Shown here piece by piece: positions 1 to 64,000 of a stretch of 64,000 bases of DNA. The DNA is from Cyanobacteriota bacterium. Lineage in GTDB: Bacteria > Cyanobacteriota > Cyanobacteriia > Thermostichales > Thermostichaceae. Below the pieces are notes generated by a model. The model saw only the letters and a program-made list of their open reading frames with translations. It ran no database searches and was not told the origin of the DNA. Each line of letters starts with the position of its first letter. Position 1 is the first letter of the stretch. The position numbers and the translations under genes were made by a program. The stretch is taken from contig JANRIL010000011.1 of the NCBI GenBank assembly GCA_033764955.1, positions 32,001 through 96,000 of the forward strand. Direction: 5' to 3'.

Positions 1-1
1 A

Positions 2-343
2 GCGCTTTATGATCAATACGAAAAAGCCCTGTGCAGCAATGACATCGCCACCATGACCCACCTTTTTTGGGACTCTCCCCATGTGGTGCGGTTCGGAGCC
101 ACCGAGAATCTCTACGGCAGTGAGGAATTGGCCGCCTTTCGGCAGCATCGTCCTGCTATTCATTTGGAACGGGAGATCCTTAAACTCCAGGTGGTCAGCT
201 TTGGCGAAACCTCTGCCTCTATCACCTTAGAATTTCGCCGTGTGGTGAATGGGCAGCCTCGCTTGGGTCGGCAAAGCCAAATGTGGCAGAAATTGGCGGA
301 AGGTTGGAAAATTGTCTCGGCACATGTTTCCTTTCTGCCTTGA
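2..343 (+). CDS. AtzH/HpxZ-like (DUF3225, NTF2-like) protein, 5'-truncated by window edge
   Basis: Frame is open from base 2 (ALYDQYEKALCSND..LFWDSPHVVRFG..ENLYG..GRQSQMW..GWKIVSAHVS), matching the family pattern. Confidence 0.8.
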   Translation, partial: ALYDQYEKALCSNDIATMTHLFWDSPHVVRFGATENLYGSEELAAFRQHRPAIHLEREILKLQVVSFGETSASITLEFRRVVNGQPRLGRQSQMWQKLAEGWKIVSAHVSFLP

Positions 344-426
344 GCATGGCTGCCTAGGGTCTGCTGTTGCCCAGCTTTTGGATAGTTTTTGGGATGAGTT
401 GGCCTGCCTATCTTTTTGCATAAAAC

Positions 427-1005
427 ATGAACTCGGTTTGTTTCACCACATCTCCCCTAGTGCGCTACGCGCTGCTGGCGTTTTATCTGGCGCTCACCCT
501 GCCGTTGCCGTTTTTATTAGCCCAACAGAGGGGGTGGCTCTGGGTGAGTGGGTTAACGCTGGCGTTGGGGTTAGGTAGCTGGGTTGTGGTGGGCATCCTG
601 GAGCAACGGGTGGAGATCGACCCAGACGGGATCCGCGTTTGTCATCCCCAGTGGATCGAGGCGGTGCAGCGACGCAACTGGCAGGTCAAGTGGTCGGAGG
701 TACGACAGATCTCCTTTTCCTCCACCAGTCAGGGGGGCTTGGCCTATTATTTGCTAACCGAAAGCGGCGAGCGATGGCTGCTGCCTATGCGGGTCGGTCG
801 ATTCCGTCATTTGTTGGGGTTGGTACAAACTTATACTGGACTGGATACTCAAAGCGTTTATCCTTATGTGCAGCCGTGGATGTACCTGATGGTGGCAGGG
901 CTATCCGGTTTATTGCTGCTCTGGGATATTTTTTGGATCACGATGGTGGTGGTCAGCCACCCCCTTCCGCTTCTCGGTTTGGGATCCCCACCCCTGCTTG
1001 GATAA
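427..1005 (+). CDS. Conserved cyanobacterial membrane protein
   Basis: 192-aa ORF with 2 N-terminal and 1 C-terminal hydrophobic segments around a soluble domain (TSQGGLAYY). Confidence 0.65.
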   Translation: MNSVCFTTSPLVRYALLAFYLALTLPLPFLLAQQRGWLWVSGLTLALGLGSWVVVGILEQRVEIDPDGIRVCHPQWIEAVQRRNWQVKWSEVRQISFSSTSQGGLAYYLLTESGERWLLPMRVGRFRHLLGLVQTYTGLDTQSVYPYVQPWMYLMVAGLSGLLLLWDIFWITMVVVSHPLPLLGLGSPPLLG

Positions 1006-1010
1006 CTGGC

Positions 1011-1802
1011 ATGGATTTGCACGCTCTAGAAACCTATCGTTGCCCCAGACAGCTAAGTGAGGTGACCGCCTGGGATCCGACAACCCACTGGCTGGCGGGA
1101 GGTACCTGGCTGTTTTCCCAACCCCAGCCGCTGATCAAAGTTTTGGTGGATTTGCAGCACCTAGGCTGGTCAGGGATTGAAGTCATGGGGGAGGAAGTTT
1201 GGATTGGAGCCACTTGCCCACTGGCGAATCTGCTCACCTATCCCTGGCCTCCTGAATGGATTGGGGTGTCGGCACTCCAGGCAGCCGTCCGTTCCTTGGC
1301 CTCCTTCAAGGTCACCCGCTTGGCAACAGTGGGGGGCAATCTCTGCCTTGCTCTAACGGTCGGATCCCTAGCCCCCGTCATGATCGCTTGGCAGGCTCGC
1401 TATCAAATCCTCCACCCCAACGGAAATAGCCGATGGATCCCTGCCCTCAGCTTTCAAACCGGATCCCAGCAAACCCTCCTTGCCCCTGGCGAAGTGCTGC
1501 GGCGGGTGGCAATTCCCATCACCTCCCTCTCCTGTCCCAGCCAATTTCTGCGAATCAGCTTAGCGGCTACGGATCCCGCCGTGGTGATGGTGGTGGGATG
1601 TGCGACGGCAGAAACCTGGCGATTCGGTATGAATGCGGGGGTGGCGGTGCCGCAATCGATAGAAATCTCAGAACCCGTCCGCCATTGGGATCCGTTGCTG
1701 GATCCCTTGCCCTGGCTAGAAGACTTTCGGGCTAGTGCGGCCTACCGTCGTCACCTTACCCAGATGCTCCTCCAACAATGCCTAGACTCTCGACCTTCTT
1801 AA
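1011..1802 (+). CDS. Molybdopterin dehydrogenase FAD-binding subunit (xanthine dehydrogenase/CoxM-like)
   Basis: LAGGTWL, ATVGGNLC and DFRASAAYRR motifs; start moved to ATG 1011 (MDLHALETY). Confidence 0.85.
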   Translation: MDLHALETYRCPRQLSEVTAWDPTTHWLAGGTWLFSQPQPLIKVLVDLQHLGWSGIEVMGEEVWIGATCPLANLLTYPWPPEWIGVSALQAAVRSLASFKVTRLATVGGNLCLALTVGSLAPVMIAWQARYQILHPNGNSRWIPALSFQTGSQQTLLAPGEVLRRVAIPITSLSCPSQFLRISLAATDPAVVMVVGCATAETWRFGMNAGVAVPQSIEISEPVRHWDPLLDPLPWLEDFRASAAYRRHLTQMLLQQCLDSRPS

Positions 1803-1915
1803 GCGGGTCAGCGATATCCTGCGGGCAACCACTACTCTTGTCAGGGCTTCTGAATCCTTGGCCAGGTTGCACCAGCATCCCTAGCTCTGATGGATATGGA
1901 TCCCGGCTCAGCCAT

Positions 1916-2887
1916 CTAGTGTCGTTGGGAAGCTGGTAGCTTCACCTGATCCGCCAACCCCAGATTTTGTAAGAGCCAGATTACTCCATAGGTGGGATCC
2001 ACCTGCCACCAAGTCAGACCAATACGAGCAGAATGGGGATAGGTGTGGTGATTGCTGTGCCATCCTTCCCCGTAGGTGAGCCAAGCCACCCACCAGAGAT
2101 TGCGAGCGTGGTGGCGATCATCAGGGATCCACTGCCGTCCCCAGAGGTGAGTAGCGGAGAGATTGAGCCAGGTGACATGCCAGCCCACCACCAGTCGCAC
2201 AAACACACCGTAGACAACCCACGACCAGCCTCCCCCCCAAAACAGCAGGATACCCAACAGCAGTTGCAACGCCAGAAATCGCCGATCCAAAAACCGATAA
2301 ACGGGATCCTTGAGCAAGTCGGCGGCATAACGCTGGTTGATCTGCTGCTGTTGCTCCGGCGGATAGACATAGAGCAACCAGAGGAGATGCCCCCACCAAA
2401 ATCCCCGCTGCCAGGGGCTATGGGGATCCTGCTCTTGATCGGAAAAAGCGTGGTGGCGGCGGTGAGTGGCGGTTACAAAGATGGGTCCCCGTTGCGCTGC
2501 TAAAGCCCCGCAGACGGCCAACATATATTCCAAAAACTTAGGAACCCGCAGGCTGCGATGGCTCAGCAAGCGATGGTATCCCAAAGAAATCCCCAAACTA
2601 ATAGTGAGGAAATTAAGCACCACAGCCACCAGCAAACCTGACCAGGAAAAGTAGCGGATCCCCCCCAGCAGAGCAACTATGTGAACTGCCGCCATAAACA
2701 GGGTGGTCGGCCAGCTCAAGACAAGGGATCCCTCACCTGCCAGTGTCTCTGGTCTACTCTCCTGCCAAGATGGAACCGGATCCGCCTGTGTTTCTTGCCC
2801 AATAAAAGTCATATGCTCCTCCGAGATGGTTTGTTGGGGGCTGAACTGTCTTTTCGGTGTAGGGGAAGTACCGCTTTCAAGCTCCAC
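1916..2887 (-). CDS. desC: Delta-9 acyl-lipid desaturase (DesC family), copy 2
   Basis: His boxes HRLLSH, HRRHH, HSNHH; GEGWH motif. Confidence 0.85.
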   Translation of the reverse strand: MELESGTSPTPKRQFSPQQTISEEHMTFIGQETQADPVPSWQESRPETLAGEGSLVLSWPTTLFMAAVHIVALLGGIRYFSWSGLLVAVVLNFLTISLGISLGYHRLLSHRSLRVPKFLEYMLAVCGALAAQRGPIFVTATHRRHHAFSDQEQDPHSPWQRGFWWGHLLWLLYVYPPEQQQQINQRYAADLLKDPVYRFLDRRFLALQLLLGILLFWGGGWSWVVYGVFVRLVVGWHVTWLNLSATHLWGRQWIPDDRHHARNLWWVAWLTYGEGWHSNHHTYPHSARIGLTWWQVDPTYGVIWLLQNLGLADQVKLPASQRH

Positions 2888-3761
2888 TCAGGCGCTCGCG
2901 GCGATAGACTTTGTTGGCAACCCCCAGTTTTTCTAGTGACCAGATCACCCACCAAGAGGGATCAATCTGCCACCAAGTCAATCCAGCTTGGGCGCGACGG
3001 GGGTTGTGGTGGTGATTGTTGTGCCAGCCTTCCCCAAAGGTGAGGAGCGCGACCCAAAAATTGTTATGGGCGGTATCGGCAATCGTGTAGGGACGGGTTC
3101 CCCAGCGATGGGCGGCGGAATTGACCAACCAGGTGGTGTGCCACGTCCAAACCGTTCTGACAAAAATACCGTAGATCACCCATGACCAGCCTCCCAACAC
3201 ATACAGTCCCAATCCCAAAATCACTTGCAACAGGTTTTGCCGCCGATTCAAAAAGCGGTAGAAGGGATCCCGATCCAAGTCAGGAGCAAATTTCCGATAA
3301 AGCTCATACTCATGATGCTCAAGTTTGCGGAAAAAGATCCAGTTCATATGCGCCCACCAAAAACCTCCCTTAATGTTGTAGGGATCCTTTTCAGTATCAC
3401 AAAAGGCATGATGCATCCGATGGTTGGCCACCCAAAAAATAGGGCCATTTTGCATAGCCAGCGTTCCCATTAAAGCCATAAAGTATTCCAGCCATTTCGG
3501 AACTCGAAAGCTCCGGTGACTCAACAGACGATGAAAACACACCACAATCCCAACACAACCAAATAGCCAATGCAAAAACCCCACCAATAAAACACCCGTC
3601 CAGGAAAAATAATAAATTCCCCCGATCACAGCAATCAGATGAATTAGCGCCGCACCGATCAGACGGATCCAGTCAGGTAAGCGGGCAGAAACAGTGGATC
3701 CCGTGGCATCATTTTGCACAGGACGAAATGGTATCTCTGCGGGAACTGAAGTAGCTATCAT
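2877..3761 (-). CDS. desC: Delta-9 acyl-lipid desaturase (DesC family), copy 1
   Basis: His boxes HRLLSH, HRMHH, HNNHH; AGGAGG RBS upstream of ATG 3761 (or GTG 3764). Confidence 0.85.
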   Translation of the reverse strand: MIATSVPAEIPFRPVQNDATGSTVSARLPDWIRLIGAALIHLIAVIGGIYYFSWTGVLLVGFLHWLFGCVGIVVCFHRLLSHRSFRVPKWLEYFMALMGTLAMQNGPIFWVANHRMHHAFCDTEKDPYNIKGGFWWAHMNWIFFRKLEHHEYELYRKFAPDLDRDPFYRFLNRRQNLLQVILGLGLYVLGGWSWVIYGIFVRTVWTWHTTWLVNSAAHRWGTRPYTIADTAHNNFWVALLTFGEGWHNNHHHNPRRAQAGLTWWQIDPSWWVIWSLEKLGVANKVYRRERLSGA

Positions 3762-4032
3762 CACAAACCTCCTAAAAATGAATGCACCCAACCGGAGAAA
3801 AAGGCAACTCAAGCCCTCATCCTCAATAGGTAACTTCCAGAGAGCATAGTGGAATTTTGATCGAGGGTTTGTGATTGAGATAGGTTATGAATGTGACTCA
3901 ACTCAGAAGCCTACTCATATCAATCCCTATTTGGTCAACAGCAATAACGATCTATCTTCAACAAACTCCTGGCCGAGCTGCGCTAAGCTGCTAAAGGGAT
4001 CTATTTCTTGTAGCCTAGGCCCTAAGCTAGCG

Positions 4033-4512
4033 ATGCCGATTACCCTGAGCCTTTCGGCGGAAGCCATCCAAACCCTTGATCTATCCCCCGGACATCGCCT
4101 GGTGGAGACTCTGTTGCGGGATCCGCAGACGGCAGCTCAGCAGGTGCAATGCGTGATTGATTATCCTCGCGCCCTAGATGACCCACGGGAATTGCCGGAG
4201 ATTCCTGAGGTTCGCCTCTGGTTTATCCGCTTTGATACAGCCTATCCGTGGATGCCCTATTTTTTGAATTGGCGGCAGGGGGAGTTGGCTCGCTATGCAG
4301 CGATGTTGGTGCCCCATCAATTTAGCGCCAAAGAAGGGATCCTCTATCATCCCGAAGCCCTGGAAATTTTCGTCTACCAAAAGATTTTTGTGTTGGCTGG
4401 TTGGATGAAAACTCAAAAAATTGGGGGCATTGCTGATTTACGGAATATGGCGCTGATTTTTGGTTTTGAAATTCATGATGACTTTTTAGCCCTATGGGAG
4501 CAACCGTTTTGA
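4033..4512 (+). CDS. CRR6 family NdhI maturation factor (DUF1817)
   Basis: DPRELPEIPEVRLWFIRFD..YPW..GELARYAAMLVPHQF signature; start at MPITL. Confidence 0.85.
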   Translation: MPITLSLSAEAIQTLDLSPGHRLVETLLRDPQTAAQQVQCVIDYPRALDDPRELPEIPEVRLWFIRFDTAYPWMPYFLNWRQGELARYAAMLVPHQFSAKEGILYHPEALEIFVYQKIFVLAGWMKTQKIGGIADLRNMALIFGFEIHDDFLALWEQPF

Positions 4513-5084
4513 AAGGGTGTTTGATCGCCGGAACTTGGGATCCCGATGGAGGATCCACCGCCCAGTGGTTGGCACGAGGAATGCAGGCTTATTGGCAACA
4601 CTTTCGCCCTCCGCAGGCTCTTCACATTCTCACGATTCCAGCACGGGGGGGAGATTGGGCGACTCTCTGGCAAACCTACAGCCAACAGGTGTCAGGTGGG
4701 GCGGATCCCGTCCTGTTACTCTACCCTGGCAGCTTGGGGGATGGCCTGACCCCCCACACCACAGTGGCGGATTTGGCGCGGGACTGGCGCTCTCCGCTGA
4801 TTTTGACCCTCCCACTTGGCCGCCAGATGGTTAGCCAAGCTGTGGCTTTCGCTGCTCTGGTTCGCCATAGCCAAGCTCATCTAGTCGGGTTTGTGGTGTT
4901 TGAGGTGGAGGAGACGCCCTTTGAGGAAGCTATGGATCTAGAGAAAATGGCCAGCCAAGTGGAAACCCTCACCCAAACGCCCCTGTTGGGGTGTCTGCGG
5001 ATCCCCCATCTGGCTGAGGGAGCCGTCGCCAATGCCGATCTGGCTAGATGGGCGACTGACTTGAATTGGGAGCGATTGGGCTAA
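4494..5084 (+). CDS. Dethiobiotin synthase-like (degenerate BioD fold) protein
   Basis: C-terminal half (GSLG..TVADLARDW..LILT..QAVA..TPLLG) resembles cyanobacterial BioD, but the P-loop is not evident. Confidence 0.5.
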   Translation: MGATVLKGCLIAGTWDPDGGSTAQWLARGMQAYWQHFRPPQALHILTIPARGGDWATLWQTYSQQVSGGADPVLLLYPGSLGDGLTPHTTVADLARDWRSPLILTLPLGRQMVSQAVAFAALVRHSQAHLVGFVVFEVEETPFEEAMDLEKMASQVETLTQTPLLGCLRIPHLAEGAVANADLARWATDLNWERLG

Positions 5085-5088
5085 ACCG

Positions 5089-5745
5089 ATGGCAGGACGT
5101 TCTTGGGTGCAACAACTGCCTTTGCTGGTGGGCATTTTGGGGGCAGGGTTGTTGATGGGGAACCGCCTCTGGTTTACCCCAGAATTGCTGTTGAGCCAGT
5201 CCCGTTCTGATGCCTTGGGGATTGTTTTAAGTGCCCTCCTCATTTTGACTGGGTTGTTGTGGCAGCAGATTCAACCTGCCGATCCCGAGTCTGTGGGGTT
5301 AACCGGAGAACCTCGCCTGTGGCTCAGCCCTACCCTCACCCCCGATCAGCAGCTAGAAATAGGTTGGATCACGCAATCCCTGCTCAAGGCCACTGCTACT
5401 CGCAGTCTGGCGATTTGGTGGCAGGGATCCCTGATTGTCGAACGGGGGATTTTCCCGGCAAAAAGCGAGGGGGGGGACTGGCAACCGGGAACGATTGGGC
5501 AACGGGTTCTATCTACAGGGCGGTCGGTTTACCTGGTCGATCTGAAATTGTTTCCAGGTCGCCGCGAATTTATCCCGCTCTTCCCCGACAATATTCAAGC
5601 CTTACTTTGTCAACCGCTTGAGCAGCAAGGGATTTTGTTATTAGCCACTGACACTCCCCGCGCCCTCACCCCCCGCGATCAGGTGTGGATTGAATTGTTC
5701 GCTGAGAAACTCACCTATCTCTTGCAGACAAACAGGAAGCATTAG
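5089..5745 (+). CDS. Cofactor assembly of complex C subunit B (CCB2/CCB4 family)
   Basis: SQSRSDALG, two TM segments, YLVDLKLFPGR.EF, QALLCQP motifs. Confidence 0.8.
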   Translation: MAGRSWVQQLPLLVGILGAGLLMGNRLWFTPELLLSQSRSDALGIVLSALLILTGLLWQQIQPADPESVGLTGEPRLWLSPTLTPDQQLEIGWITQSLLKATATRSLAIWWQGSLIVERGIFPAKSEGGDWQPGTIGQRVLSTGRSVYLVDLKLFPGRREFIPLFPDNIQALLCQPLEQQGILLLATDTPRALTPRDQVWIELFAEKLTYLLQTNRKH

Positions 5746-5921
5746 GGATCCCAGAGCCGAAACCACCAACATGTCAGACCAGCAACAAATAGATCCGTAA
5801 GGATGCTCAGACGGCAACCAACTACTAGGGATGCCCTTACCAAATCGACCGATAGCAAAATCAACAGGGATCAGGTGCCAATGGCAGGCCAAAAATGTTT
5901 AAGATATATCACTAACCTATT

Positions 5922-6842
5922 TTGAGATGGAATCTTGTGGTTGCCAACTATCCTTTTTCGGAAGCCTGTGATCCCTTAAGTCGTGCCCAAATTTTGAGCG
6001 AGGCATTACCCTACATTCAACAGTTTCGCGGACGCACGATTGTCATTAAATATGGCGGGGCGGCGATGGTGCACCAAGATCGGCGGGCGGAAGTGTTGCG
6101 GGATTTGGTCTTTCTCTCCTGCGTAGGGATCCATCCGGTTTTGGTGCATGGGGGTGGGCCTGAGATCAACAGTTGGCTACAAAAGTTGGATATCCCCTTC
6201 AAGTTTGTGGATGGGCTGCGAGTCACTGATGCCGCCACAATGGAGGTGGTAGAAATGGTGCTGGTGGGCAAAGTCAACAAGCAGATTGTTCAGTTAATTA
6301 ACCTAGCGGGGGGATCCGCCGTCGGGCTGTGTGGACGGGATGGCAACTTAATTGTTGCTCGTTCGCAGGGGAGAGCCGACATTGGTTTTGTCGGAGAAGT
6401 CAGTAGTATCAACCCTGCCCTCCTGCAAACCCTAATTGCGGGTGGACATATTCCTGTTATTTCCAGTGTGGCAGCGGATGATGCGGGTCAGTCCTACAAC
6501 ATCAACGCTGATACCGTTGCAGGAGAACTAGCGGCAGCTCTGGGAGCGGAAAAATTGGTGCTGCTGACCGATACCGCAGGCATTCTGCGGGATCCCAAGG
6601 ATGCCAGCACTTTGGTTAATCTTCTGGATATCGAAACCGCCCGTCGCCTGATTGAGGAGGGGGTTGTTAAAGGGGGGATGATCCCCAAAGTGCAATGCTG
6701 CATTCGTGCCCTTGCTCAAGGGGTGAAAGCTGCCCACATTATCGATGGCGGTGCTCCCCATACCCTGTTGTTAGAAATTTTGACGGATGAAGGAGTGGGA
6801 TCCAAGCTGATTCCTTCGCAGTTTTCTCATGCGCTTAGCTGA
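5922..6842 (+). CDS. argB: Acetylglutamate kinase
   Basis: [36 protein letters not shown] motifs. Confidence 0.95.
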
Positions 6843-7146
6843 CACAGCCCTTTCCAGCCTGAGTGGATAGGATAAACCCTTTTCAGGGTGGGGCTTTGGC
6901 TATTTCCTTGTGTGTCTTCCCTGCAAAGTGCTGTAAGTCTGGTCTGGAACTAAGCAGCTCACCCAATAAAATAATCACAGGGGAAGCGGCCAATTCAAGT
7001 CAAGGTTAAGGGTAGTTCTATGGAAGTAATGGGGCATTCTAGTGATTCAAGAAATTGAAGATCATGCCAATAGGGTTCGCTAGTTTTTCGGAAAAGGATA
7101 GAGTTTTTCTGACTAGTTTTCCGATCGGGAGTCTAAGCAAATTCCT

Positions 7147-8235
7147 TCAACTCGCTCCCACCAAAACAGGTTGAGGGGCTTCAGGTGTTGGGGAGGGTTC
7201 TTGCTGAAGTTGTCGGATCATCTCAGGCACTACTTGATAGAGATCCCCAACAATTCCGTAGTGGGCGAACTTAAAGATGGGAGCCGCGCTGTCTTTATTG
7301 ATGGCAATAATCAAGGCAGACTTATCCATGCCAACACGGTGCTGAATGGCTCCCGAAATGCCGCAGGCAATATAGATGCGCGGACGAACGGTTTTTCCGG
7401 TTTGCCCCACTTGATGAGCATAGGGGATCCAGCCGGAATCCACGGCTTTCCGCGAGGATCCCACGGCACTGTTGGGGAAGCAGGCGGCCAGATCGTGCAT
7501 CAAGGCAAATCCTTCCGGGGATCCCAAGCCATAGCCCCCCGACACAATCACCTCCGCTTTGCTCAGCTCGATGGATTGGGTGAGGGAACGGATCGTTTCC
7601 ACAATCTGGAGGGTGAGATCCTCTGGGTGGAAGTGAACCGGAATAGCAATGACGGAACCACGGCGGGAGGCATCAAAGGGCAGAGGAATCATCACGCCGG
7701 GACGCACGGTTGCCATCTGGGGATTTTTCCAGGGGCCGAGGATGCGCGCCTTCAGGGACTCGCCAAAACTAGGACGGATGGCATAGAGACAGTCGGGGAA
7801 CAGTCCAGATTTACTGGGATCCTTGCTGTTGCTGTATTCAAAGGAGCCAATATCGAGATCAGTGCAGTCGGCGGTCAGCCCCGTTTCCAGATAGGCGGCC
7901 AAGCGGGGGGCTAAATCCCGTCCGGTGGTGGTGGATCCCAACAAAATGGTGTGGGGTGGCTGGGCAAACGACTGAATGAGATCCGTCAAGACCCGTCGAT
8001 AGGGAAGGGTGCGATAGGTGGTGAGTTCGGGGTGATCCGCCATAAAAACTTGATCGGCTCCGTACCCAATCAGGGTTGGTGCCAGATGCTCGATTTGGGA
8101 TCCCAAGACAACTGCAGTCAAGCTAGCTCCCAACTTATCCGCTAGCAACCGACCTGCCCCCAACAACTCATAGGCAATCGGCTGGATTTCTCCCTCCACT
8201 TGCTCAGCAAAGACTAAAATCTGTTTCTCAGTCAT
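7147..8235 (-). CDS. Electron transfer flavoprotein alpha subunit (FixB-like)
   Basis: GLTADCT, QMATVRPG, QVGQTGKTVRP, GISGAIQH; start MTEKQ overlaps the beta-subunit stop. Confidence 0.92.
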   Translation of the reverse strand: MTEKQILVFAEQVEGEIQPIAYELLGAGRLLADKLGASLTAVVLGSQIEHLAPTLIGYGADQVFMADHPELTTYRTLPYRRVLTDLIQSFAQPPHTILLGSTTTGRDLAPRLAAYLETGLTADCTDLDIGSFEYSNSKDPSKSGLFPDCLYAIRPSFGESLKARILGPWKNPQMATVRPGVMIPLPFDASRRGSVIAIPVHFHPEDLTLQIVETIRSLTQSIELSKAEVIVSGGYGLGSPEGFALMHDLAACFPNSAVGSSRKAVDSGWIPYAHQVGQTGKTVRPRIYIACGISGAIQHRVGMDKSALIIAINKDSAAPIFKFAHYGIVGDLYQVVPEMIRQLQQEPSPTPEAPQPVLVGAS

Positions 8236-9053
8236 AGCCTCACCATCTCCCGTAAGCCCACCTGCTGAACCATGTCTTGCACCAAAAACTCGACGGGCTT
8301 CCCCTGCAACACCTGACAATTACCGCCGATTTCCCCCACCTTCTCGGTAGCAGCCACAATGGTTGGGGATCCCTTCAACCCACAGCGATCGGGATCCGCC
8401 CCCACATCGTCTAGGTTGATGATTTGGATGACCTGATGGCGTGCCTGCTCGTCCCGTTGCAGATGCTGCACCAATTGGCACCCCCGCAGCGTTTGATAGG
8501 CCAGACGAGGGGCGGAATTAGCCACCGTCACCAAGGCGGGCAACGGGCAGACCACCGTTTGGGATCCCCCTTCGATAGCCCGTCGCGCCACGATCTGTTG
8601 ATCCCGCCATTCAAAGGCTTCGCAGTAAGTAATCTGGGGAATTTGTAAGCGTTCAGCCAGCTGTGGCCCCACTTGGGCGGTATCGCCATCTGTCGTTTGC
8701 AATCCACAAAAGATCAGGTCAAAAGCGCCGGCAAACTGAACGGTTTTGTAGAGGGTATAGGCCGTCGCCAGGGTGTCGGAGGCGGCCAACCGACGATCTG
8801 TCATCAAAATAGCCCGATCCGCCCCGTGGGCAATCGCTTCATACAAAATCTCGATGGCCGGAGGAGGTCCCATCGTAATTGCCGTAACCGTCGCTCCGTA
8901 AAGCCGCTTGGTTTGGAGAGCTGCTTCCAGGGCATAGCGATCAAAAGGATTGAGCATCCGCTTGGCTTTGGCGCGATCGATGGTGCCATCAGCATTGATG
9001 CCGGCTTTCGACCCTTGATCGGGAACCTGTTTGATTAGCACAAAACTGTTCAA
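8232..9053 (-). CDS. Electron transfer flavoprotein beta subunit (FixA-like)
   Basis: IKQVPD, NPFD, DTLAT, DGDTAQVGP, GLKGSPT motifs. Confidence 0.92.
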   Translation of the reverse strand: MNSFVLIKQVPDQGSKAGINADGTIDRAKAKRMLNPFDRYALEAALQTKRLYGATVTAITMGPPPAIEILYEAIAHGADRAILMTDRRLAASDTLATAYTLYKTVQFAGAFDLIFCGLQTTDGDTAQVGPQLAERLQIPQITYCEAFEWRDQQIVARRAIEGGSQTVVCPLPALVTVANSAPRLAYQTLRGCQLVQHLQRDEQARHQVIQIINLDDVGADPDRCGLKGSPTIVAATEKVGEIGGNCQVLQGKPVEFLVQDMVQQVGLREMVRL

Positions 9054-9179
9054 GGCAGCCGTAAAACCCCCCTGCGAGTAGCATTGCTTTAGGCTAAAAG
9101 GGATCCCTGATGAGGCAGGAGATCTTTACCATGTCTATAGATTTGCTAGGGTTGTGGGCAAACAGGGATCCCCCCCTGT

Positions 9180-10313
9180 TCAAGGGAGCGCGGTGAACCA
9201 TTGCCGGAGGGCTTCCACAATCCGCTGACTGGCTTGTCCATCTCCAAAGGGATTTTCAGCATGAGCCATCTGGGCATAGGCTACTGGATTTCCCAATAAC
9301 TCCGCCGCTGCCGCCACAATCCCATCGGGATCCGTTCCCACCAGGCGAGCCGTGCCTGCCGCCACCGCCTCCGGACGCTCGGTGGTTTGGCGCAACACCA
9401 AGACCGGTTTTCCTAGGGCAGGGGCTTCCTCTTGAATGCCTCCCGAATCACTCAAAATCAGCGTGCAGTGCTGCATCGCTGCCACCCAGAGATGATAATC
9501 CAACGGCTCACTTAAAAAGACGCGGGGATGGGATCCCAAGCTGGTCTGCAAGGGTTGGCGCACAATGGCATTGCGGTGCAGGGGTAACAGCAGCGCCGTA
9601 TCGGGGAACTGCTCCAAGATTCGCAACAGCGCCTTGGCAATATCCTGAATCGGGGATCCCCAATTTTCGCGGCGATGCACTGTTACCAACAGAACCCGCT
9701 GCTTCCCCCAGTCCAGTTCGGGGATGGGACAGGGGATGCCTTTTTGAGCTACCTGCATCAGGGCATCGATCACCGTATTGCCCGTCTTGATAATCTGACC
9801 CACTACATCACTCCGGCTGAGATTCGTGACTGCCTCCTGGGTTGGGGCAAAATGCAGACTAGCCAGTTGAGAAATCAGACGGCGATTGGCCTCTTCGGGA
9901 TACGGATTAAACAGATCATGGGTACGCAAACCCGCCTCCACATGCGCCACGGCAATTTTTTGATAAAACGCGGCCAATGTGGCGGCAAAAGCTGTTGTGG
10001 TATCCCCCTGCACCATCACCAGATGCGGTTGAGCCTCCAGAAAATAGGTTTCCAATCCCCGTAAACTGCGCTCGGTGATATCCGTGAGGGTTTGTCCCGC
10101 CTGCATGATGTTGAGATCCCGATCGGCGCAGATGCCAAACAAGGCCATCACCTGATCCACCATCTCGCGGTGTTGTCCCGTCAAAACCACCTCGACCCGC
10201 CAGTCCGTCACCGCCTGAAGCGCCAGAATGACCGGAGCCAACTTGATGGCCTCAGGCCGTGTGCCCAAGATCACTGTGATGTGTGGGATAAAACGGAGTG
10301 GAGGGATCCCCAT
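9180..10313 (-). CDS. wecB: UDP-N-acetylglucosamine 2-epimerase (non-hydrolysing)
   Basis: GTRPEAIK, QGDTTT, HVEAGLR, DSGGIQEEAP, TERPE motifs. Confidence 0.95.
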   Translation of the reverse strand: MGIPPLRFIPHITVILGTRPEAIKLAPVILALQAVTDWRVEVVLTGQHREMVDQVMALFGICADRDLNIMQAGQTLTDITERSLRGLETYFLEAQPHLVMVQGDTTTAFAATLAAFYQKIAVAHVEAGLRTHDLFNPYPEEANRRLISQLASLHFAPTQEAVTNLSRSDVVGQIIKTGNTVIDALMQVAQKGIPCPIPELDWGKQRVLLVTVHRRENWGSPIQDIAKALLRILEQFPDTALLLPLHRNAIVRQPLQTSLGSHPRVFLSEPLDYHLWVAAMQHCTLILSDSGGIQEEAPALGKPVLVLRQTTERPEAVAAGTARLVGTDPDGIVAAAAELLGNPVAYAQMAHAENPFGDGQASQRIVEALRQWFTALP

Positions 10314-12381
10314 GAGATGGCAAATAAACAGGTGAATGGCAGGGCAAAGCGGGCAGTTCTACGGTAAACGTTGTCAAGCCCTCCTGACTGATCACACTGA
10401 TCTTACCTCCCAGTTGTTCCGCTAGTTTTTTCACCAAAGCTAAGCCCAGCCCGGTTCCACCCCGTTTATAGGGATCCGCATTAGGGACTCGATAAAACTT
10501 CTCAAAGATGTGGGGTAATTCTTCCGCCGGAATTTCCGCTTGATTACTGATCTCAAAAATCACCCCCCCGTCCACAGGGGCGGGCTGAGCGGCTAACTGA
10601 ATTTCTCCCTCTGGCCCCGTATATTTGCAGGCATTGTTGAGTAACTCTCCCAAAATTCGTTCGACCTTGAGGGGATCACTCGTGAGAATAGGCAAAGGAT
10701 CCGCCAGGGATAATTGAAATGTCTGGTGAAAACTTTGAAAACGAGAATAAAATGGCTCCACCACCTCCTGAATCCAAAGGTTAAGGTGGATAGGGGTGAC
10801 GTGATAGCGATCAGCTCCCGCCTCCAGACGTTGCAGATCCAAAAGATCGTTAATCAACTCGATTTCCCGCGTACATTCCGTCTCCATTACCCGCAAATAT
10901 TGCTGGCGACGGTCTTCCGGCAGATGTTGCCGTAGCATATGAATTGACATCTTGATATTGGACATAGGCGTTCGTAATTCATGGGAAACCGTGTTTAAGA
11001 AATCATCCTTGAGGTGGTGGAGTTTTTCTAATTCTTCCACCTCATGTTGTGCTGTTTTATAGAGGCGCGCCTGGCGAATGCCAATCGCACACTGATTCGC
11101 CACTTGCTCTACCAGACGAATTTCTAAGTCATTAAAAATATGGTCGCTTGCCTTAAATAGCCAAAGATCTCCCAGCACGCCATGCCCATCAAAAATTGGA
11201 CAGGCCAAAACAGACAAAGGATGATAGTTCCTCCGAAAATTATGAGGATCCCAATCGGTTAGGCAAAACTGGACGAAGGCTCCATTAATTAGTTGTTGAT
11301 AAAGTTCCGGCATCCGATCCATCGTCGCTGTATGGCAATGACTGTAGGCTTGATGATCAAAGTATTCATGAATAATTTGTGACTGTTTTTGGGGAATATC
11401 ATAGATGCCTGTATCACAACCAGTTGCTTCTAAAACCTCCGCTAGCTCCTGAATAGCAATTTGTAAAATTTGATTTTCATCTAGGCTATCTCGAACCTTA
11501 TCCGTAATCCGTTTGAGGGTGGCTTCAAAGTCTAAAAGTTGCCGCAGTTGTTGGGTTCGATCTCTAACTTGAATCTCTAGGTCAGCATTGAGTCGTTCAA
11601 TCTTTTCATAAAAAATTCGTTGCTGATCCTCCGCCAATTTTTGGTCGGTAATATCCCTGAGGGTGCCAGCAATACCATTCACCTCCCCCCGCTCATCGTA
11701 GGTGAGTTGAGCCTGGAGAGCTAACCAGCGCACCTGTTGGTGAATGGTTAAGAAGCGAGCTTCGTAACGGCAATCTTTGACTTTAAGTTGAACTAAGGAC
11801 AAAAACGATTCGGAGGTGAGTCGGCGATCTTTGGGATCCACAAAAGTTAGGATGCTTTGCCCTAGACTTTGCCCCACCGAGTACCCTGTGATCCGTGTCC
11901 AAGCTGGGTTAAGAAAAGTCCAGACTCCTGCGGCATCGGTTTGAAAGATCACCTCTTGAACGGTGTTGAGGACGGATTGATATTTTTTCTGACCCCGCCG
12001 CAATTCTTTTTGGGAGCGCTCTAGAGCGGAAATCAAGCGGTTTAGGACATGCGCCAGATCCGAAAGTTCATCCTCACCTGTTGATCCCACCCGTTGGGAC
12101 AGATCGTAGCTCGCGCTGATCAGGGTGACTTCTTGGGTGAGACGAGATAACCGACTCAGCACCAATTTTTGTAAAGTAAACAGACTCAACCCGCAAAACC
12201 CCAGCCCAAATCCCCCCAACAATGTCATTAGATAATCGTCGATCCACAGTCTTTGTAAGGGCAGATGGGTGGATCCCCACTTAAGAATCACCATCAAACT
12301 GAGGATGCTGCCCGTGATGATCAATGCGGTTTTCTGCTGCAACTTCATGAGGGAGAGGAAATGAAATTCTACATTAAGCAA
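10252..12381 (-). CDS. Sensor histidine kinase (TM-HAMP-PAS-GAF-HisKA-HATPase)
   Basis: SHELRTP H-box, LNNACKY N-box, GGTGLGL G-box; PAS and GAF segments upstream. Confidence 0.9.
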   Translation of the reverse strand: MLNVEFHFLSLMKLQQKTALIITGSILSLMVILKWGSTHLPLQRLWIDDYLMTLLGGFGLGFCGLSLFTLQKLVLSRLSRLTQEVTLISASYDLSQRVGSTGEDELSDLAHVLNRLISALERSQKELRRGQKKYQSVLNTVQEVIFQTDAAGVWTFLNPAWTRITGYSVGQSLGQSILTFVDPKDRRLTSESFLSLVQLKVKDCRYEARFLTIHQQVRWLALQAQLTYDERGEVNGIAGTLRDITDQKLAEDQQRIFYEKIERLNADLEIQVRDRTQQLRQLLDFEATLKRITDKVRDSLDENQILQIAIQELAEVLEATGCDTGIYDIPQKQSQIIHEYFDHQAYSHCHTATMDRMPELYQQLINGAFVQFCLTDWDPHNFRRNYHPLSVLACPIFDGHGVLGDLWLFKASDHIFNDLEIRLVEQVANQCAIGIRQARLYKTAQHEVEELEKLHHLKDDFLNTVSHELRTPMSNIKMSIHMLRQHLPEDRRQQYLRVMETECTREIELINDLLDLQRLEAGADRYHVTPIHLNLWIQEVVEPFYSRFQSFHQTFQLSLADPLPILTSDPLKVERILGELLNNACKYTGPEGEIQLAAQPAPVDGGVIFEISNQAEIPAEELPHIFEKFYRVPNADPYKRGGTGLGLALVKKLAEQLGGKISVISQEGLTTFTVELPALPCHSPVYLPSHGDPSTPFYPTHHSDLGHTA

Positions 12382-12795
12382 TTTTTTGACAAGAAAAATT
12401 AAGCATCAAAGCTATCCAAACCAAAGAAATGGTTGTCAAAGAGAAGGGACGATTCATTGGTGAGGGCTAATTTCACAACTATCATGGATTTGGGTGAGTC
12501 GGGTAATGAGGTTAGGACAGTCAGGGATCCCTAATTTATCAAATAGAATTCTACCCCCTTCTCTCCTTGAAAATAATCCGTATGCTTCAGAGAGACGAGT
12601 TACCACTATGAGCTTGACTCAGGCAAATTATATTTCAAAAACACCTTCAAAAATAATTGGGATAAACTGAATATTCATTTAATAATCTGTTCATTATCTC
12701 GGTAATTTGACTGGGTCATTTAACCCGATACTCCGACCAGCTCAAATGAATGATGTAATCTAGTTGGATAATCTAAACTAGGTCAGCTAACTAGA

Positions 12796-13389
12796 TTGCT
12801 GATGTCTGTATTTTCTCAGGGATCCCGTTTGACTTCTTCAGAACCGTTAACCACTCTGATTCGGCGTAGCCAAGCCCTGCAAACGGGGCACTTTCAGCTA
12901 GCCAGTGGCCTTCATGCCAGTCGGTTCTTTCGCGCCATTCTGTTGCTACAGGATCCCATCGCAGCGGATCCTCTGTTTGATCGTCTGGCCGAGCGCTTTT
13001 GCGGGGAAGGGGTTGACCTCGTGTTGGGAGCCAATGCGGCGGGGAGTATCTTGGCCTTTGAGGTGGCGAGGCGCTTAGGCTGCTCTATCCTGATTGCCCA
13101 AGAGCAGGAACAACGCTATCGGTTGATGGAAGGGTTTGCCATTTCCCAGGGCTGCCGGGTCCTGGTGGTGGATGATGTCACCACCACAGGAGGAACCGCG
13201 AAACAGTTGCTGGGCTTAGTTCGTAGCGCTCAGGGGATCCCAGTAGGAGTGGGATTAATCGCCACGAAGGGGTTATTTCAGGTAGATCTGGGTTGTCGCA
13301 CGGAGGTATTGCTGCCTCTGGAGGGCATGGATGCTTACCCAGCCCAGGATTGCCCTCTTTGCCAACAGGGGATCCCTCTGACTCGCTGA
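12796..13389 (+). CDS. Orotate phosphoribosyltransferase-like protein
   Basis: GHFQLASGLH, VLVVDDVTTTGGT PRPP-binding motif, C-terminal CPLC. Confidence 0.75.
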   Translation: MLMSVFSQGSRLTSSEPLTTLIRRSQALQTGHFQLASGLHASRFFRAILLLQDPIAADPLFDRLAERFCGEGVDLVLGANAAGSILAFEVARRLGCSILIAQEQEQRYRLMEGFAISQGCRVLVVDDVTTTGGTAKQLLGLVRSAQGIPVGVGLIATKGLFQVDLGCRTEVLLPLEGMDAYPAQDCPLCQQGIPLTR

Positions 13390-13396
13390 GGGGGAA

Positions 13397-14071
13397 TTAA
13401 CTATGAATGGGGGGGCGGCGGAGATAGGTGGGCAAAACCCCTTGCCAAGCTGGACGGGATCCCTGCTGATAGGCGCGAGCGGCCCATTCGGCCACGCCTA
13501 AGGTGGGGGGGGTGGCGGGGCTGGTTGGGGCTTCTTGCACAGGTGGGTTGCCCTGATCGGCTAAACAGGTTTGCCAAGCGGCAGCAGTCCATAATTGGTC
13601 GGCCACCGTCGTATGCAGGTGATGGGTGATGGGATCCCATTGGTAGATGCCACCGTAGTATTCTCCCCGTTGGGCATCCATGCTGACGGCTAGGGGGGTG
13701 GGGGAGGTAGTCGGTTGTTGCCGGAAATACTGCTGCGCCAGAGCCGCCAAACTAGAGACACCAAAAACAGGCAGATGCAGGGTTTGACCGAGGGTGCGGG
13801 CTACCGTTACCCCCAGCCGACAACCCGTAAAGCTGCCTGGCCCAGTGGCAACCGCAATCGCCGCCAATCCGGCCCAGGTTTGGGGGGGCAACCAGGCTTG
13901 CAAGAGGGGATGCAGTTGAGCCGCCAGCTCTCGATCCAGCCACCACGACTGATGGCGGGGGATCCCTTGCTCCGAAACCTGAGCCGACTTATGGGCGGAT
14001 AACGGCCAGAGAGCTAACCCCAGGGAGGGGGTGGTGGTGTGCAGGGCTAAGATCCACAAATCAGAGTTCAT
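13397..14071 (-). CDS. tsaB: tRNA threonylcarbamoyladenosine biosynthesis protein TsaB
   Basis: GPGSFTGCRLG and MDAQRGE motifs; start at MNSDLWILALHT. Confidence 0.9.
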   Translation of the reverse strand: MNSDLWILALHTTTPSLGLALWPLSAHKSAQVSEQGIPRHQSWWLDRELAAQLHPLLQAWLPPQTWAGLAAIAVATGPGSFTGCRLGVTVARTLGQTLHLPVFGVSSLAALAQQYFRQQPTTSPTPLAVSMDAQRGEYYGGIYQWDPITHHLHTTVADQLWTAAAWQTCLADQGNPPVQEAPTSPATPPTLGVAEWAARAYQQGSRPAWQGVLPTYLRRPPIHS

Positions 14072-14864
14072 CGGGGTTGATTCCCATCGCACGCAGACGA
14101 TCCGCCAGTTGTGCCACTCGATTTTCTGCTTCTGTGGCGCGATGTTCCGTCTGTTGGGCGCAGGCTTCGGCGGCACGGCGAGCCTTGGCTTCCACTTCTT
14201 CTGGGGTGAGCAGCCAGGATCCCTCGCCATCGAACCAGCGTAACCACAGTCGTTCCTGTTTTAGCCAGTAGCCTTGCCATAGCCCCAAGCCCAGTTGCAA
14301 ACGGGGAAACCAAACTCGTGGTTGCCCAAGCACTCTTTCTTGATAATGTCCTTCGATCCACTCAAACACGCGCATCTGATCGGTGCTGCTGTCAAACACC
14401 ACATAATAGGGCACAGCTAGGATCTGCTCATAAACCTGCCATTGCATCGGGGGTTGCTGGGGATCACGGATCCCTTGCCCCAGGTCTTCATCTTCGGTTC
14501 CAGGGGAGAGAAACTCAATCACAATCGTCGGATTGATCGGCTCCTGCCAGCAGACATAGCTTTGCCGCAGTTCCTTGCCCTGATAGAGGCGGGATCCCCC
14601 CACAACCCCAAACCAATCGGGGCGTTTGTACCAGCGCGGATGCTGGAGATCGTAATAAAGGTTGAGACCGATGGCAGAAAATACCGTTTCTGGCGGATAT
14701 GCAGGTGGGCGAAAGGTGAGAGAGAGGAGTTGGGGTTGCCAAATATGAAACTCGTCAGGCACGCCGGACTGTCCTACTTCTTCGCTGGGCAAGTCATACA
14801 TCGTTGGCCAATCTGCCCGATTTCGTTGATCTGTGACGGTGTTGGGGATCCCACTCTGCACCAT
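14061..14864 (-). CDS. Uma2 family endonuclease-like protein
   Basis: PTMYDLPSE, RPDWFGV, IEFLSPGT..ED and C-terminal coiled coil, typical of cyanobacterial Uma2. Confidence 0.88.
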   Translation of the reverse strand: MVQSGIPNTVTDQRNRADWPTMYDLPSEEVGQSGVPDEFHIWQPQLLSLTFRPPAYPPETVFSAIGLNLYYDLQHPRWYKRPDWFGVVGGSRLYQGKELRQSYVCWQEPINPTIVIEFLSPGTEDEDLGQGIRDPQQPPMQWQVYEQILAVPYYVVFDSSTDQMRVFEWIEGHYQERVLGQPRVWFPRLQLGLGLWQGYWLKQERLWLRWFDGEGSWLLTPEEVEAKARRAAEACAQQTEHRATEAENRVAQLADRLRAMGINPDEL

Positions 14865-14967
14865 AACCCTGGGTCAAGAGGATTTTTTCTATCTCTACTG
14901 TAGCGGAAGCCGCTAGCTGCTAAAGTCAAAAGACTAGGGGTTGTCTGGTGCAAAGGGATCCAGTGGC

Positions 14968-17046
14968 ATGGCTTCAGATCAGGGTGCTTCTCCACCGAGG
15001 TTGACCTATCCGCTGAGTCAGCAGGGGGATCAGGTGGATGTTTATCATGGCATAGCGGTGGCGGATCCCTATCGCTGGTTAGAGGATCCCGATACTCCCG
15101 CCACACGAGCATGGATCGCCGCCCAAAATCAAGTTACTTTTGCCTATTTAGAAAGCATTCCCCAACGGCAGTCGATTGGAGAACGGCTGACCCACCTCTG
15201 GAACTATGAAAAATACAGCGCCCCGTTTCGGGAGGGAAATTGCTATTTCTACTTCAAAAATGATGGCCTGCAAAATCAAAGCGTACTTTATACCCTCAAC
15301 CATCTAGACGATACTCCCCGTGTTTTGCTCGATCCTAATCTCTTGTCCGCCGATGGAACGGTGGCACTTTCGGGCATTGCCATCAGCCCCGACGGACAAT
15401 GGTTAGCCTATGGGTTGTCCCATGCCGGATCCGATTGGCAGGAGTGGCGAGTCCGAGAAATTGCCACAGGTGTTGATGGATCCGACCATCTGCAATGGAT
15501 TAAATTTTCGGGAGCCAGTTGGCGGCAGGATCAGCAGGGATTTTTTTATAGTCGCTACGATCCACCGCATCCTCAAGCTCAATTTGAGCAGGTTAATTAT
15601 TATCAAAAACTTTTTTATCACCGTTTGGGTACCGCTCAATCCGATGACATTTTGATCTATGAACGACCGGATCAAAAAGAGTGGGGTTTTCAAGGCGAAG
15701 TTACCGAAGATGGCTCCTATCTGATTATTTCGGTGTGGCGGGGAACGGATCCCAAAAATCTACTTTTCTACAAAGATTTGCGCGATCCCAATAGCCCTGT
15801 GGTGGAATTGATCTCAGAATTTGAGGCAGAATATCGTTTTGTCGAGCATGAGGGATCCCGGTTTTGGCTGGTCACCGATTGGCAGGCTCCCCGTAAACGG
15901 CTGATTGCTATTGATATAACTCATCCTGATAAAGAGCATTGGCAAGAGATCATTCCTCAAGCCCAAGAAACCTTAGAATCCATCTCGCTCATTCATGATC
16001 AGTTTGTGGTTTTTTATTTGCAAGATGCCCATACCCAGATTCAAATTTATGATCGTGATGGGTGTTATCAACGGACATTTCCGCTGCCAGGATTGGGTTC
16101 GGCGGGTGGATTTGTGGGCAAACGCCATGACCATGAAACTTTTTTTACGTTCACCAGCTTTGTCGTTCCCCCCACCATTTATCATTACCACTTTCTCACC
16201 GATCAGATCACTGTTTTTCGACAACCTCAACTAGAGGTTGATGCCAGCCAATACGAGGTCAAGCAGGTATTTTATAGCAGCCGCGATGGTACCTCGATCC
16301 CGATGTTTATCACCCACAAAAAAGGGATCCCTCTTGATGGCCGCCATCCCACCTATTTGTATGGGTATGGTGGATTTGGAGTTTCCCTCACCCCCAGTTT
16401 TTCGATTAGCCTGTTGGTTTGGTTAGAAATGGGAGGGGTTTATGCAGTGCCTAACCTGCGAGGGGGTGGCGAGTATGGGGAGGAGTGGCATCAAGCGGGA
16501 ACCACTATCCACAAGCAGCGGGTCTTTGATGACTTTATCGCGGCAGCCGAATGGCTCATCGCGGCAGGTTATACCTCCTCAAAGAAATTGGCAATGGCTG
16601 GGGGGAGTAACGGCGGTTTGTTGGTGGGGGCTTGTATGACGCAGCGCCCGGACTTATTCGCGGCTGCGCTGCCGGCGGTGGGGGTGATGGATATGCTGCG
16701 CTTTGATCAGTTTACGATTGGTTGGGCCTGGATCTCGGAATACGGCAATCCGGCGGATCCCGAACAGTTCCATGCGCTCTATGCCTATTCCCCTCTGCAT
16801 AATCTCAAGCCTGGTACGGCCTATCCCGCCACCTTGATTACCACCGCCGATCATGATGATCGGGTTGTCCCCGCCCACAGTTTCAAATTTGCCGCTGCCC
16901 TACAACAGGCTCACCAGGGAGCCTCCCCCGTTCTGATTCGGATTGAAACCCAGGCGGGGCATGGGAGCGGCAAGCCCACCCAGAAAGTGATTGAGGAAGC
17001 GGCGGATCGTTGGGCTTTTTTGGTGAATGTTTTGCAAATGTCCTGA
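14968..17046 (+). CDS. Prolyl oligopeptidase (S9A)
   Basis: DPYRWLED, GGSNGGLL nucleophile, DHDDRV, AGHG. Confidence 0.95.
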   Translation: MASDQGASPPRLTYPLSQQGDQVDVYHGIAVADPYRWLEDPDTPATRAWIAAQNQVTFAYLESIPQRQSIGERLTHLWNYEKYSAPFREGNCYFYFKNDGLQNQSVLYTLNHLDDTPRVLLDPNLLSADGTVALSGIAISPDGQWLAYGLSHAGSDWQEWRVREIATGVDGSDHLQWIKFSGASWRQDQQGFFYSRYDPPHPQAQFEQVNYYQKLFYHRLGTAQSDDILIYERPDQKEWGFQGEVTEDGSYLIISVWRGTDPKNLLFYKDLRDPNSPVVELISEFEAEYRFVEHEGSRFWLVTDWQAPRKRLIAIDITHPDKEHWQEIIPQAQETLESISLIHDQFVVFYLQDAHTQIQIYDRDGCYQRTFPLPGLGSAGGFVGKRHDHETFFTFTSFVVPPTIYHYHFLTDQITVFRQPQLEVDASQYEVKQVFYSSRDGTSIPMFITHKKGIPLDGRHPTYLYGYGGFGVSLTPSFSISLLVWLEMGGVYAVPNLRGGGEYGEEWHQAGTTIHKQRVFDDFIAAAEWLIAAGYTSSKKLAMAGGSNGGLLVGACMTQRPDLFAAALPAVGVMDMLRFDQFTIGWAWISEYGNPADPEQFHALYAYSPLHNLKPGTAYPATLITTADHDDRVVPAHSFKFAAALQQAHQGASPVLIRIETQAGHGSGKPTQKVIEEAADRWAFLVNVLQMS

Positions 17047-17050
17047 TACC

Positions 17051-18202
17051 ATGTCAACCCCCTCTCTCCCTCCTGATTCCACCCCGCTTGCTGCTCCCGT
17101 TAAGGCGGCCTTCCCTAGCCGGTGGCGGTGGCCGATCCGCCTCCTCAGCCTACTGGTGGTGGGATCCCTCGTCTTGGCTCTAGGAGGCTGGCAGGTTTGG
17201 CGGCAGGCCATTCAACCCATTGGCGGATCGGATCCCGTCTCGGTGGTGATTGCGCCTGGCACCGCGAGTCGGCAAATCGGACGACAATTACGGGACGCAG
17301 GGGTGATCCGCTCCTACTGGGCTTGGAATCTCTGGACAAGAACCCTCGCCCGCGATTGGGTATTTCAGGCGGGAACCTATGACATCGATCCGCAAGCGGA
17401 TATGGTGGCGATTGCCCAGCAGTTACGGGAGGGGCAAAGTCGGCAAATCAAGATCACCATTCCCGAAGGGTGGCGAATTGAGCAGATGGCTAGTTATTTG
17501 GCCGCCGCCAACGATATCCCTGCCAGTGAATTTCAAGGGGCAACCCGCACTATTCCACGGGCACACTTTCCCTGGCTACCCCCCTCCTTGAGTAACTTAG
17601 AAGGCTATCTCTTTCCTGAAACCTATGTCTTTGCCGCCGATCTGTTTGCGGAATCCGTAAGTGATGCCAACAAGGCCAACACCCTCATTCAGGCGATGCT
17701 GCAACAATTTGCTCAGATCGCCTACCCGCGCTATCAAGCGAAGCAGGCTAGCTCTAACCCCAGCCCTCTCTCCCTCCACGAGTGGGTGACTCTGGCTAGC
17801 ATTGTGGAAAAAGAGGCTGTCATTGCCGAAGAGCGCCCCCTGATCGCTGGGGTTTTTAGCAACCGCCTCCGCCAAGGGATCCCTTTGGGAGCGGATCCCA
17901 CCGTGGAATATGCCCTGGGGATCCGGCAAACCCCTGACCGCCGCCTCACCTATGCGGAAGTACAAAAACCCTCTCCTTACAACACCTATCTCAACGCCGG
18001 ACTTCCCCCAGGACCGATAGCTAGCCCCGGTTTAGCCAGCCTACTCGCCACTCTAGACCCTGCCACCACCGACTATCTCTATTTTGTGGCTCGTTACGAC
18101 GGCAGCCATGTTTTTAGCAAAACCCTCGCCCAACACGAAGCCGCCCAGCGCCAGATTCTTCAAAATAGGCAGCAAAATAGACAACCATCCCCGCCGCCCT
18201 AG
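17051..18202 (+). CDS. mltG: Endolytic transglycosylase MltG
   Basis: TIPEG, LEGYLFPETY, LASIVEKE, SPYNTY, GLPPGPI. Confidence 0.93.
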   Translation: MSTPSLPPDSTPLAAPVKAAFPSRWRWPIRLLSLLVVGSLVLALGGWQVWRQAIQPIGGSDPVSVVIAPGTASRQIGRQLRDAGVIRSYWAWNLWTRTLARDWVFQAGTYDIDPQADMVAIAQQLREGQSRQIKITIPEGWRIEQMASYLAAANDIPASEFQGATRTIPRAHFPWLPPSLSNLEGYLFPETYVFAADLFAESVSDANKANTLIQAMLQQFAQIAYPRYQAKQASSNPSPLSLHEWVTLASIVEKEAVIAEERPLIAGVFSNRLRQGIPLGADPTVEYALGIRQTPDRRLTYAEVQKPSPYNTYLNAGLPPGPIASPGLASLLATLDPATTDYLYFVARYDGSHVFSKTLAQHEAAQRQILQNRQQNRQPSPPP

Positions 18203-18297
18203 CAGGGATCCCTGCTAAGGGAGACTAAAGAGATAAGCAATTCAACGCATGAGTTCTGATAAAAAATCGGCTGAACTCTCCAGTTATCTCACTGGGC

Positions 18298-18852
18298 TCA
18301 AACCAGTCGTTGAGAGCGGGAAAGCCGCCGTTGCCGATAATTCTGCACCAGGCGCACCCCCACAAAATAGCTGATGACTCCTAAAATCAATCCCACCACG
18401 GCACACCCCAAAAACATGGTGATGACCATTTCTCCCCCCCAGTCTTGCCAGTGTTGCCAGGAGGAGGCTACGGCCTTGAGGTCAGTGTGGCGATGGGATC
18501 CTAAGATCCACTGACCCACTTGATAGTTAAAGACAAAGAAAGGCACATAGGTGAGGGGGTTGCTGATCCAGGTTCCCGCAGCGGCAACCAGTTTGTTCCC
18601 CCGCACCATCATCGCCAACAAAATCGCCACCAACGTTTGTAGGCCAAAGATGGGGAAAGATCCGGCAAACACTCCCACCGCCAAGCCCCGCCCAATTGCT
18701 TCAGGGGTGGATTGCAGGCGAATTAAGCGTAAGTAGTAGTAGCGTAGCCAGCGTGACCAGGAGAAACGGGCGGAGCCAGAAGTAGTAGGTGATTGGCTTA
18801 GGACAAGCGAAGGGCTAGCTAGAGGAGTTTCTAGTTGCTCGGAGGGGGGCAT
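18298..18852 (-). CDS. DUF2062 membrane protein
   Basis: TPEAIGRGLAVGVFAG..P..GLQ..WISNP motif. Confidence 0.8.
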   Translation of the reverse strand: MPPSEQLETPLASPSLVLSQSPTTSGSARFSWSRWLRYYYLRLIRLQSTPEAIGRGLAVGVFAGSFPIFGLQTLVAILLAMMVRGNKLVAAAGTWISNPLTYVPFFVFNYQVGQWILGSHRHTDLKAVASSWQHWQDWGGEMVITMFLGCAVVGLILGVISYFVGVRLVQNYRQRRLSRSQRLV

Positions 18853-19276
18853 AGGGATGGTGAGAAAAGCTTAACCTTAGTTTACTATTTCCCCCAGTGA
18901 TTGAGGAGGCCGGCCATACTTCCCCTAGATGGACGGAACATCCAGACTCTTGTAAGTCAAAGATTTTCTGCTCCTCTACTCATCCTGTTCGGGCGTGTCA
19001 TCAATCAAGGAGTTTGGGGCGTGCCCTATCCGCAATGCTGATCAATTCAGCTAGGCACTTATTGAGAATGAGTGAAGAGAATCAGGGAAGTCCATAACCC
19101 TTATTCCAGCTTATCTATTCTCAATCAGCTAACCCTGTAGGGCACCTCGAAAAATAGAGGTGTTTGTTGAGAATATCCTCGTATACCGTGGTTAGTTTTC
19201 GCAATAAGGTAATTAATCGAGGTGGCCTGTAGAATATTTTGGTATTTCATAGCCATTCCTTGAATAGGACTACCCA

Positions 19277-20620
19277 CTACTGCGGATTCCGCAAGCGGTG
19301 ATAGATCAGGCTAAGGGTTTGGGCGTCTCCCACATTACCGGGAAACAGCACCACGGGCAGACCGGGAAAGCGGGGATGATCCGGCGGCGTGATCACCACT
19401 GAACAACCGGGCGCAATTTGTCCCAACAGGCGCACCGCCGGCAGAGCTAAGCCGTGACTAAGGGTGTCATTGGAGGTAATACCCCCTTTGCTGATCAAAA
19501 AACCAATCGACTCCGGCAGACCCTGCACAATATCCATCAACAGGGCAGAAACCGTCTGTCCAAAAGCTAACCGCGTGGCGGCGCTATCAAAACTCAATTC
19601 CTGCCGGCTGGTATAGACCACTGGGGTTTTGCCCTGGCCAAAGGACTCATTCACGCGGTGGAGGATCGCTTGGGCTAAAGCTTGTTTGGGGTTGCCGGAA
19701 AGCATCTCTGACAAGGGATCCCCTAACAGTTGCGCTACCTCCACTTCAATGCCAACCGTTCCTGCCTGCTGGAGAAGATGCTGCAATTGCTCCGTGGACT
19801 TTTTGACATGGGATCCCACTATTACTACCCCTGGTTGGCGCTCCCGCACCCATTGGGACATTCCCTCTGCCGCCACGGGTTGGGGGGGTAATCCCGCTAG
19901 GGAAGTCAGCAAGCTGGCGGCACTGCGAAACAGAAACCGCTTTCCCTGCCCAGCCACCGCCCAGAGATCCGATGTCCAGCGATCCAAATCCGCTTGGGTT
20001 TCGCCATCTACCACGGCACAAACATTGCCAGTGAGCCGATGGAGATGGGCTTGGGATCCCTGGCGAATCTCCGCTAACAAAAAGCGTTCCACTGACTGAC
20101 TGGGGATCCGCCCTTGGGTTTTTTCTTGCACATAATCGGGCAGATAGCTGTGGTGATAAGCAAAAACCGAATCTCGGGCAAACTCAGTTTCATGCACAGG
20201 GGTAGGGATCCCTTCCACCATCAGATAATGAATGCTGTCGCGGGTCACGCGACCACCCTCAAAGAAGGCGGGCACCAAAAAATGCGCGTCAAATGGCCCC
20301 AGCTCCTCAGCGATCACATCGGTTTCCACGGGATAGTGCCCCCGCAGGGTCGAGTCGGAACGGCTGACCAGCAAGAAATTATCCATCGCGGTTTCGCTGA
20401 GCGCCTGTCGTATCTGCTGGCAAACCTGGTGAGTAGTATGGGCAGCCTCCTCAGGGGGCATGGCACGGGTGTTGGTCAGCACAAAAAAGATGGGGGAATC
20501 ATCCTGTAGTGCCTGCTTGAGGGTGGCTACATCCCACTGGGTCAACAACAGACAACTGTGAACCGTCTGGGATCCCGTCGGATCATCATCCAGGACAATA
20601 ATTTTGGGGCGATCAGTCAT
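19277..20620 (-). CDS. Four-carbon acid sugar kinase family protein (DUF1537)
   Basis: VLDDDPTG, SRSDSTLRGH, SKGGITS, FPGNVG. Confidence 0.88.
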   Translation of the reverse strand: MTDRPKIIVLDDDPTGSQTVHSCLLLTQWDVATLKQALQDDSPIFFVLTNTRAMPPEEAAHTTHQVCQQIRQALSETAMDNFLLVSRSDSTLRGHYPVETDVIAEELGPFDAHFLVPAFFEGGRVTRDSIHYLMVEGIPTPVHETEFARDSVFAYHHSYLPDYVQEKTQGRIPSQSVERFLLAEIRQGSQAHLHRLTGNVCAVVDGETQADLDRWTSDLWAVAGQGKRFLFRSAASLLTSLAGLPPQPVAAEGMSQWVRERQPGVVIVGSHVKKSTEQLQHLLQQAGTVGIEVEVAQLLGDPLSEMLSGNPKQALAQAILHRVNESFGQGKTPVVYTSRQELSFDSAATRLAFGQTVSALLMDIVQGLPESIGFLISKGGITSNDTLSHGLALPAVRLLGQIAPGCSVVITPPDHPRFPGLPVVLFPGNVGDAQTLSLIYHRLRNPQ

Positions 20621-20707
20621 AACCGGAGGCCAGCGTGGGGAGGAGTGAGTCCTTCTTCATCCTCGATCAAAATGGTGACCAGATGGTTAGGTGACTCAAA
20701 TTGCAGG

Positions 20708-21589
20708 TTAAGGGGATCCCTCTTCACCCGGCTCATCAAGATCAGAGATGGCGAGAGTTGGTGGCAATGGCGTTTTTTCGGAAAGGGTATAGCCTTTTTG
20801 TTGGGTGAGTTGCTCAATTCGACGGATCCGATCCGGTGACGAGGGGTGACTGGCTAAGAAACCTCCTCTTGGCACAGCCTCTGACTGACTGAGTTTCGTA
20901 AAAAAGTCCGTGGCTCCCGCCACATGACCATAGACCGCTTGTAATAAATCTAGACCAAAGGCATCGGCGGCTTTTTCTTGCCCTTGCGAGTATTGTGCGG
21001 AACTAAGGGACACCAGGCTGGAGGCAGCTACCGCTTGCAGAGCAGAGGGATCCCCCACAAGCGTTGCCAAAACCACCTGAAACAAAAGCCCCCGCACGAT
21101 CCCGCGCAGGTGGTCACGATGGGCAAAATGTCCCAGCTCGTGCCCCAGAACCATCATCAACTCATTTTCTGATTCCACCCCCGCCAGCAAACCCTGAAAA
21201 ATCACCAACTGATCCCCAGGTAGCGCCACGGCATTAACGGTTGGGTCAGTACTGTAGGTGACAATAAAGTCGCGGCGCGCCGACTCCGGCAAATGAACTT
21301 CTAGTCGATCCAACAACTGGTTGAGGGTGTCTTGAATGCGGGCTGCTTGGGAGTTTGGTGGATTCTGGGTTTGTACAATCACAGGCCGCATGATCGCGGC
21401 TAACTGCTGCTCCACCTCTGTCGGGATCCACCAGACTAACTGCTGGGTCAGCCAGTTGAGCAACAGGATCACAGTTAGGAGGATGCCAACCCCCCAACCG
21501 ATCAAGGAGAAGAGTTGCCCAGAAGTGGTTTCGGGGCTGTCGTCGCTGTAGTCCGCCACCTCTGGAGGCAATTCAATCGGCATCCCCAC
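20708..21589 (-). CDS. M48 family metallopeptidase
   Basis: NAVALPG, HELGH, E.AAD, SHP motifs; N-terminal TM segment. Confidence 0.9.
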   Translation of the reverse strand: MGMPIELPPEVADYSDDSPETTSGQLFSLIGWGVGILLTVILLLNWLTQQLVWWIPTEVEQQLAAIMRPVIVQTQNPPNSQAARIQDTLNQLLDRLEVHLPESARRDFIVTYSTDPTVNAVALPGDQLVIFQGLLAGVESENELMMVLGHELGHFAHRDHLRGIVRGLLFQVVLATLVGDPSALQAVAASSLVSLSSAQYSQGQEKAADAFGLDLLQAVYGHVAGATDFFTKLSQSEAVPRGGFLASHPSSPDRIRRIEQLTQQKGYTLSEKTPLPPTLAISDLDEPGEEGSP

Positions 21590-21629
21590 CCTCCAATATC
21601 TATAGGCAAGTTCTCAAGCAAACTCTAAC

Positions 21630-32180: not shown

Positions 32181-32394
32181 AGAGATCTTCTCGTTTCCAG
32201 TCACGACCTGAGGTTGTGCGACGGTTCAAGCTTTGGATAAACGCTTTCTGCTTTTCCCACACCTCGATCCTGGTTCGCTGATCAATGGGTTCAACCAGGG
32301 TGAGTTCCACCGTTTGCCCCTCAAGGCTAGGATCTAGCTTTTCCGAAAGGATCAGGTTGCCGTCACGATAGGTTGCGGTCAGAATCTGACTCAT
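32161..32394 (-). CDS. Putative antitoxin
   Basis: LTATYRDGNL N-terminus and WKREDLYDR C-terminus, typical of PIN-associated antitoxins. Confidence 0.7.
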   Translation of the reverse strand: MSQILTATYRDGNLILSEKLDPSLEGQTVELTLVEPIDQRTRIEVWEKQKAFIQSLNRRTTSGRDWKREDLYDRHQH

Positions 32395-32424
32395 GGTTTC
32401 TCCTCGGCAGATTTTCTGTTGATC

Positions 32425-33597
32425 CTAGTCTAAGCCAGGGATCCCAGGGGTCTCGGCCTGCTTGGATTTACGAGAGGATCCTTTGGGCTTGGCTTGGGAT
32501 CCCCCGATGATCTCCTCTTGATAGCGTTGCTGGTTGAGTTTGAGCAGGCGAGCAAGGACTTCATCGTGGACTTCTTCGGGCCAGCGATAGCGCCAGGGTT
32601 TCTTGCGTTTGCTGGTTCCTTCGTCGTCTTCGTCTTCGTAGTCGAGCAGGAATTCGCAGTCGGTGGGGATGTCGTGCCAACCGTAGGCATCGAGGACGGC
32701 ACGATCCATTTGGGCATGGAGTTCGCGTTGTTTGAGGATATCGGGGTTGGTTTCGTCGGGGTCGTGGAAGCGGTTGTAGGTGGCGGTGAGTCCCTCGTTG
32801 TGGCGGATCATGAGATCGGCGCGGAATTCGTAGTAGGTTTTGCCTGCGGCTTCGAGGATGGGGTTAGTTTCCCAATCAAAAGGGAAGGGGAAGGTTTCAA
32901 AGCAGTCAGAAGGCGTGTAGCGGAGGTCATCTTTCATAGATGAACCCAAGAATCGCGCCCAAATTTCATGAATACGAGATTGAAGAATACAGAAAGTAGA
33001 GTAAGTTCCAAGTGAGACAACAATAAGTTGTTCAGAATAAACCATCCCGCTTGGTAGAAATGTAAATGCTCCAGTTTGACTAACACGAGGAATAACTAAC
33101 ACCCGATCGCACTGGGCGATCGCTTTTTGAAGGTCTAGAGCAGGGCGAGCAAACATCCACCATCTTGCAGGATTTACAATTGAGCCTTGTGTTAACCTTT
33201 TAGGCTTAACCTTCTCTTCCACGATTGCCATCAAGTCCGGATACTTCTGCATCTCATCTTCCTTCATGTCACCAAAATTAATCACATAGCGATGATGAGC
33301 ATGAGTGGGGCTACTATTCACTTCCTCACCGCCAATGTAAGGAAAAATCCGTTCTGCATTGCGCGGATCTTTTTCGATTAAGCGGTGCATTTCTGCAATA
33401 GGGGTCGCATCGGAATTAGAGTCATCAAACGTAAACCCCATCCCTAACACATAGCTACCTACGAAACTCTTGTTAGCATTTGCCAATAACACAGCAGGGT
33501 CATCATTTCCACCTTTTGCAAACAAAAACGCCGTAATTTTTTCAACAGGTTTGCCATCCAGTAAAATCGGAATATCAGGCGGAAAAGATTGCAGCAT
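32425..33597 (-). CDS. DISARM methyltransferase DrmMI, C-terminal (target-recognition) part
   Basis: GMGFTFDD, PYIGGEEVN, LRYTPSDCFETFPFP, GLTATYNRFHDP, EVLARLL. Confidence 0.85.
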   Translation of the reverse strand: MLQSFPPDIPILLDGKPVEKITAFLFAKGGNDDPAVLLANANKSFVGSYVLGMGFTFDDSNSDATPIAEMHRLIEKDPRNAERIFPYIGGEEVNSSPTHAHHRYVINFGDMKEDEMQKYPDLMAIVEEKVKPKRLTQGSIVNPARWWMFARPALDLQKAIAQCDRVLVIPRVSQTGAFTFLPSGMVYSEQLIVVSLGTYSTFCILQSRIHEIWARFLGSSMKDDLRYTPSDCFETFPFPFDWETNPILEAAGKTYYEFRADLMIRHNEGLTATYNRFHDPDETNPDILKQRELHAQMDRAVLDAYGWHDIPTDCEFLLDYEDEDDEGTSKRKKPWRYRWPEEVHDEVLARLLKLNQQRYQEEIIGGSQAKPKGSSRKSKQAETPGIPGLD

Positions 33598-33632
33598 AAT
33601 CCATGCTTTAGAGTGACAAAGTTTTTAGTGCT

Positions 33633-34049
33633 CTACGGCAATAACAAGTTTTGAAATGGTTGATTGTTTTTCCAGCGATACGTGTTGAAGTCTCGCTGAT
33701 CGACTGAGAAAATGCGTCCGTGTCCTAAATGCTCAGCCAAAATCACTAGAGAAGCATCTGCCAAATCCATTGGTAAACTGGCATATTGCTTCATTAGTTT
33801 CGCAATTCTTGAACCAGATTCAGATGGTAAATCAAAAACATTAAAAAGTTTTTGGTGGTAATTGTTGATGAATGCGATTTGTGCCTGTACCCCTTTACGA
33901 GTAAGTAACAGATAACAAGTCTCAGTCATAACAGACCACGTTGTAATGAGAGATTCATCATAGGTTTGAAAAGCTTGATTGGCTGCTTCGTGATACCTAT
34001 CTTTTGCATCAGCGAGTGCCAACCAAAAACCCGTATCAACGATGATCAT
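33633..34049 (-). CDS. VapC family PIN toxin
   Basis: IIVDTGFWLAL, TETCYLL, MDLADASLV, VDQRDF. Confidence 0.9.
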   Translation of the reverse strand: MIIVDTGFWLALADAKDRYHEAANQAFQTYDESLITTWSVMTETCYLLLTRKGVQAQIAFINNYHQKLFNVFDLPSESGSRIAKLMKQYASLPMDLADASLVILAEHLGHGRIFSVDQRDFNTYRWKNNQPFQNLLLP

Positions 34050-34293
34050 ATTTTGTATTCCATCCCTCTGAAAGCACTTGTTTATAGTCTGTAGAAAGAT
34101 TTTCTTCTACAGAGACACAACCAATAAATCCGCTCTCTTTGAATTTCTGATAGGAACTGTCCTCAGCGTTTGCTTTCGATTGATCTACCTGCGGATATCG
34201 CTTTTTCAGGATTTCAATAAAATCCATCAGCAATAGTTGAGCCTCTTCAGGCAAGGCTTGAATATCTTGTTGCATCTGTTCCAGGCTAGACAT
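34036..34293 (-). CDS. Antitoxin partner of VapC (DUF2281-like)
   Basis: IQALPEEAQ.LL.DFIE.LK; ATG 34293 overlaps methyltransferase stop (TAATG). Confidence 0.75.
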   Translation of the reverse strand: MSSLEQMQQDIQALPEEAQLLLMDFIEILKKRYPQVDQSKANAEDSSYQKFKESGFIGCVSVEENLSTDYKQVLSEGWNTKYDHR

Positions 34294-37094
34294 TATGCAG
34301 CACCTCCAACCATCGTTTTTTCGCGGGCAACTGTCCCGATCTTCATGATATGCACTAAACTCACCACCACTGCCGCTAATCCCGGCCATTTGTAACGGCG
34401 GGTGGCGTTGTAAATCATGCCGCCATTGTTGCAAATAAACCGGAGGCCGGTGCTGCGAGTGTCGCCCTGAGCGATGGTGTTGGTCGCAATTAAACCAACC
34501 GTGCCGCCCCAACGCAGCAATGTAAACGATCGCCTAAAGAAGTGCGCCACCAGATCCGCATTGCCGTGAGATTCGGGATGCACAATTTTCAACCACTCCA
34601 GATACCCCTCAGGATGGGCGTTAATCGTCGTATTTTTCCCCGCAAACGGTGGATTGCCCACGATCGCATCAAACCCCGAATTTTCCCGCTCAAACACTTC
34701 AGGAAACTCTAATTCCCAGTTAAACGGCTGTACTGCCTTGGTTCCCGTTGTTAGCTTGGCAACAACTGATTGAATTTCAGATTCATCCACCAATCCCTTC
34801 TCATAGCCAATCAATTTACCGCCAAATTCCTCACGATATTTCTGCCGTTGTTTGGCATTGTCACCCGCAAAGAAAGAGGCGACTGCGACTTTTGCTGTTA
34901 ATCGAGCCGGTTCTAAGGCGCGATCGACATCTTGCAATAACGCCTGTTTTGTCTCCGCATCCCCATCTGATCGCGTATCCGACGTTTGAATCTGCTGTCG
35001 ATACGCCAGTGCCTTCGTTGCCGACTGCTTCATTAACAACTTGTGGTCTTCAAAAAACGTTGGCTCATAAGCTGCACTTGCCCCAAAGCTACCAATCTCT
35101 GTTCTGGTCAGCCCCACCAGCGAATCACCGCACTTGAGCGCATGATCCAAAAACGTAAACGGCAAATCTTTTGCCAGCGTCACCAACCACAGCGACAATC
35201 GCGCCAGGTTCACCGCAAACGGGTTCTTATCCACCCCATACAAACACCGCTGCGCCACCAATCGCCGCGCCACCACCACATCCTCCACCGTCTCCGGCAG
35301 ATCCGCTGGCTTGCCGTGATAGTTCCAGGCTTCCACCAACTTGTCTGCCAACTGCCGACAGGCTTCCACCAAAAACGCCGCAGAACCCATCGCCAGATCG
35401 CACACCTTCAGATCCAACAACTGCTCTGGTGTAGGATGCTCGCCTAAATTCTTCAGCACAGGCTCCAGCGTCTTCTCCACGATCGGCTGCGTCAACTTCC
35501 GAGGCGTGTAGTGAGACCCCGATCGCCGCCGTTCCTCTCCCGGTTGCAAAAACAGACTGCCTGCCGCTAACAAATTAGGAGTTCTGGACGAAACCCGACG
35601 ACCAATGGCAGCAGCAATGTCTTCTGCCGTTTTTGCCTCCTTCAACTCCTTCAAGGCTGCCCCTTTCAGTTCACACTCTGCCGCTTTGAGAATGTTGACG
35701 CGATCGGCTGGCTTTGCCGCCAGGATCTTGTCTACATCCACCACCACATCTTTCGGACGAACGGCGATCGATCGTCCGTGGGCAATCTCCACCTCATAGC
35801 CCATGATCGCCTCATAAACCGAGCCAATCTGCTCAACATCAAGGGCACGATAGGATAATCGCTCTCCATCCAACATCAGCAGCTTATCCAGCATTCGGTA
35901 AACCACCCCATCTGAGACGCGAGGGGCTTCAATTCTGCCGAAGGTGGCAAAGTGAGAAGCGATCGGGCGACCTTCTAAAAACGGGTACTCATCTGGGTCA
36001 AACAACTGCCCATGCCGCGCGGGAAGGTACTCCTCCGTCGGGCCACCTCCGTCATACACCAGACGAAACAGACTCAACAGCGTTGCCCATGCCCCATACC
36101 GCTGATCCATCGTGTCTGGGTAGTTGCCTGCATCCTCTCGCAACTTCTCATACAGCCCCGACACCGCGTAGTTGCGCTGATAAACCTCATCATCCGGCAT
36201 CAGCCCTTCATCTTCGGCATAGAGCAGGAACACCAGCCGCATCAGCGTGGTGATCAGCCCCCCATAGATATGCTGCGGGTCAGTTTCAGCTAACTCTCTG
36301 AGGATCTTTCCATTTACTGTTGCATCCGCCGCCTGAAACCCTTTCAGTAATTCCCACAGGGCATCCAAAACCTGTTCCGCCAGTTTGGTGGAGACCTCGG
36401 CTTGATAGTGGCGGCTATCTTCCAGCAGTTGGGGCAACCGTTGCGCTTCTGGCACGTTAAAGAGTCGTTCGGATCCGAGTAGCAGATCCAAGGCCCCCAA
36501 AATCAGACGCCCCGACACCTCGGTCATGGCCTGCACTGGGAACGTCACATGACCGGATGATTCCCCATTGGGGGCAACCACCAAGCGGATCGCGGTGCCG
36601 TTAAACAGGATCCCTTGATAGACCTTGGTTTCTCGCAACAGCCGCTCAAACTTGGCTTGAGAACTGGCTTTCCATCCGTGAGCACTTGCAAAGGGATCCT
36701 CATCGTCAAAGGGTTGCCCTGTAGGCAGAGTTTGGATGAGCAGGATCCAGGTATCCGCTTGCCCATCCGTCCCTTTCACGGCATAGGTGGGACTGAGAAC
36801 CTCGCCATAATTGGGCAAAGCTACCGTTAATTCCTCAGGGGGATCCTTTAGGTCATCAGGCAGCCACCCCAGTACAGTTTGAGTGAAACCAGGAAAATCA
36901 GGGATCCAAGCACAGGGATCCCCTCGCAGCTCAGGCGTTGTGACCGCCAGGAGCTTTTCTTGGAGATCCACCAGTTTGCCTCGATCAATAATGGCCTGCG
37001 CTTTGATCAGAGCAGGGGGAGAGACCACCAGACCGACAGGTTGTAGTAGTCCTAGCCATTCTTTGTGGCGGTAGGTGTCGAGATCTGTGCTCAT
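34293..37094 (-). CDS. DISARM adenine methyltransferase DrmMI, N-terminal/catalytic part
   Basis: GSHYTP, CDLAMGS (motif I), YGVDKNP, GNPPF (motif IV). Confidence 0.88.
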   Translation of the reverse strand: MSTDLDTYRHKEWLGLLQPVGLVVSPPALIKAQAIIDRGKLVDLQEKLLAVTTPELRGDPCAWIPDFPGFTQTVLGWLPDDLKDPPEELTVALPNYGEVLSPTYAVKGTDGQADTWILLIQTLPTGQPFDDEDPFASAHGWKASSQAKFERLLRETKVYQGILFNGTAIRLVVAPNGESSGHVTFPVQAMTEVSGRLILGALDLLLGSERLFNVPEAQRLPQLLEDSRHYQAEVSTKLAEQVLDALWELLKGFQAADATVNGKILRELAETDPQHIYGGLITTLMRLVFLLYAEDEGLMPDDEVYQRNYAVSGLYEKLREDAGNYPDTMDQRYGAWATLLSLFRLVYDGGGPTEEYLPARHGQLFDPDEYPFLEGRPIASHFATFGRIEAPRVSDGVVYRMLDKLLMLDGERLSYRALDVEQIGSVYEAIMGYEVEIAHGRSIAVRPKDVVVDVDKILAAKPADRVNILKAAECELKGAALKELKEAKTAEDIAAAIGRRVSSRTPNLLAAGSLFLQPGEERRRSGSHYTPRKLTQPIVEKTLEPVLKNLGEHPTPEQLLDLKVCDLAMGSAAFLVEACRQLADKLVEAWNYHGKPADLPETVEDVVVARRLVAQRCLYGVDKNPFAVNLARLSLWLVTLAKDLPFTFLDHALKCGDSLVGLTRTEIGSFGASAAYEPTFFEDHKLLMKQSATKALAYRQQIQTSDTRSDGDAETKQALLQDVDRALEPARLTAKVAVASFFAGDNAKQRQKYREEFGGKLIGYEKGLVDESEIQSVVAKLTTGTKAVQPFNWELEFPEVFERENSGFDAIVGNPPFAGKNTTINAHPEGYLEWLKIVHPESHGNADLVAHFFRRSFTLLRWGGTVGLIATNTIAQGDTRSTGLRFICNNGGMIYNATRRYKWPGLAAVVVSLVHIMKIGTVAREKTMVGGAA

Positions 37095-37106
37095 GACAGG
37101 GATCCT

Positions 37107-40100
37107 CTAAAGTTGACCCGCTAAAAGGACAGTGTAATGCCAACCCTGGGTTTTAATTTCAGGTGCTAGTTGTTTATAATATTTCTCTGGAGTTATTTCC
37201 ACACTTACGGGATAGCGATAGATATTACTAACTCGAATCTGTGATTGATCATTGCCATATAAATCTGCTTGCAAGTACCCGATTATTCGTTGTCCATGGA
37301 GTACTTGTCTTCTATTTTTGATGACCACAGAATCGTTAATTCTTACATGAGTTCTCAAATAATCTTGGAGTCCATCATTGTATTGCTCCTTAAAACCAGG
37401 CCAGGAAATAAAAACTTCATCAGGGGATCCTTCTAGCCTTAGTACTTGCTGATTTATCCCTTGGAATGCTTGTTTCTTTGACCATGCCTTTTCCCGTGGC
37501 CCCCAGTCAAAGTAAAGCTCATTTTTAGCACGAGTCACGGCAACATAATAAAGTCGAGCCTCTTCGGCTGCTGAGTCTAGAATATTATTTCCATGACCCT
37601 CAAAATTATCTCCATCATCCTTATCCATAAAGGGAAAAGTTGTGATCGAACTAGGAACGTAAACGACATCAAATTCTAGACCCTTGACTTTGTGAATGGT
37701 GGAAATGGTGATCCCAGGATCCCGATTCGATAGAGATTGAGATAGTCGGGTAAAATCACTAGTTTTTAAATCCTGAATCATCGCCAGATGTTGGCTTAAA
37801 GTGCTATAACTTTCATATTCGACGAACGTAAGTGACCTCAGTTGCTCAATAGACTCAATTCCGTAATTTACATCGGCAAGAACAAGCTGCCGGTATTGCT
37901 CAAGTAACTCATCCCAAATTGAAGATGTAAGTCCGGGATCAGGCTCTTGAGAAAGATAGGTTTGGCACAGATCTATCCATTCTCCAATCTCTCGTACTTG
38001 AGCTAGTTTAAGATTATTATTGCTTTGGATCCGAAGTGGTTTAACATTACTATTTTGCAATAAATTATAGAATTGAAAAACTTCGCTATTAGTCCTGCAT
38101 AATACAGCCATTGATTTAGGGTGCTCAATGTTCACACAATTATAGGCCATAACTTCTTGGGCCAAATTGACCAGTCGTGGACACTTAGGATCCACATCTT
38201 CAATTATCTGATGATCTATGATTCCATTTTCATCGCGATAGGCTTGAAGCGTGATATTGGCTTTAACTCGATTAGGAATTAGGTTGGTAGCAAGCACTTG
38301 GGATCGCTGAATAATATCGAAAGTGGAGCGATAATTTACCAGCAGGTTAATCACATCACTTTGATAGTCAATCCGGAAATCTTGTAAGTATTGATTAGCA
38401 TGAAGGCGGTCGCCGCGCTTGCGAGTCCAAAGCAAAATATCTTGGTCATCATCCCCAATAACAACAACACCTGCCCCGCTACCTTGGTAAAGAGCCAAGA
38501 TTACTTTATAGAAATCCTCGTTCATATCTTGGAACTCATCAACTAAGATGGCTTTATAATTCGCTGAGACCCTATTTCTAAGAGCTTCATCTGTCTGCAT
38601 TGCTAGAGCAAAATTATGAAGAGTTACTTTGAGATCATTATTCCTATCCCTTACATCACTCAAACTCTTGAGCGCAAAACTATGAAAGGTATAAACCTGC
38701 ATCCGGCGAACAAAGGATCCATAGCCTAGTTGTTTGAAGAGATCCCGTACTCGCTTTTTGATTTCGTACACAACAGCACGATTAAAAGCCAAGACTAGAA
38801 TTTCATGAGGCTGAAGTCCTTGACGGTAAATCAAGTCAGCACATCGCATCATCAGGACATGAGTTTTGCCTGCTCCAGGGCCTGCATTGACTAACAGATT
38901 TTGGTTATAGGGATGCTCACATACGTCCTTTTGTTGAGGATTAAGGCACTCTTTTGCCTGGTGAATAGCCTCTTCTCTCACTCTGCCTTGGATTTGTTTC
39001 AGTGCTGGATTGACTTCGAGAATATCATCATCGATTTCCCCAATAGTAGAATCAATCACTTTCTCTAGAGCAGTTAAAGAATCTGCTTCAAAATAGCGAT
39101 CTATATAACCTGCCCGCAAGGAATCCGGTAGATAAGCATAAAGTTCCATAGCTTGGGCTCGCCGCAAAGCCATATTGTTAAGATCGTCGATAGTCTTTAT
39201 CATTTTCTGATCTAACGGATGCATTTGCTCACGATCAGTTTCGATTTGATCTGGCTTGAGAATTTCTAGGATATAGCTAAAGGTTGTAATCTCATTTGAA
39301 GCAGAGTAGATTCCTAGATTACTTATAAGCTTGATTGCAGATTGCAAGGGTTTTATCTTGACAGCTTTAGGGCAACACTTTAATAATTCATCAAGAGTCA
39401 AGTCTATTTCGTTTTGATTGGCAGGTTCTTTGTTGAGTATGGTGAGTAAAGCTTGGCTAATTTCAAGAATTAGCTTCGCTTTCTCAATCCACTTTGGAGT
39501 AAGATGATATGAGTAAAAGATAGTTTGATTGTCACTAATATTCTCATCAAAGCGAATCAAGATATCTCGCAATAATTTAACGACACTCCTGACAACTCTT
39601 TTTTGTGCGTCCTTAATCTTCCTTTCAGACCAAGTTGCTGTCATAGATTCTTGTTGAAGATCTGCAGAAAGATCAGAAATTAGATCGTCCCAGTAAAGTC
39701 TTGGTTGCTTAGCTTTTTGATTAACAATATTCAGGATTTTCCTTAGCCACTTGAACTGCTGTTCTTGCATATCGTGATAGTGACCCTTTTTGAACTGGAT
39801 CTTGCGATTAATCTTTAGTGCCCCAACCTGACTTAGCTTCAAGATTCCTGTCCATACTTGATCCATTTGCCTCAACTGAGAGTGCCTCCACAAGTTATCA
39901 AGACTAAGATCTACCGTGGTCCACTTGTCGTTTGTGGTTCTTTCATCATTGGATTCAGTTCCTAGATCTATTGGTTCCCTTGAACTAGAAGTTATAGTTG
40001 TTTGTATTCCCGTTAGTTGGCTTATAGGCAAAGATGTAGATCGTTGATCAGCCAATGACTGCCCGAAAAAGAAGCCTAAAACTCCTTTGGCAACATTCAT

Positions 40101-43100
40101 GATTACTTGAGAGATGGAAGAGGCTAAAGATCTAGAGTCTTTCTGATTTTCTGATGGATCGATTTTTGTTAAAGCTGTGGAGAACTCTGGAATTGAAATA
40201 TCTGAATTGGCAAAATCAATCTCAGGTACAGGAACTCCACTGATAGTAAAACTGTTTGATTCAAACAAGCTTAGTAAAGCTCTTGCAACTGTAGCAGTCA
40301 GATCAGATCCCTGACTATATTGTTTCAAATTATCGGCTTTTAATTCTACTTTGAGTAATCCTGGCAAATAAGCACAAATTGTTAATCGCTCTGAATACTC
40401 TAACCAAAATAAATATCGCCTCAGAGCATCTTCTTTAAAACTTCCAAATTCATCTATAGGGATAATAGCAATAGGATTCTCACCTTGAATTAAGGGTCTG
40501 GCTTCTGCAACAATCTCTATCCAAAGTTCTCGCAACTGAGGCACGGTGATCCGGTTTAGTTGAATCAAGGATTGTGTAGTGTCAAAGTCACCAGGTGCAA
40601 ATAGTAGCTTTCCTTGAACATACTCTAAGCTAGCAGCTTCTCGACTTTCCTTGTTACGACCAATTCTACCGACTTCTTGCAAGTAATCTTCTAAATAATT
40701 TGGCGGTGACAAATGCAAGCACCAATGAATATGAGCGATATCCATACCCATGCCAAAGGCTTTAGTACAAACTAGTACTTTTATTTCGTGATCTAGAAAA
40801 CTATGATAGAGTTCGATCCGCAGATCGGCAGATAATCCGGCATGGAAATAATCTACTTGACAATCTATTTCTTCTCTTTCATTTATTAACTTAACTAGTT
40901 CTTCTGCATGCCGCCTACGCGTAACGAAAATAATGACACTGCTACGTGAGAGATCTGCAGATCGAATTATATTCTCGACGTAACCCAAACGAGGAGATAG
41001 GGATTCAGATTGAGCAGAAAAAGTGACTTCAACATTTTCAGCAGTTAGTTGAATGAAAGGCTGAATAGGATGTCGTATTTTCTCTGGGCGAAGGACGTAG
41101 GTATTTTGATTTGCATCGATCTCCTGCTCTAGATCCTTACGAACAATCTCTGTGATAGTTGCAGAAAATAGCAAGACCGGAATCAACTCTCCATTAGGTT
41201 GATGTCGATAAAAATGTCGAATCTCTCGCGTAGCGAATAAATAGTCAGGTCGAAATTCAAAACCCCACTGACTTACACAATGCGCCTCATCAATGACGAT
41301 GTATTCAAAACCTTGATCAAACTCAAATCGTCGCTGAATAGCCTCTCGAAAACGTGGGATTCGAAACCGTTCTGGAGCGACAAATAAAAGTTTGATGCGG
41401 TTATCAATAATCCCTTGATAAACTTCTGATGTCTGCCAGGGATCGCGATCTCCACTGAGATAATCAACTGATTGAATAAACCCTTTGCGCCACAAGGTAT
41501 TCACTTGATCCGCCATCAAAGCTCGTAACGGTGAGATTACTAGGGTGAGGCGTTGGGTAAACGCACCGCGTAGTAGAGCTGGAATATGAAACAGTACGGA
41601 CTTACCTTCACCCGTTGGGAGCCTGACTAGTACATCTTGGGTACGGGTAATGATTGCCTCGATGGCTGGCTTTTGGGTTCCTTCTCGAAAGTCCAGGTAG
41701 CCCCAATGAGCTTGCAAAAACTGTCGATAGCTTTCGTAATCTGTCGGGGGATCCCGTCGCTCAATATCGCCTAGTATATTTCGTAAAGTTTCTAACAGTC
41801 GCTCCGGTTGCTTGAGTTTTGCCAGAGGAATCTCCCGGATAAGAATTCTTTTTTCTTGCCCCAGGGAGAGGTGGCTGAGACGGCTATCCAAAATTATTGG
41901 CACACATGAGGGATCCTTAAACTGAAAACGAGTCCATAGCCAGGGGCCCAAGTGACGCTCAATCGCGATAGTCATTGCTGAAGCAGAAATCTGCACTGGT
42001 AAAAGGGTAGTTCTATCCCCTCCTCCCTGACGCTCACTCTGAAGTTCTTCATCCTCGTCTAGATTTGCCCCATCTCCCTCATATCCGTCTTCGGCTTCAT
42101 TCAGTATTAAATCCGGATCATTCTCTTGCTGAGCTTGGTCGAGTAGCCACCACTCCTCTAATGGCAACGCTTCAATCAGGGGTAACACCTTGCACCCTAA
42201 AGTGGCAGCCGCATCCAAAAACCGATCCACCTGGTCTATAGCCGATATCACTAACGGTTTGCTCCGCCGCCGTACTTTTTCAAAATGTCGTAGTATCGAC
42301 CCTCCCGATCGTTCAATTGTCAGTCCCAAAGTCGCTATTGCTTGTTCAATGGCTCTTGCTTCCCCCGCCTCATCCACCAGTAATAACAGCATCACATCGG
42401 GATCCGTCTGATAATGCACCGACAAAACCCGCAGCAGCAAATCATCCCAATAGCGAAGCCGATTACCAGAACCCGGTGATAGTCCTTCCCGAATTCCACC
42501 GGGATCCTTCCAGCGGGGCAATATCACCTCCCACTGACTGCTGTAGTTATGAGGTGTGACATCTTCAGACTGCTGGATCTTTTCAAATAAATCCGCCAGA
42601 TCGGCTCCCAGCAGCCGCAAAGCCCAGGGAAACTGCCGCTCTTGTCGACCCCGCAGTGGGTCATACTCTAGCCAACAGTGGAGTGGTTTCTTATCTACTC
42701 CCCACTGGAATAAATCAACTCCTTCTGGAATGTTGAACAGCATCCGCCCTGCCAAATCAGACGTTTGGGAAATCAGGGATCCTAGTCCCTGCCTAACTTT
42801 TTCCGTCGATAAGGGTTCTAGGTGTATCCTCTCAAAGATTCCTTCCTCTGGATACAGAGGGATAATGTCTTCTGGGATTGGCAGATTTATTGGCAAATCA
42901 TGATAGGCTATTGCCCCTATAACTCCATCTCCTGATTCTCCAGCAGTGATTGGATTGTCTATAGCTTCGTAGAGTAACGAATCTAGCCCTTCCCTTAACC
43001 ACATTGGAATCATCCGGAGCACCACTTGAACCTGTTGACGCTCTGCCTGACGCACCACTACTGCCACGGCTCGTAGATCCCGTCGCTCAGGATGAGCTTC

Positions 43101-44588
43101 CACCAACCGCCCCAATTTCACCGCGGATAAAGAGGGAGACCCTCGATGTACTACGCCAACGCGCCAAGCCCACTCTCGCCACTGCCGCCATTCCGGTATG
43201 ACGAAATCCCCAGTTCTACGATACTCATTTGGCATTGAGGGAAAAATCTGTTTCTCTAACACCTCTGGGTGCTCATAGAGATAGTCAATCGGATCCTGAG
43301 GTTGTTCCAACCAGTGACAATAGTCTCGATCTGATAGAGTTAAGCACTTTACTTGCTCTTGGAAAAGCTTTAGAGCTGCCACCGCATCTGCATCTGCCTG
43401 ATGTGCTCGTTCCGAAGTCAGCAAGGCATGGCGACTGTTCCAGGGAGTTAGGATCCAAGACATTAATAAGGTGTCCCAAACAGGGATCCCGCTGGCAAAA
43501 TCACTGTTTAACTGCTCCAAAATCGGCAGATCCCATGCTAGGATATTGTGTCCCACCAGCCAACCTGGGTTATCTGATGCTCCAACTTTATGCAATAGAG
43601 TGCGGATCTCGAGTAAATGGGATTGGATCTTAATTTCTACATCTGAATTATCTTGAGAGTTTGGCTGAAAATACTCTAAATGAGTCCCGGACTCAGTTGC
43701 CCAACCCAACTGAAAGATCCTTTGCCCATCACTTTCTAAATCCACCGAAACCGCTGATATCTCAAGCCGTTTCTGAAAACATTGCTTGATATCCAGATAC
43801 CCTTGTTTCATCAGCTTAATTAACTCTTGTGAGCTAGCTTGCTGAGCACAAAATGTTTCTATTCTCTTGAATGATTGATGTTCCCAAACTTCCTGTAGTT
43901 GATTATAAATCTGAAATAAATCAGAAAGTTTTAACCCTTCAAAAAACTGAATAGAGCGATTATTGAGTTGAGCGTAACTCTCTCTCAGTAACTGCTGCTT
44001 CTGATTTTCATTGATCGCAAAGAAAGGAGAATTAGCTTTAGCACCCAGATATCTGTGCCAATCAGTAAAACTGGTGAGTTTTGGCTCAAACTCTAATAGA
44101 AAATCACGTAACTGCGGATCCTCATCCAAACTCAGTCGTCGCTGCGGGGTTTGATAATGAGATTTTTTATCTTTTGTCCAAAGATGTATGTACCATTCAG
44201 CCTGTAAAATCTTTAGTACCTCTTTTAATGTCCATCTTTGCATGGCCTGCAATCGATTTTCAGAGTAATTCTCCAGAGAGCCTTGTATATCTTCTTCAAG
44301 GATCCAAGAGATTGCTGATTGACGTATTTTCCTATTCTGGTGATCATGTGGTGTCACTCCAATGACAAAAAGACAACGTTGCCCACTGAGATCCTGACCA
44401 CCTAAAATTCTCCGATCTTGTGATCCAGCATACGTAGTGATGTGTGTAAATAGGTCGTCGGTTAGATCTGGAGCAGAAATCACGCCGCAATCTTTCTTAT
44501 TCCACTTACTTAAGTGTCCCACCCGCCCATAGCGGTAATAGAGATTTTTTAGGGTGGATACGTTAGATGAGAATGATGGGTTAGTCAC
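37107..44588 (-). CDS. 2493-aa multidomain protein: CSD-like, DEDD exonuclease-like, RecQ-type SF2 helicase and UvrD-type SF1 helicase
   Basis: VDLESDG..HNILAWDLP..HQADAD; PTGEGKS, DEAH, SAT, QEVGRIGR; AGPGAGKT, DEFQD, GDDDQ, HKVKGLEF, YVAVTRAK. Confidence 0.85.
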   Translation of the reverse strand: MTNPSFSSNVSTLKNLYYRYGRVGHLSKWNKKDCGVISAPDLTDDLFTHITTYAGSQDRRILGGQDLSGQRCLFVIGVTPHDHQNRKIRQSAISWILEEDIQGSLENYSENRLQAMQRWTLKEVLKILQAEWYIHLWTKDKKSHYQTPQRRLSLDEDPQLRDFLLEFEPKLTSFTDWHRYLGAKANSPFFAINENQKQQLLRESYAQLNNRSIQFFEGLKLSDLFQIYNQLQEVWEHQSFKRIETFCAQQASSQELIKLMKQGYLDIKQCFQKRLEISAVSVDLESDGQRIFQLGWATESGTHLEYFQPNSQDNSDVEIKIQSHLLEIRTLLHKVGASDNPGWLVGHNILAWDLPILEQLNSDFASGIPVWDTLLMSWILTPWNSRHALLTSERAHQADADAVAALKLFQEQVKCLTLSDRDYCHWLEQPQDPIDYLYEHPEVLEKQIFPSMPNEYRRTGDFVIPEWRQWREWAWRVGVVHRGSPSLSAVKLGRLVEAHPERRDLRAVAVVVRQAERQQVQVVLRMIPMWLREGLDSLLYEAIDNPITAGESGDGVIGAIAYHDLPINLPIPEDIIPLYPEEGIFERIHLEPLSTEKVRQGLGSLISQTSDLAGRMLFNIPEGVDLFQWGVDKKPLHCWLEYDPLRGRQERQFPWALRLLGADLADLFEKIQQSEDVTPHNYSSQWEVILPRWKDPGGIREGLSPGSGNRLRYWDDLLLRVLSVHYQTDPDVMLLLLVDEAGEARAIEQAIATLGLTIERSGGSILRHFEKVRRRSKPLVISAIDQVDRFLDAAATLGCKVLPLIEALPLEEWWLLDQAQQENDPDLILNEAEDGYEGDGANLDEDEELQSERQGGGDRTTLLPVQISASAMTIAIERHLGPWLWTRFQFKDPSCVPIILDSRLSHLSLGQEKRILIREIPLAKLKQPERLLETLRNILGDIERRDPPTDYESYRQFLQAHWGYLDFREGTQKPAIEAIITRTQDVLVRLPTGEGKSVLFHIPALLRGAFTQRLTLVISPLRALMADQVNTLWRKGFIQSVDYLSGDRDPWQTSEVYQGIIDNRIKLLFVAPERFRIPRFREAIQRRFEFDQGFEYIVIDEAHCVSQWGFEFRPDYLFATREIRHFYRHQPNGELIPVLLFSATITEIVRKDLEQEIDANQNTYVLRPEKIRHPIQPFIQLTAENVEVTFSAQSESLSPRLGYVENIIRSADLSRSSVIIFVTRRRHAEELVKLINEREEIDCQVDYFHAGLSADLRIELYHSFLDHEIKVLVCTKAFGMGMDIAHIHWCLHLSPPNYLEDYLQEVGRIGRNKESREAASLEYVQGKLLFAPGDFDTTQSLIQLNRITVPQLRELWIEIVAEARPLIQGENPIAIIPIDEFGSFKEDALRRYLFWLEYSERLTICAYLPGLLKVELKADNLKQYSQGSDLTATVARALLSLFESNSFTISGVPVPEIDFANSDISIPEFSTALTKIDPSENQKDSRSLASSISQVIMNVAKGVLGFFFGQSLADQRSTSLPISQLTGIQTTITSSSREPIDLGTESNDERTTNDKWTTVDLSLDNLWRHSQLRQMDQVWTGILKLSQVGALKINRKIQFKKGHYHDMQEQQFKWLRKILNIVNQKAKQPRLYWDDLISDLSADLQQESMTATWSERKIKDAQKRVVRSVVKLLRDILIRFDENISDNQTIFYSYHLTPKWIEKAKLILEISQALLTILNKEPANQNEIDLTLDELLKCCPKAVKIKPLQSAIKLISNLGIYSASNEITTFSYILEILKPDQIETDREQMHPLDQKMIKTIDDLNNMALRRAQAMELYAYLPDSLRAGYIDRYFEADSLTALEKVIDSTIGEIDDDILEVNPALKQIQGRVREEAIHQAKECLNPQQKDVCEHPYNQNLLVNAGPGAGKTHVLMMRCADLIYRQGLQPHEILVLAFNRAVVYEIKKRVRDLFKQLGYGSFVRRMQVYTFHSFALKSLSDVRDRNNDLKVTLHNFALAMQTDEALRNRVSANYKAILVDEFQDMNEDFYKVILALYQGSGAGVVVIGDDDQDILLWTRKRGDRLHANQYLQDFRIDYQSDVINLLVNYRSTFDIIQRSQVLATNLIPNRVKANITLQAYRDENGIIDHQIIEDVDPKCPRLVNLAQEVMAYNCVNIEHPKSMAVLCRTNSEVFQFYNLLQNSNVKPLRIQSNNNLKLAQVREIGEWIDLCQTYLSQEPDPGLTSSIWDELLEQYRQLVLADVNYGIESIEQLRSLTFVEYESYSTLSQHLAMIQDLKTSDFTRLSQSLSNRDPGITISTIHKVKGLEFDVVYVPSSITTFPFMDKDDGDNFEGHGNNILDSAAEEARLYYVAVTRAKNELYFDWGPREKAWSKKQAFQGINQQVLRLEGSPDEVFISWPGFKEQYNDGLQDYLRTHVRINDSVVIKNRRQVLHGQRIIGYLQADLYGNDQSQIRVSNIYRYPVSVEITPEKYYKQLAPEIKTQGWHYTVLLAGQL

Positions 44589-44646
44589 GACAGAAATATA
44601 CCAATGAGATCAAATGAGTGATTTTTACTTCAGCAAAATACATATG

Positions 44647-47600
44647 CTAATTAGAGATCGGCCAGAGATAAATTAACCCTACTGGTTCCACTCGTTCCGC
44701 CTTCACCCTATAAGTTTTCTGAATCCGATCTGGTTCTGTTTGGATCTCTTGCTCTAACTGGCTGAGGCGGATTTCCCAGTGACGGTGATCGGCGTTAATT
44801 TGTCGCAATTCATCCGCATTGAATAACCCCAGTTGGATCGTCTCAAATTTGCTCTTTTCTTTGAGGATCCGATCTCGTTGCTCTTGTAAAAGTTCTTTCA
44901 TTTCCTTGGCTTCAGACTCTCCTCGCTGGTTGAGTTTACGCTGAGCGCGTTCACTCAGTTCCTTGGCCCGCCGCTCCAAATGAGGGATCAGATCCTGGAC
45001 GTCTTGGGGGGCAACCCCTTTGAGCTTCTCCAGCACTGGGGGTGGCACTTCCCGTAGGCGAGGGCTGGCGAGGGAATCCTCTAAAATCTGCAAAACATCC
45101 TTCTTTTCGCCCTCAGTAACAGGTCTTAAACGGCCCCGACCTCTGGCCTCAGGATCCACCCATTCAGCGGCCACAGTGATGATTTCATCATGCAAACGAG
45201 CTGCCCGTTCCCCGTACAGCGATAACCGTCCCAAGATCACCACTCGAGGAATGGGATCCTCACTGCGACAGACACAGGCGCGGCTGAGTTCGTGGTGCAA
45301 AAATCCCTGGGAGAGGAACCGTCCCAATAGCCGTTGCACAATGCGGTGCTCTAAATGCAGATGCACCACCTCACCATCCAGGGATCCTGGATCTTTGAAG
45401 ACTACCGGACGAATGGGGGCTTCTTTCCGCCAGTCCCAGAGTTTCTGGGTCTTCTGGCGTGGTTGCCTTAGACTGTCAAGAGTCATCGCCCAGGTGGGAT
45501 CCGCACCGGCTTCTTGATCGAGAGCAGGCAACAGCCAACGGGAACGTTCATTGTCACCGATGGCTTCCTGGGCAGAGAGAGGCTTGAGGGGTTGGGATCC
45601 GAGTAGCTCCAATGAAACGGACAGAGCCTCTCGAAAATGGCGATCATCCAATCCTAACCATTGCTGCGAGTCACGAAGCATGGTTTCCAACTCCACCTGT
45701 TGCTGTCGGAGTTTGTCCTGGCGAAGGCGAATGGCTTCCAGTTCTTCCCGAATTGCGCCGCGCCGCTCATCATCGTTGTCTTTGTCGGCCTGGTTTATAG
45801 CGGAGCTGAGACTATCAACCTCGGTTACTCGGATCCCTCGCTCCAACAACTTGGTGACGTTCTTCTCCACCACCGGGGAGAGGCTACCCAATTCTTCCTG
45901 GATCCGTTGGGTCTTTTGCACCAGCACATCCATCACCCTGTCTTCAGGGCGCTGGGGTAAGACGAAGTAATAGCAACGGACTTCAGTCTGTCGCTGGAGT
46001 TTGCGGTCAATCCGCCCATTGCGCTGTTCCATGCGGCTGGGGTTCCAGGGCACATCAAAGTGAAACAGATCTGCACAGTGATTTTGTAGGTTTACCCCCT
46101 CACGGGCAGCGTCGGTGGCAATGAGAATCCGCAAGGGATGTTTGTGGGGATCCATGTTGAAGGCTTCTTTGATTAAGCGGCGATCCTCTTTACTCATCCC
46201 GCCATGAAATGTACCAATCCGGTCATAATCACGGTCGGATCCGGCAATCAAAGAGCTTAACTGTTGTTCCAAATAGCGCTTGGTATCAGCGTATTCGGTG
46301 AAAATTAGTACCCGTGTAGGCATCCATGCTGCTCCTGGGGATCCCATCTTGGGGCAGAGGTTTTGACGGATCCAGTCGCCTAATTTTTTGACTTTGCTAT
46401 CAGGTTGGTGGCGGCTTCGCTCAGCAATCTGGGTCATCTCTTCTAACAGTTCAAGTTCTTTTGAGGTGATGCCCTCGGTTCCGGAGCGGCTGGCCTTTTC
46501 CATCTGAGCCGTTTCTTCTGCAAAGACTTCCAGTTCATCAAGATCGGCTCGCTCGTCATCGGAGCCTGGAGATTCCCATAACAGGGGATAGGATTGCTGG
46601 GTTTCCGGGACTACTTTTTCTAACTGCTTTTGGATCCCGCGTCGGTGAACCCTCAAAGTGCAAGCAAACGCTTCGATAGAGGACATTAGCCGCTTTTGCA
46701 AAGAGGTGATCACCAACATGGACGTCGTTAGGGTGGAGCGGGGAGCTGATTTCAGCCGTTCCTCTCGGCAGGTTCTATACTCCTGCAGCAGTTGAGCCAG
46801 CGTTAACTCTGGGACATCATCCGGCAATCCATCAATCACTACGGGTACGACATGACGCAATGGAAAATCAGCGTTATTAATTTCTCGTAGATCCTGCTTA
46901 AGACGACGAACCATCACCGCATCCAGCAGTTTCTTGCTCCGTACAGGCACCCCTCGACAAAATCGCTGCGGATCCAAAATTTCTAAAAGCGCCGCAAAGC
47001 TATTGGAGTGTCCGTTGTGAGGGGTGGCAGACAAGAAGAGCCGATGTTCAAAGCGAGGAGCCAATTCCCGCACTGTGCGAGTGAGTTGGGAGTCAATGGC
47101 ATAGCGGGTTCCACTGGCGGGGGCAGCATTGTGAGCTTCGTCGAGGATGAGTAGGGATCCTGGGGCAAAGTCCTGCATCCAGTCTCGTAAGGGTGCAGCG
47201 TAGGTTTCATCCCGCAATAGTGCGTGGGAGATGATAAATCGATTGTGGGTTTTCCATGGGTTCATGCCGTAGCCCCTTTCTCGACGCTTGGCCGCCACAA
47301 AATCTCGGTCATAAACAATGAAGGTGAGCCCAAAGCGGCTCTCCATCTCATCTTTCCACTGATCCACCACTGAGGGTGGGCAAGAGATCACGACCCGCTT
47401 CACCTTCTGCCGCATCAGCATCTCTCGCAGGATCAGTCCAGCCTCTATGGTTTTGCCTAAGCCCACATCATCAGCGATGAACAGATTTACCCTTGGCATT
47501 TTCAAGGCTTTACGAAGGGGTTCTAGCTGGTAAGCTTTGACCTCAATCCCAGCTCGGTAAGGAGCTTGAAAAAGTTTGGGTTCAGTGGAAGTGACACAGT

Positions 47601-47868
47601 TCCACCTCAGAGCGTGCAGAAATGCAGAAAATTGGCGAGGTTGATCAAAGCCCCGTTGAGTGACCTGTTCCCAGGAAGAGGTGGCCAAGATCTGGGCATC
47701 AATTTCCCTTTGCCAGAATACATTTAGAGGCTCACCCTGAGCATCGTCTTCCAAACAAGCCAGCCTCACCTGGGTATCCCCTGTGGGGGATGGGATAACC
47801 TCCTCAACGAGATATTGACGGGAGCGGATTCTAACTATCTGACCCAGTTCTGGAGAGATTGAGTGCAC
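44647..47868 (-). CDS. drmD: DISARM SNF2-like helicase DrmD
   Basis: ADDVGLGKT, DEAH, SATPHNG, TDAAREGVNLQ, EQRNGRIDR; first gene of drm operon. Confidence 0.93.
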   Translation of the reverse strand: MHSISPELGQIVRIRSRQYLVEEVIPSPTGDTQVRLACLEDDAQGEPLNVFWQREIDAQILATSSWEQVTQRGFDQPRQFSAFLHALRWNCVTSTEPKLFQAPYRAGIEVKAYQLEPLRKALKMPRVNLFIADDVGLGKTIEAGLILREMLMRQKVKRVVISCPPSVVDQWKDEMESRFGLTFIVYDRDFVAAKRRERGYGMNPWKTHNRFIISHALLRDETYAAPLRDWMQDFAPGSLLILDEAHNAAPASGTRYAIDSQLTRTVRELAPRFEHRLFLSATPHNGHSNSFAALLEILDPQRFCRGVPVRSKKLLDAVMVRRLKQDLREINNADFPLRHVVPVVIDGLPDDVPELTLAQLLQEYRTCREERLKSAPRSTLTTSMLVITSLQKRLMSSIEAFACTLRVHRRGIQKQLEKVVPETQQSYPLLWESPGSDDERADLDELEVFAEETAQMEKASRSGTEGITSKELELLEEMTQIAERSRHQPDSKVKKLGDWIRQNLCPKMGSPGAAWMPTRVLIFTEYADTKRYLEQQLSSLIAGSDRDYDRIGTFHGGMSKEDRRLIKEAFNMDPHKHPLRILIATDAAREGVNLQNHCADLFHFDVPWNPSRMEQRNGRIDRKLQRQTEVRCYYFVLPQRPEDRVMDVLVQKTQRIQEELGSLSPVVEKNVTKLLERGIRVTEVDSLSSAINQADKDNDDERRGAIREELEAIRLRQDKLRQQQVELETMLRDSQQWLGLDDRHFREALSVSLELLGSQPLKPLSAQEAIGDNERSRWLLPALDQEAGADPTWAMTLDSLRQPRQKTQKLWDWRKEAPIRPVVFKDPGSLDGEVVHLHLEHRIVQRLLGRFLSQGFLHHELSRACVCRSEDPIPRVVILGRLSLYGERAARLHDEIITVAAEWVDPEARGRGRLRPVTEGEKKDVLQILEDSLASPRLREVPPPVLEKLKGVAPQDVQDLIPHLERRAKELSERAQRKLNQRGESEAKEMKELLQEQRDRILKEKSKFETIQLGLFNADELRQINADHRHWEIRLSQLEQEIQTEPDRIQKTYRVKAERVEPVGLIYLWPISN

Positions 47869-48114
47869 TGATTCTTCTCAGGTTTTGCTTACAACGGTAG
47901 CAAAAGCTTTACGGGCTCTGATCACGACATGCAAGCAAGAATGATGAATGATGAGGCATTAGGGAGAGAATTGACACACCGACTGCAATTACTCGGCCTT
48001 GCTTTGGATCTGTTCCTCGCACTCCGGAGCAATCCTATCCAGTCTTTATGGTTGTCAGGCTGAAAGTTCCACTGTCAATAGTTTGTTTGGGGTGAGTCGG
48101 CTTGGATCTTGCCT

Positions 48115-48318
48115 CTATTCATAAGCAGGTTTCAGTTCCCAGGAATCTTCGATGGTGGTGGTTTCCTTTCCCCGTCGCCACTTGACTTTGTAACGACCCG
48201 TGCGGGTAATGCCAATGACTTCCCCAATAGGGTAGATAGGCCAGCCACAAGGATCTTTGGGAAAGCGGCGGGTGAGGGTGTTGCGGTAACTTACACGGTC
48301 GCCAATCTGGAATTCCAT
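48115..48318 (-). CDS. Small hypothetical protein (SH3/KOW-like)
   Basis: FQIGDRV...GEVIG...YKVKW; GGAG RBS. Confidence 0.55.
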   Translation of the reverse strand: MEFQIGDRVSYRNTLTRRFPKDPCGWPIYPIGEVIGITRTGRYKVKWRRGKETTTIEDSWELKPAYE

Positions 48319-48357
48319 ACTGAGATCTCCACTCAATTCACCCAAGCCGTAGGACAG

Positions 48358-48615
48358 TTATCGCCAGCCATATCCAGGCTTGGGACGAGTGTAATAGTCA
48401 GGGTGAACCGCACGGTCAGCCGCATCTTTTACGTCGTCATGGGCATAAGGGATCCCTCGTTGCAGGCATTCGTCCTTGAGGAGATCAATGAGTTCAGATA
48501 GGTCGATATCGGGGTTGGCTTTCTCAAGTTGACGGGCTAAGGTTCTAAGTTTCATGGTGGGTGGGGTGTCGGGGTGGAGCCTGGTACACTCCTTCACCAG
48601 GCGGTAGGGCGACAA
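48358..48615 (-). CDS. Small hypothetical protein
   Basis: ORF fits the co-oriented array and ends right at an array motif. Confidence 0.5.
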   Translation of the reverse strand: MSPYRLVKECTRLHPDTPPTMKLRTLARQLEKANPDIDLSELIDLLKDECLQRGIPYAHDDVKDAADRAVHPDYYTRPKPGYGWR

Positions 48616-48654
48616 AGAATAGGGATCCCCATCGGTTAGGGATCCCTAATCAAT

Positions 48655-49182
48655 CTATGCAGGTAGTTCCAACGGCTGAGCTTCTGCATCTTTGAGATGC
48701 CGGACATCTGCTAGGCGGGAAGCATAGAGATCCTGCTCACTGGCGAAGGCTTGCAGTTCTGTCACACGTTTCTTGTTCGACTCTTTCCACTCAAACTCGA
48801 CGGCGTAGTAGACTCCCAGATCACCGGAGCGCTTGGACATCTTGGCGGTGGTCACCCCTTGCCCGACAGCTTTGCTCTGGGATGCCAGATCGAGCATGAA
48901 GTCGAGAAAGTTATCCAAGCTCTGAGTTTTGAACAGAATGTGGCTGACGACATTACGCGGATCCACAAACAGAACTTCCAGCCAAGTTTGATGCGGATAG
49001 TCGAAAAGCTGATCCTCGAAGGTACGCCAAGATAGGATTTCCATTGCCAATGTGGATCCGATAAACTTGGATTCGCCAATTTTGAACACACCGGACTTGC
49101 AATCAGCGCGATACTGACAGGGGCGGCCAGGAATGTAGGTGATTCCTTTCAGGTCAGGGGTAGCAAATGCGTTCGCAAACAT
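48655..49182 (-). CDS. Hypothetical protein, possibly ssDNA-binding (beta-rich)
   Basis: Strong AAGGAG RBS, 175 aa; function is inference only. Confidence 0.55.
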   Translation of the reverse strand: MFANAFATPDLKGITYIPGRPCQYRADCKSGVFKIGESKFIGSTLAMEILSWRTFEDQLFDYPHQTWLEVLFVDPRNVVSHILFKTQSLDNFLDFMLDLASQSKAVGQGVTTAKMSKRSGDLGVYYAVEFEWKESNKKRVTELQAFASEQDLYASRLADVRHLKDAEAQPLELPA

Positions 49183-49233
49183 GATGATTTCTCCTTTTGA
49201 GAAACTAAGTTACACAATCACCAGAGGACTCAG

Positions 49234-49665
49234 TTAAGCTCCTATTTTTGACTGTTGTGCATTGATATATTCACGCAAATTCTGATATCCATTGGCAAAC
49301 AGAACAGCATAGCCATGTTTACAGCAAGCTTGCTTGAAAAATACCTTTTGATTCTGGTAGTCATCACAGGTGCAATGCAAGCTACTGCTTTGGAGTAAGA
49401 CTTGATGTTGATGCCCATTCTCTGGATTGAAAACGAGATAATGATTTTGAGAATTTAGCTTGATCTCCAACTCTGTAGCTAAAGACTTACGAGTTTCCAC
49501 AAAGTCTTGGTGGAAGGCTTTTCGAGACAGGAAGCGGGGACGGGATCCCTTGACTTGAGCGAGTATCACTCTAGGCCAGACTTGGATCTGGATGTGGTGA
49601 GGCATGACTCCCAGGATGCGGCTGGCAGCGGTGCGGGAATACAACATCTTCTCTTTCGTTATCAT
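49234..49665 (-). CDS. SWIM zinc-finger protein
   Basis: CTCDD...CKH motif. Confidence 0.75.
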   Translation of the reverse strand: MITKEKMLYSRTAASRILGVMPHHIQIQVWPRVILAQVKGSRPRFLSRKAFHQDFVETRKSLATELEIKLNSQNHYLVFNPENGHQHQVLLQSSSLHCTCDDYQNQKVFFKQACCKHGYAVLFANGYQNLREYINAQQSKIGA

Positions 49666-49700
49666 TGTTTAGCCCTCTTAACGACACCCATTCCGTAGGA

Positions 49701-50030
49701 CTAATACTCGCTACTGTGCATTAATGTTAGAACCCGTCTCGTTTGAGTTAGATCCGCTGGATCTGGGGAGAGATATTTCAAGCTCTGGTCGTAGTAGTCT
49801 ATCTTCCAGAAATACTTTTCTCCATTATAGTCAATTGCCCCAAAGTCATGCTCTCCATAAGGATCATTGTCTTCATTAAAGACATTAAACTGTCTGACTA
49901 GCTGGAGTAGTTCTGAGATATGGGATCCCAGTAATTGAACAGTTGGAGTGATGACAATGTAAGCATTCCAGGATTTGCGGAATTCGTCATTCAGCTGAGC
50001 AATTCTTTGAGTTGTTTGTGTGATTGACAT
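49701..50030 (-). CDS. DUF3768 domain protein
   Basis: IAQLND.FR, NDPYGEHDFG, FWKIDYYD, RVLTLM..SEY. Confidence 0.88.
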   Translation of the reverse strand: MSITQTTQRIAQLNDEFRKSWNAYIVITPTVQLLGSHISELLQLVRQFNVFNEDNDPYGEHDFGAIDYNGEKYFWKIDYYDQSLKYLSPDPADLTQTRRVLTLMHSSEY

Positions 50031-50067
50031 GGGAAGGTCTCCTTGTTTCACAATTGCCGTAGGACTG

Positions 50068-50421
50068 TCAATACATGATGTGACTGGGTTTATTAAGGGA
50101 CTTGGCAAGTTGGATGCTATGGGCAGTGCCGGGGCTGAATCCGTCCCAAAAGGCGACAATTACATCCGCCGCTTGAATAATGTCGTGATTGCGTCGGATC
50201 CCTGCTAACTTGCCGTGTTGATGCCAGTCGGCGGGGTGGATTTGGACAGGGATCCCTCTGGCACGAGCTGCTTGTTCCGCCGTCTGGTCAACGCCTCTGG
50301 CTCCACCACTAATGACGATGCAACCCTCTGGTAATTGAGCAACAAAATCCCGCACGGCTTTGAGATTCCAGTAAGTCCTGGAGCCAATGACTGCTACACG
50401 ACAGGGATGAGTGGTGAGCAT
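50068..50421 (-). CDS. SLOG superfamily (DUF2493/YspA-like) protein
   Basis: VIGSR, SGGARGVD, AGIRRN, AFWDG.SPGT. Confidence 0.85.
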   Translation of the reverse strand: MLTTHPCRVAVIGSRTYWNLKAVRDFVAQLPEGCIVISGGARGVDQTAEQAARARGIPVQIHPADWHQHGKLAGIRRNHDIIQAADVIVAFWDGFSPGTAHSIQLAKSLNKPSHIMY

Positions 50422-50454
50422 AAACTCTCCGTCAACTTCACCCCCGCCGTAGGA

Positions 50455-50628
50455 CTACAACTGGTCGGCTAGCGCAGTCAGGATCCGGTTCACATAGACC
50501 TCTTGTTCGCGCCAGCGGCCCCTTGGGGCATAGATCGGCACTTCTTCTGGTTGGCTATCAGGGAAATGTTCTGCAATCCAGACTAGGGCTTGTTCCATCA
50601 GGTAATCCAGGATTTGAGAATTGAGCAT
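50455..50628 (-). CDS. 57-aa hypothetical protein (not in ORF track)
   Basis: GGAG RBS, MLNSQILDYLMEQALVW..., bounded by array motifs on both sides. Confidence 0.55.
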   Translation of the reverse strand: MLNSQILDYLMEQALVWIAEHFPDSQPEEVPIYAPRGRWREQEVYVNRILTALADQL

Positions 50629-50666
50629 GAGTGTGTCTCCACATCGACACCCCCGCCGCAGGACTG

Positions 50667-50840
50667 TTAATCATCTCCCAGTAATCGAGTCATGAAATTG
50701 AACAGCTTCTCGCCGGAATCAGAATCCGAATCATCCAACGTAAACACCGCCATGCGCCTAGGGCACGCTAGCGCGAACACTACATTCACGTCTTCATCCA
50801 CATAGTAGATTTCTGGGGATCCGTTCTCTTGATCTGACAT
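50667..50840 (-). CDS. 57-aa hypothetical protein
   Basis: MSDQENGSPEIYY..., bounded by array motifs. Confidence 0.45.
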   Translation of the reverse strand: MSDQENGSPEIYYVDEDVNVVFALACPRRMAVFTLDDSDSDSGEKLFNFMTRLLGDD

Positions 50841-50959
50841 TTCATCGACCTTCACTGACGTCACCCACTCCTTAGGACAGCCTAAACCTTTCTTTAGAGG
50901 GAGATGGGGTCTGGGGAACGCGCAGGGGAAGGGTGGGGTAAGTTCCCCAGTGGAGAGGT

Positions 50960-50984
50960 AAAAAAAGGGGATCTCGGGATCCCC
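50960..50984 (-). terminator. Intrinsic terminator
   Basis: Minus strand GGGGATC-CCGA-GATCCCC followed by T7. Confidence 0.7.
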
Positions 50985-50992
50985 AACTTGAT

Positions 50993-51166
50993 TTAGCGGC
51001 TGACGGCGACGTAGATGTTGCCCCACTTGGACTTGGCAACACGGGCACCGGGATAGTGAGTGGAGAATGCCAGAGCCGTGTTGATGTCCTTAAAGTGGGC
51101 GATGTAGGCATCAGGGGTCAGGACTGTACGGGTGGCACCCCAGAGACGGGCAAAGTTGAAGCACAT
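50993..51166 (-). CDS. 57-aa hypothetical protein (not in ORF track)
   Basis: AAGAGG RBS, MCFNFARLWGATR...GNIYVAVSR, followed by terminator. Confidence 0.5.
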   Translation of the reverse strand: MCFNFARLWGATRTVLTPDAYIAHFKDINTALAFSTHYPGARVAKSKWGNIYVAVSR

Positions 51167-51727
51167 AGGAAAAACCTCTTAACGATGCCAGCACAAAGAT
51201 CCCGCCCCTCTCCTGCAAGCAAGGCTCAGGCACCTTGGAATATCGCAGGGACGAGAATATGCCGAGAAAGGCATGGACGACTCTTGCAGTCCGGCTGTTC
51301 GCGCCAGTGTGCCCAAGGCGCAATCAGTTGGTGGTTTTGGGTGGGACACGGTGCCGTGGCAGTGGAGAGGGATCCGCTGTGCCGCTTGACTCCCGACCTG
51401 GTGCCTCCCTATTCCTGTTCGGTCTAGATGCCGTCAACATTTGGGACATCAACATCTCAGGCACATCAACTTCTGGTGTGGGAGGGGAACGGAGTGCTGG
51501 TGGGTGGGGCGAATTGAGGGATCCCTGGGGAGAACGGGGGTATGGGGGAATGCGGCGGGTGGGTGGGTCAAGTTCCCCCATTGTGAGGTGGACAAGCTCT
51601 GTTGGACACGTCACCTGAGCAAGAGTCCCGACGTGCGGCAGCGGGTCGGTTCCATAGCCGGGTTTAGGGATCCCTTGGCTTAAGGAATAAGAACTGGGGA
51701 GAATAAATCCCCCCAGCCTTGTCAGAC

Positions 51728-52150
51728 TTAGATAGCTCGATTGAACCGGGCAGCACTGCGTTCTGCATTCAACGCCAAGAGGCTTTCGAGGTCATGCTGG
51801 TAGTGCTTGTGGGCAAATTCCACCAATTCTTCCAGACTGGCTTTGATGAATCCTCGGTCGAATTCGTCTTTGAACTGTTCCCAGGCTTCTGCATAGAGCT
51901 GTTTGATGGCTGCCGGGTCATATTCCGGGCGGCTGTAGGATCCATCTTTTAGGCGGACAGGAGGGGCAATGGGATCCAAGGTGCCATCATCTACTGCATC
52001 TTTGAAAATGCGTCCTTTGGACTCTTCCCAGACTAGGGACCGCAGGGTGTAGAAGACGGCTTGCTGTTTGCGAAAGGTTGATTGTTCGTCACGTTCACGG
52101 GTGGTGAGAGGGCGGAACTTGCTAGAGAGGGCTGACTTTTCAATGGACAT
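51728..52150 (-). CDS. Hypothetical protein
   Basis: GGAG RBS, start MSIEKS; followed by hairpin at about 51693-51717. Confidence 0.65.
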   Translation of the reverse strand: MSIEKSALSSKFRPLTTRERDEQSTFRKQQAVFYTLRSLVWEESKGRIFKDAVDDGTLDPIAPPVRLKDGSYSRPEYDPAAIKQLYAEAWEQFKDEFDRGFIKASLEELVEFAHKHYQHDLESLLALNAERSAARFNRAI

Positions 52151-52584
52151 AGGACAAACTCCAAAATCGATAACCCCGTGCCAGGGAGCAAGGCCAGAAG
52201 ACGGAAAGGGGCGACGGCAACCGTAGGGCTTGTTCGCGCCAGCGTGCCCAAGGCGCAAGTTTTTCCGACCTGCCTTTTTAGGAAAAAGTTTTGACGGCGT
52301 ACATTTCACCCCTTGGAGTCTGAGTCGCCGCAGATCCTACGCTCAGGGGTCGATTTCTGGGGTGTCTGTTTGTCCACGAAGTTTGCCATAAGCAGGGGTT
52401 CGCTTTACTGCTGAACTGGATGAACGGATTTTCATTGGGGAGTGGAATGGCGGCGCGGTGGTGGGTGGGTCAAGCCGCTTCATCATTAGGGATCCCTAAA
52501 AGTCAATAGGTTCTAGGGATCCCCTAAAACAAAGGGATCCCTCAAAACAACGAGATAGTGCTACGCACACACAAGGTCAGTTCC

Positions 52585-52746
52585 TCAAAATGGCCAGTCA
52601 AAAGGTAGGGATCCCCATTCTTCCATCTCCCATAATTCCCGCTCTGCTTCACGGAGTTTTTCTCGCTGGTCAATTTCTAAATCGAGGGATCCCCATTCGG
52701 CTTGAGCCACGAGGAAATCAACCATTGGGTCGCCACTTCTGTACAT
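52585..52746 (-). CDS. 53-aa acidic hypothetical protein (not in ORF track)
   Basis: MYRSGDPMVDFL...EWGSLPFDWPF, directly after an array motif. Confidence 0.4.
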   Translation of the reverse strand: MYRSGDPMVDFLVAQAEWGSLDLEIDQREKLREAERELWEMEEWGSLPFDWPF

Positions 52747-52762
52747 AATCAACACTCATCAA

Positions 52763-53095
52763 CTACACCCGCTCCGTAGGACTGTTGACACTTGCCAAGA
52801 TTTGCTCTTGTTGCCGTTGAATAACTTTTAGGGAGGAGACTCTATGGCAGATTGCAGTTTTTATATCTTCCATTTGGTCAAGTAAGTAGCCGTATGCTTC
52901 ACCAGCACCATTTTCAGGTAGAGCATCAAAGGCAGCGCGTAATGAGAAGTAGACCTTGAGTTTGTTTTTCAGCCATTGCGCTTGAGATTCTAGTTCTGCT
53001 AGTTGGATAGAATCGGGATTTCTGGCGTTCATTAACTCCAGGATTCGTTGCTCTAATTCGGTCAAATCAGAACTTAATTTCTGTAAGGCGGTCAT
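52763..53095 (-). CDS. Coiled-coil hypothetical protein
   Basis: GGAG RBS, first gene of the array. Confidence 0.6.
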   Translation of the reverse strand: MTALQKLSSDLTELEQRILELMNARNPDSIQLAELESQAQWLKNKLKVYFSLRAAFDALPENGAGEAYGYLLDQMEDIKTAICHRVSSLKVIQRQQEQILASVNSPTERV

Positions 53096-53200
53096 CGTTA
53101 AGTCTCCACATTTTCACTCCTTTCCGTAGGACTATTTGGTTTGGGTTTATTTGTTGCGTGGGATAGGGATCCCTTGACTCTGTGACGGTGGACAGGGAAC

Positions 53201-53244
53201 TGATATGGATTTGATATGGATTTAATACGGAACTAATACGGATT
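53201..53244. repeat. Four tandem 11-bp repeats (TRATAYGGA..) in divergent intergenic region
   Basis: TGATATGGATT TGATATGGATT TAATACGGAAC TAATACGGATT. Confidence 0.75.
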
Positions 53245-53346
53245 ATCGATTATGCCTTTGGCACGCTTGCGCGAACACTTGCCTAGTCATGTGCCCAGGT
53301 CTTCAAAGGACTCTGTGATACGGTCGGAATAGGGGGGATGTGAAGT

Positions 53347-53520
53347 ATGGACAAAGGCAAGATCAAGCAACTGCGCCTCTCTCTGGGGATGACTCAGGAA
53401 CAATTTGCGGCGGCTTTGGGGTGTACTACATCCACCGTTGTGCGCTGGGAAAGTGGCAAATCTTCTCCCTCCCCGTTGGCGCAACAATCCATGTTCAAAC
53501 TGGCTCCTGCGTTTGCCTAG
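53347..53520 (+). CDS. XRE/Cro-type HTH regulator, 57 aa (not in ORF track)
   Basis: MDKGKIKQLRLSLGMTQEQFAAALGCTTSTVVRWESGKSSP. Confidence 0.85.
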   Translation: MDKGKIKQLRLSLGMTQEQFAAALGCTTSTVVRWESGKSSPSPLAQQSMFKLAPAFA

Positions 53521-53586
53521 TCATCTGCTCTGGAGAACTGAATTCACCCTGAATATCGTGGTCATAAATGGACTTAGGGATCCGAT

Positions 53587-54297
53587 ATGGCACGAAATAA
53601 AGGGATTATTCAACTGCAAGGAACGGTAGGGGGTTTGACCTTCAAACGGGATGGCACGATTAGTCAGGCGGTGGGATCCCGTCCGGTGACGGCGGAACGA
53701 ACGAAGGAAAATAACACTGAATTTGCCATTGCTGCCAAGCAAGCCAAGGTGATCCGGGATGCCTTGCGGGGCTTAGATGTAGGCGACCGCTTTCTGGCAG
53801 GGCGGATGGTGAAGGTGGTGCGCTCTGGGGTGGCGTTGGATCCCGATAATGAGCGGGGTAAACGGATCTTGTCGAATAACGAGGCGCGGCAGGTGTTGCC
53901 TAAGTTTGAGTTGAACGGCAATGCCAATCTGACTTCGGTGGCTCCGCTGGCGTGGGTAGTGGCAGGAGATGCGCTGACGATTACCAAGATGGGGGGCGGG
54001 GTGCTGACTCCTCGGGATATTTATGCTCCAGCGGGGACTACGGATATCTCGGTGATGGCGTTGGTGGCGACTGTGAATTTGGATCCTGATGTGTTGAGCG
54101 TGGTGGAGGCGGGAATGACGGCGTTTCCGGTGGTGGGAAATCCGGGTGCGGCTGAGTGGAGTGTGCCGTTGCCGGAAGATCCAAACTTGCTGACTTTGGG
54201 GGCAGTGGGGGTGAAGTTCTTTCAGCGTGTCAACGGCGAGTTGTATTCGCTGCGGAATGGATCCTATGACGTGGCTCAGATTGTGGTGGTGCGGTAA
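53587..54297 (+). CDS. Hypothetical protein, candidate virion/structural protein
   Basis: 236 aa; basic N-terminal half, beta-rich C-terminal half; directly upstream of lysis-like genes. Confidence 0.6.
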   Translation: MARNKGIIQLQGTVGGLTFKRDGTISQAVGSRPVTAERTKENNTEFAIAAKQAKVIRDALRGLDVGDRFLAGRMVKVVRSGVALDPDNERGKRILSNNEARQVLPKFELNGNANLTSVAPLAWVVAGDALTITKMGGGVLTPRDIYAPAGTTDISVMALVATVNLDPDVLSVVEAGMTAFPVVGNPGAAEWSVPLPEDPNLLTLGAVGVKFFQRVNGELYSLRNGSYDVAQIVVVR

Positions 54298-54309
54298 GCC
54301 GGGGGTCAC

Positions 54310-54579
54310 ATGGAGAGTGCATTTCAAACGGTGAAGGGTTGGCTGACGGATGGCAAGGTGTTCCAGGGTCTCATGGTGGCGGGGCTTATTAAGCTGGTCA
54401 GCTTGGGCTTTGGTTTGCAGGAACAGGCTTTGCAAACGCAGCATCAGTTGACGGTTATTTCCGATGATCTGGTGGTGTTGAAAGGGGATGTGGATCAACT
54501 GAACCGGGTTTCAGCGGCTAATCAGGTTCACACCCAGTATTTTCTGGCACGGCTGGACAAGTTGGAGAAAAAGCAGTGA
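54310..54579 (+). CDS. Small membrane/coiled-coil protein (holin- or spanin-like)
   Basis: One hydrophobic segment plus coiled coil, basic C-terminus. Confidence 0.5.
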   Translation: MESAFQTVKGWLTDGKVFQGLMVAGLIKLVSLGFGLQEQALQTQHQLTVISDDLVVLKGDVDQLNRVSAANQVHTQYFLARLDKLEKKQ

Positions 54580-54764
54580 ATCATGGGGTGCTTTGTCTAA
54601 TTGTGATCATCTTTGCGGCGGGATCCCTGGGTTTGGCGGCGGTGGATCCCGAGTATCGTCCTCGGTTTGCGGATTTGGCGCAGATGGGGCTGAGTGGGTT
54701 CTTGGGGTATTTGGTGCCGTCGCCACTGGCTAAGAAAAAGGATGAGAAAGGAGTGGGGGAATGA
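54576..54764 (+). CDS. Small two-TM protein (holin-like)
   Basis: Two hydrophobic segments, charged tail; overlaps both neighbours. Confidence 0.55.
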   Translation: MNHGVLCLIVIIFAAGSLGLAAVDPEYRPRFADLAQMGLSGFLGYLVPSPLAKKKDEKGVGE

Positions 54765-55210
54765 ATAGTGTGCAGGTCAGCGTGGCGGAGCCAGATTGGA
54801 ATAATCCGGCGGCTCGATTATCGACGTATTTCCGGGTGGGGGAGATGACTTTGGGGGATCCCAGACGGATTCCACTGGATCCGGTGGTGAAGGCACGGAT
54901 CGTGAGGTTTGCCCAGGAGTTGAATAAGGTACGAGCGGCGTGGGGGAGTGGGTTGGGGGTGACGAGTTGGTATCGCCCTTACTTGGTGAATCTGGCGGTG
55001 GGGGGTGTCCCTAACAGTCAGCATGTGTTGGGCTGGGCGGCGGATGTCTATCCGGTCAATGGCAAGATCTCAGAGTTTCAGACCTGGATTGACCTGCGAT
55101 GGTCGGGGGGGTTGGGCTATGGGGCGCAGAAGGGTTTTGTGCATCTGGATGCGCGGGATGGGTTTCCCTGTTTTGGGGATAGGAAGAGGGGTGTACGTTG
55201 GATTTATTGA
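54761..55210 (+). CDS. Peptidase M15A family protein (endolysin-like)
   Basis: VTSWYR..N.AVGG..NSQH..G.AAD...GFVHLD.R. Confidence 0.88.
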   Translation: MNSVQVSVAEPDWNNPAARLSTYFRVGEMTLGDPRRIPLDPVVKARIVRFAQELNKVRAAWGSGLGVTSWYRPYLVNLAVGGVPNSQHVLGWAADVYPVNGKISEFQTWIDLRWSGGLGYGAQKGFVHLDARDGFPCFGDRKRGVRWIY

Positions 55211-55335
55211 TGGGGTAGAGGGATCCCTGACCTGCTCTTACCTCTAAATCCAGATAACGCCGCGCTCTGCGGCAAATTTGGAGTGCAGCGGAAAAATTGT
55301 CCGGCAGCAGCGCTTTGTTAAGCATGCCAAGCTCA

Positions 55336-56286
55336 CTAGTAACTTTTAATTTTCGGTGTTGCAAAGTTCGAAAATCCTGAGAAATCCGGGTAGATCGTTG
55401 AATGCCTGTAACCAAAGAGCTTATCTAGTCTTCGGCGAATATCCTCTTTTGCTTGCGCTTTAATTCTGAACGTATACAGGGCACCAGATCCAGCGCTTTT
55501 TCCCTTAACTGGTTAAAACACATGAGGTCTTGCTGCTATGCAGCACGCTTTTCTCCCTTCTTCAATCGTCCACCAACCGTCTTTATAGTTGGGAGACTTC
55601 GGAAATTGGAATTTCTTATTATCGGGCTTATTTGACGCAGGCACACCACCAAATAAGAAGCCCCCATTTTGGGCTGCGATTCGTGCGTCTAAATTGGAGG
55701 GTTTCCAAGCAAAAACCGACGTAGTCCATGCCTTCTTATCTATTCCATCTTCTCCGCCAGACTTCCATGGTTTGCTAAAATCGTCTTCCCATAAACGAAA
55801 AATATCATTCTCGTTAATTAGCCGATCGGTCACGTCAAATGCGAATAGTCTTGCGTCCTTATCTTCGTGAACTCGAACTCCGTTGTTCCATTTTTCTTCA
55901 ACCGCAAACCATACACCCACCCAAGCATTGAAAGTGATATCTATTAAGCGTGTAGGCGCACCATAATGTTGAAGCATTGCAAGCTGATTTAGTATAGAAA
56001 GCCGTCCCGTCTGGGAGGATGAGTGCAGCCCCCATCGGTGCAACTCAGCGAGAATATCTTTCTCTTCTTTCGCAATGTCATCTTCAGTAAGAACCTTACC
56101 TTTTGTAAGATTCATCCTTCGATACAAAGAACTATGAAGCGCCCAACTTGCGTCAATCTGACCTCGCCAAGCAAACTTAATATTCTTGCTTACGGCCTTT
56201 TCCATAACTTGGTTGATGACTGTAAGCAATCCATTAAAGTCGGCAATCTCTTTTTCAAAGGGCTTCCAGAAATCTTCAGCACTCAA
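55336..56286 (-). pseudogene. FRG domain protein with internal nonsense codon
   Basis: WRGQ, QHYGAPTRLID, RIAAQNG.F; same frame continues past TAA 55513 to ...TIYPDFSGF...TAG 55336. Confidence 0.8.
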
Positions 56287-56611
56287 AATATGCTTCCTTT
56301 TCGCTTAATCCGTGATTAAACTGCAGTGGGAGGTCTCCATGCGGATCTATCACTCAAATTGTAATGATAAACGGCATAAAAACCCAAGTTCTATTTGAAT
56401 GCTAGAATTGTATCTGAAAAGGACTATCAGGTCAAATTATATTAAGTTCCAAGAAGCTCACAGAGGGCTATGGATAATATGCGTATTGTTTGGATAATCG
56501 GCATAATCCATGAGCAACTTCCCAGCGGTGAACCCCAGGTTCGACAAAGTAAAGTACCCTTCCCACCACACCAAAATCCTGCGAGGGGATCATCCCGTAA
56601 ATTAGCGGAAA

Positions 56612-56708
56612 GGGTTTGTTCATCTGGATGCGTGTGCTGGGATCCCGTGTTTTAGGGAATAGGTAGTGCGGAACCCGGGGGATTTGTTGAGGGGGATAGA
56701 GGGATCCC
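56612..56708 (+). repeat. Degenerate duplicate of the endolysin 3' end and downstream bases (55132-55228)
   Basis: GFVHLDACAGIPCLGNR* versus GFVHLDARDGFPCFGDRK; both end ..TAGAGGGATCCC. Confidence 0.75.
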
Positions 56709-56844
56709 ATGTGGTCATTGGCTCCAGGCTTTTGCTTAAGATATCTCAGAGATTGAAGCCGATTTATCCCCAACACCTATTCACATAAATTTTGCTTCTT
56801 AGTATCTAGTAACTTGGTGTAAGTAGTTTCCTCAAATTTACTAT

Positions 56845-57285
56845 CTATACTAGATTCTTTACAGAAGCATTAGAGATCATGCACAACTCATTTGCCACCT
56901 GGACTCTATGACAGCGGCTTGGATCCAATTCGGCGCAAAGTAAAACTACATTATCAGTTTCGACAATTTTTGAGATTTCCCTCAGGATTAAATCTGCATT
57001 TTTAAGATCAGGTGGAACCCATTTATTGGTTTTAGTAGTATTTCCTAAAGCAGTTGCTGAAATATACTTTACACCAATTGATTTGCAAAAATTTTCTACT
57101 TCATCTCGATACCATATTCTGCTCCAAGCTTTGGGAGAAAGTCTCACATCAATTAGGTATTTAAGATCATATTGCAAGAAATAGCTTCCTAATTGAGAAT
57201 AGGAAGTTCGGTTGCCGTAACCGAAAGTAAAAATTACTTTTTGACTTAGTAGATCATCATCCATCTTTTTTCCTAATTGACTCAC
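56845..57285 (-). CDS. DUF488 domain protein
   Basis: IFTFGY, LIDVRLSP, LGN, LLCAE.DP..CHR. Confidence 0.85.
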   Translation of the reverse strand: MSQLGKKMDDDLLSQKVIFTFGYGNRTSYSQLGSYFLQYDLKYLIDVRLSPKAWSRIWYRDEVENFCKSIGVKYISATALGNTTKTNKWVPPDLKNADLILREISKIVETDNVVLLCAELDPSRCHRVQVANELCMISNASVKNLV

Positions 57286-58055
57286 CCTAAAGGTGGGTAG
57301 AACAGTCCAATAATCATAAAAGTGTTTTTATGATTCTTAAGATTCCCTACTATAAAGTGTAACTCCTTTTTGTACATAAACTCATTCTCTAGTTTTAGTC
57401 GGACTTTCTCGAGAGCTTCAGATTCCTTTCCAAGGATATCTTTAGCTTGTGATTTCAAACGACAATTTCTATACAATTGCATAATCTCCCAATCGCTTAT
57501 TGTGAAATTGTGAAGCGTATTGTCTGTTTCGAGAAATCGATAGCCAAACTGATAAGGTATTTTCTCCAAATTCGAAGAAGGCTCAAACATATCCATTTGA
57601 TCAAGTATAGCTTCTTGCCTTGGACTCCACTCCCTGCTAGTTTCTTTGTGAAAGTATTTAAGAATTTGTTTTGGCTTTATCATCCCTAAAGATTTATTTA
57701 AGGACTTTATTTCACACAAAGTTTGAGATTCAAGAGGATATAACAGGGATTTTCTCTCTGCCCAACTATTTTTAGTGTCAATTTTTCTTATGACCCTTAT
57801 CGACTGATCGTCGATCCGATAACTTTCGACTCTGTAATCCTTGTCGTTCCGCTCGATGTCTGCTTCAATAATTGACCATCGTGGATATTGCTGATCAATA
57901 CTAAGGTCGCGGAATCGGATTGGATAAATGCGGATCCATTCTATTGGCTGATCGTTATTATCAAGGAGAACTCCAGCAGTGCAGACAGTCTCTTTATATT
58001 TTCTGCTTATAGATGGATAGGTTTTTGTTGCAATCAGTATTCTCTTCCTTTCCAT
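57282..58055 (-). CDS. Hypothetical protein coupled to DUF488
   Basis: KTYP..S.KY.ETVCTAG..WIRIYPIRFR..DWE..IIGLFYPP; overlaps DUF488 start; low GC. Confidence 0.7.
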   Translation of the reverse strand: MERKRILIATKTYPSISRKYKETVCTAGVLLDNNDQPIEWIRIYPIRFRDLSIDQQYPRWSIIEADIERNDKDYRVESYRIDDQSIRVIRKIDTKNSWAERKSLLYPLESQTLCEIKSLNKSLGMIKPKQILKYFHKETSREWSPRQEAILDQMDMFEPSSNLEKIPYQFGYRFLETDNTLHNFTISDWEIMQLYRNCRLKSQAKDILGKESEALEKVRLKLENEFMYKKELHFIVGNLKNHKNTFMIIGLFYPPLG

Positions 58056-58150
58056 GATTTCATTATTGCCCTATAGATTAACGTTGACTCTGTTTAAAGA
58101 ATTATCACCTCACATGGGAGTTTTGGCGAATTTGCTTAAAATTCGCTGCA

Positions 58151-58804
58151 TTAGTGCGCCCGAAACGACCACAGCACTCGCCCGACTACCGCAAAATCCT
58201 CGGGTGGGTTCCGTAAATCAATCTGAAATGGTTCATAGGCAGGATTATCACTCATCACCCGCAATTGCCGCCCTGGCAGTAGATGCAACCGCTTCACCAA
58301 CAGCGTCTCATCCAACCGCAGCACACTAATCCCTTCCACCACCTCACGCGGCTTCGTATCCACCAAAATCAGATCCCCAGAACGCAACGTCGGTTCCATC
58401 GATTCCCCCCGCACCGAGATCAGATTCAACCCCTCAGGACTGGTGTGGCAGTGCAACCGGATCCACCCCTCACTAAAGGCAATCACCTCTTCCGGATCAA
58501 CCTCTTCCACAAACGTGCCCAACCCTGCCCCGGCACTGATGTCATAAATCGGGATCCGTACCAACCGATCTTCTGACGGTGGCTGAGGCATCTTGCGAAA
58601 CATCGGACCCTCACCACTCACCAACCAATCCACACTCACCCCCGAACAGCGGGAAATCAACGCCAACCGATCCGCCGTCGGCTGGGATCCCGACATATAT
58701 TTGCGGAGCGTACTATCCGGCAAGCCACAGCGATTGGCGAAATGAAAGACCGTTTCTTCACCCAACAGCAAGCGCAGACGGTCTTGGATGGTTTGTTTGG
58801 ACAT
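58151..58804 (-). CDS. CI/LexA-like repressor (HTH plus S24 peptidase)
   Basis: N-terminal HTH, SAGAG cleavage region, GESMEP Ser and VKRL Lys. Confidence 0.92.
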   Translation of the reverse strand: MSKQTIQDRLRLLLGEETVFHFANRCGLPDSTLRKYMSGSQPTADRLALISRCSGVSVDWLVSGEGPMFRKMPQPPSEDRLVRIPIYDISAGAGLGTFVEEVDPEEVIAFSEGWIRLHCHTSPEGLNLISVRGESMEPTLRSGDLILVDTKPREVVEGISVLRLDETLLVKRLHLLPGRQLRVMSDNPAYEPFQIDLRNPPEDFAVVGRVLWSFRAH

Positions 58805-58881
58805 GGCATAGCCCCAAGCACTATTGACACTGTATCAGAAGAGGGGAGTAAACTCTTATGATAGTGAGAGCAATATTACCA

Positions 58882-58897
58882 GTTTTACTAGTAAAAC
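58882..58897. promoter_or_regulatory. Palindromic operator, copy 1
   Basis: Perfect palindrome GTTTTACTAGTAAAAC between divergent repressor and ner. Confidence 0.7.
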
Positions 58898-58959
58898 GCT
58901 AGATGTCAAGGTGTTCTCTCTGTAAAACTTACCTAATCTGATGACAAGGAGCGAAACCG

Positions 58960-59175
58960 TTGAATCGAGAGGATATCAAGGCTGTGTTGCGGAAGCAGGG
59001 ATATACCCTGTCCCATGCGGCAAGAGAGCTAGGAGTCAGTAAGCAGGCGTTGACTATGGTTCTGTCTGGCAAGCGTTCATCACGGATTGAGGCATGGATT
59101 GCCGAGCAGTTGGCGATGCGACCAGAAGAGGTGTGGCCGGAACGATACTCACAGGATGAAGCAGGTGAATCTTGA
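58960..59175 (+). CDS. Ner/Nlp-family DNA-binding protein
   Basis: DIKAVLRKQGYTLS...IAEQL...PEEVWPERY. Confidence 0.85.
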   Translation: MNREDIKAVLRKQGYTLSHAARELGVSKQALTMVLSGKRSSRIEAWIAEQLAMRPEEVWPERYSQDEAGES

Positions 59176-59193
59176 GAGCATTCACACTATCTG

Positions 59194-59209
59194 GTTTTAC
59201 TAGTAAAAC
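59194..59209. promoter_or_regulatory. Palindromic operator, copy 2
   Basis: Identical GTTTTACTAGTAAAAC 10 bp upstream of primase start. Confidence 0.7.
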
Positions 59210-59218
59210 GGAACGGCT

Positions 59219-61393
59219 ATGTTTGACATCCGAGAACGCATCGAGTTTGACCGCAATGGACGGGCGTTCTGTCCCAGTTGCGAGATTAAGAAGGGGCGCA
59301 GACCGAGGCAGAAATCGCTGGCGGTGGTGCCGGGATCTGGTGGTGCTTACATCTGTCATGCTGGATGCACGGTGGACGAGATCCGGGCGGCGGTGGGTCA
59401 GCCTAAGTCCTCATCCATGCCTTTCTCGCATCCACAACGACCACACGAGCAGGATCCACCTTTCTACACAGAATCTCAGGTGATGAAGAATGTCGGGATC
59501 CTGGTGAATGGTAAAACTCCTGATGCAGTGGCTGCTCGACAGTGGCTGGAAAAGCGCGGCTTCACCACGGACATGATCCTGCACAACAGGCTGGGTTTAT
59601 TGGGATCCCATCTGCAAATCCCCATCCCCACGGATGATTCCAATTCCCAATTTCACCTCAAGAGCCGCATCGCCCCTTGGACAGGGAATACGGCTTGGGC
59701 ACAGAAAGGGATCCCAGCGATGGTCTTCTTTACGCATAAACCAGAAGGCGCAACCCAAACCTGGCTATGTGAAGGGGAATGGGATGCCCTGCTCTTGGGT
59801 TGGAAAGTCAGAGAAGCTGGGATCCAAGATATCGCAGTGGCTACCTTTACCTGTGGCTGCAACGCTATCCCGATGCAACTGGAATTGGAGCGGTTGGTGG
59901 GAGAGGTGATTATTTTCTACGACCGTGACCAGCCGGGGCAAAACGGATCCGAGAAGTTAGCCAAAAAACTTGGATCCTGTGCCCGTATCGCCCAGGTGCC
60001 TGCACCGGATATTTTTCCTAAGGGCTGGGATGTTTCTGATGCGCTTAATGCTGGTTTCACTCTAAGAGATCTGCAACAAGCTGCTAACCAATCCACTCCC
60101 TATTTGGGGGATAAAAGTCCTGCCCAGGAAGTGTATGGAGATCTCCTTTCTCGACTGGAACGAGCCTATCAATTGGAGTCCGCTTCAGAGCGGATTTATC
60201 ATCTGGAATTGCTCAGCCGGGAAGTGCGGATCCCAACTCCCCGCCCGGCCTCGATGTGGATGAACCATATTGCGGAAAAGGACACCAAGGATCCGCTGGA
60301 AGTTCACCAGTTTGTGGATAAATCGCCCGAGCGTCGTCCCTTCTTGATTCCTGGTTTTCTCCCCACCGGAACGATTGTGGTGTTGGTGGCGGATGGCGGC
60401 ACCGGGAAAACCTTGTTAGCAAACAACCTCTGTTTGTCGATAGCCAAAGGCGGATCCTGGAATGGTAAGCCTGTGAAACAAGGACGGGTATTGATCATCC
60501 AATCGGATGAACCAGAACTGGAATGTGCGGCGCGTCTACGAGATGCCAATTTTCCAGACTTGGATCCTGGATGGGTTTATGTCAAAACTAACTGGCAGTT
60601 CTCGCAATTGCCATTGTTGAAGAAGTGGTTGCAGCAATACCAGCCTGCACTGGTGATGATTGACTCGCTGACGGCCACCAATCGCCACAGCGAAGCGGAA
60701 GAACGAGACACCGCTTATGGGCTGGTGCTTTATGAGCTACGGGATCTAGCCAATCAATATGGGACAACATTCTTGGTGCTGCACCATACCAACAAGCTAG
60801 GGATTGAACGAGGCACCACCGCGATCCGTGACAACGTGGGAGAAGTCTGGTTACTCAAGCACGGAGACAAAGGGGATCCGAGCAACTTAGAACGCAAGCT
60901 GGTCATCGACAAATCCCGCACCGGATGTAATGACACCCACACCCTGGAACTCAACGATGAGGATTTCTCTTGGATCCTCAAACCAAAGGATCCGAATCAA
61001 GAGGGCAAAACTCCTTTGGAAGATCGCTTGCTGGATTTTATGGAGCGGACTGCCGGGATCCCGCGTGAGATTGAGGAGATTGCCCATGAGTTTCATGTCA
61101 GTTGGAGCAGTGCCCGTCGTGCTCTCAAAAAGTTATGGCGACTGGGGTATGTCAATGAAGAGACTGTGCAATCTGGATCCGTGGGTAAACCGAAGAAGGT
61201 CTACACCCACCCCCTCGTGACTAATATTCCAAACCCAAGCCCAGAGCCGGATCCGAATATTATTCATCTTTCCCCTGATTCTGAATATTATTCCCAACCC
61301 AGTCCTGGAGAGGCTTCCGAATATTATTCAGGCTCCGCCTCGCTGACGCGAACACCAACTACTCCTGTGTATAACCCTGCTCGACCCTTCTGA
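59219..61393 (+). CDS. Primase-helicase replication protein (Zn finger, TOPRIM, RecA-like AAA, wHTH)
   Basis: CPSC..CHAGC, CEGEWDA, YDRDQPG, GWDVSD, ADGGTGKT, MIDSL, LHHTNK. Confidence 0.9.
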   Translation: MFDIRERIEFDRNGRAFCPSCEIKKGRRPRQKSLAVVPGSGGAYICHAGCTVDEIRAAVGQPKSSSMPFSHPQRPHEQDPPFYTESQVMKNVGILVNGKTPDAVAARQWLEKRGFTTDMILHNRLGLLGSHLQIPIPTDDSNSQFHLKSRIAPWTGNTAWAQKGIPAMVFFTHKPEGATQTWLCEGEWDALLLGWKVREAGIQDIAVATFTCGCNAIPMQLELERLVGEVIIFYDRDQPGQNGSEKLAKKLGSCARIAQVPAPDIFPKGWDVSDALNAGFTLRDLQQAANQSTPYLGDKSPAQEVYGDLLSRLERAYQLESASERIYHLELLSREVRIPTPRPASMWMNHIAEKDTKDPLEVHQFVDKSPERRPFLIPGFLPTGTIVVLVADGGTGKTLLANNLCLSIAKGGSWNGKPVKQGRVLIIQSDEPELECAARLRDANFPDLDPGWVYVKTNWQFSQLPLLKKWLQQYQPALVMIDSLTATNRHSEAEERDTAYGLVLYELRDLANQYGTTFLVLHHTNKLGIERGTTAIRDNVGEVWLLKHGDKGDPSNLERKLVIDKSRTGCNDTHTLELNDEDFSWILKPKDPNQEGKTPLEDRLLDFMERTAGIPREIEEIAHEFHVSWSSARRALKKLWRLGYVNEETVQSGSVGKPKKVYTHPLVTNIPNPSPEPDPNIIHLSPDSEYYSQPSPGEASEYYSGSASLTRTPTTPVYNPARPF
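61255..61329. repeat. Three GAATATTATTC inverted-repeat motifs in primase 3' end (candidate origin iterons)
   Basis: Copies at 61255, 61283, 61319. Confidence 0.65.
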
Positions 61394-61404
61394 GGATCCG
61401 CATC

Positions 61405-63531
61405 ATGGCAACAGCAACCAAGCTCAGAACCCCTAGAAACAAATCCGCCGAGGTGGAATGGAGCCATTACCAAGAAGCCATTTTTGATTGGGCAGCTCAC
61501 GGATCCGGTCATGCCCTGGTCAATGCCGTGGCGGGATCCGGCAAGACTCAAACCCTGCGCGGGCTGGTCAGTCGGATCCCTTCTGACAAGAAGGTGGCTG
61601 TCTTAGCTTTCAATAACCACATGGCGGCGGAGCTGGCAGCTAAACTACCCAAGCGGATTACCGTCAGCACGATCCACCGGATGGGAATGTTTATGCTGAC
61701 TCGCTACTTTCGGTCAACCTTCCAATGCAACGAGTCGAAGTATCACGATCTGGCGACGGCTGCGGTGGAGCAGTTACGACCCAACTTCGCCTCTCTGCCA
61801 TCCAAGGAGTTAAAAGCAGTTGAACGAGAATGTCGGGGATTCCTCAAAGAGATTATCCACTACCTGCAAATCACCCTGACAGATCCGACTGAGGAGAACA
61901 TCCACCAATTGATTGGACACTTTGGACTGGAGACACCAGATCCTGCATTACTGGAATTGCTCCTTCCTTTACCTGCCAAACTTCTCGACCAAGGCAAAGC
62001 GTTAGGGGTGGTTCGCGCCAGCGGCGACTTGTCGCATCAACAAAATATCGGGCTGGATGATCTGCTCTGGCTGCCGCATGTGTTAGACCTGCAACCTGTC
62101 CAGAAAGACTGGGTGCTTGTAGATGAAGCCCAAGACTTGAGCCGTGCCCAGTTGGAATTGGTGCTGAAACTCCCCTCTGAAACAGGACGGATGGTGTTTG
62201 TGGGGGATCCCCATCAAGCCATTTTCGGATTCGCGGGGTCGGACGATCAATCTTGGGAACGGATCCGTGAAGCAATCCAGCCCAAGGAATTTCCCCTTTC
62301 CATTACTTATCGCTGCCCCACATCCCATGTGGCACTGGCATCCCGCCTAGTTCCCCAAATCGAGGCTAGACCGAATGCCCCGGCGGGGACGATTTCCGTG
62401 ATCCATCCTGGCAGCATCAAGCACCAGGTCAAGGTGGGAGATTTGGTCATCTGCCGCTTCATGGCTCCCTTAATTGCCCTGTGCCTGAAACTGGTCATAA
62501 ACAGTGGGATCCCTGCCAAAGTGAGGGGACGAGATCTAGGTAAGATGCTCATTTCCTTGACCAAAGATGTGGCAGACCATTTCCCCCATAACTTCTTGTC
62601 TGAACTGCGAAATCACGTTGCTGCCAAGGTGGAAATCTACCAGCGGGATGGGAAGGAATCTGCCATTGAATCCATCCATGATCGATCCCTGGCATTGGAG
62701 TCTTGTTTTGAGGCATTCGGGCTGAAGTGTCGCACTGTCCAAGATTTCTGCCAACGGATTGAGGGATTATTTGATGATGATGCCCCGTTAGCCAACCATG
62801 TCATCCTAGCCACGATCCATCGGGCTAAAGGAGACGAAGCAGAACGAGTTTTTCTACTTAAATCCGACTCGATGCCTGCCACATACTTAACTATAACAAA
62901 CTGGCAAACCCAGCAAGAACTGCATCTGCTTTATGTAGCGCTGACTCGCTCGAAGGGATCCCTATTTCTGGTGCCCATGCCCAAGAAGGTGGATCTGATG
63001 GATGAGTTGTTGGTGGATCCGTTTGGTGGGATCCAGTTTCCTAAAAGTCCTCTCTCTATTCCAGAGCCAATTACTCCACCCGCTGTAGAGCAATCTGCTC
63101 TAGTCATTTCTGATTTTGACATTGAGGTGGATGCTCTGTACCAGGCCATGAGAAAGATGCTCTTGGAGTTTGTTGAGGTCGCTCAGGTTTGGCAAGCAGA
63201 TTTCCCAGAGCAAATGAAAGTCGTTTGGGTGCGGTTGGGATCCGAACTTAAAGGATCCAACTGGGGGATCCCCTTCCGTTTTCACCTGGAACAACCAGAA
63301 CCGAAATCCCGCTCACCAGCTAAATTTCTACCGTTTCTAAGGGTAGGGGATATCTGCCGTTACATTGGGCCAGATGGAGCGATGAGAGTAACCTGCCAGG
63401 GGCGGGATCTCAAGGTGCTTGAGGTGAAAGGATCCATAGCCACCGTCAAGGCCATAAAAGATTACTTTCACCACCACGAGTGGATCCGTCCTTATGACAT
63501 TGAGATCCAACATTTAAGAAAGAAATCTTGA
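61405..63531 (+). CDS. UvrD/Rep family SF1 helicase
   Basis: AVAGSGKT, DEAQD, VGDPHQAIFGF, TIHRAKG.E, YVALTR. Confidence 0.92.
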   Translation: MATATKLRTPRNKSAEVEWSHYQEAIFDWAAHGSGHALVNAVAGSGKTQTLRGLVSRIPSDKKVAVLAFNNHMAAELAAKLPKRITVSTIHRMGMFMLTRYFRSTFQCNESKYHDLATAAVEQLRPNFASLPSKELKAVERECRGFLKEIIHYLQITLTDPTEENIHQLIGHFGLETPDPALLELLLPLPAKLLDQGKALGVVRASGDLSHQQNIGLDDLLWLPHVLDLQPVQKDWVLVDEAQDLSRAQLELVLKLPSETGRMVFVGDPHQAIFGFAGSDDQSWERIREAIQPKEFPLSITYRCPTSHVALASRLVPQIEARPNAPAGTISVIHPGSIKHQVKVGDLVICRFMAPLIALCLKLVINSGIPAKVRGRDLGKMLISLTKDVADHFPHNFLSELRNHVAAKVEIYQRDGKESAIESIHDRSLALESCFEAFGLKCRTVQDFCQRIEGLFDDDAPLANHVILATIHRAKGDEAERVFLLKSDSMPATYLTITNWQTQQELHLLYVALTRSKGSLFLVPMPKKVDLMDELLVDPFGGIQFPKSPLSIPEPITPPAVEQSALVISDFDIEVDALYQAMRKMLLEFVEVAQVWQADFPEQMKVVWVRLGSELKGSNWGIPFRFHLEQPEPKSRSPAKFLPFLRVGDICRYIGPDGAMRVTCQGRDLKVLEVKGSIATVKAIKDYFHHHEWIRPYDIEIQHLRKKS

Positions 63532-63574
63532 GATCGTAGTTCTTCAATCAAACCCTTGGCTTTGAAAGAGGTAA

Positions 63575-63805
63575 GTGATGAAAAAGATCAGACCCAAATT
63601 AGACCAAAACTGGATCTCAACCCTACAACTGGCTAAAGCTTTAGGTGTTTGCACCAAAACTCTCTACCGACTCAAAAATAGTGGTGCCCTTAAACCTGGG
63701 AAGCACTACATCATTGTCAGCGTCTCATCGGCTATCAGACCTACTTTTCGTTGGCATCTCGAAAGGTGCGAGTTGGCAATGGGAATCACCTTAGAAAAAC
63801 GCTAA
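63575..63805 (+). CDS. Excisionase-like HTH protein
   Basis: WISTLQLAKALGVCTKTLYRL; convergent with integrase. Confidence 0.7.
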   Translation: MMKKIRPKLDQNWISTLQLAKALGVCTKTLYRLKNSGALKPGKHYIIVSVSSAIRPTFRWHLERCELAMGITLEKR

Positions 63806-64000
63806 TCAGAAACCCAGATCGGGCACCGAAACTGTCTCAACCTTGCCTGCATAGTGACGATGAATCACTTCCGGTTTATTCCCAACCCATTCAGATACTT
63901 GTCTGTAAGTGGCATCCTTCCGCTCAATACAATGGCTAATAAAGGTATCCCGCATCGCATAGGGTTCACGATAATGGCTAACCTTGCCTTCTTCGACCAA
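63806..64000 (-). CDS. Tyrosine recombinase/integrase, C-terminal end (truncated by window)
   Basis: YREPYAMRDTFISH...WVGNKPEVIHRHY matches box II and catalytic Tyr of cyanobacterial integrases. Confidence 0.8.
   Translation of the reverse strand: MVEEGKVSHYREPYAMRDTFISHCIERKDATYRQVSEWVGNKPEVIHRHYAGKVETVSVPDLGF

Follow-up and report, generated by a model that had tools for sequence, protein, structure and literature searches.

An 18-base start-associated motif in small-gene arrays of a cyanobacterial island: a possible mRNA leader module

Ribosome standby sites and upstream Shine-Dalgarno-like enhancers consist of a single-stranded stretch, complementary to the anti-Shine-Dalgarno (aSD) sequence, upstream of a partly structured ribosome binding site (RBS). 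To our knowledge, the standby sites described so far are gene-specific and do not form a repeated, sequence-conserved module. Binding of PPR10-type proteins could define mRNA ends and keep an RBS free of an inhibitory hairpin. The intercistronic protein-binding sites of chloroplast mRNAs serve here as a comparison system (PMC3326301). In the sections of the cited papers that concern us here, the start-associated sequences (SAS) of Cluster K mycobacteriophages are 13 bp long (GGGATAGGAGCCC), lie 3–7 bp from the start codon and are themselves the RBS, and the extended SAS (ESAS) are 17-bp imperfect inverted repeats (PMC3203893). Cluster A mycobacteriophages carry stoperators, DNA sites to which a known monomeric repressor binds (PMC9283540). 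The promoter-early stem-loop (PeSL) cassettes of T4-type phages combine a strong sigma-70-like promoter with a terminator hairpin and recombine into mini-circles (PMC2839356).

Here we analyse an 18-base motif with the consensus AGTCCT-RY-GG-N3-GGGTG, of which we found no description in print; the sequence-only reading that preceded this work knew of none either. The window is a 64,000-nucleotide stretch of cyanobacterial DNA. On its minus strand (sense for the array genes), the consensus occurs nine times between 48339 and 53133, compared with 0.2 expected by chance, and all nine sequences quoted in the earlier reading are present. The search pattern GTCCTNNGGN{5,6}GTG gives nine matches in the window, all on the minus strand and within one 5-kb stretch, consistent with the remark that the motif was not noticed elsewhere. 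Dinucleotide shuffles of the window contain 0.20 matches on average, and nine were reached in 0 of 100. The bare core GTCCTNNGG alone is not enriched in the window (13 matches versus 8.5 expected). The carrier is an integrated cyanobacterial island with defence cargo.

Table 1. Motif copies and neighbouring features in the window. Distances run from motif start to start codon.
Feature	Position	Strand	Distance (nt)	Start codon, gene	Sequence	Remarks
Motif copy 1	53115–53133	minus	38	ATG at 53095, 110 aa	AGTCCTACGGAAAGGAGTG	One base longer; heads first block
Motif copy 2	52766–52783	minus	37	ATG at 52746, 53 aa	AGTCCTACGGAGCGGGTG	Within last codons of 110-aa gene (stop 52763–52765)
Motif copy 3	50862–50879	minus	39	ATG at 50840	TGTCCTAAGGAGTGGGTG	Heads six-gene block; ~90 nt downstream of terminator-like hairpin 50967–50984
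Motif copy 4	50648–50665	minus	37	ATG at 50628	AGTCCTGCGGCGGGGGTG	Preceding stop TAA at 50667–50669; 3' half is 5' arm of predicted hairpin ending at AUG
Motif copy 5	50439–50456	minus	35	ATG at 50421, SLOG/YspA-like	AGTCCTACGGCGGGGGTG	Preceding stop TAG overlaps first motif bases; hairpin predicted as for copy 4
Motif copy 6	50049–50066	minus	36	ATG at 50030, DUF3768	AGTCCTACGGCAATTGTG	
Motif copy 7	49685–49702	minus	37	ATG at 49665, 143 aa, SWIM-like	AGTCCTACGGAATGGGTG	Preceding stop TAG overlaps first motif bases
Motif copy 8	49213–49230	minus	48	ATG at 49182, 175 aa	AGTCCTCTGGTGATTGTG	Sole long spacer among window copies; small hairpin over RBS inside spacer
Motif copy 9	48339–48356	minus	38	ATG at 48318, 67 aa	TGTCCTACGGCTTGGGTG	
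Degenerate 5' box	52221–52230	minus	~80	ATG at 52150, 140 aa	AGCCCTACGG	In long leader; no GGGTG box; kept in paralogous array on contig C25
Small-gene array	48115–53095	minus			 	12 genes (53–175 aa), about four transcription blocks
XRE-type HTH gene	53347–53520	plus		57 aa		Divergent from array

The motif stands in front of 9 of the 12 array genes (Table 1). The three genes that lack it (140 aa, 57 aa MCFNF and 65 aa) are each preceded by a terminator-like hairpin and a long leader of their own. The leader of the 140-aa gene contains a degenerate 5' box (Table 1) that the earlier reading had not listed. Seven copies had been placed at an upstream stop codon and two at the head of a block, and this is what we observe. 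At six junctions the stop codon either precedes the motif by 0–6 nt or shares bases with its 5' end; at the seventh (copy 2), the upstream frame runs through the motif and stops directly after it. Frames thus end just before the motif at 6/7 window junctions with an upstream gene, and copies 1 and 3 have no gene upstream. The last gene of each block has no motif behind it, which assigns each motif to the gene downstream. All copies are on the sense strand, and the unit of motif, RBS and ORF holds as first proposed.

Eight of the nine window copies start 35–39 nt before the start codon, and the other starts 48 nt before it. Across eight arrays in four genomes this distance is 35–40 nt in 36 of 40 copies and 45–48 nt in the remaining four. 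The motif typically ends 17–21 nt upstream of the start codon and, as expected from the earlier reading, a proximal GGAG-type RBS lies in between. The 35–40-nt register is retained even where the SLOG and SWIM-like proteins of two arrays share only 26–60% identity. The SWIM label itself needs correcting: Pfam gives no SWIM match for the 143-aa protein, and the name comes solely from the annotation of a plasmid homologue with 27% identity.

A scan of host and relatives, which the sequence-only reading had proposed, places 25 of 32 genome-wide pattern matches in five paralogous arrays of the same genome. Seven matches lie outside the arrays, compared with 15 for a reversed control; the motif is confined to the arrays and essentially absent from the remaining genome. 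Beyond this genome, homologous arrays headed by the motif occur in three further cyanobacterial genomes, which represent three families; protein identity there is only about 40–60%. Orthologous junctions were compared in eight groups of three or four arrays each. At core positions 0–5 and 8–9 (the 5' box, AGTCCT..GG), 1 of 64 cells is variable, compared with 11/40 at positions 13–17, 25/40 at the RY and N3 positions, 59/96 in the upstream flanks and 64/136 in the downstream flanks. The motif is therefore under position-specific purifying selection. In the distant arrays the 3' box drifts and the 5' box stays.

The 3' half of the motif is a strong Shine-Dalgarno-like sequence located about 20 nt too far upstream and followed by a normal RBS. 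Paired with the 16S 3' tail of a relative (G001), motif positions 8–22 give a mean dG of -8.3 kcal/mol, with -6 or lower in 31 of 40 copies. The proximal RBS gives -6.3, and for 806 other genes the corresponding upstream windows give -3.3 (-6 or lower in 18%). The two most distant arrays have a weak G-rich half (dG -1.9 to -11.5) but retain the 5' box, so the Shine-Dalgarno-like half is not the essential part. The 5' box has an anti-Shine-Dalgarno-like character: it pairs with Shine-Dalgarno-containing leaders at -5.5, compared with -4.0 for shuffled boxes (0/200 shuffles as good), and shows no preference for its own leaders (-5.5) over 1083 others of this kind (-5.9). Its best 16S duplex (-11.5) does not go beyond shuffles (-12.3 ± 1.5), the rRNA operons of G001 contain no 9-nt complement of it, and no sense-strand partner for it was found in the island. 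We found no secondary structure common to all copies. At the junctions before the second 57-aa gene and the SLOG gene, in all four arrays, a hairpin is predicted in which GG-N3-GGGUG supplies the 5' arm; the hairpin spans the RBS up to the AUG and leaves the 5' box unpaired.

The motif had been read as either a recombination joint of a cassette-capture array or an RNA-level signal. The RNA-level option fits best, given the fixed start-codon register in deeply diverged arrays and the complementarity of the 3' half to the 16S tail; the recombination joint is unsupported, as set out below. Our tentative preference is for an mRNA leader module with a putative factor as its reader, by which ribosomes would be captured or tethered. 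The motif would be the upstream part of a shared leader of about 40 nt on small cistrons of phage-like early operons, in the order 5' box AGUCCU-RY-GG, 3-nt spacer, G-rich box GGGUG(A), loose WAGUUGA, GGAG RBS and AUG. The G-rich half may act as a high-affinity, out-of-register Shine-Dalgarno-like site that captures the 30S subunit; alternatively, it may hold a ribosome directly after termination on the cistron upstream, whose stop codon is 0–6 nt before the motif. The captured ribosome would then be handed to the proximal RBS and AUG about 20 nt downstream. The near-invariant, pyrimidine-rich 5' box could be a separate recognition element for the putative reader, either a protein or a terminating ribosome covering exactly the ten bases of the box. 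Such a reader would gate access and, at some junctions, block the G-rich half from pairing with the start region. Two of the window copies lack an upstream gene, as does the block-heading junction in each of the four arrays, so coupling cannot be the whole story. Action in the RNA, ribosome binding at the distal site and a trans-acting reader are what we infer from these data.

Orientation, asymmetry and intergenic placement suit a DNA site equally well. A repressor of the integrated element could bind each double-stranded copy as a stoperator-like asymmetric operator and silence the early operon: transcription initiation would be blocked at copies that head a block, and elongation at copies between genes. 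The motif keeps a single orientation to transcription, occurs only in short intergenic spaces and at block heads, and is nearly absent from the remaining genome; about 12 bp separate the centres of its two conserved boxes, a spacing expected of a two-domain monomer. The drifting 3' box beside a constant 5' box resembles a change of binding specificity, and the arrangement matches the picture of Cluster A stoperators in the cited source (PMC9283540). The operon adjoins the divergent XRE-type gene, which also adjoins the paralogous arrays on C25 and C11, and the integrated element encodes a LexA/CI-like repressor. The XRE-type protein is a candidate DNA-level regulator of the array. However, the spacer between its gene and the array holds more operator-like repeats than the motif, namely four 11-nt direct repeats and a palindromic element of 24–27 nt. 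No candidate repressor accompanies all arrays: the XRE gene is beside arrays A, D and E only, and the S24 repressor was not found in G397. A roadblock needs neither the deeply kept register nor complementarity to the 16S tail, and upstream frames mostly avoid overlap with the motif, which a DNA site would not require. We consider an operator, the leading alternative, unlikely.

Gene content bears on a further alternative, in which the leader has no expression role beyond the RBS and persists as a homology patch for gene exchange, gain and loss among the many copies of the element family. One genome contains five arrays with this motif, and quartet support among four arrays shifts by cassette (AB/CF 5:0:1; AC/BF 12:6:5; AF/BC 13:6:6 and 20:6:7). 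In distant arrays the content between conserved genes differs; the slots between the SLOG and SWIM-like genes hold different genes in G265 and G397. In one metagenome contig (loose end at 50634), motif and RBS are retained and lead into a different ORF. These differences and the swap indicate that modular turnover occurs at the junctions. The order of the six cassettes is identical in four arrays that are 79–92% identical to one another. Contigs of four metagenome runs contain 11 deletion joints, none of which connects two motif copies. An 18-nt patch is short for homologous recombination, and evolvability hardly explains position-specific purifying selection kept at about 40% protein identity. 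Such a linker seems quite improbable. A cassette-capture recombination site is not supported either: the motif has no inverted-repeat partner or recombinase-type symmetry, cassette order is constant, motif-to-motif joints are lacking, and the nearest integrase genes are at the far end of the island.

Each copy might instead be a promoter or activator site, with every small gene transcribed separately. A motif ending about 18–20 nt before the start codon would give short RBS-containing leaders, and the block-heading copies must be near real promoters. None of the nine copies overlaps a sigma-70-like promoter or a terminator, in a promoter scan insensitive enough to miss the block promoters too, and no AT-rich -10-like element occurs at a fixed place between motif and start. 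Terminator-like hairpins are present solely at block ends. We found no T7-type or single-subunit RNA polymerase gene in the genome, which is 89% complete, and control genomes gave no match either. Internal promoters are very unlikely on this evidence.

Equally slight is the probability that the motif mimics the host type I-E CRISPR repeat, matching the lower end of the repeat hairpin together with the start of the crRNA 5' handle; Cas6e or Cascade subunits would then bind or cut island mRNA at each junction, as processing or as a decoy. Both GTCC and GGGTGAA of the genome's I-E repeat GTTGTCCCCACACCCGTGGGGGTGAACCG (22–23 copies, contig C11) recur in that order in the motif, and the two conserved boxes GUCC and GGGU can pair with each other as at the stem base of the repeat. 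One of the paralogous arrays, D, is immediately adjacent to the I-E cas operon. Of 401 genomes sampled from the class, 30 have a cas6e match, as do three of the four motif-bearing genomes, one of them as a fragment only, and I-E arrays with the same 3' end occur in G013 and G265. Against this, the motif lacks the hairpin's 12-nt apical part, has a spacing 4 nt shorter, and varies at the N3 positions that would complete the likeness. The G265 repeat starts GCTTTCC, yet the motif there still starts AGTCCT or CGTCCT, and a cas6e match is absent in G397. The shared letters are few and were found after several candidate partners, making chance a fair explanation.

Read as an mRNA leader module, the motif resembles standby sites in presenting an aSD-complementary stretch before a partly structured RBS, but standby sites have no counterpart of its invariant 5' box. 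Like PPR10-type sites, it occupies some 17–20 nt between cistrons, a few tens of nt before a start, and inhibitory hairpins are predicted at two junction families. A PPR10-type site, however, serves one or two genes, whereas this motif serves nine, with no PPR-like or other RNA-binding protein assigned. PeSL are likewise repeated regulatory units flanking small non-essential genes in a plastic region, with gene content that varies among relatives; the motif copies differ in having no promoter-like or terminator-like site and no motif-to-motif joints (PMC2839356, in the part describing PeSL). Stoperators share the asymmetry, similar length, many repeats and temperate element, and also lie in promoter regions and short intergenic spaces with an orientation that follows transcription. 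The cited part of that source reports no fixed start-codon register for them, whereas the motif has a register and a Shine-Dalgarno-like half; conversely, stoperators have a known repressor and the motif has no assigned binding protein (PMC9283540). The analogy to SAS drawn in the sequence-only reading fails on position, as far as the source describes it: the SAS is the RBS itself, whereas the motif ends 17–21 nt before the start and has a separate proximal RBS (PMC3203893). The ESAS lie at a comparable distance but are inverted repeats, which the motif is not, and the SAS carriers are sequenced phages rather than an integrated island with defence cargo in a cyanobacterial host (PMC3203893). 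The analogy stands for orientation, for the restriction to a single gene set and for the absence from the host. Both are short, asymmetric, one-orientation repeats before many unrelated non-structural genes, often with the upstream stop codon in or beside the repeat; both are nearly absent from the host chromosome and conserved over related elements, and both are suspected of a role in translation initiation, with part of the repeat able to pair with the 16S 3' end (PMC3203893).

All nine motif copies claimed by the sequence-only reading are present in the window, between 48339 and 53133, and all lie on the minus strand, the one that codes for the small genes. Searching the 64-kb window with the pattern GTCCTNNGGN{5,6}GTG gives nine matches; in dinucleotide shuffles the mean is 0.20 and none of 100 reaches nine. 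Across the 3.8-Mb assembly (48 contigs, 89% complete) it matches 32 times: 25 matches fall in five short arrays and 7 elsewhere, compared with 15 for the reversed control pattern. Because most matches lie in the arrays and those outside are rarer than the control, the motif is confined to the arrays and does not occur at a random genomic frequency. Every array copy, nine of nine in the window and 25 of 25 genome-wide, is on the sense strand before unrelated genes. The sole full-length copy outside the arrays, on contig C40, is antisense within the rpsM-rpsK spacer and looks like a chance occurrence. When 185,579 species genomes were scanned for exact matches to GTCCTACGGNNNGGGTG, the matches listed (at least 119) were all single, scattered occurrences in unrelated phyla. 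The motif is a genuine, selected, element-specific cis-element; its mechanism we infer.

The consensus, A-G-T-C-C-T-R-Y-G-G-N-R-N-G-G-G-T-G, was derived from 32 copies in this genome and one relative. It consists of a 5' box (AGTCCT-RY-GG) and a G-rich 3' half ending in GGGTG. GTCCT and GG are fixed, in part owing to how the copies were collected; the A at position 0 is found in 29 of 32 copies and the GGGTG positions are retained in 25-30. The motif is followed by a looser W-M-R-T-T-G-A, a GGAG-type ribosome-binding site and the start codon. Measured from the motif start, the start codon lies 35-40 nt away in 36 of 40 copies and 45-48 nt away in the remaining four. This count omits one copy trailed only by a 23-codon frame (in the genome G265), a decayed copy on contig C10 that precedes the 175-aa gene, and the variant AGTCCGTTGGTCAGGGTG of the paralogous array B, 36 nt before its gene. 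The end of the motif lies 17-21 nt from the start (30 nt in one junction), with the separate GGAG-type site between. The proximity to preceding stop codons that had been noticed in the sequence holds: at six window junctions the stop is 0-6 nt upstream or overlaps the first two bases of the motif. At one junction the upstream frame reads across the motif, and two copies head a block. No copy stands behind the last gene of each block, and the three motif-less genes (140, 57 and 65 aa) have their own long leaders behind terminator-like hairpins, indicating that the motif is a 5' element of the downstream gene. A start-like NTG is found 2-5 nt past GGGTG in only about half of the copies. It is unconserved and the resulting frames vary in length and phase, so we rejected a mini-ORF.

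The array is part of an integrated element. Ordinary cyanobacterial genes, including Crr6 and CCB2/CCB4, fill the window from position 1 to about 22000, and the element occupies it from about 24.7 kb onward. Defence cargo comes first, then the small-gene array, then a divergent XRE gene, and beyond it an M15 peptidase, an FRG-domain protein, an S24/LexA-like repressor, a primase-helicase and a UvrD helicase. Immediately beyond the end of the window, two tyrosine integrase genes stand face to face, flanked on both sides by mirrored UvrD, primase-helicase and S24-repressor genes; they mark two related elements integrated tail to tail. The S24/LexA-like repressor has 9 matches in the source genome and 13 in G013, a motif-bearing genome of the same family, and these copy numbers suggest many related elements per genome. 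Pfam matches within the array are limited to SLOG/YspA (117 aa) and DUF3768 (109 aa), and PDB and NCBIfam sequence searches with the unknown array proteins yielded nothing useful. Array B opens with a gene for a full-length Sipho_Gp157 protein (3.4e-34), with a GH108 lysozyme ahead of it, which identifies the array as a phage-like early operon. The cargo differs from one array to the next, including a DUF499 protein beside the G013 array (contig C124, locus L128). The small-gene array looks like the constant module of a defence-carrying island family.

Positions of features in the window, and of related loci elsewhere in the same genome (contig named)
Feature	Position	Strand	Details
Defence-type cargo	24745-47868		PLD protein, MZB-domain protein and 1178-aa helicase, a DISARM-like set
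MmeI-like methyltransferase	32425-37094		interrupted by an inserted PIN gene; target-recognition part is a separate ORF
Further cargo	within 24745-47868		2493-aa DEAD plus UvrD double helicase; SNF2 helicase
Terminator-like hairpins before motif-less genes	51692-51718, 50967-50984, 48620-48648		
24-27-nt element TGTTCGCGCCAGCGTGCCCAAGGCGCA	50504-50531, 50753-50779, 51296-51323, 52231-52258, 53254-53279	both orientations	GCGCC...GGCGC arms
C-rich repeat GGGGAACTTGACCCACCCACC..., three copies	50900-50960, 51545-51590, 52440-52475	minus	
XRE gene	53347-53520		57 aa, candidate HTH regulator
S24 repressor	58151-58804		candidate HTH regulator
Facing tyrosine integrase genes	C14:95806-98630		locus L380
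Second array on C14	C14:133491-138100		same genes and motif; cargo (locus L337, C14 131501-146637): UvrD-like helicase and unknown proteins
Array on C10	start of C10		same genes and motif; cargo (locus L339): HsdR, Fic, AbiEii-like ATPase
Array on C11	C11:17239-17605		same genes and motif; cargo (locus L338): WYL regulator and complete type I-E cas operon with 22-23-repeat CRISPR array
Array on C25	C25:13872-14189		same genes and motif

Comparison of the arrays bears on whether the motif joins movable cassettes. Gene shuffling exactly at the motif, proposed from the sequence as a signature of cassette capture, is not seen among the closely related arrays: in four of them, 79-92% identical, the order of six cassettes does not change. 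A recombination linker would fit the mosaic quartet support among those four arrays, the different gene content of distant arrays, and one metagenome contig that retains the motif and ribosome-binding site to 50634 and then enters another reading frame. Against it stand the invariant order, a site without recombinase-type symmetry, and the contig joints from four metagenome runs, none of which connects two motif copies (0 of 11, in short contigs from relatives). We regard a linker as improbable. The array on C10 is the only one with broken genes, and it also holds the decayed motif copy.

Of the 401 genomes of the class that were sampled, 38 encode homologues of the 143-aa SWIM-like array protein, and of 30 such loci inspected, four carry the array: the window, G013, G265 (family f19, five copies) and G397 (family f17, four copies). 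In the latter two the 5' box and register are retained, the 3' box has drifted to GAGGTG, GAGTG, GGATG, TTGTG and other forms, and other genes fill the slots between SLOG and the SWIM-like gene. For SLOG, identity to the window protein is 56-60% in G265 and 26% in G397, where the gene is frameshifted; the SWIM-like protein shows about 40-45%. A two-copy pattern spanning the SLOG unit identified true arrays in 3 of 401 genomes; its matches in three others (G301, G264, G354), with AGTCCTCAGG-type sites, were judged chance from the matched text alone. Four metagenome runs, from freshwater, lake and sediment, yield contigs with relatives at 80-99% identity. No motif array was found at 160 loci with SLOG homologues (80 metagenome, 80 viral), and two-copy patterns in IMG/VR gave 29 loci, all with unrelated repeats such as collagen-like genes. 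One repeat that matched the two-copy pattern, on viral contigs L349/L354 (5056-6529), consists of seven tandem copies with a 132-nt period, each containing AGTCCTGCGG then TCTGGCTACCGCATCCAGCTAA, and is unrelated. Cultured-phage records contain no tblastn match for the 175-aa or 143-aa protein. The SWIM-like homologue is also on three cyanobacterial plasmids, the one inspected being without the array. In motif-less genomes (loci L138, L139, L141, L142, L152, L154, L156) the SWIM-like gene is first in its operon, behind a clear -10 box and a conserved leader, TAGTTGAGTTTGGTTT, that is loosely like the AGTTGA stretch 3' of the motif in the window.

Selection on the motif was assessed by counting variable cells at orthologous junctions of the arrays that are 79-92% identical. 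Core positions 0-5 and 8-9 vary in 1 of 64 cells, a figure somewhat inflated because copies were picked by core presence, and positions 13-17 in 11 of 40. The corresponding counts are 25 of 40 for RY and N3, 59 of 96 for the 12 nt upstream and 64 of 136 for the 17 nt downstream. As judged from these aligned sequences, selection on the motif is position-specific among orthologous junctions.

The 3' half resembles a Shine-Dalgarno sequence. As the source assembly is without a 16S gene, we borrowed the 16S 3' tail of the relative G001. Motif positions 8-22 pair with this tail with a mean dG of -8.3 kcal/mol (-6 or lower in 31 of 40 copies), compared with -6.3 kcal/mol for the proximal ribosome-binding sites (-6 or lower in 30 of 40) and -3.3 kcal/mol for the equivalent upstream windows of 806 other genes (-6 or lower in 18%). 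By complementarity to the G001 tail, the 3' half is Shine-Dalgarno-like. A Shine-Dalgarno site is spaced about 5-9 nt from the start codon it serves, whereas 17-21 nt separate the end of the GGGTG box from the annotated start; this distal site is too far upstream for ordinary initiation. In the most distant arrays the Shine-Dalgarno-like half is weak and the 5' box persists, indicating that the best-understood half is not the essential one.

For the 5' box, several partners were considered. Pairing with rRNA was rejected, as the best 16S duplex is no better than those of shuffled 10-mers, and the rRNA operons of G001 contain no 9-nt complement of the box. The island holds no sense-strand partner, and no trans-acting antisense partner was found in island or genome. 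The pyrimidine-rich box scores -5.5 with leaders containing a Shine-Dalgarno site, a value reached by 0 of 200 shuffles, compared with -4.0 for shuffled boxes; specificity for its own ribosome-binding site was rejected, since its own leaders give -5.5 and 1083 other such leaders -5.9. A search of 47500-54000 for Rfam families and ribozymes, at E up to 5, found none, and no fold is shared by all motif copies. Two junction families share, across all four arrays, a predicted hairpin for which GG-N3-GGGUG supplies the 5' arm; the hairpin encloses the ribosome-binding site, stops at the AUG and leaves the 5' box single-stranded. The N3 variants CGG, CAG and UAG in these junctions all retain predicted pairing through wobble pairs, which, with four sequences, is only a hint in support of the hairpin.

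Based on these observations, we tentatively favour, at somewhat less than an even chance, an RNA-level leader module. The start-codon register is fixed across deep divergence and the sense-strand rule holds throughout; the motif is owned by the downstream gene and has a Shine-Dalgarno-like half; upstream frames tend to end just short of it; and the copies are without promoter or terminator signals. Of the alternatives left by the sequence-only reading, the RNA-level signal gains from the register and the Shine-Dalgarno-like half, and the cassette array loses by the invariant order and lack of an inverted repeat. That the copies serve as internal promoters is very improbable: none has a -10-like element and no dedicated polymerase was found, the search for a T7-type RNA polymerase being negative in control genomes as well.

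In the leader module, the distal Shine-Dalgarno-like box would capture a 30S subunit, or retain a ribosome directly after its termination on the preceding cistron, and hand it to the proximal site. The invariant 5' box would be read by a separate factor that gates this hand-over, either a protein or the terminating ribosome itself. The downstream footprint of a terminating ribosome is about a dozen nucleotides, and would cover the ten bases of the box. Where the hairpin exists, gating would consist of freeing the start region. Two observations count against this module: the block-heading copies have no upstream gene, and the Shine-Dalgarno-like half is weak in the most distant arrays though the 5' box is kept. 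A more specific and rather doubtful proposal is that the 5' box is an address tag. A putative dedicated RNA-binding reader, encoded by the island family or the host, would recognise AGUCCU-RY-GG on every early-operon cistron of all element copies in the cell, defining processed monocistronic 5' ends and unmasking the ribosome-binding region. If so, the small genes, probably with anti-defence or takeover functions, would form a translational regulon that can be switched separately. The tag would then parallel, in bacteria, the intercistronic PPR sites of chloroplasts, and the purpose of 'start-associated sequences' would have a mechanistic answer.

Other repeats accompany the array. Two copies of TGTTCGCGCCAGCGTGCCCAAGGCGCA are exact 24-nt in-frame insertions within small genes; one of these is common to array B, and the orthologues in G013 and on C10 lack both. 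Compared with the array on C25, the leader of the 140-aa gene carries a third copy as an insertion. Genome-wide, TGTTCGCGCCAGCGTGCCCAAGGCGCA occurs only in the window's array and array B. It is either an operator or a very small mobile insertion specific to these arrays. The C-rich repeat GGGGAACTTGACCCACCCACC lies upstream of two motif-less genes and the six-gene block and contains CACCC, the complement of the motif's GGGTG; its sites are possible promoter regions. The palindrome GGGATCCC, of which many copies lie within window positions 48400-53600, has 4915 occurrences in the 3.8-Mb assembly, where about 58 would be expected, and GCGATCGC has 109, indicating that this genome uses the GGGATCCC variant of the highly iterated cyanobacterial palindrome. 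The divergent spacer between the XRE gene and the first motif copy contains four tandem direct repeats of about 11 nt (~53190-53245, minus strand), TCCGTATTA twice then TCCATATCA twice, and a repeated CACAGAGTC; the direct repeats are likely operators or iterons.

A rival reading is that the motif itself is a DNA operator. Stoperators of Cluster A mycobacteriophages, in the excerpted text of PMC9283540, are bound as double-stranded DNA by the immunity repressor and block elongation in an orientation-dependent manner. Like them, as far as that text describes them, the motif is asymmetric, placed in promoter regions or short intergenic spaces and oriented with transcription. With this published precedent, an operator accounts for the asymmetry, orientation, intergenic placement and restriction to the integrated element, and for the nearby XRE gene. 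It leaves the register and the 16S complementarity unexplained, neither candidate repressor (XRE or S24) accompanies all arrays, and the XRE spacer contains better operator candidates than the motif. We consider a stoperator-like role unlikely; if it is correct, stoperator-type silencing would reach further than the actinobacteriophages.

For more than a decade, phage early regions have been known to contain repeated motifs associated with start sites, and we know of no mechanism for them. The present motif is informative here: it is bipartite, with an invariant box and a distal Shine-Dalgarno-like box, in a fixed register and under measurable position-specific selection. It recurs in five mobile-island copies of one genome with different cargo, namely a DISARM/MmeI-like set, type I-E CRISPR-Cas and a type I restriction enzyme. 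If the motif, as a leader module, controls translation, it would offer a handle on how islands time early, probably anti-defence, functions, and it could find use in cyanobacterial polycistronic expression as a compact insulator or translation element.

The motif had been thought undescribed, and string and topic searches of the literature found no description of it. The string GTCCTACGG is present in 120 papers, and the 15 listed deal with primers for 16S, an unrelated promoter hairpin of a Klebsiella phage and others. Among the papers listed by topic, none joins start-associated sequences with cyanobacteria or cyanophages, and nothing was returned for DUF3768. Solitary CRISPR repeat units, or RNA anti-CRISPRs, are nearly identical to the host CRISPR repeat, including its hairpin. 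The motif and the host type I-E repeat have GTCC and GGGTGAA in common, one array adjoins a cas operon, and cas6e is present in 3 of 4 motif-bearing genomes compared with 30 of 401 overall. The likeness is small and was found post hoc, and the hairpin, with its apical 12 nt, is absent from the motif; mimicry of this repeat is thus most unlikely.

Nor is the motif a PeSL, an attC site or an ordinary Shine-Dalgarno site. Unlike an integron attC, it has no inverted partner and no common fold; the array is headed by the XRE gene, with tyrosine integrases at the island's other end, and gene content differs only in distant arrays, the six cassettes keeping their order in the others. In the abstract of PMC2839356, each PeSL unit of T4-type phages carries a sigma-70-like early promoter and a terminator stem-loop, and inter-unit recombination deletes or circularises the intervening genes. 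Measured against that description, none of the nine window copies has a promoter-like or terminator-like site. The 11 joints seen in short contigs from relatives include none that links two copies. The closest family, judged from the excerpted part of PMC3203893, is the start-associated sequences of Cluster K mycobacteriophages, which lie 3-7 bp from the start codon and occupy the ribosome-binding position. The analogy drawn from the sequence alone holds in its logic: a short, asymmetric, one-orientation repeat stands upstream of many unrelated genes and is rare elsewhere in the genome (7 matches in 3.8 Mb, 15 for the reversed control). It fails in the defining position and sequence as that text gives them, since the motif ends 17-21 nt (once 30 nt) from the start with a separate ribosome-binding site between, and differs from the family consensus. 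The motif is a start-associated motif in kind, of informative bipartite build, and both its phylum and its type of carrier are new for such motifs.
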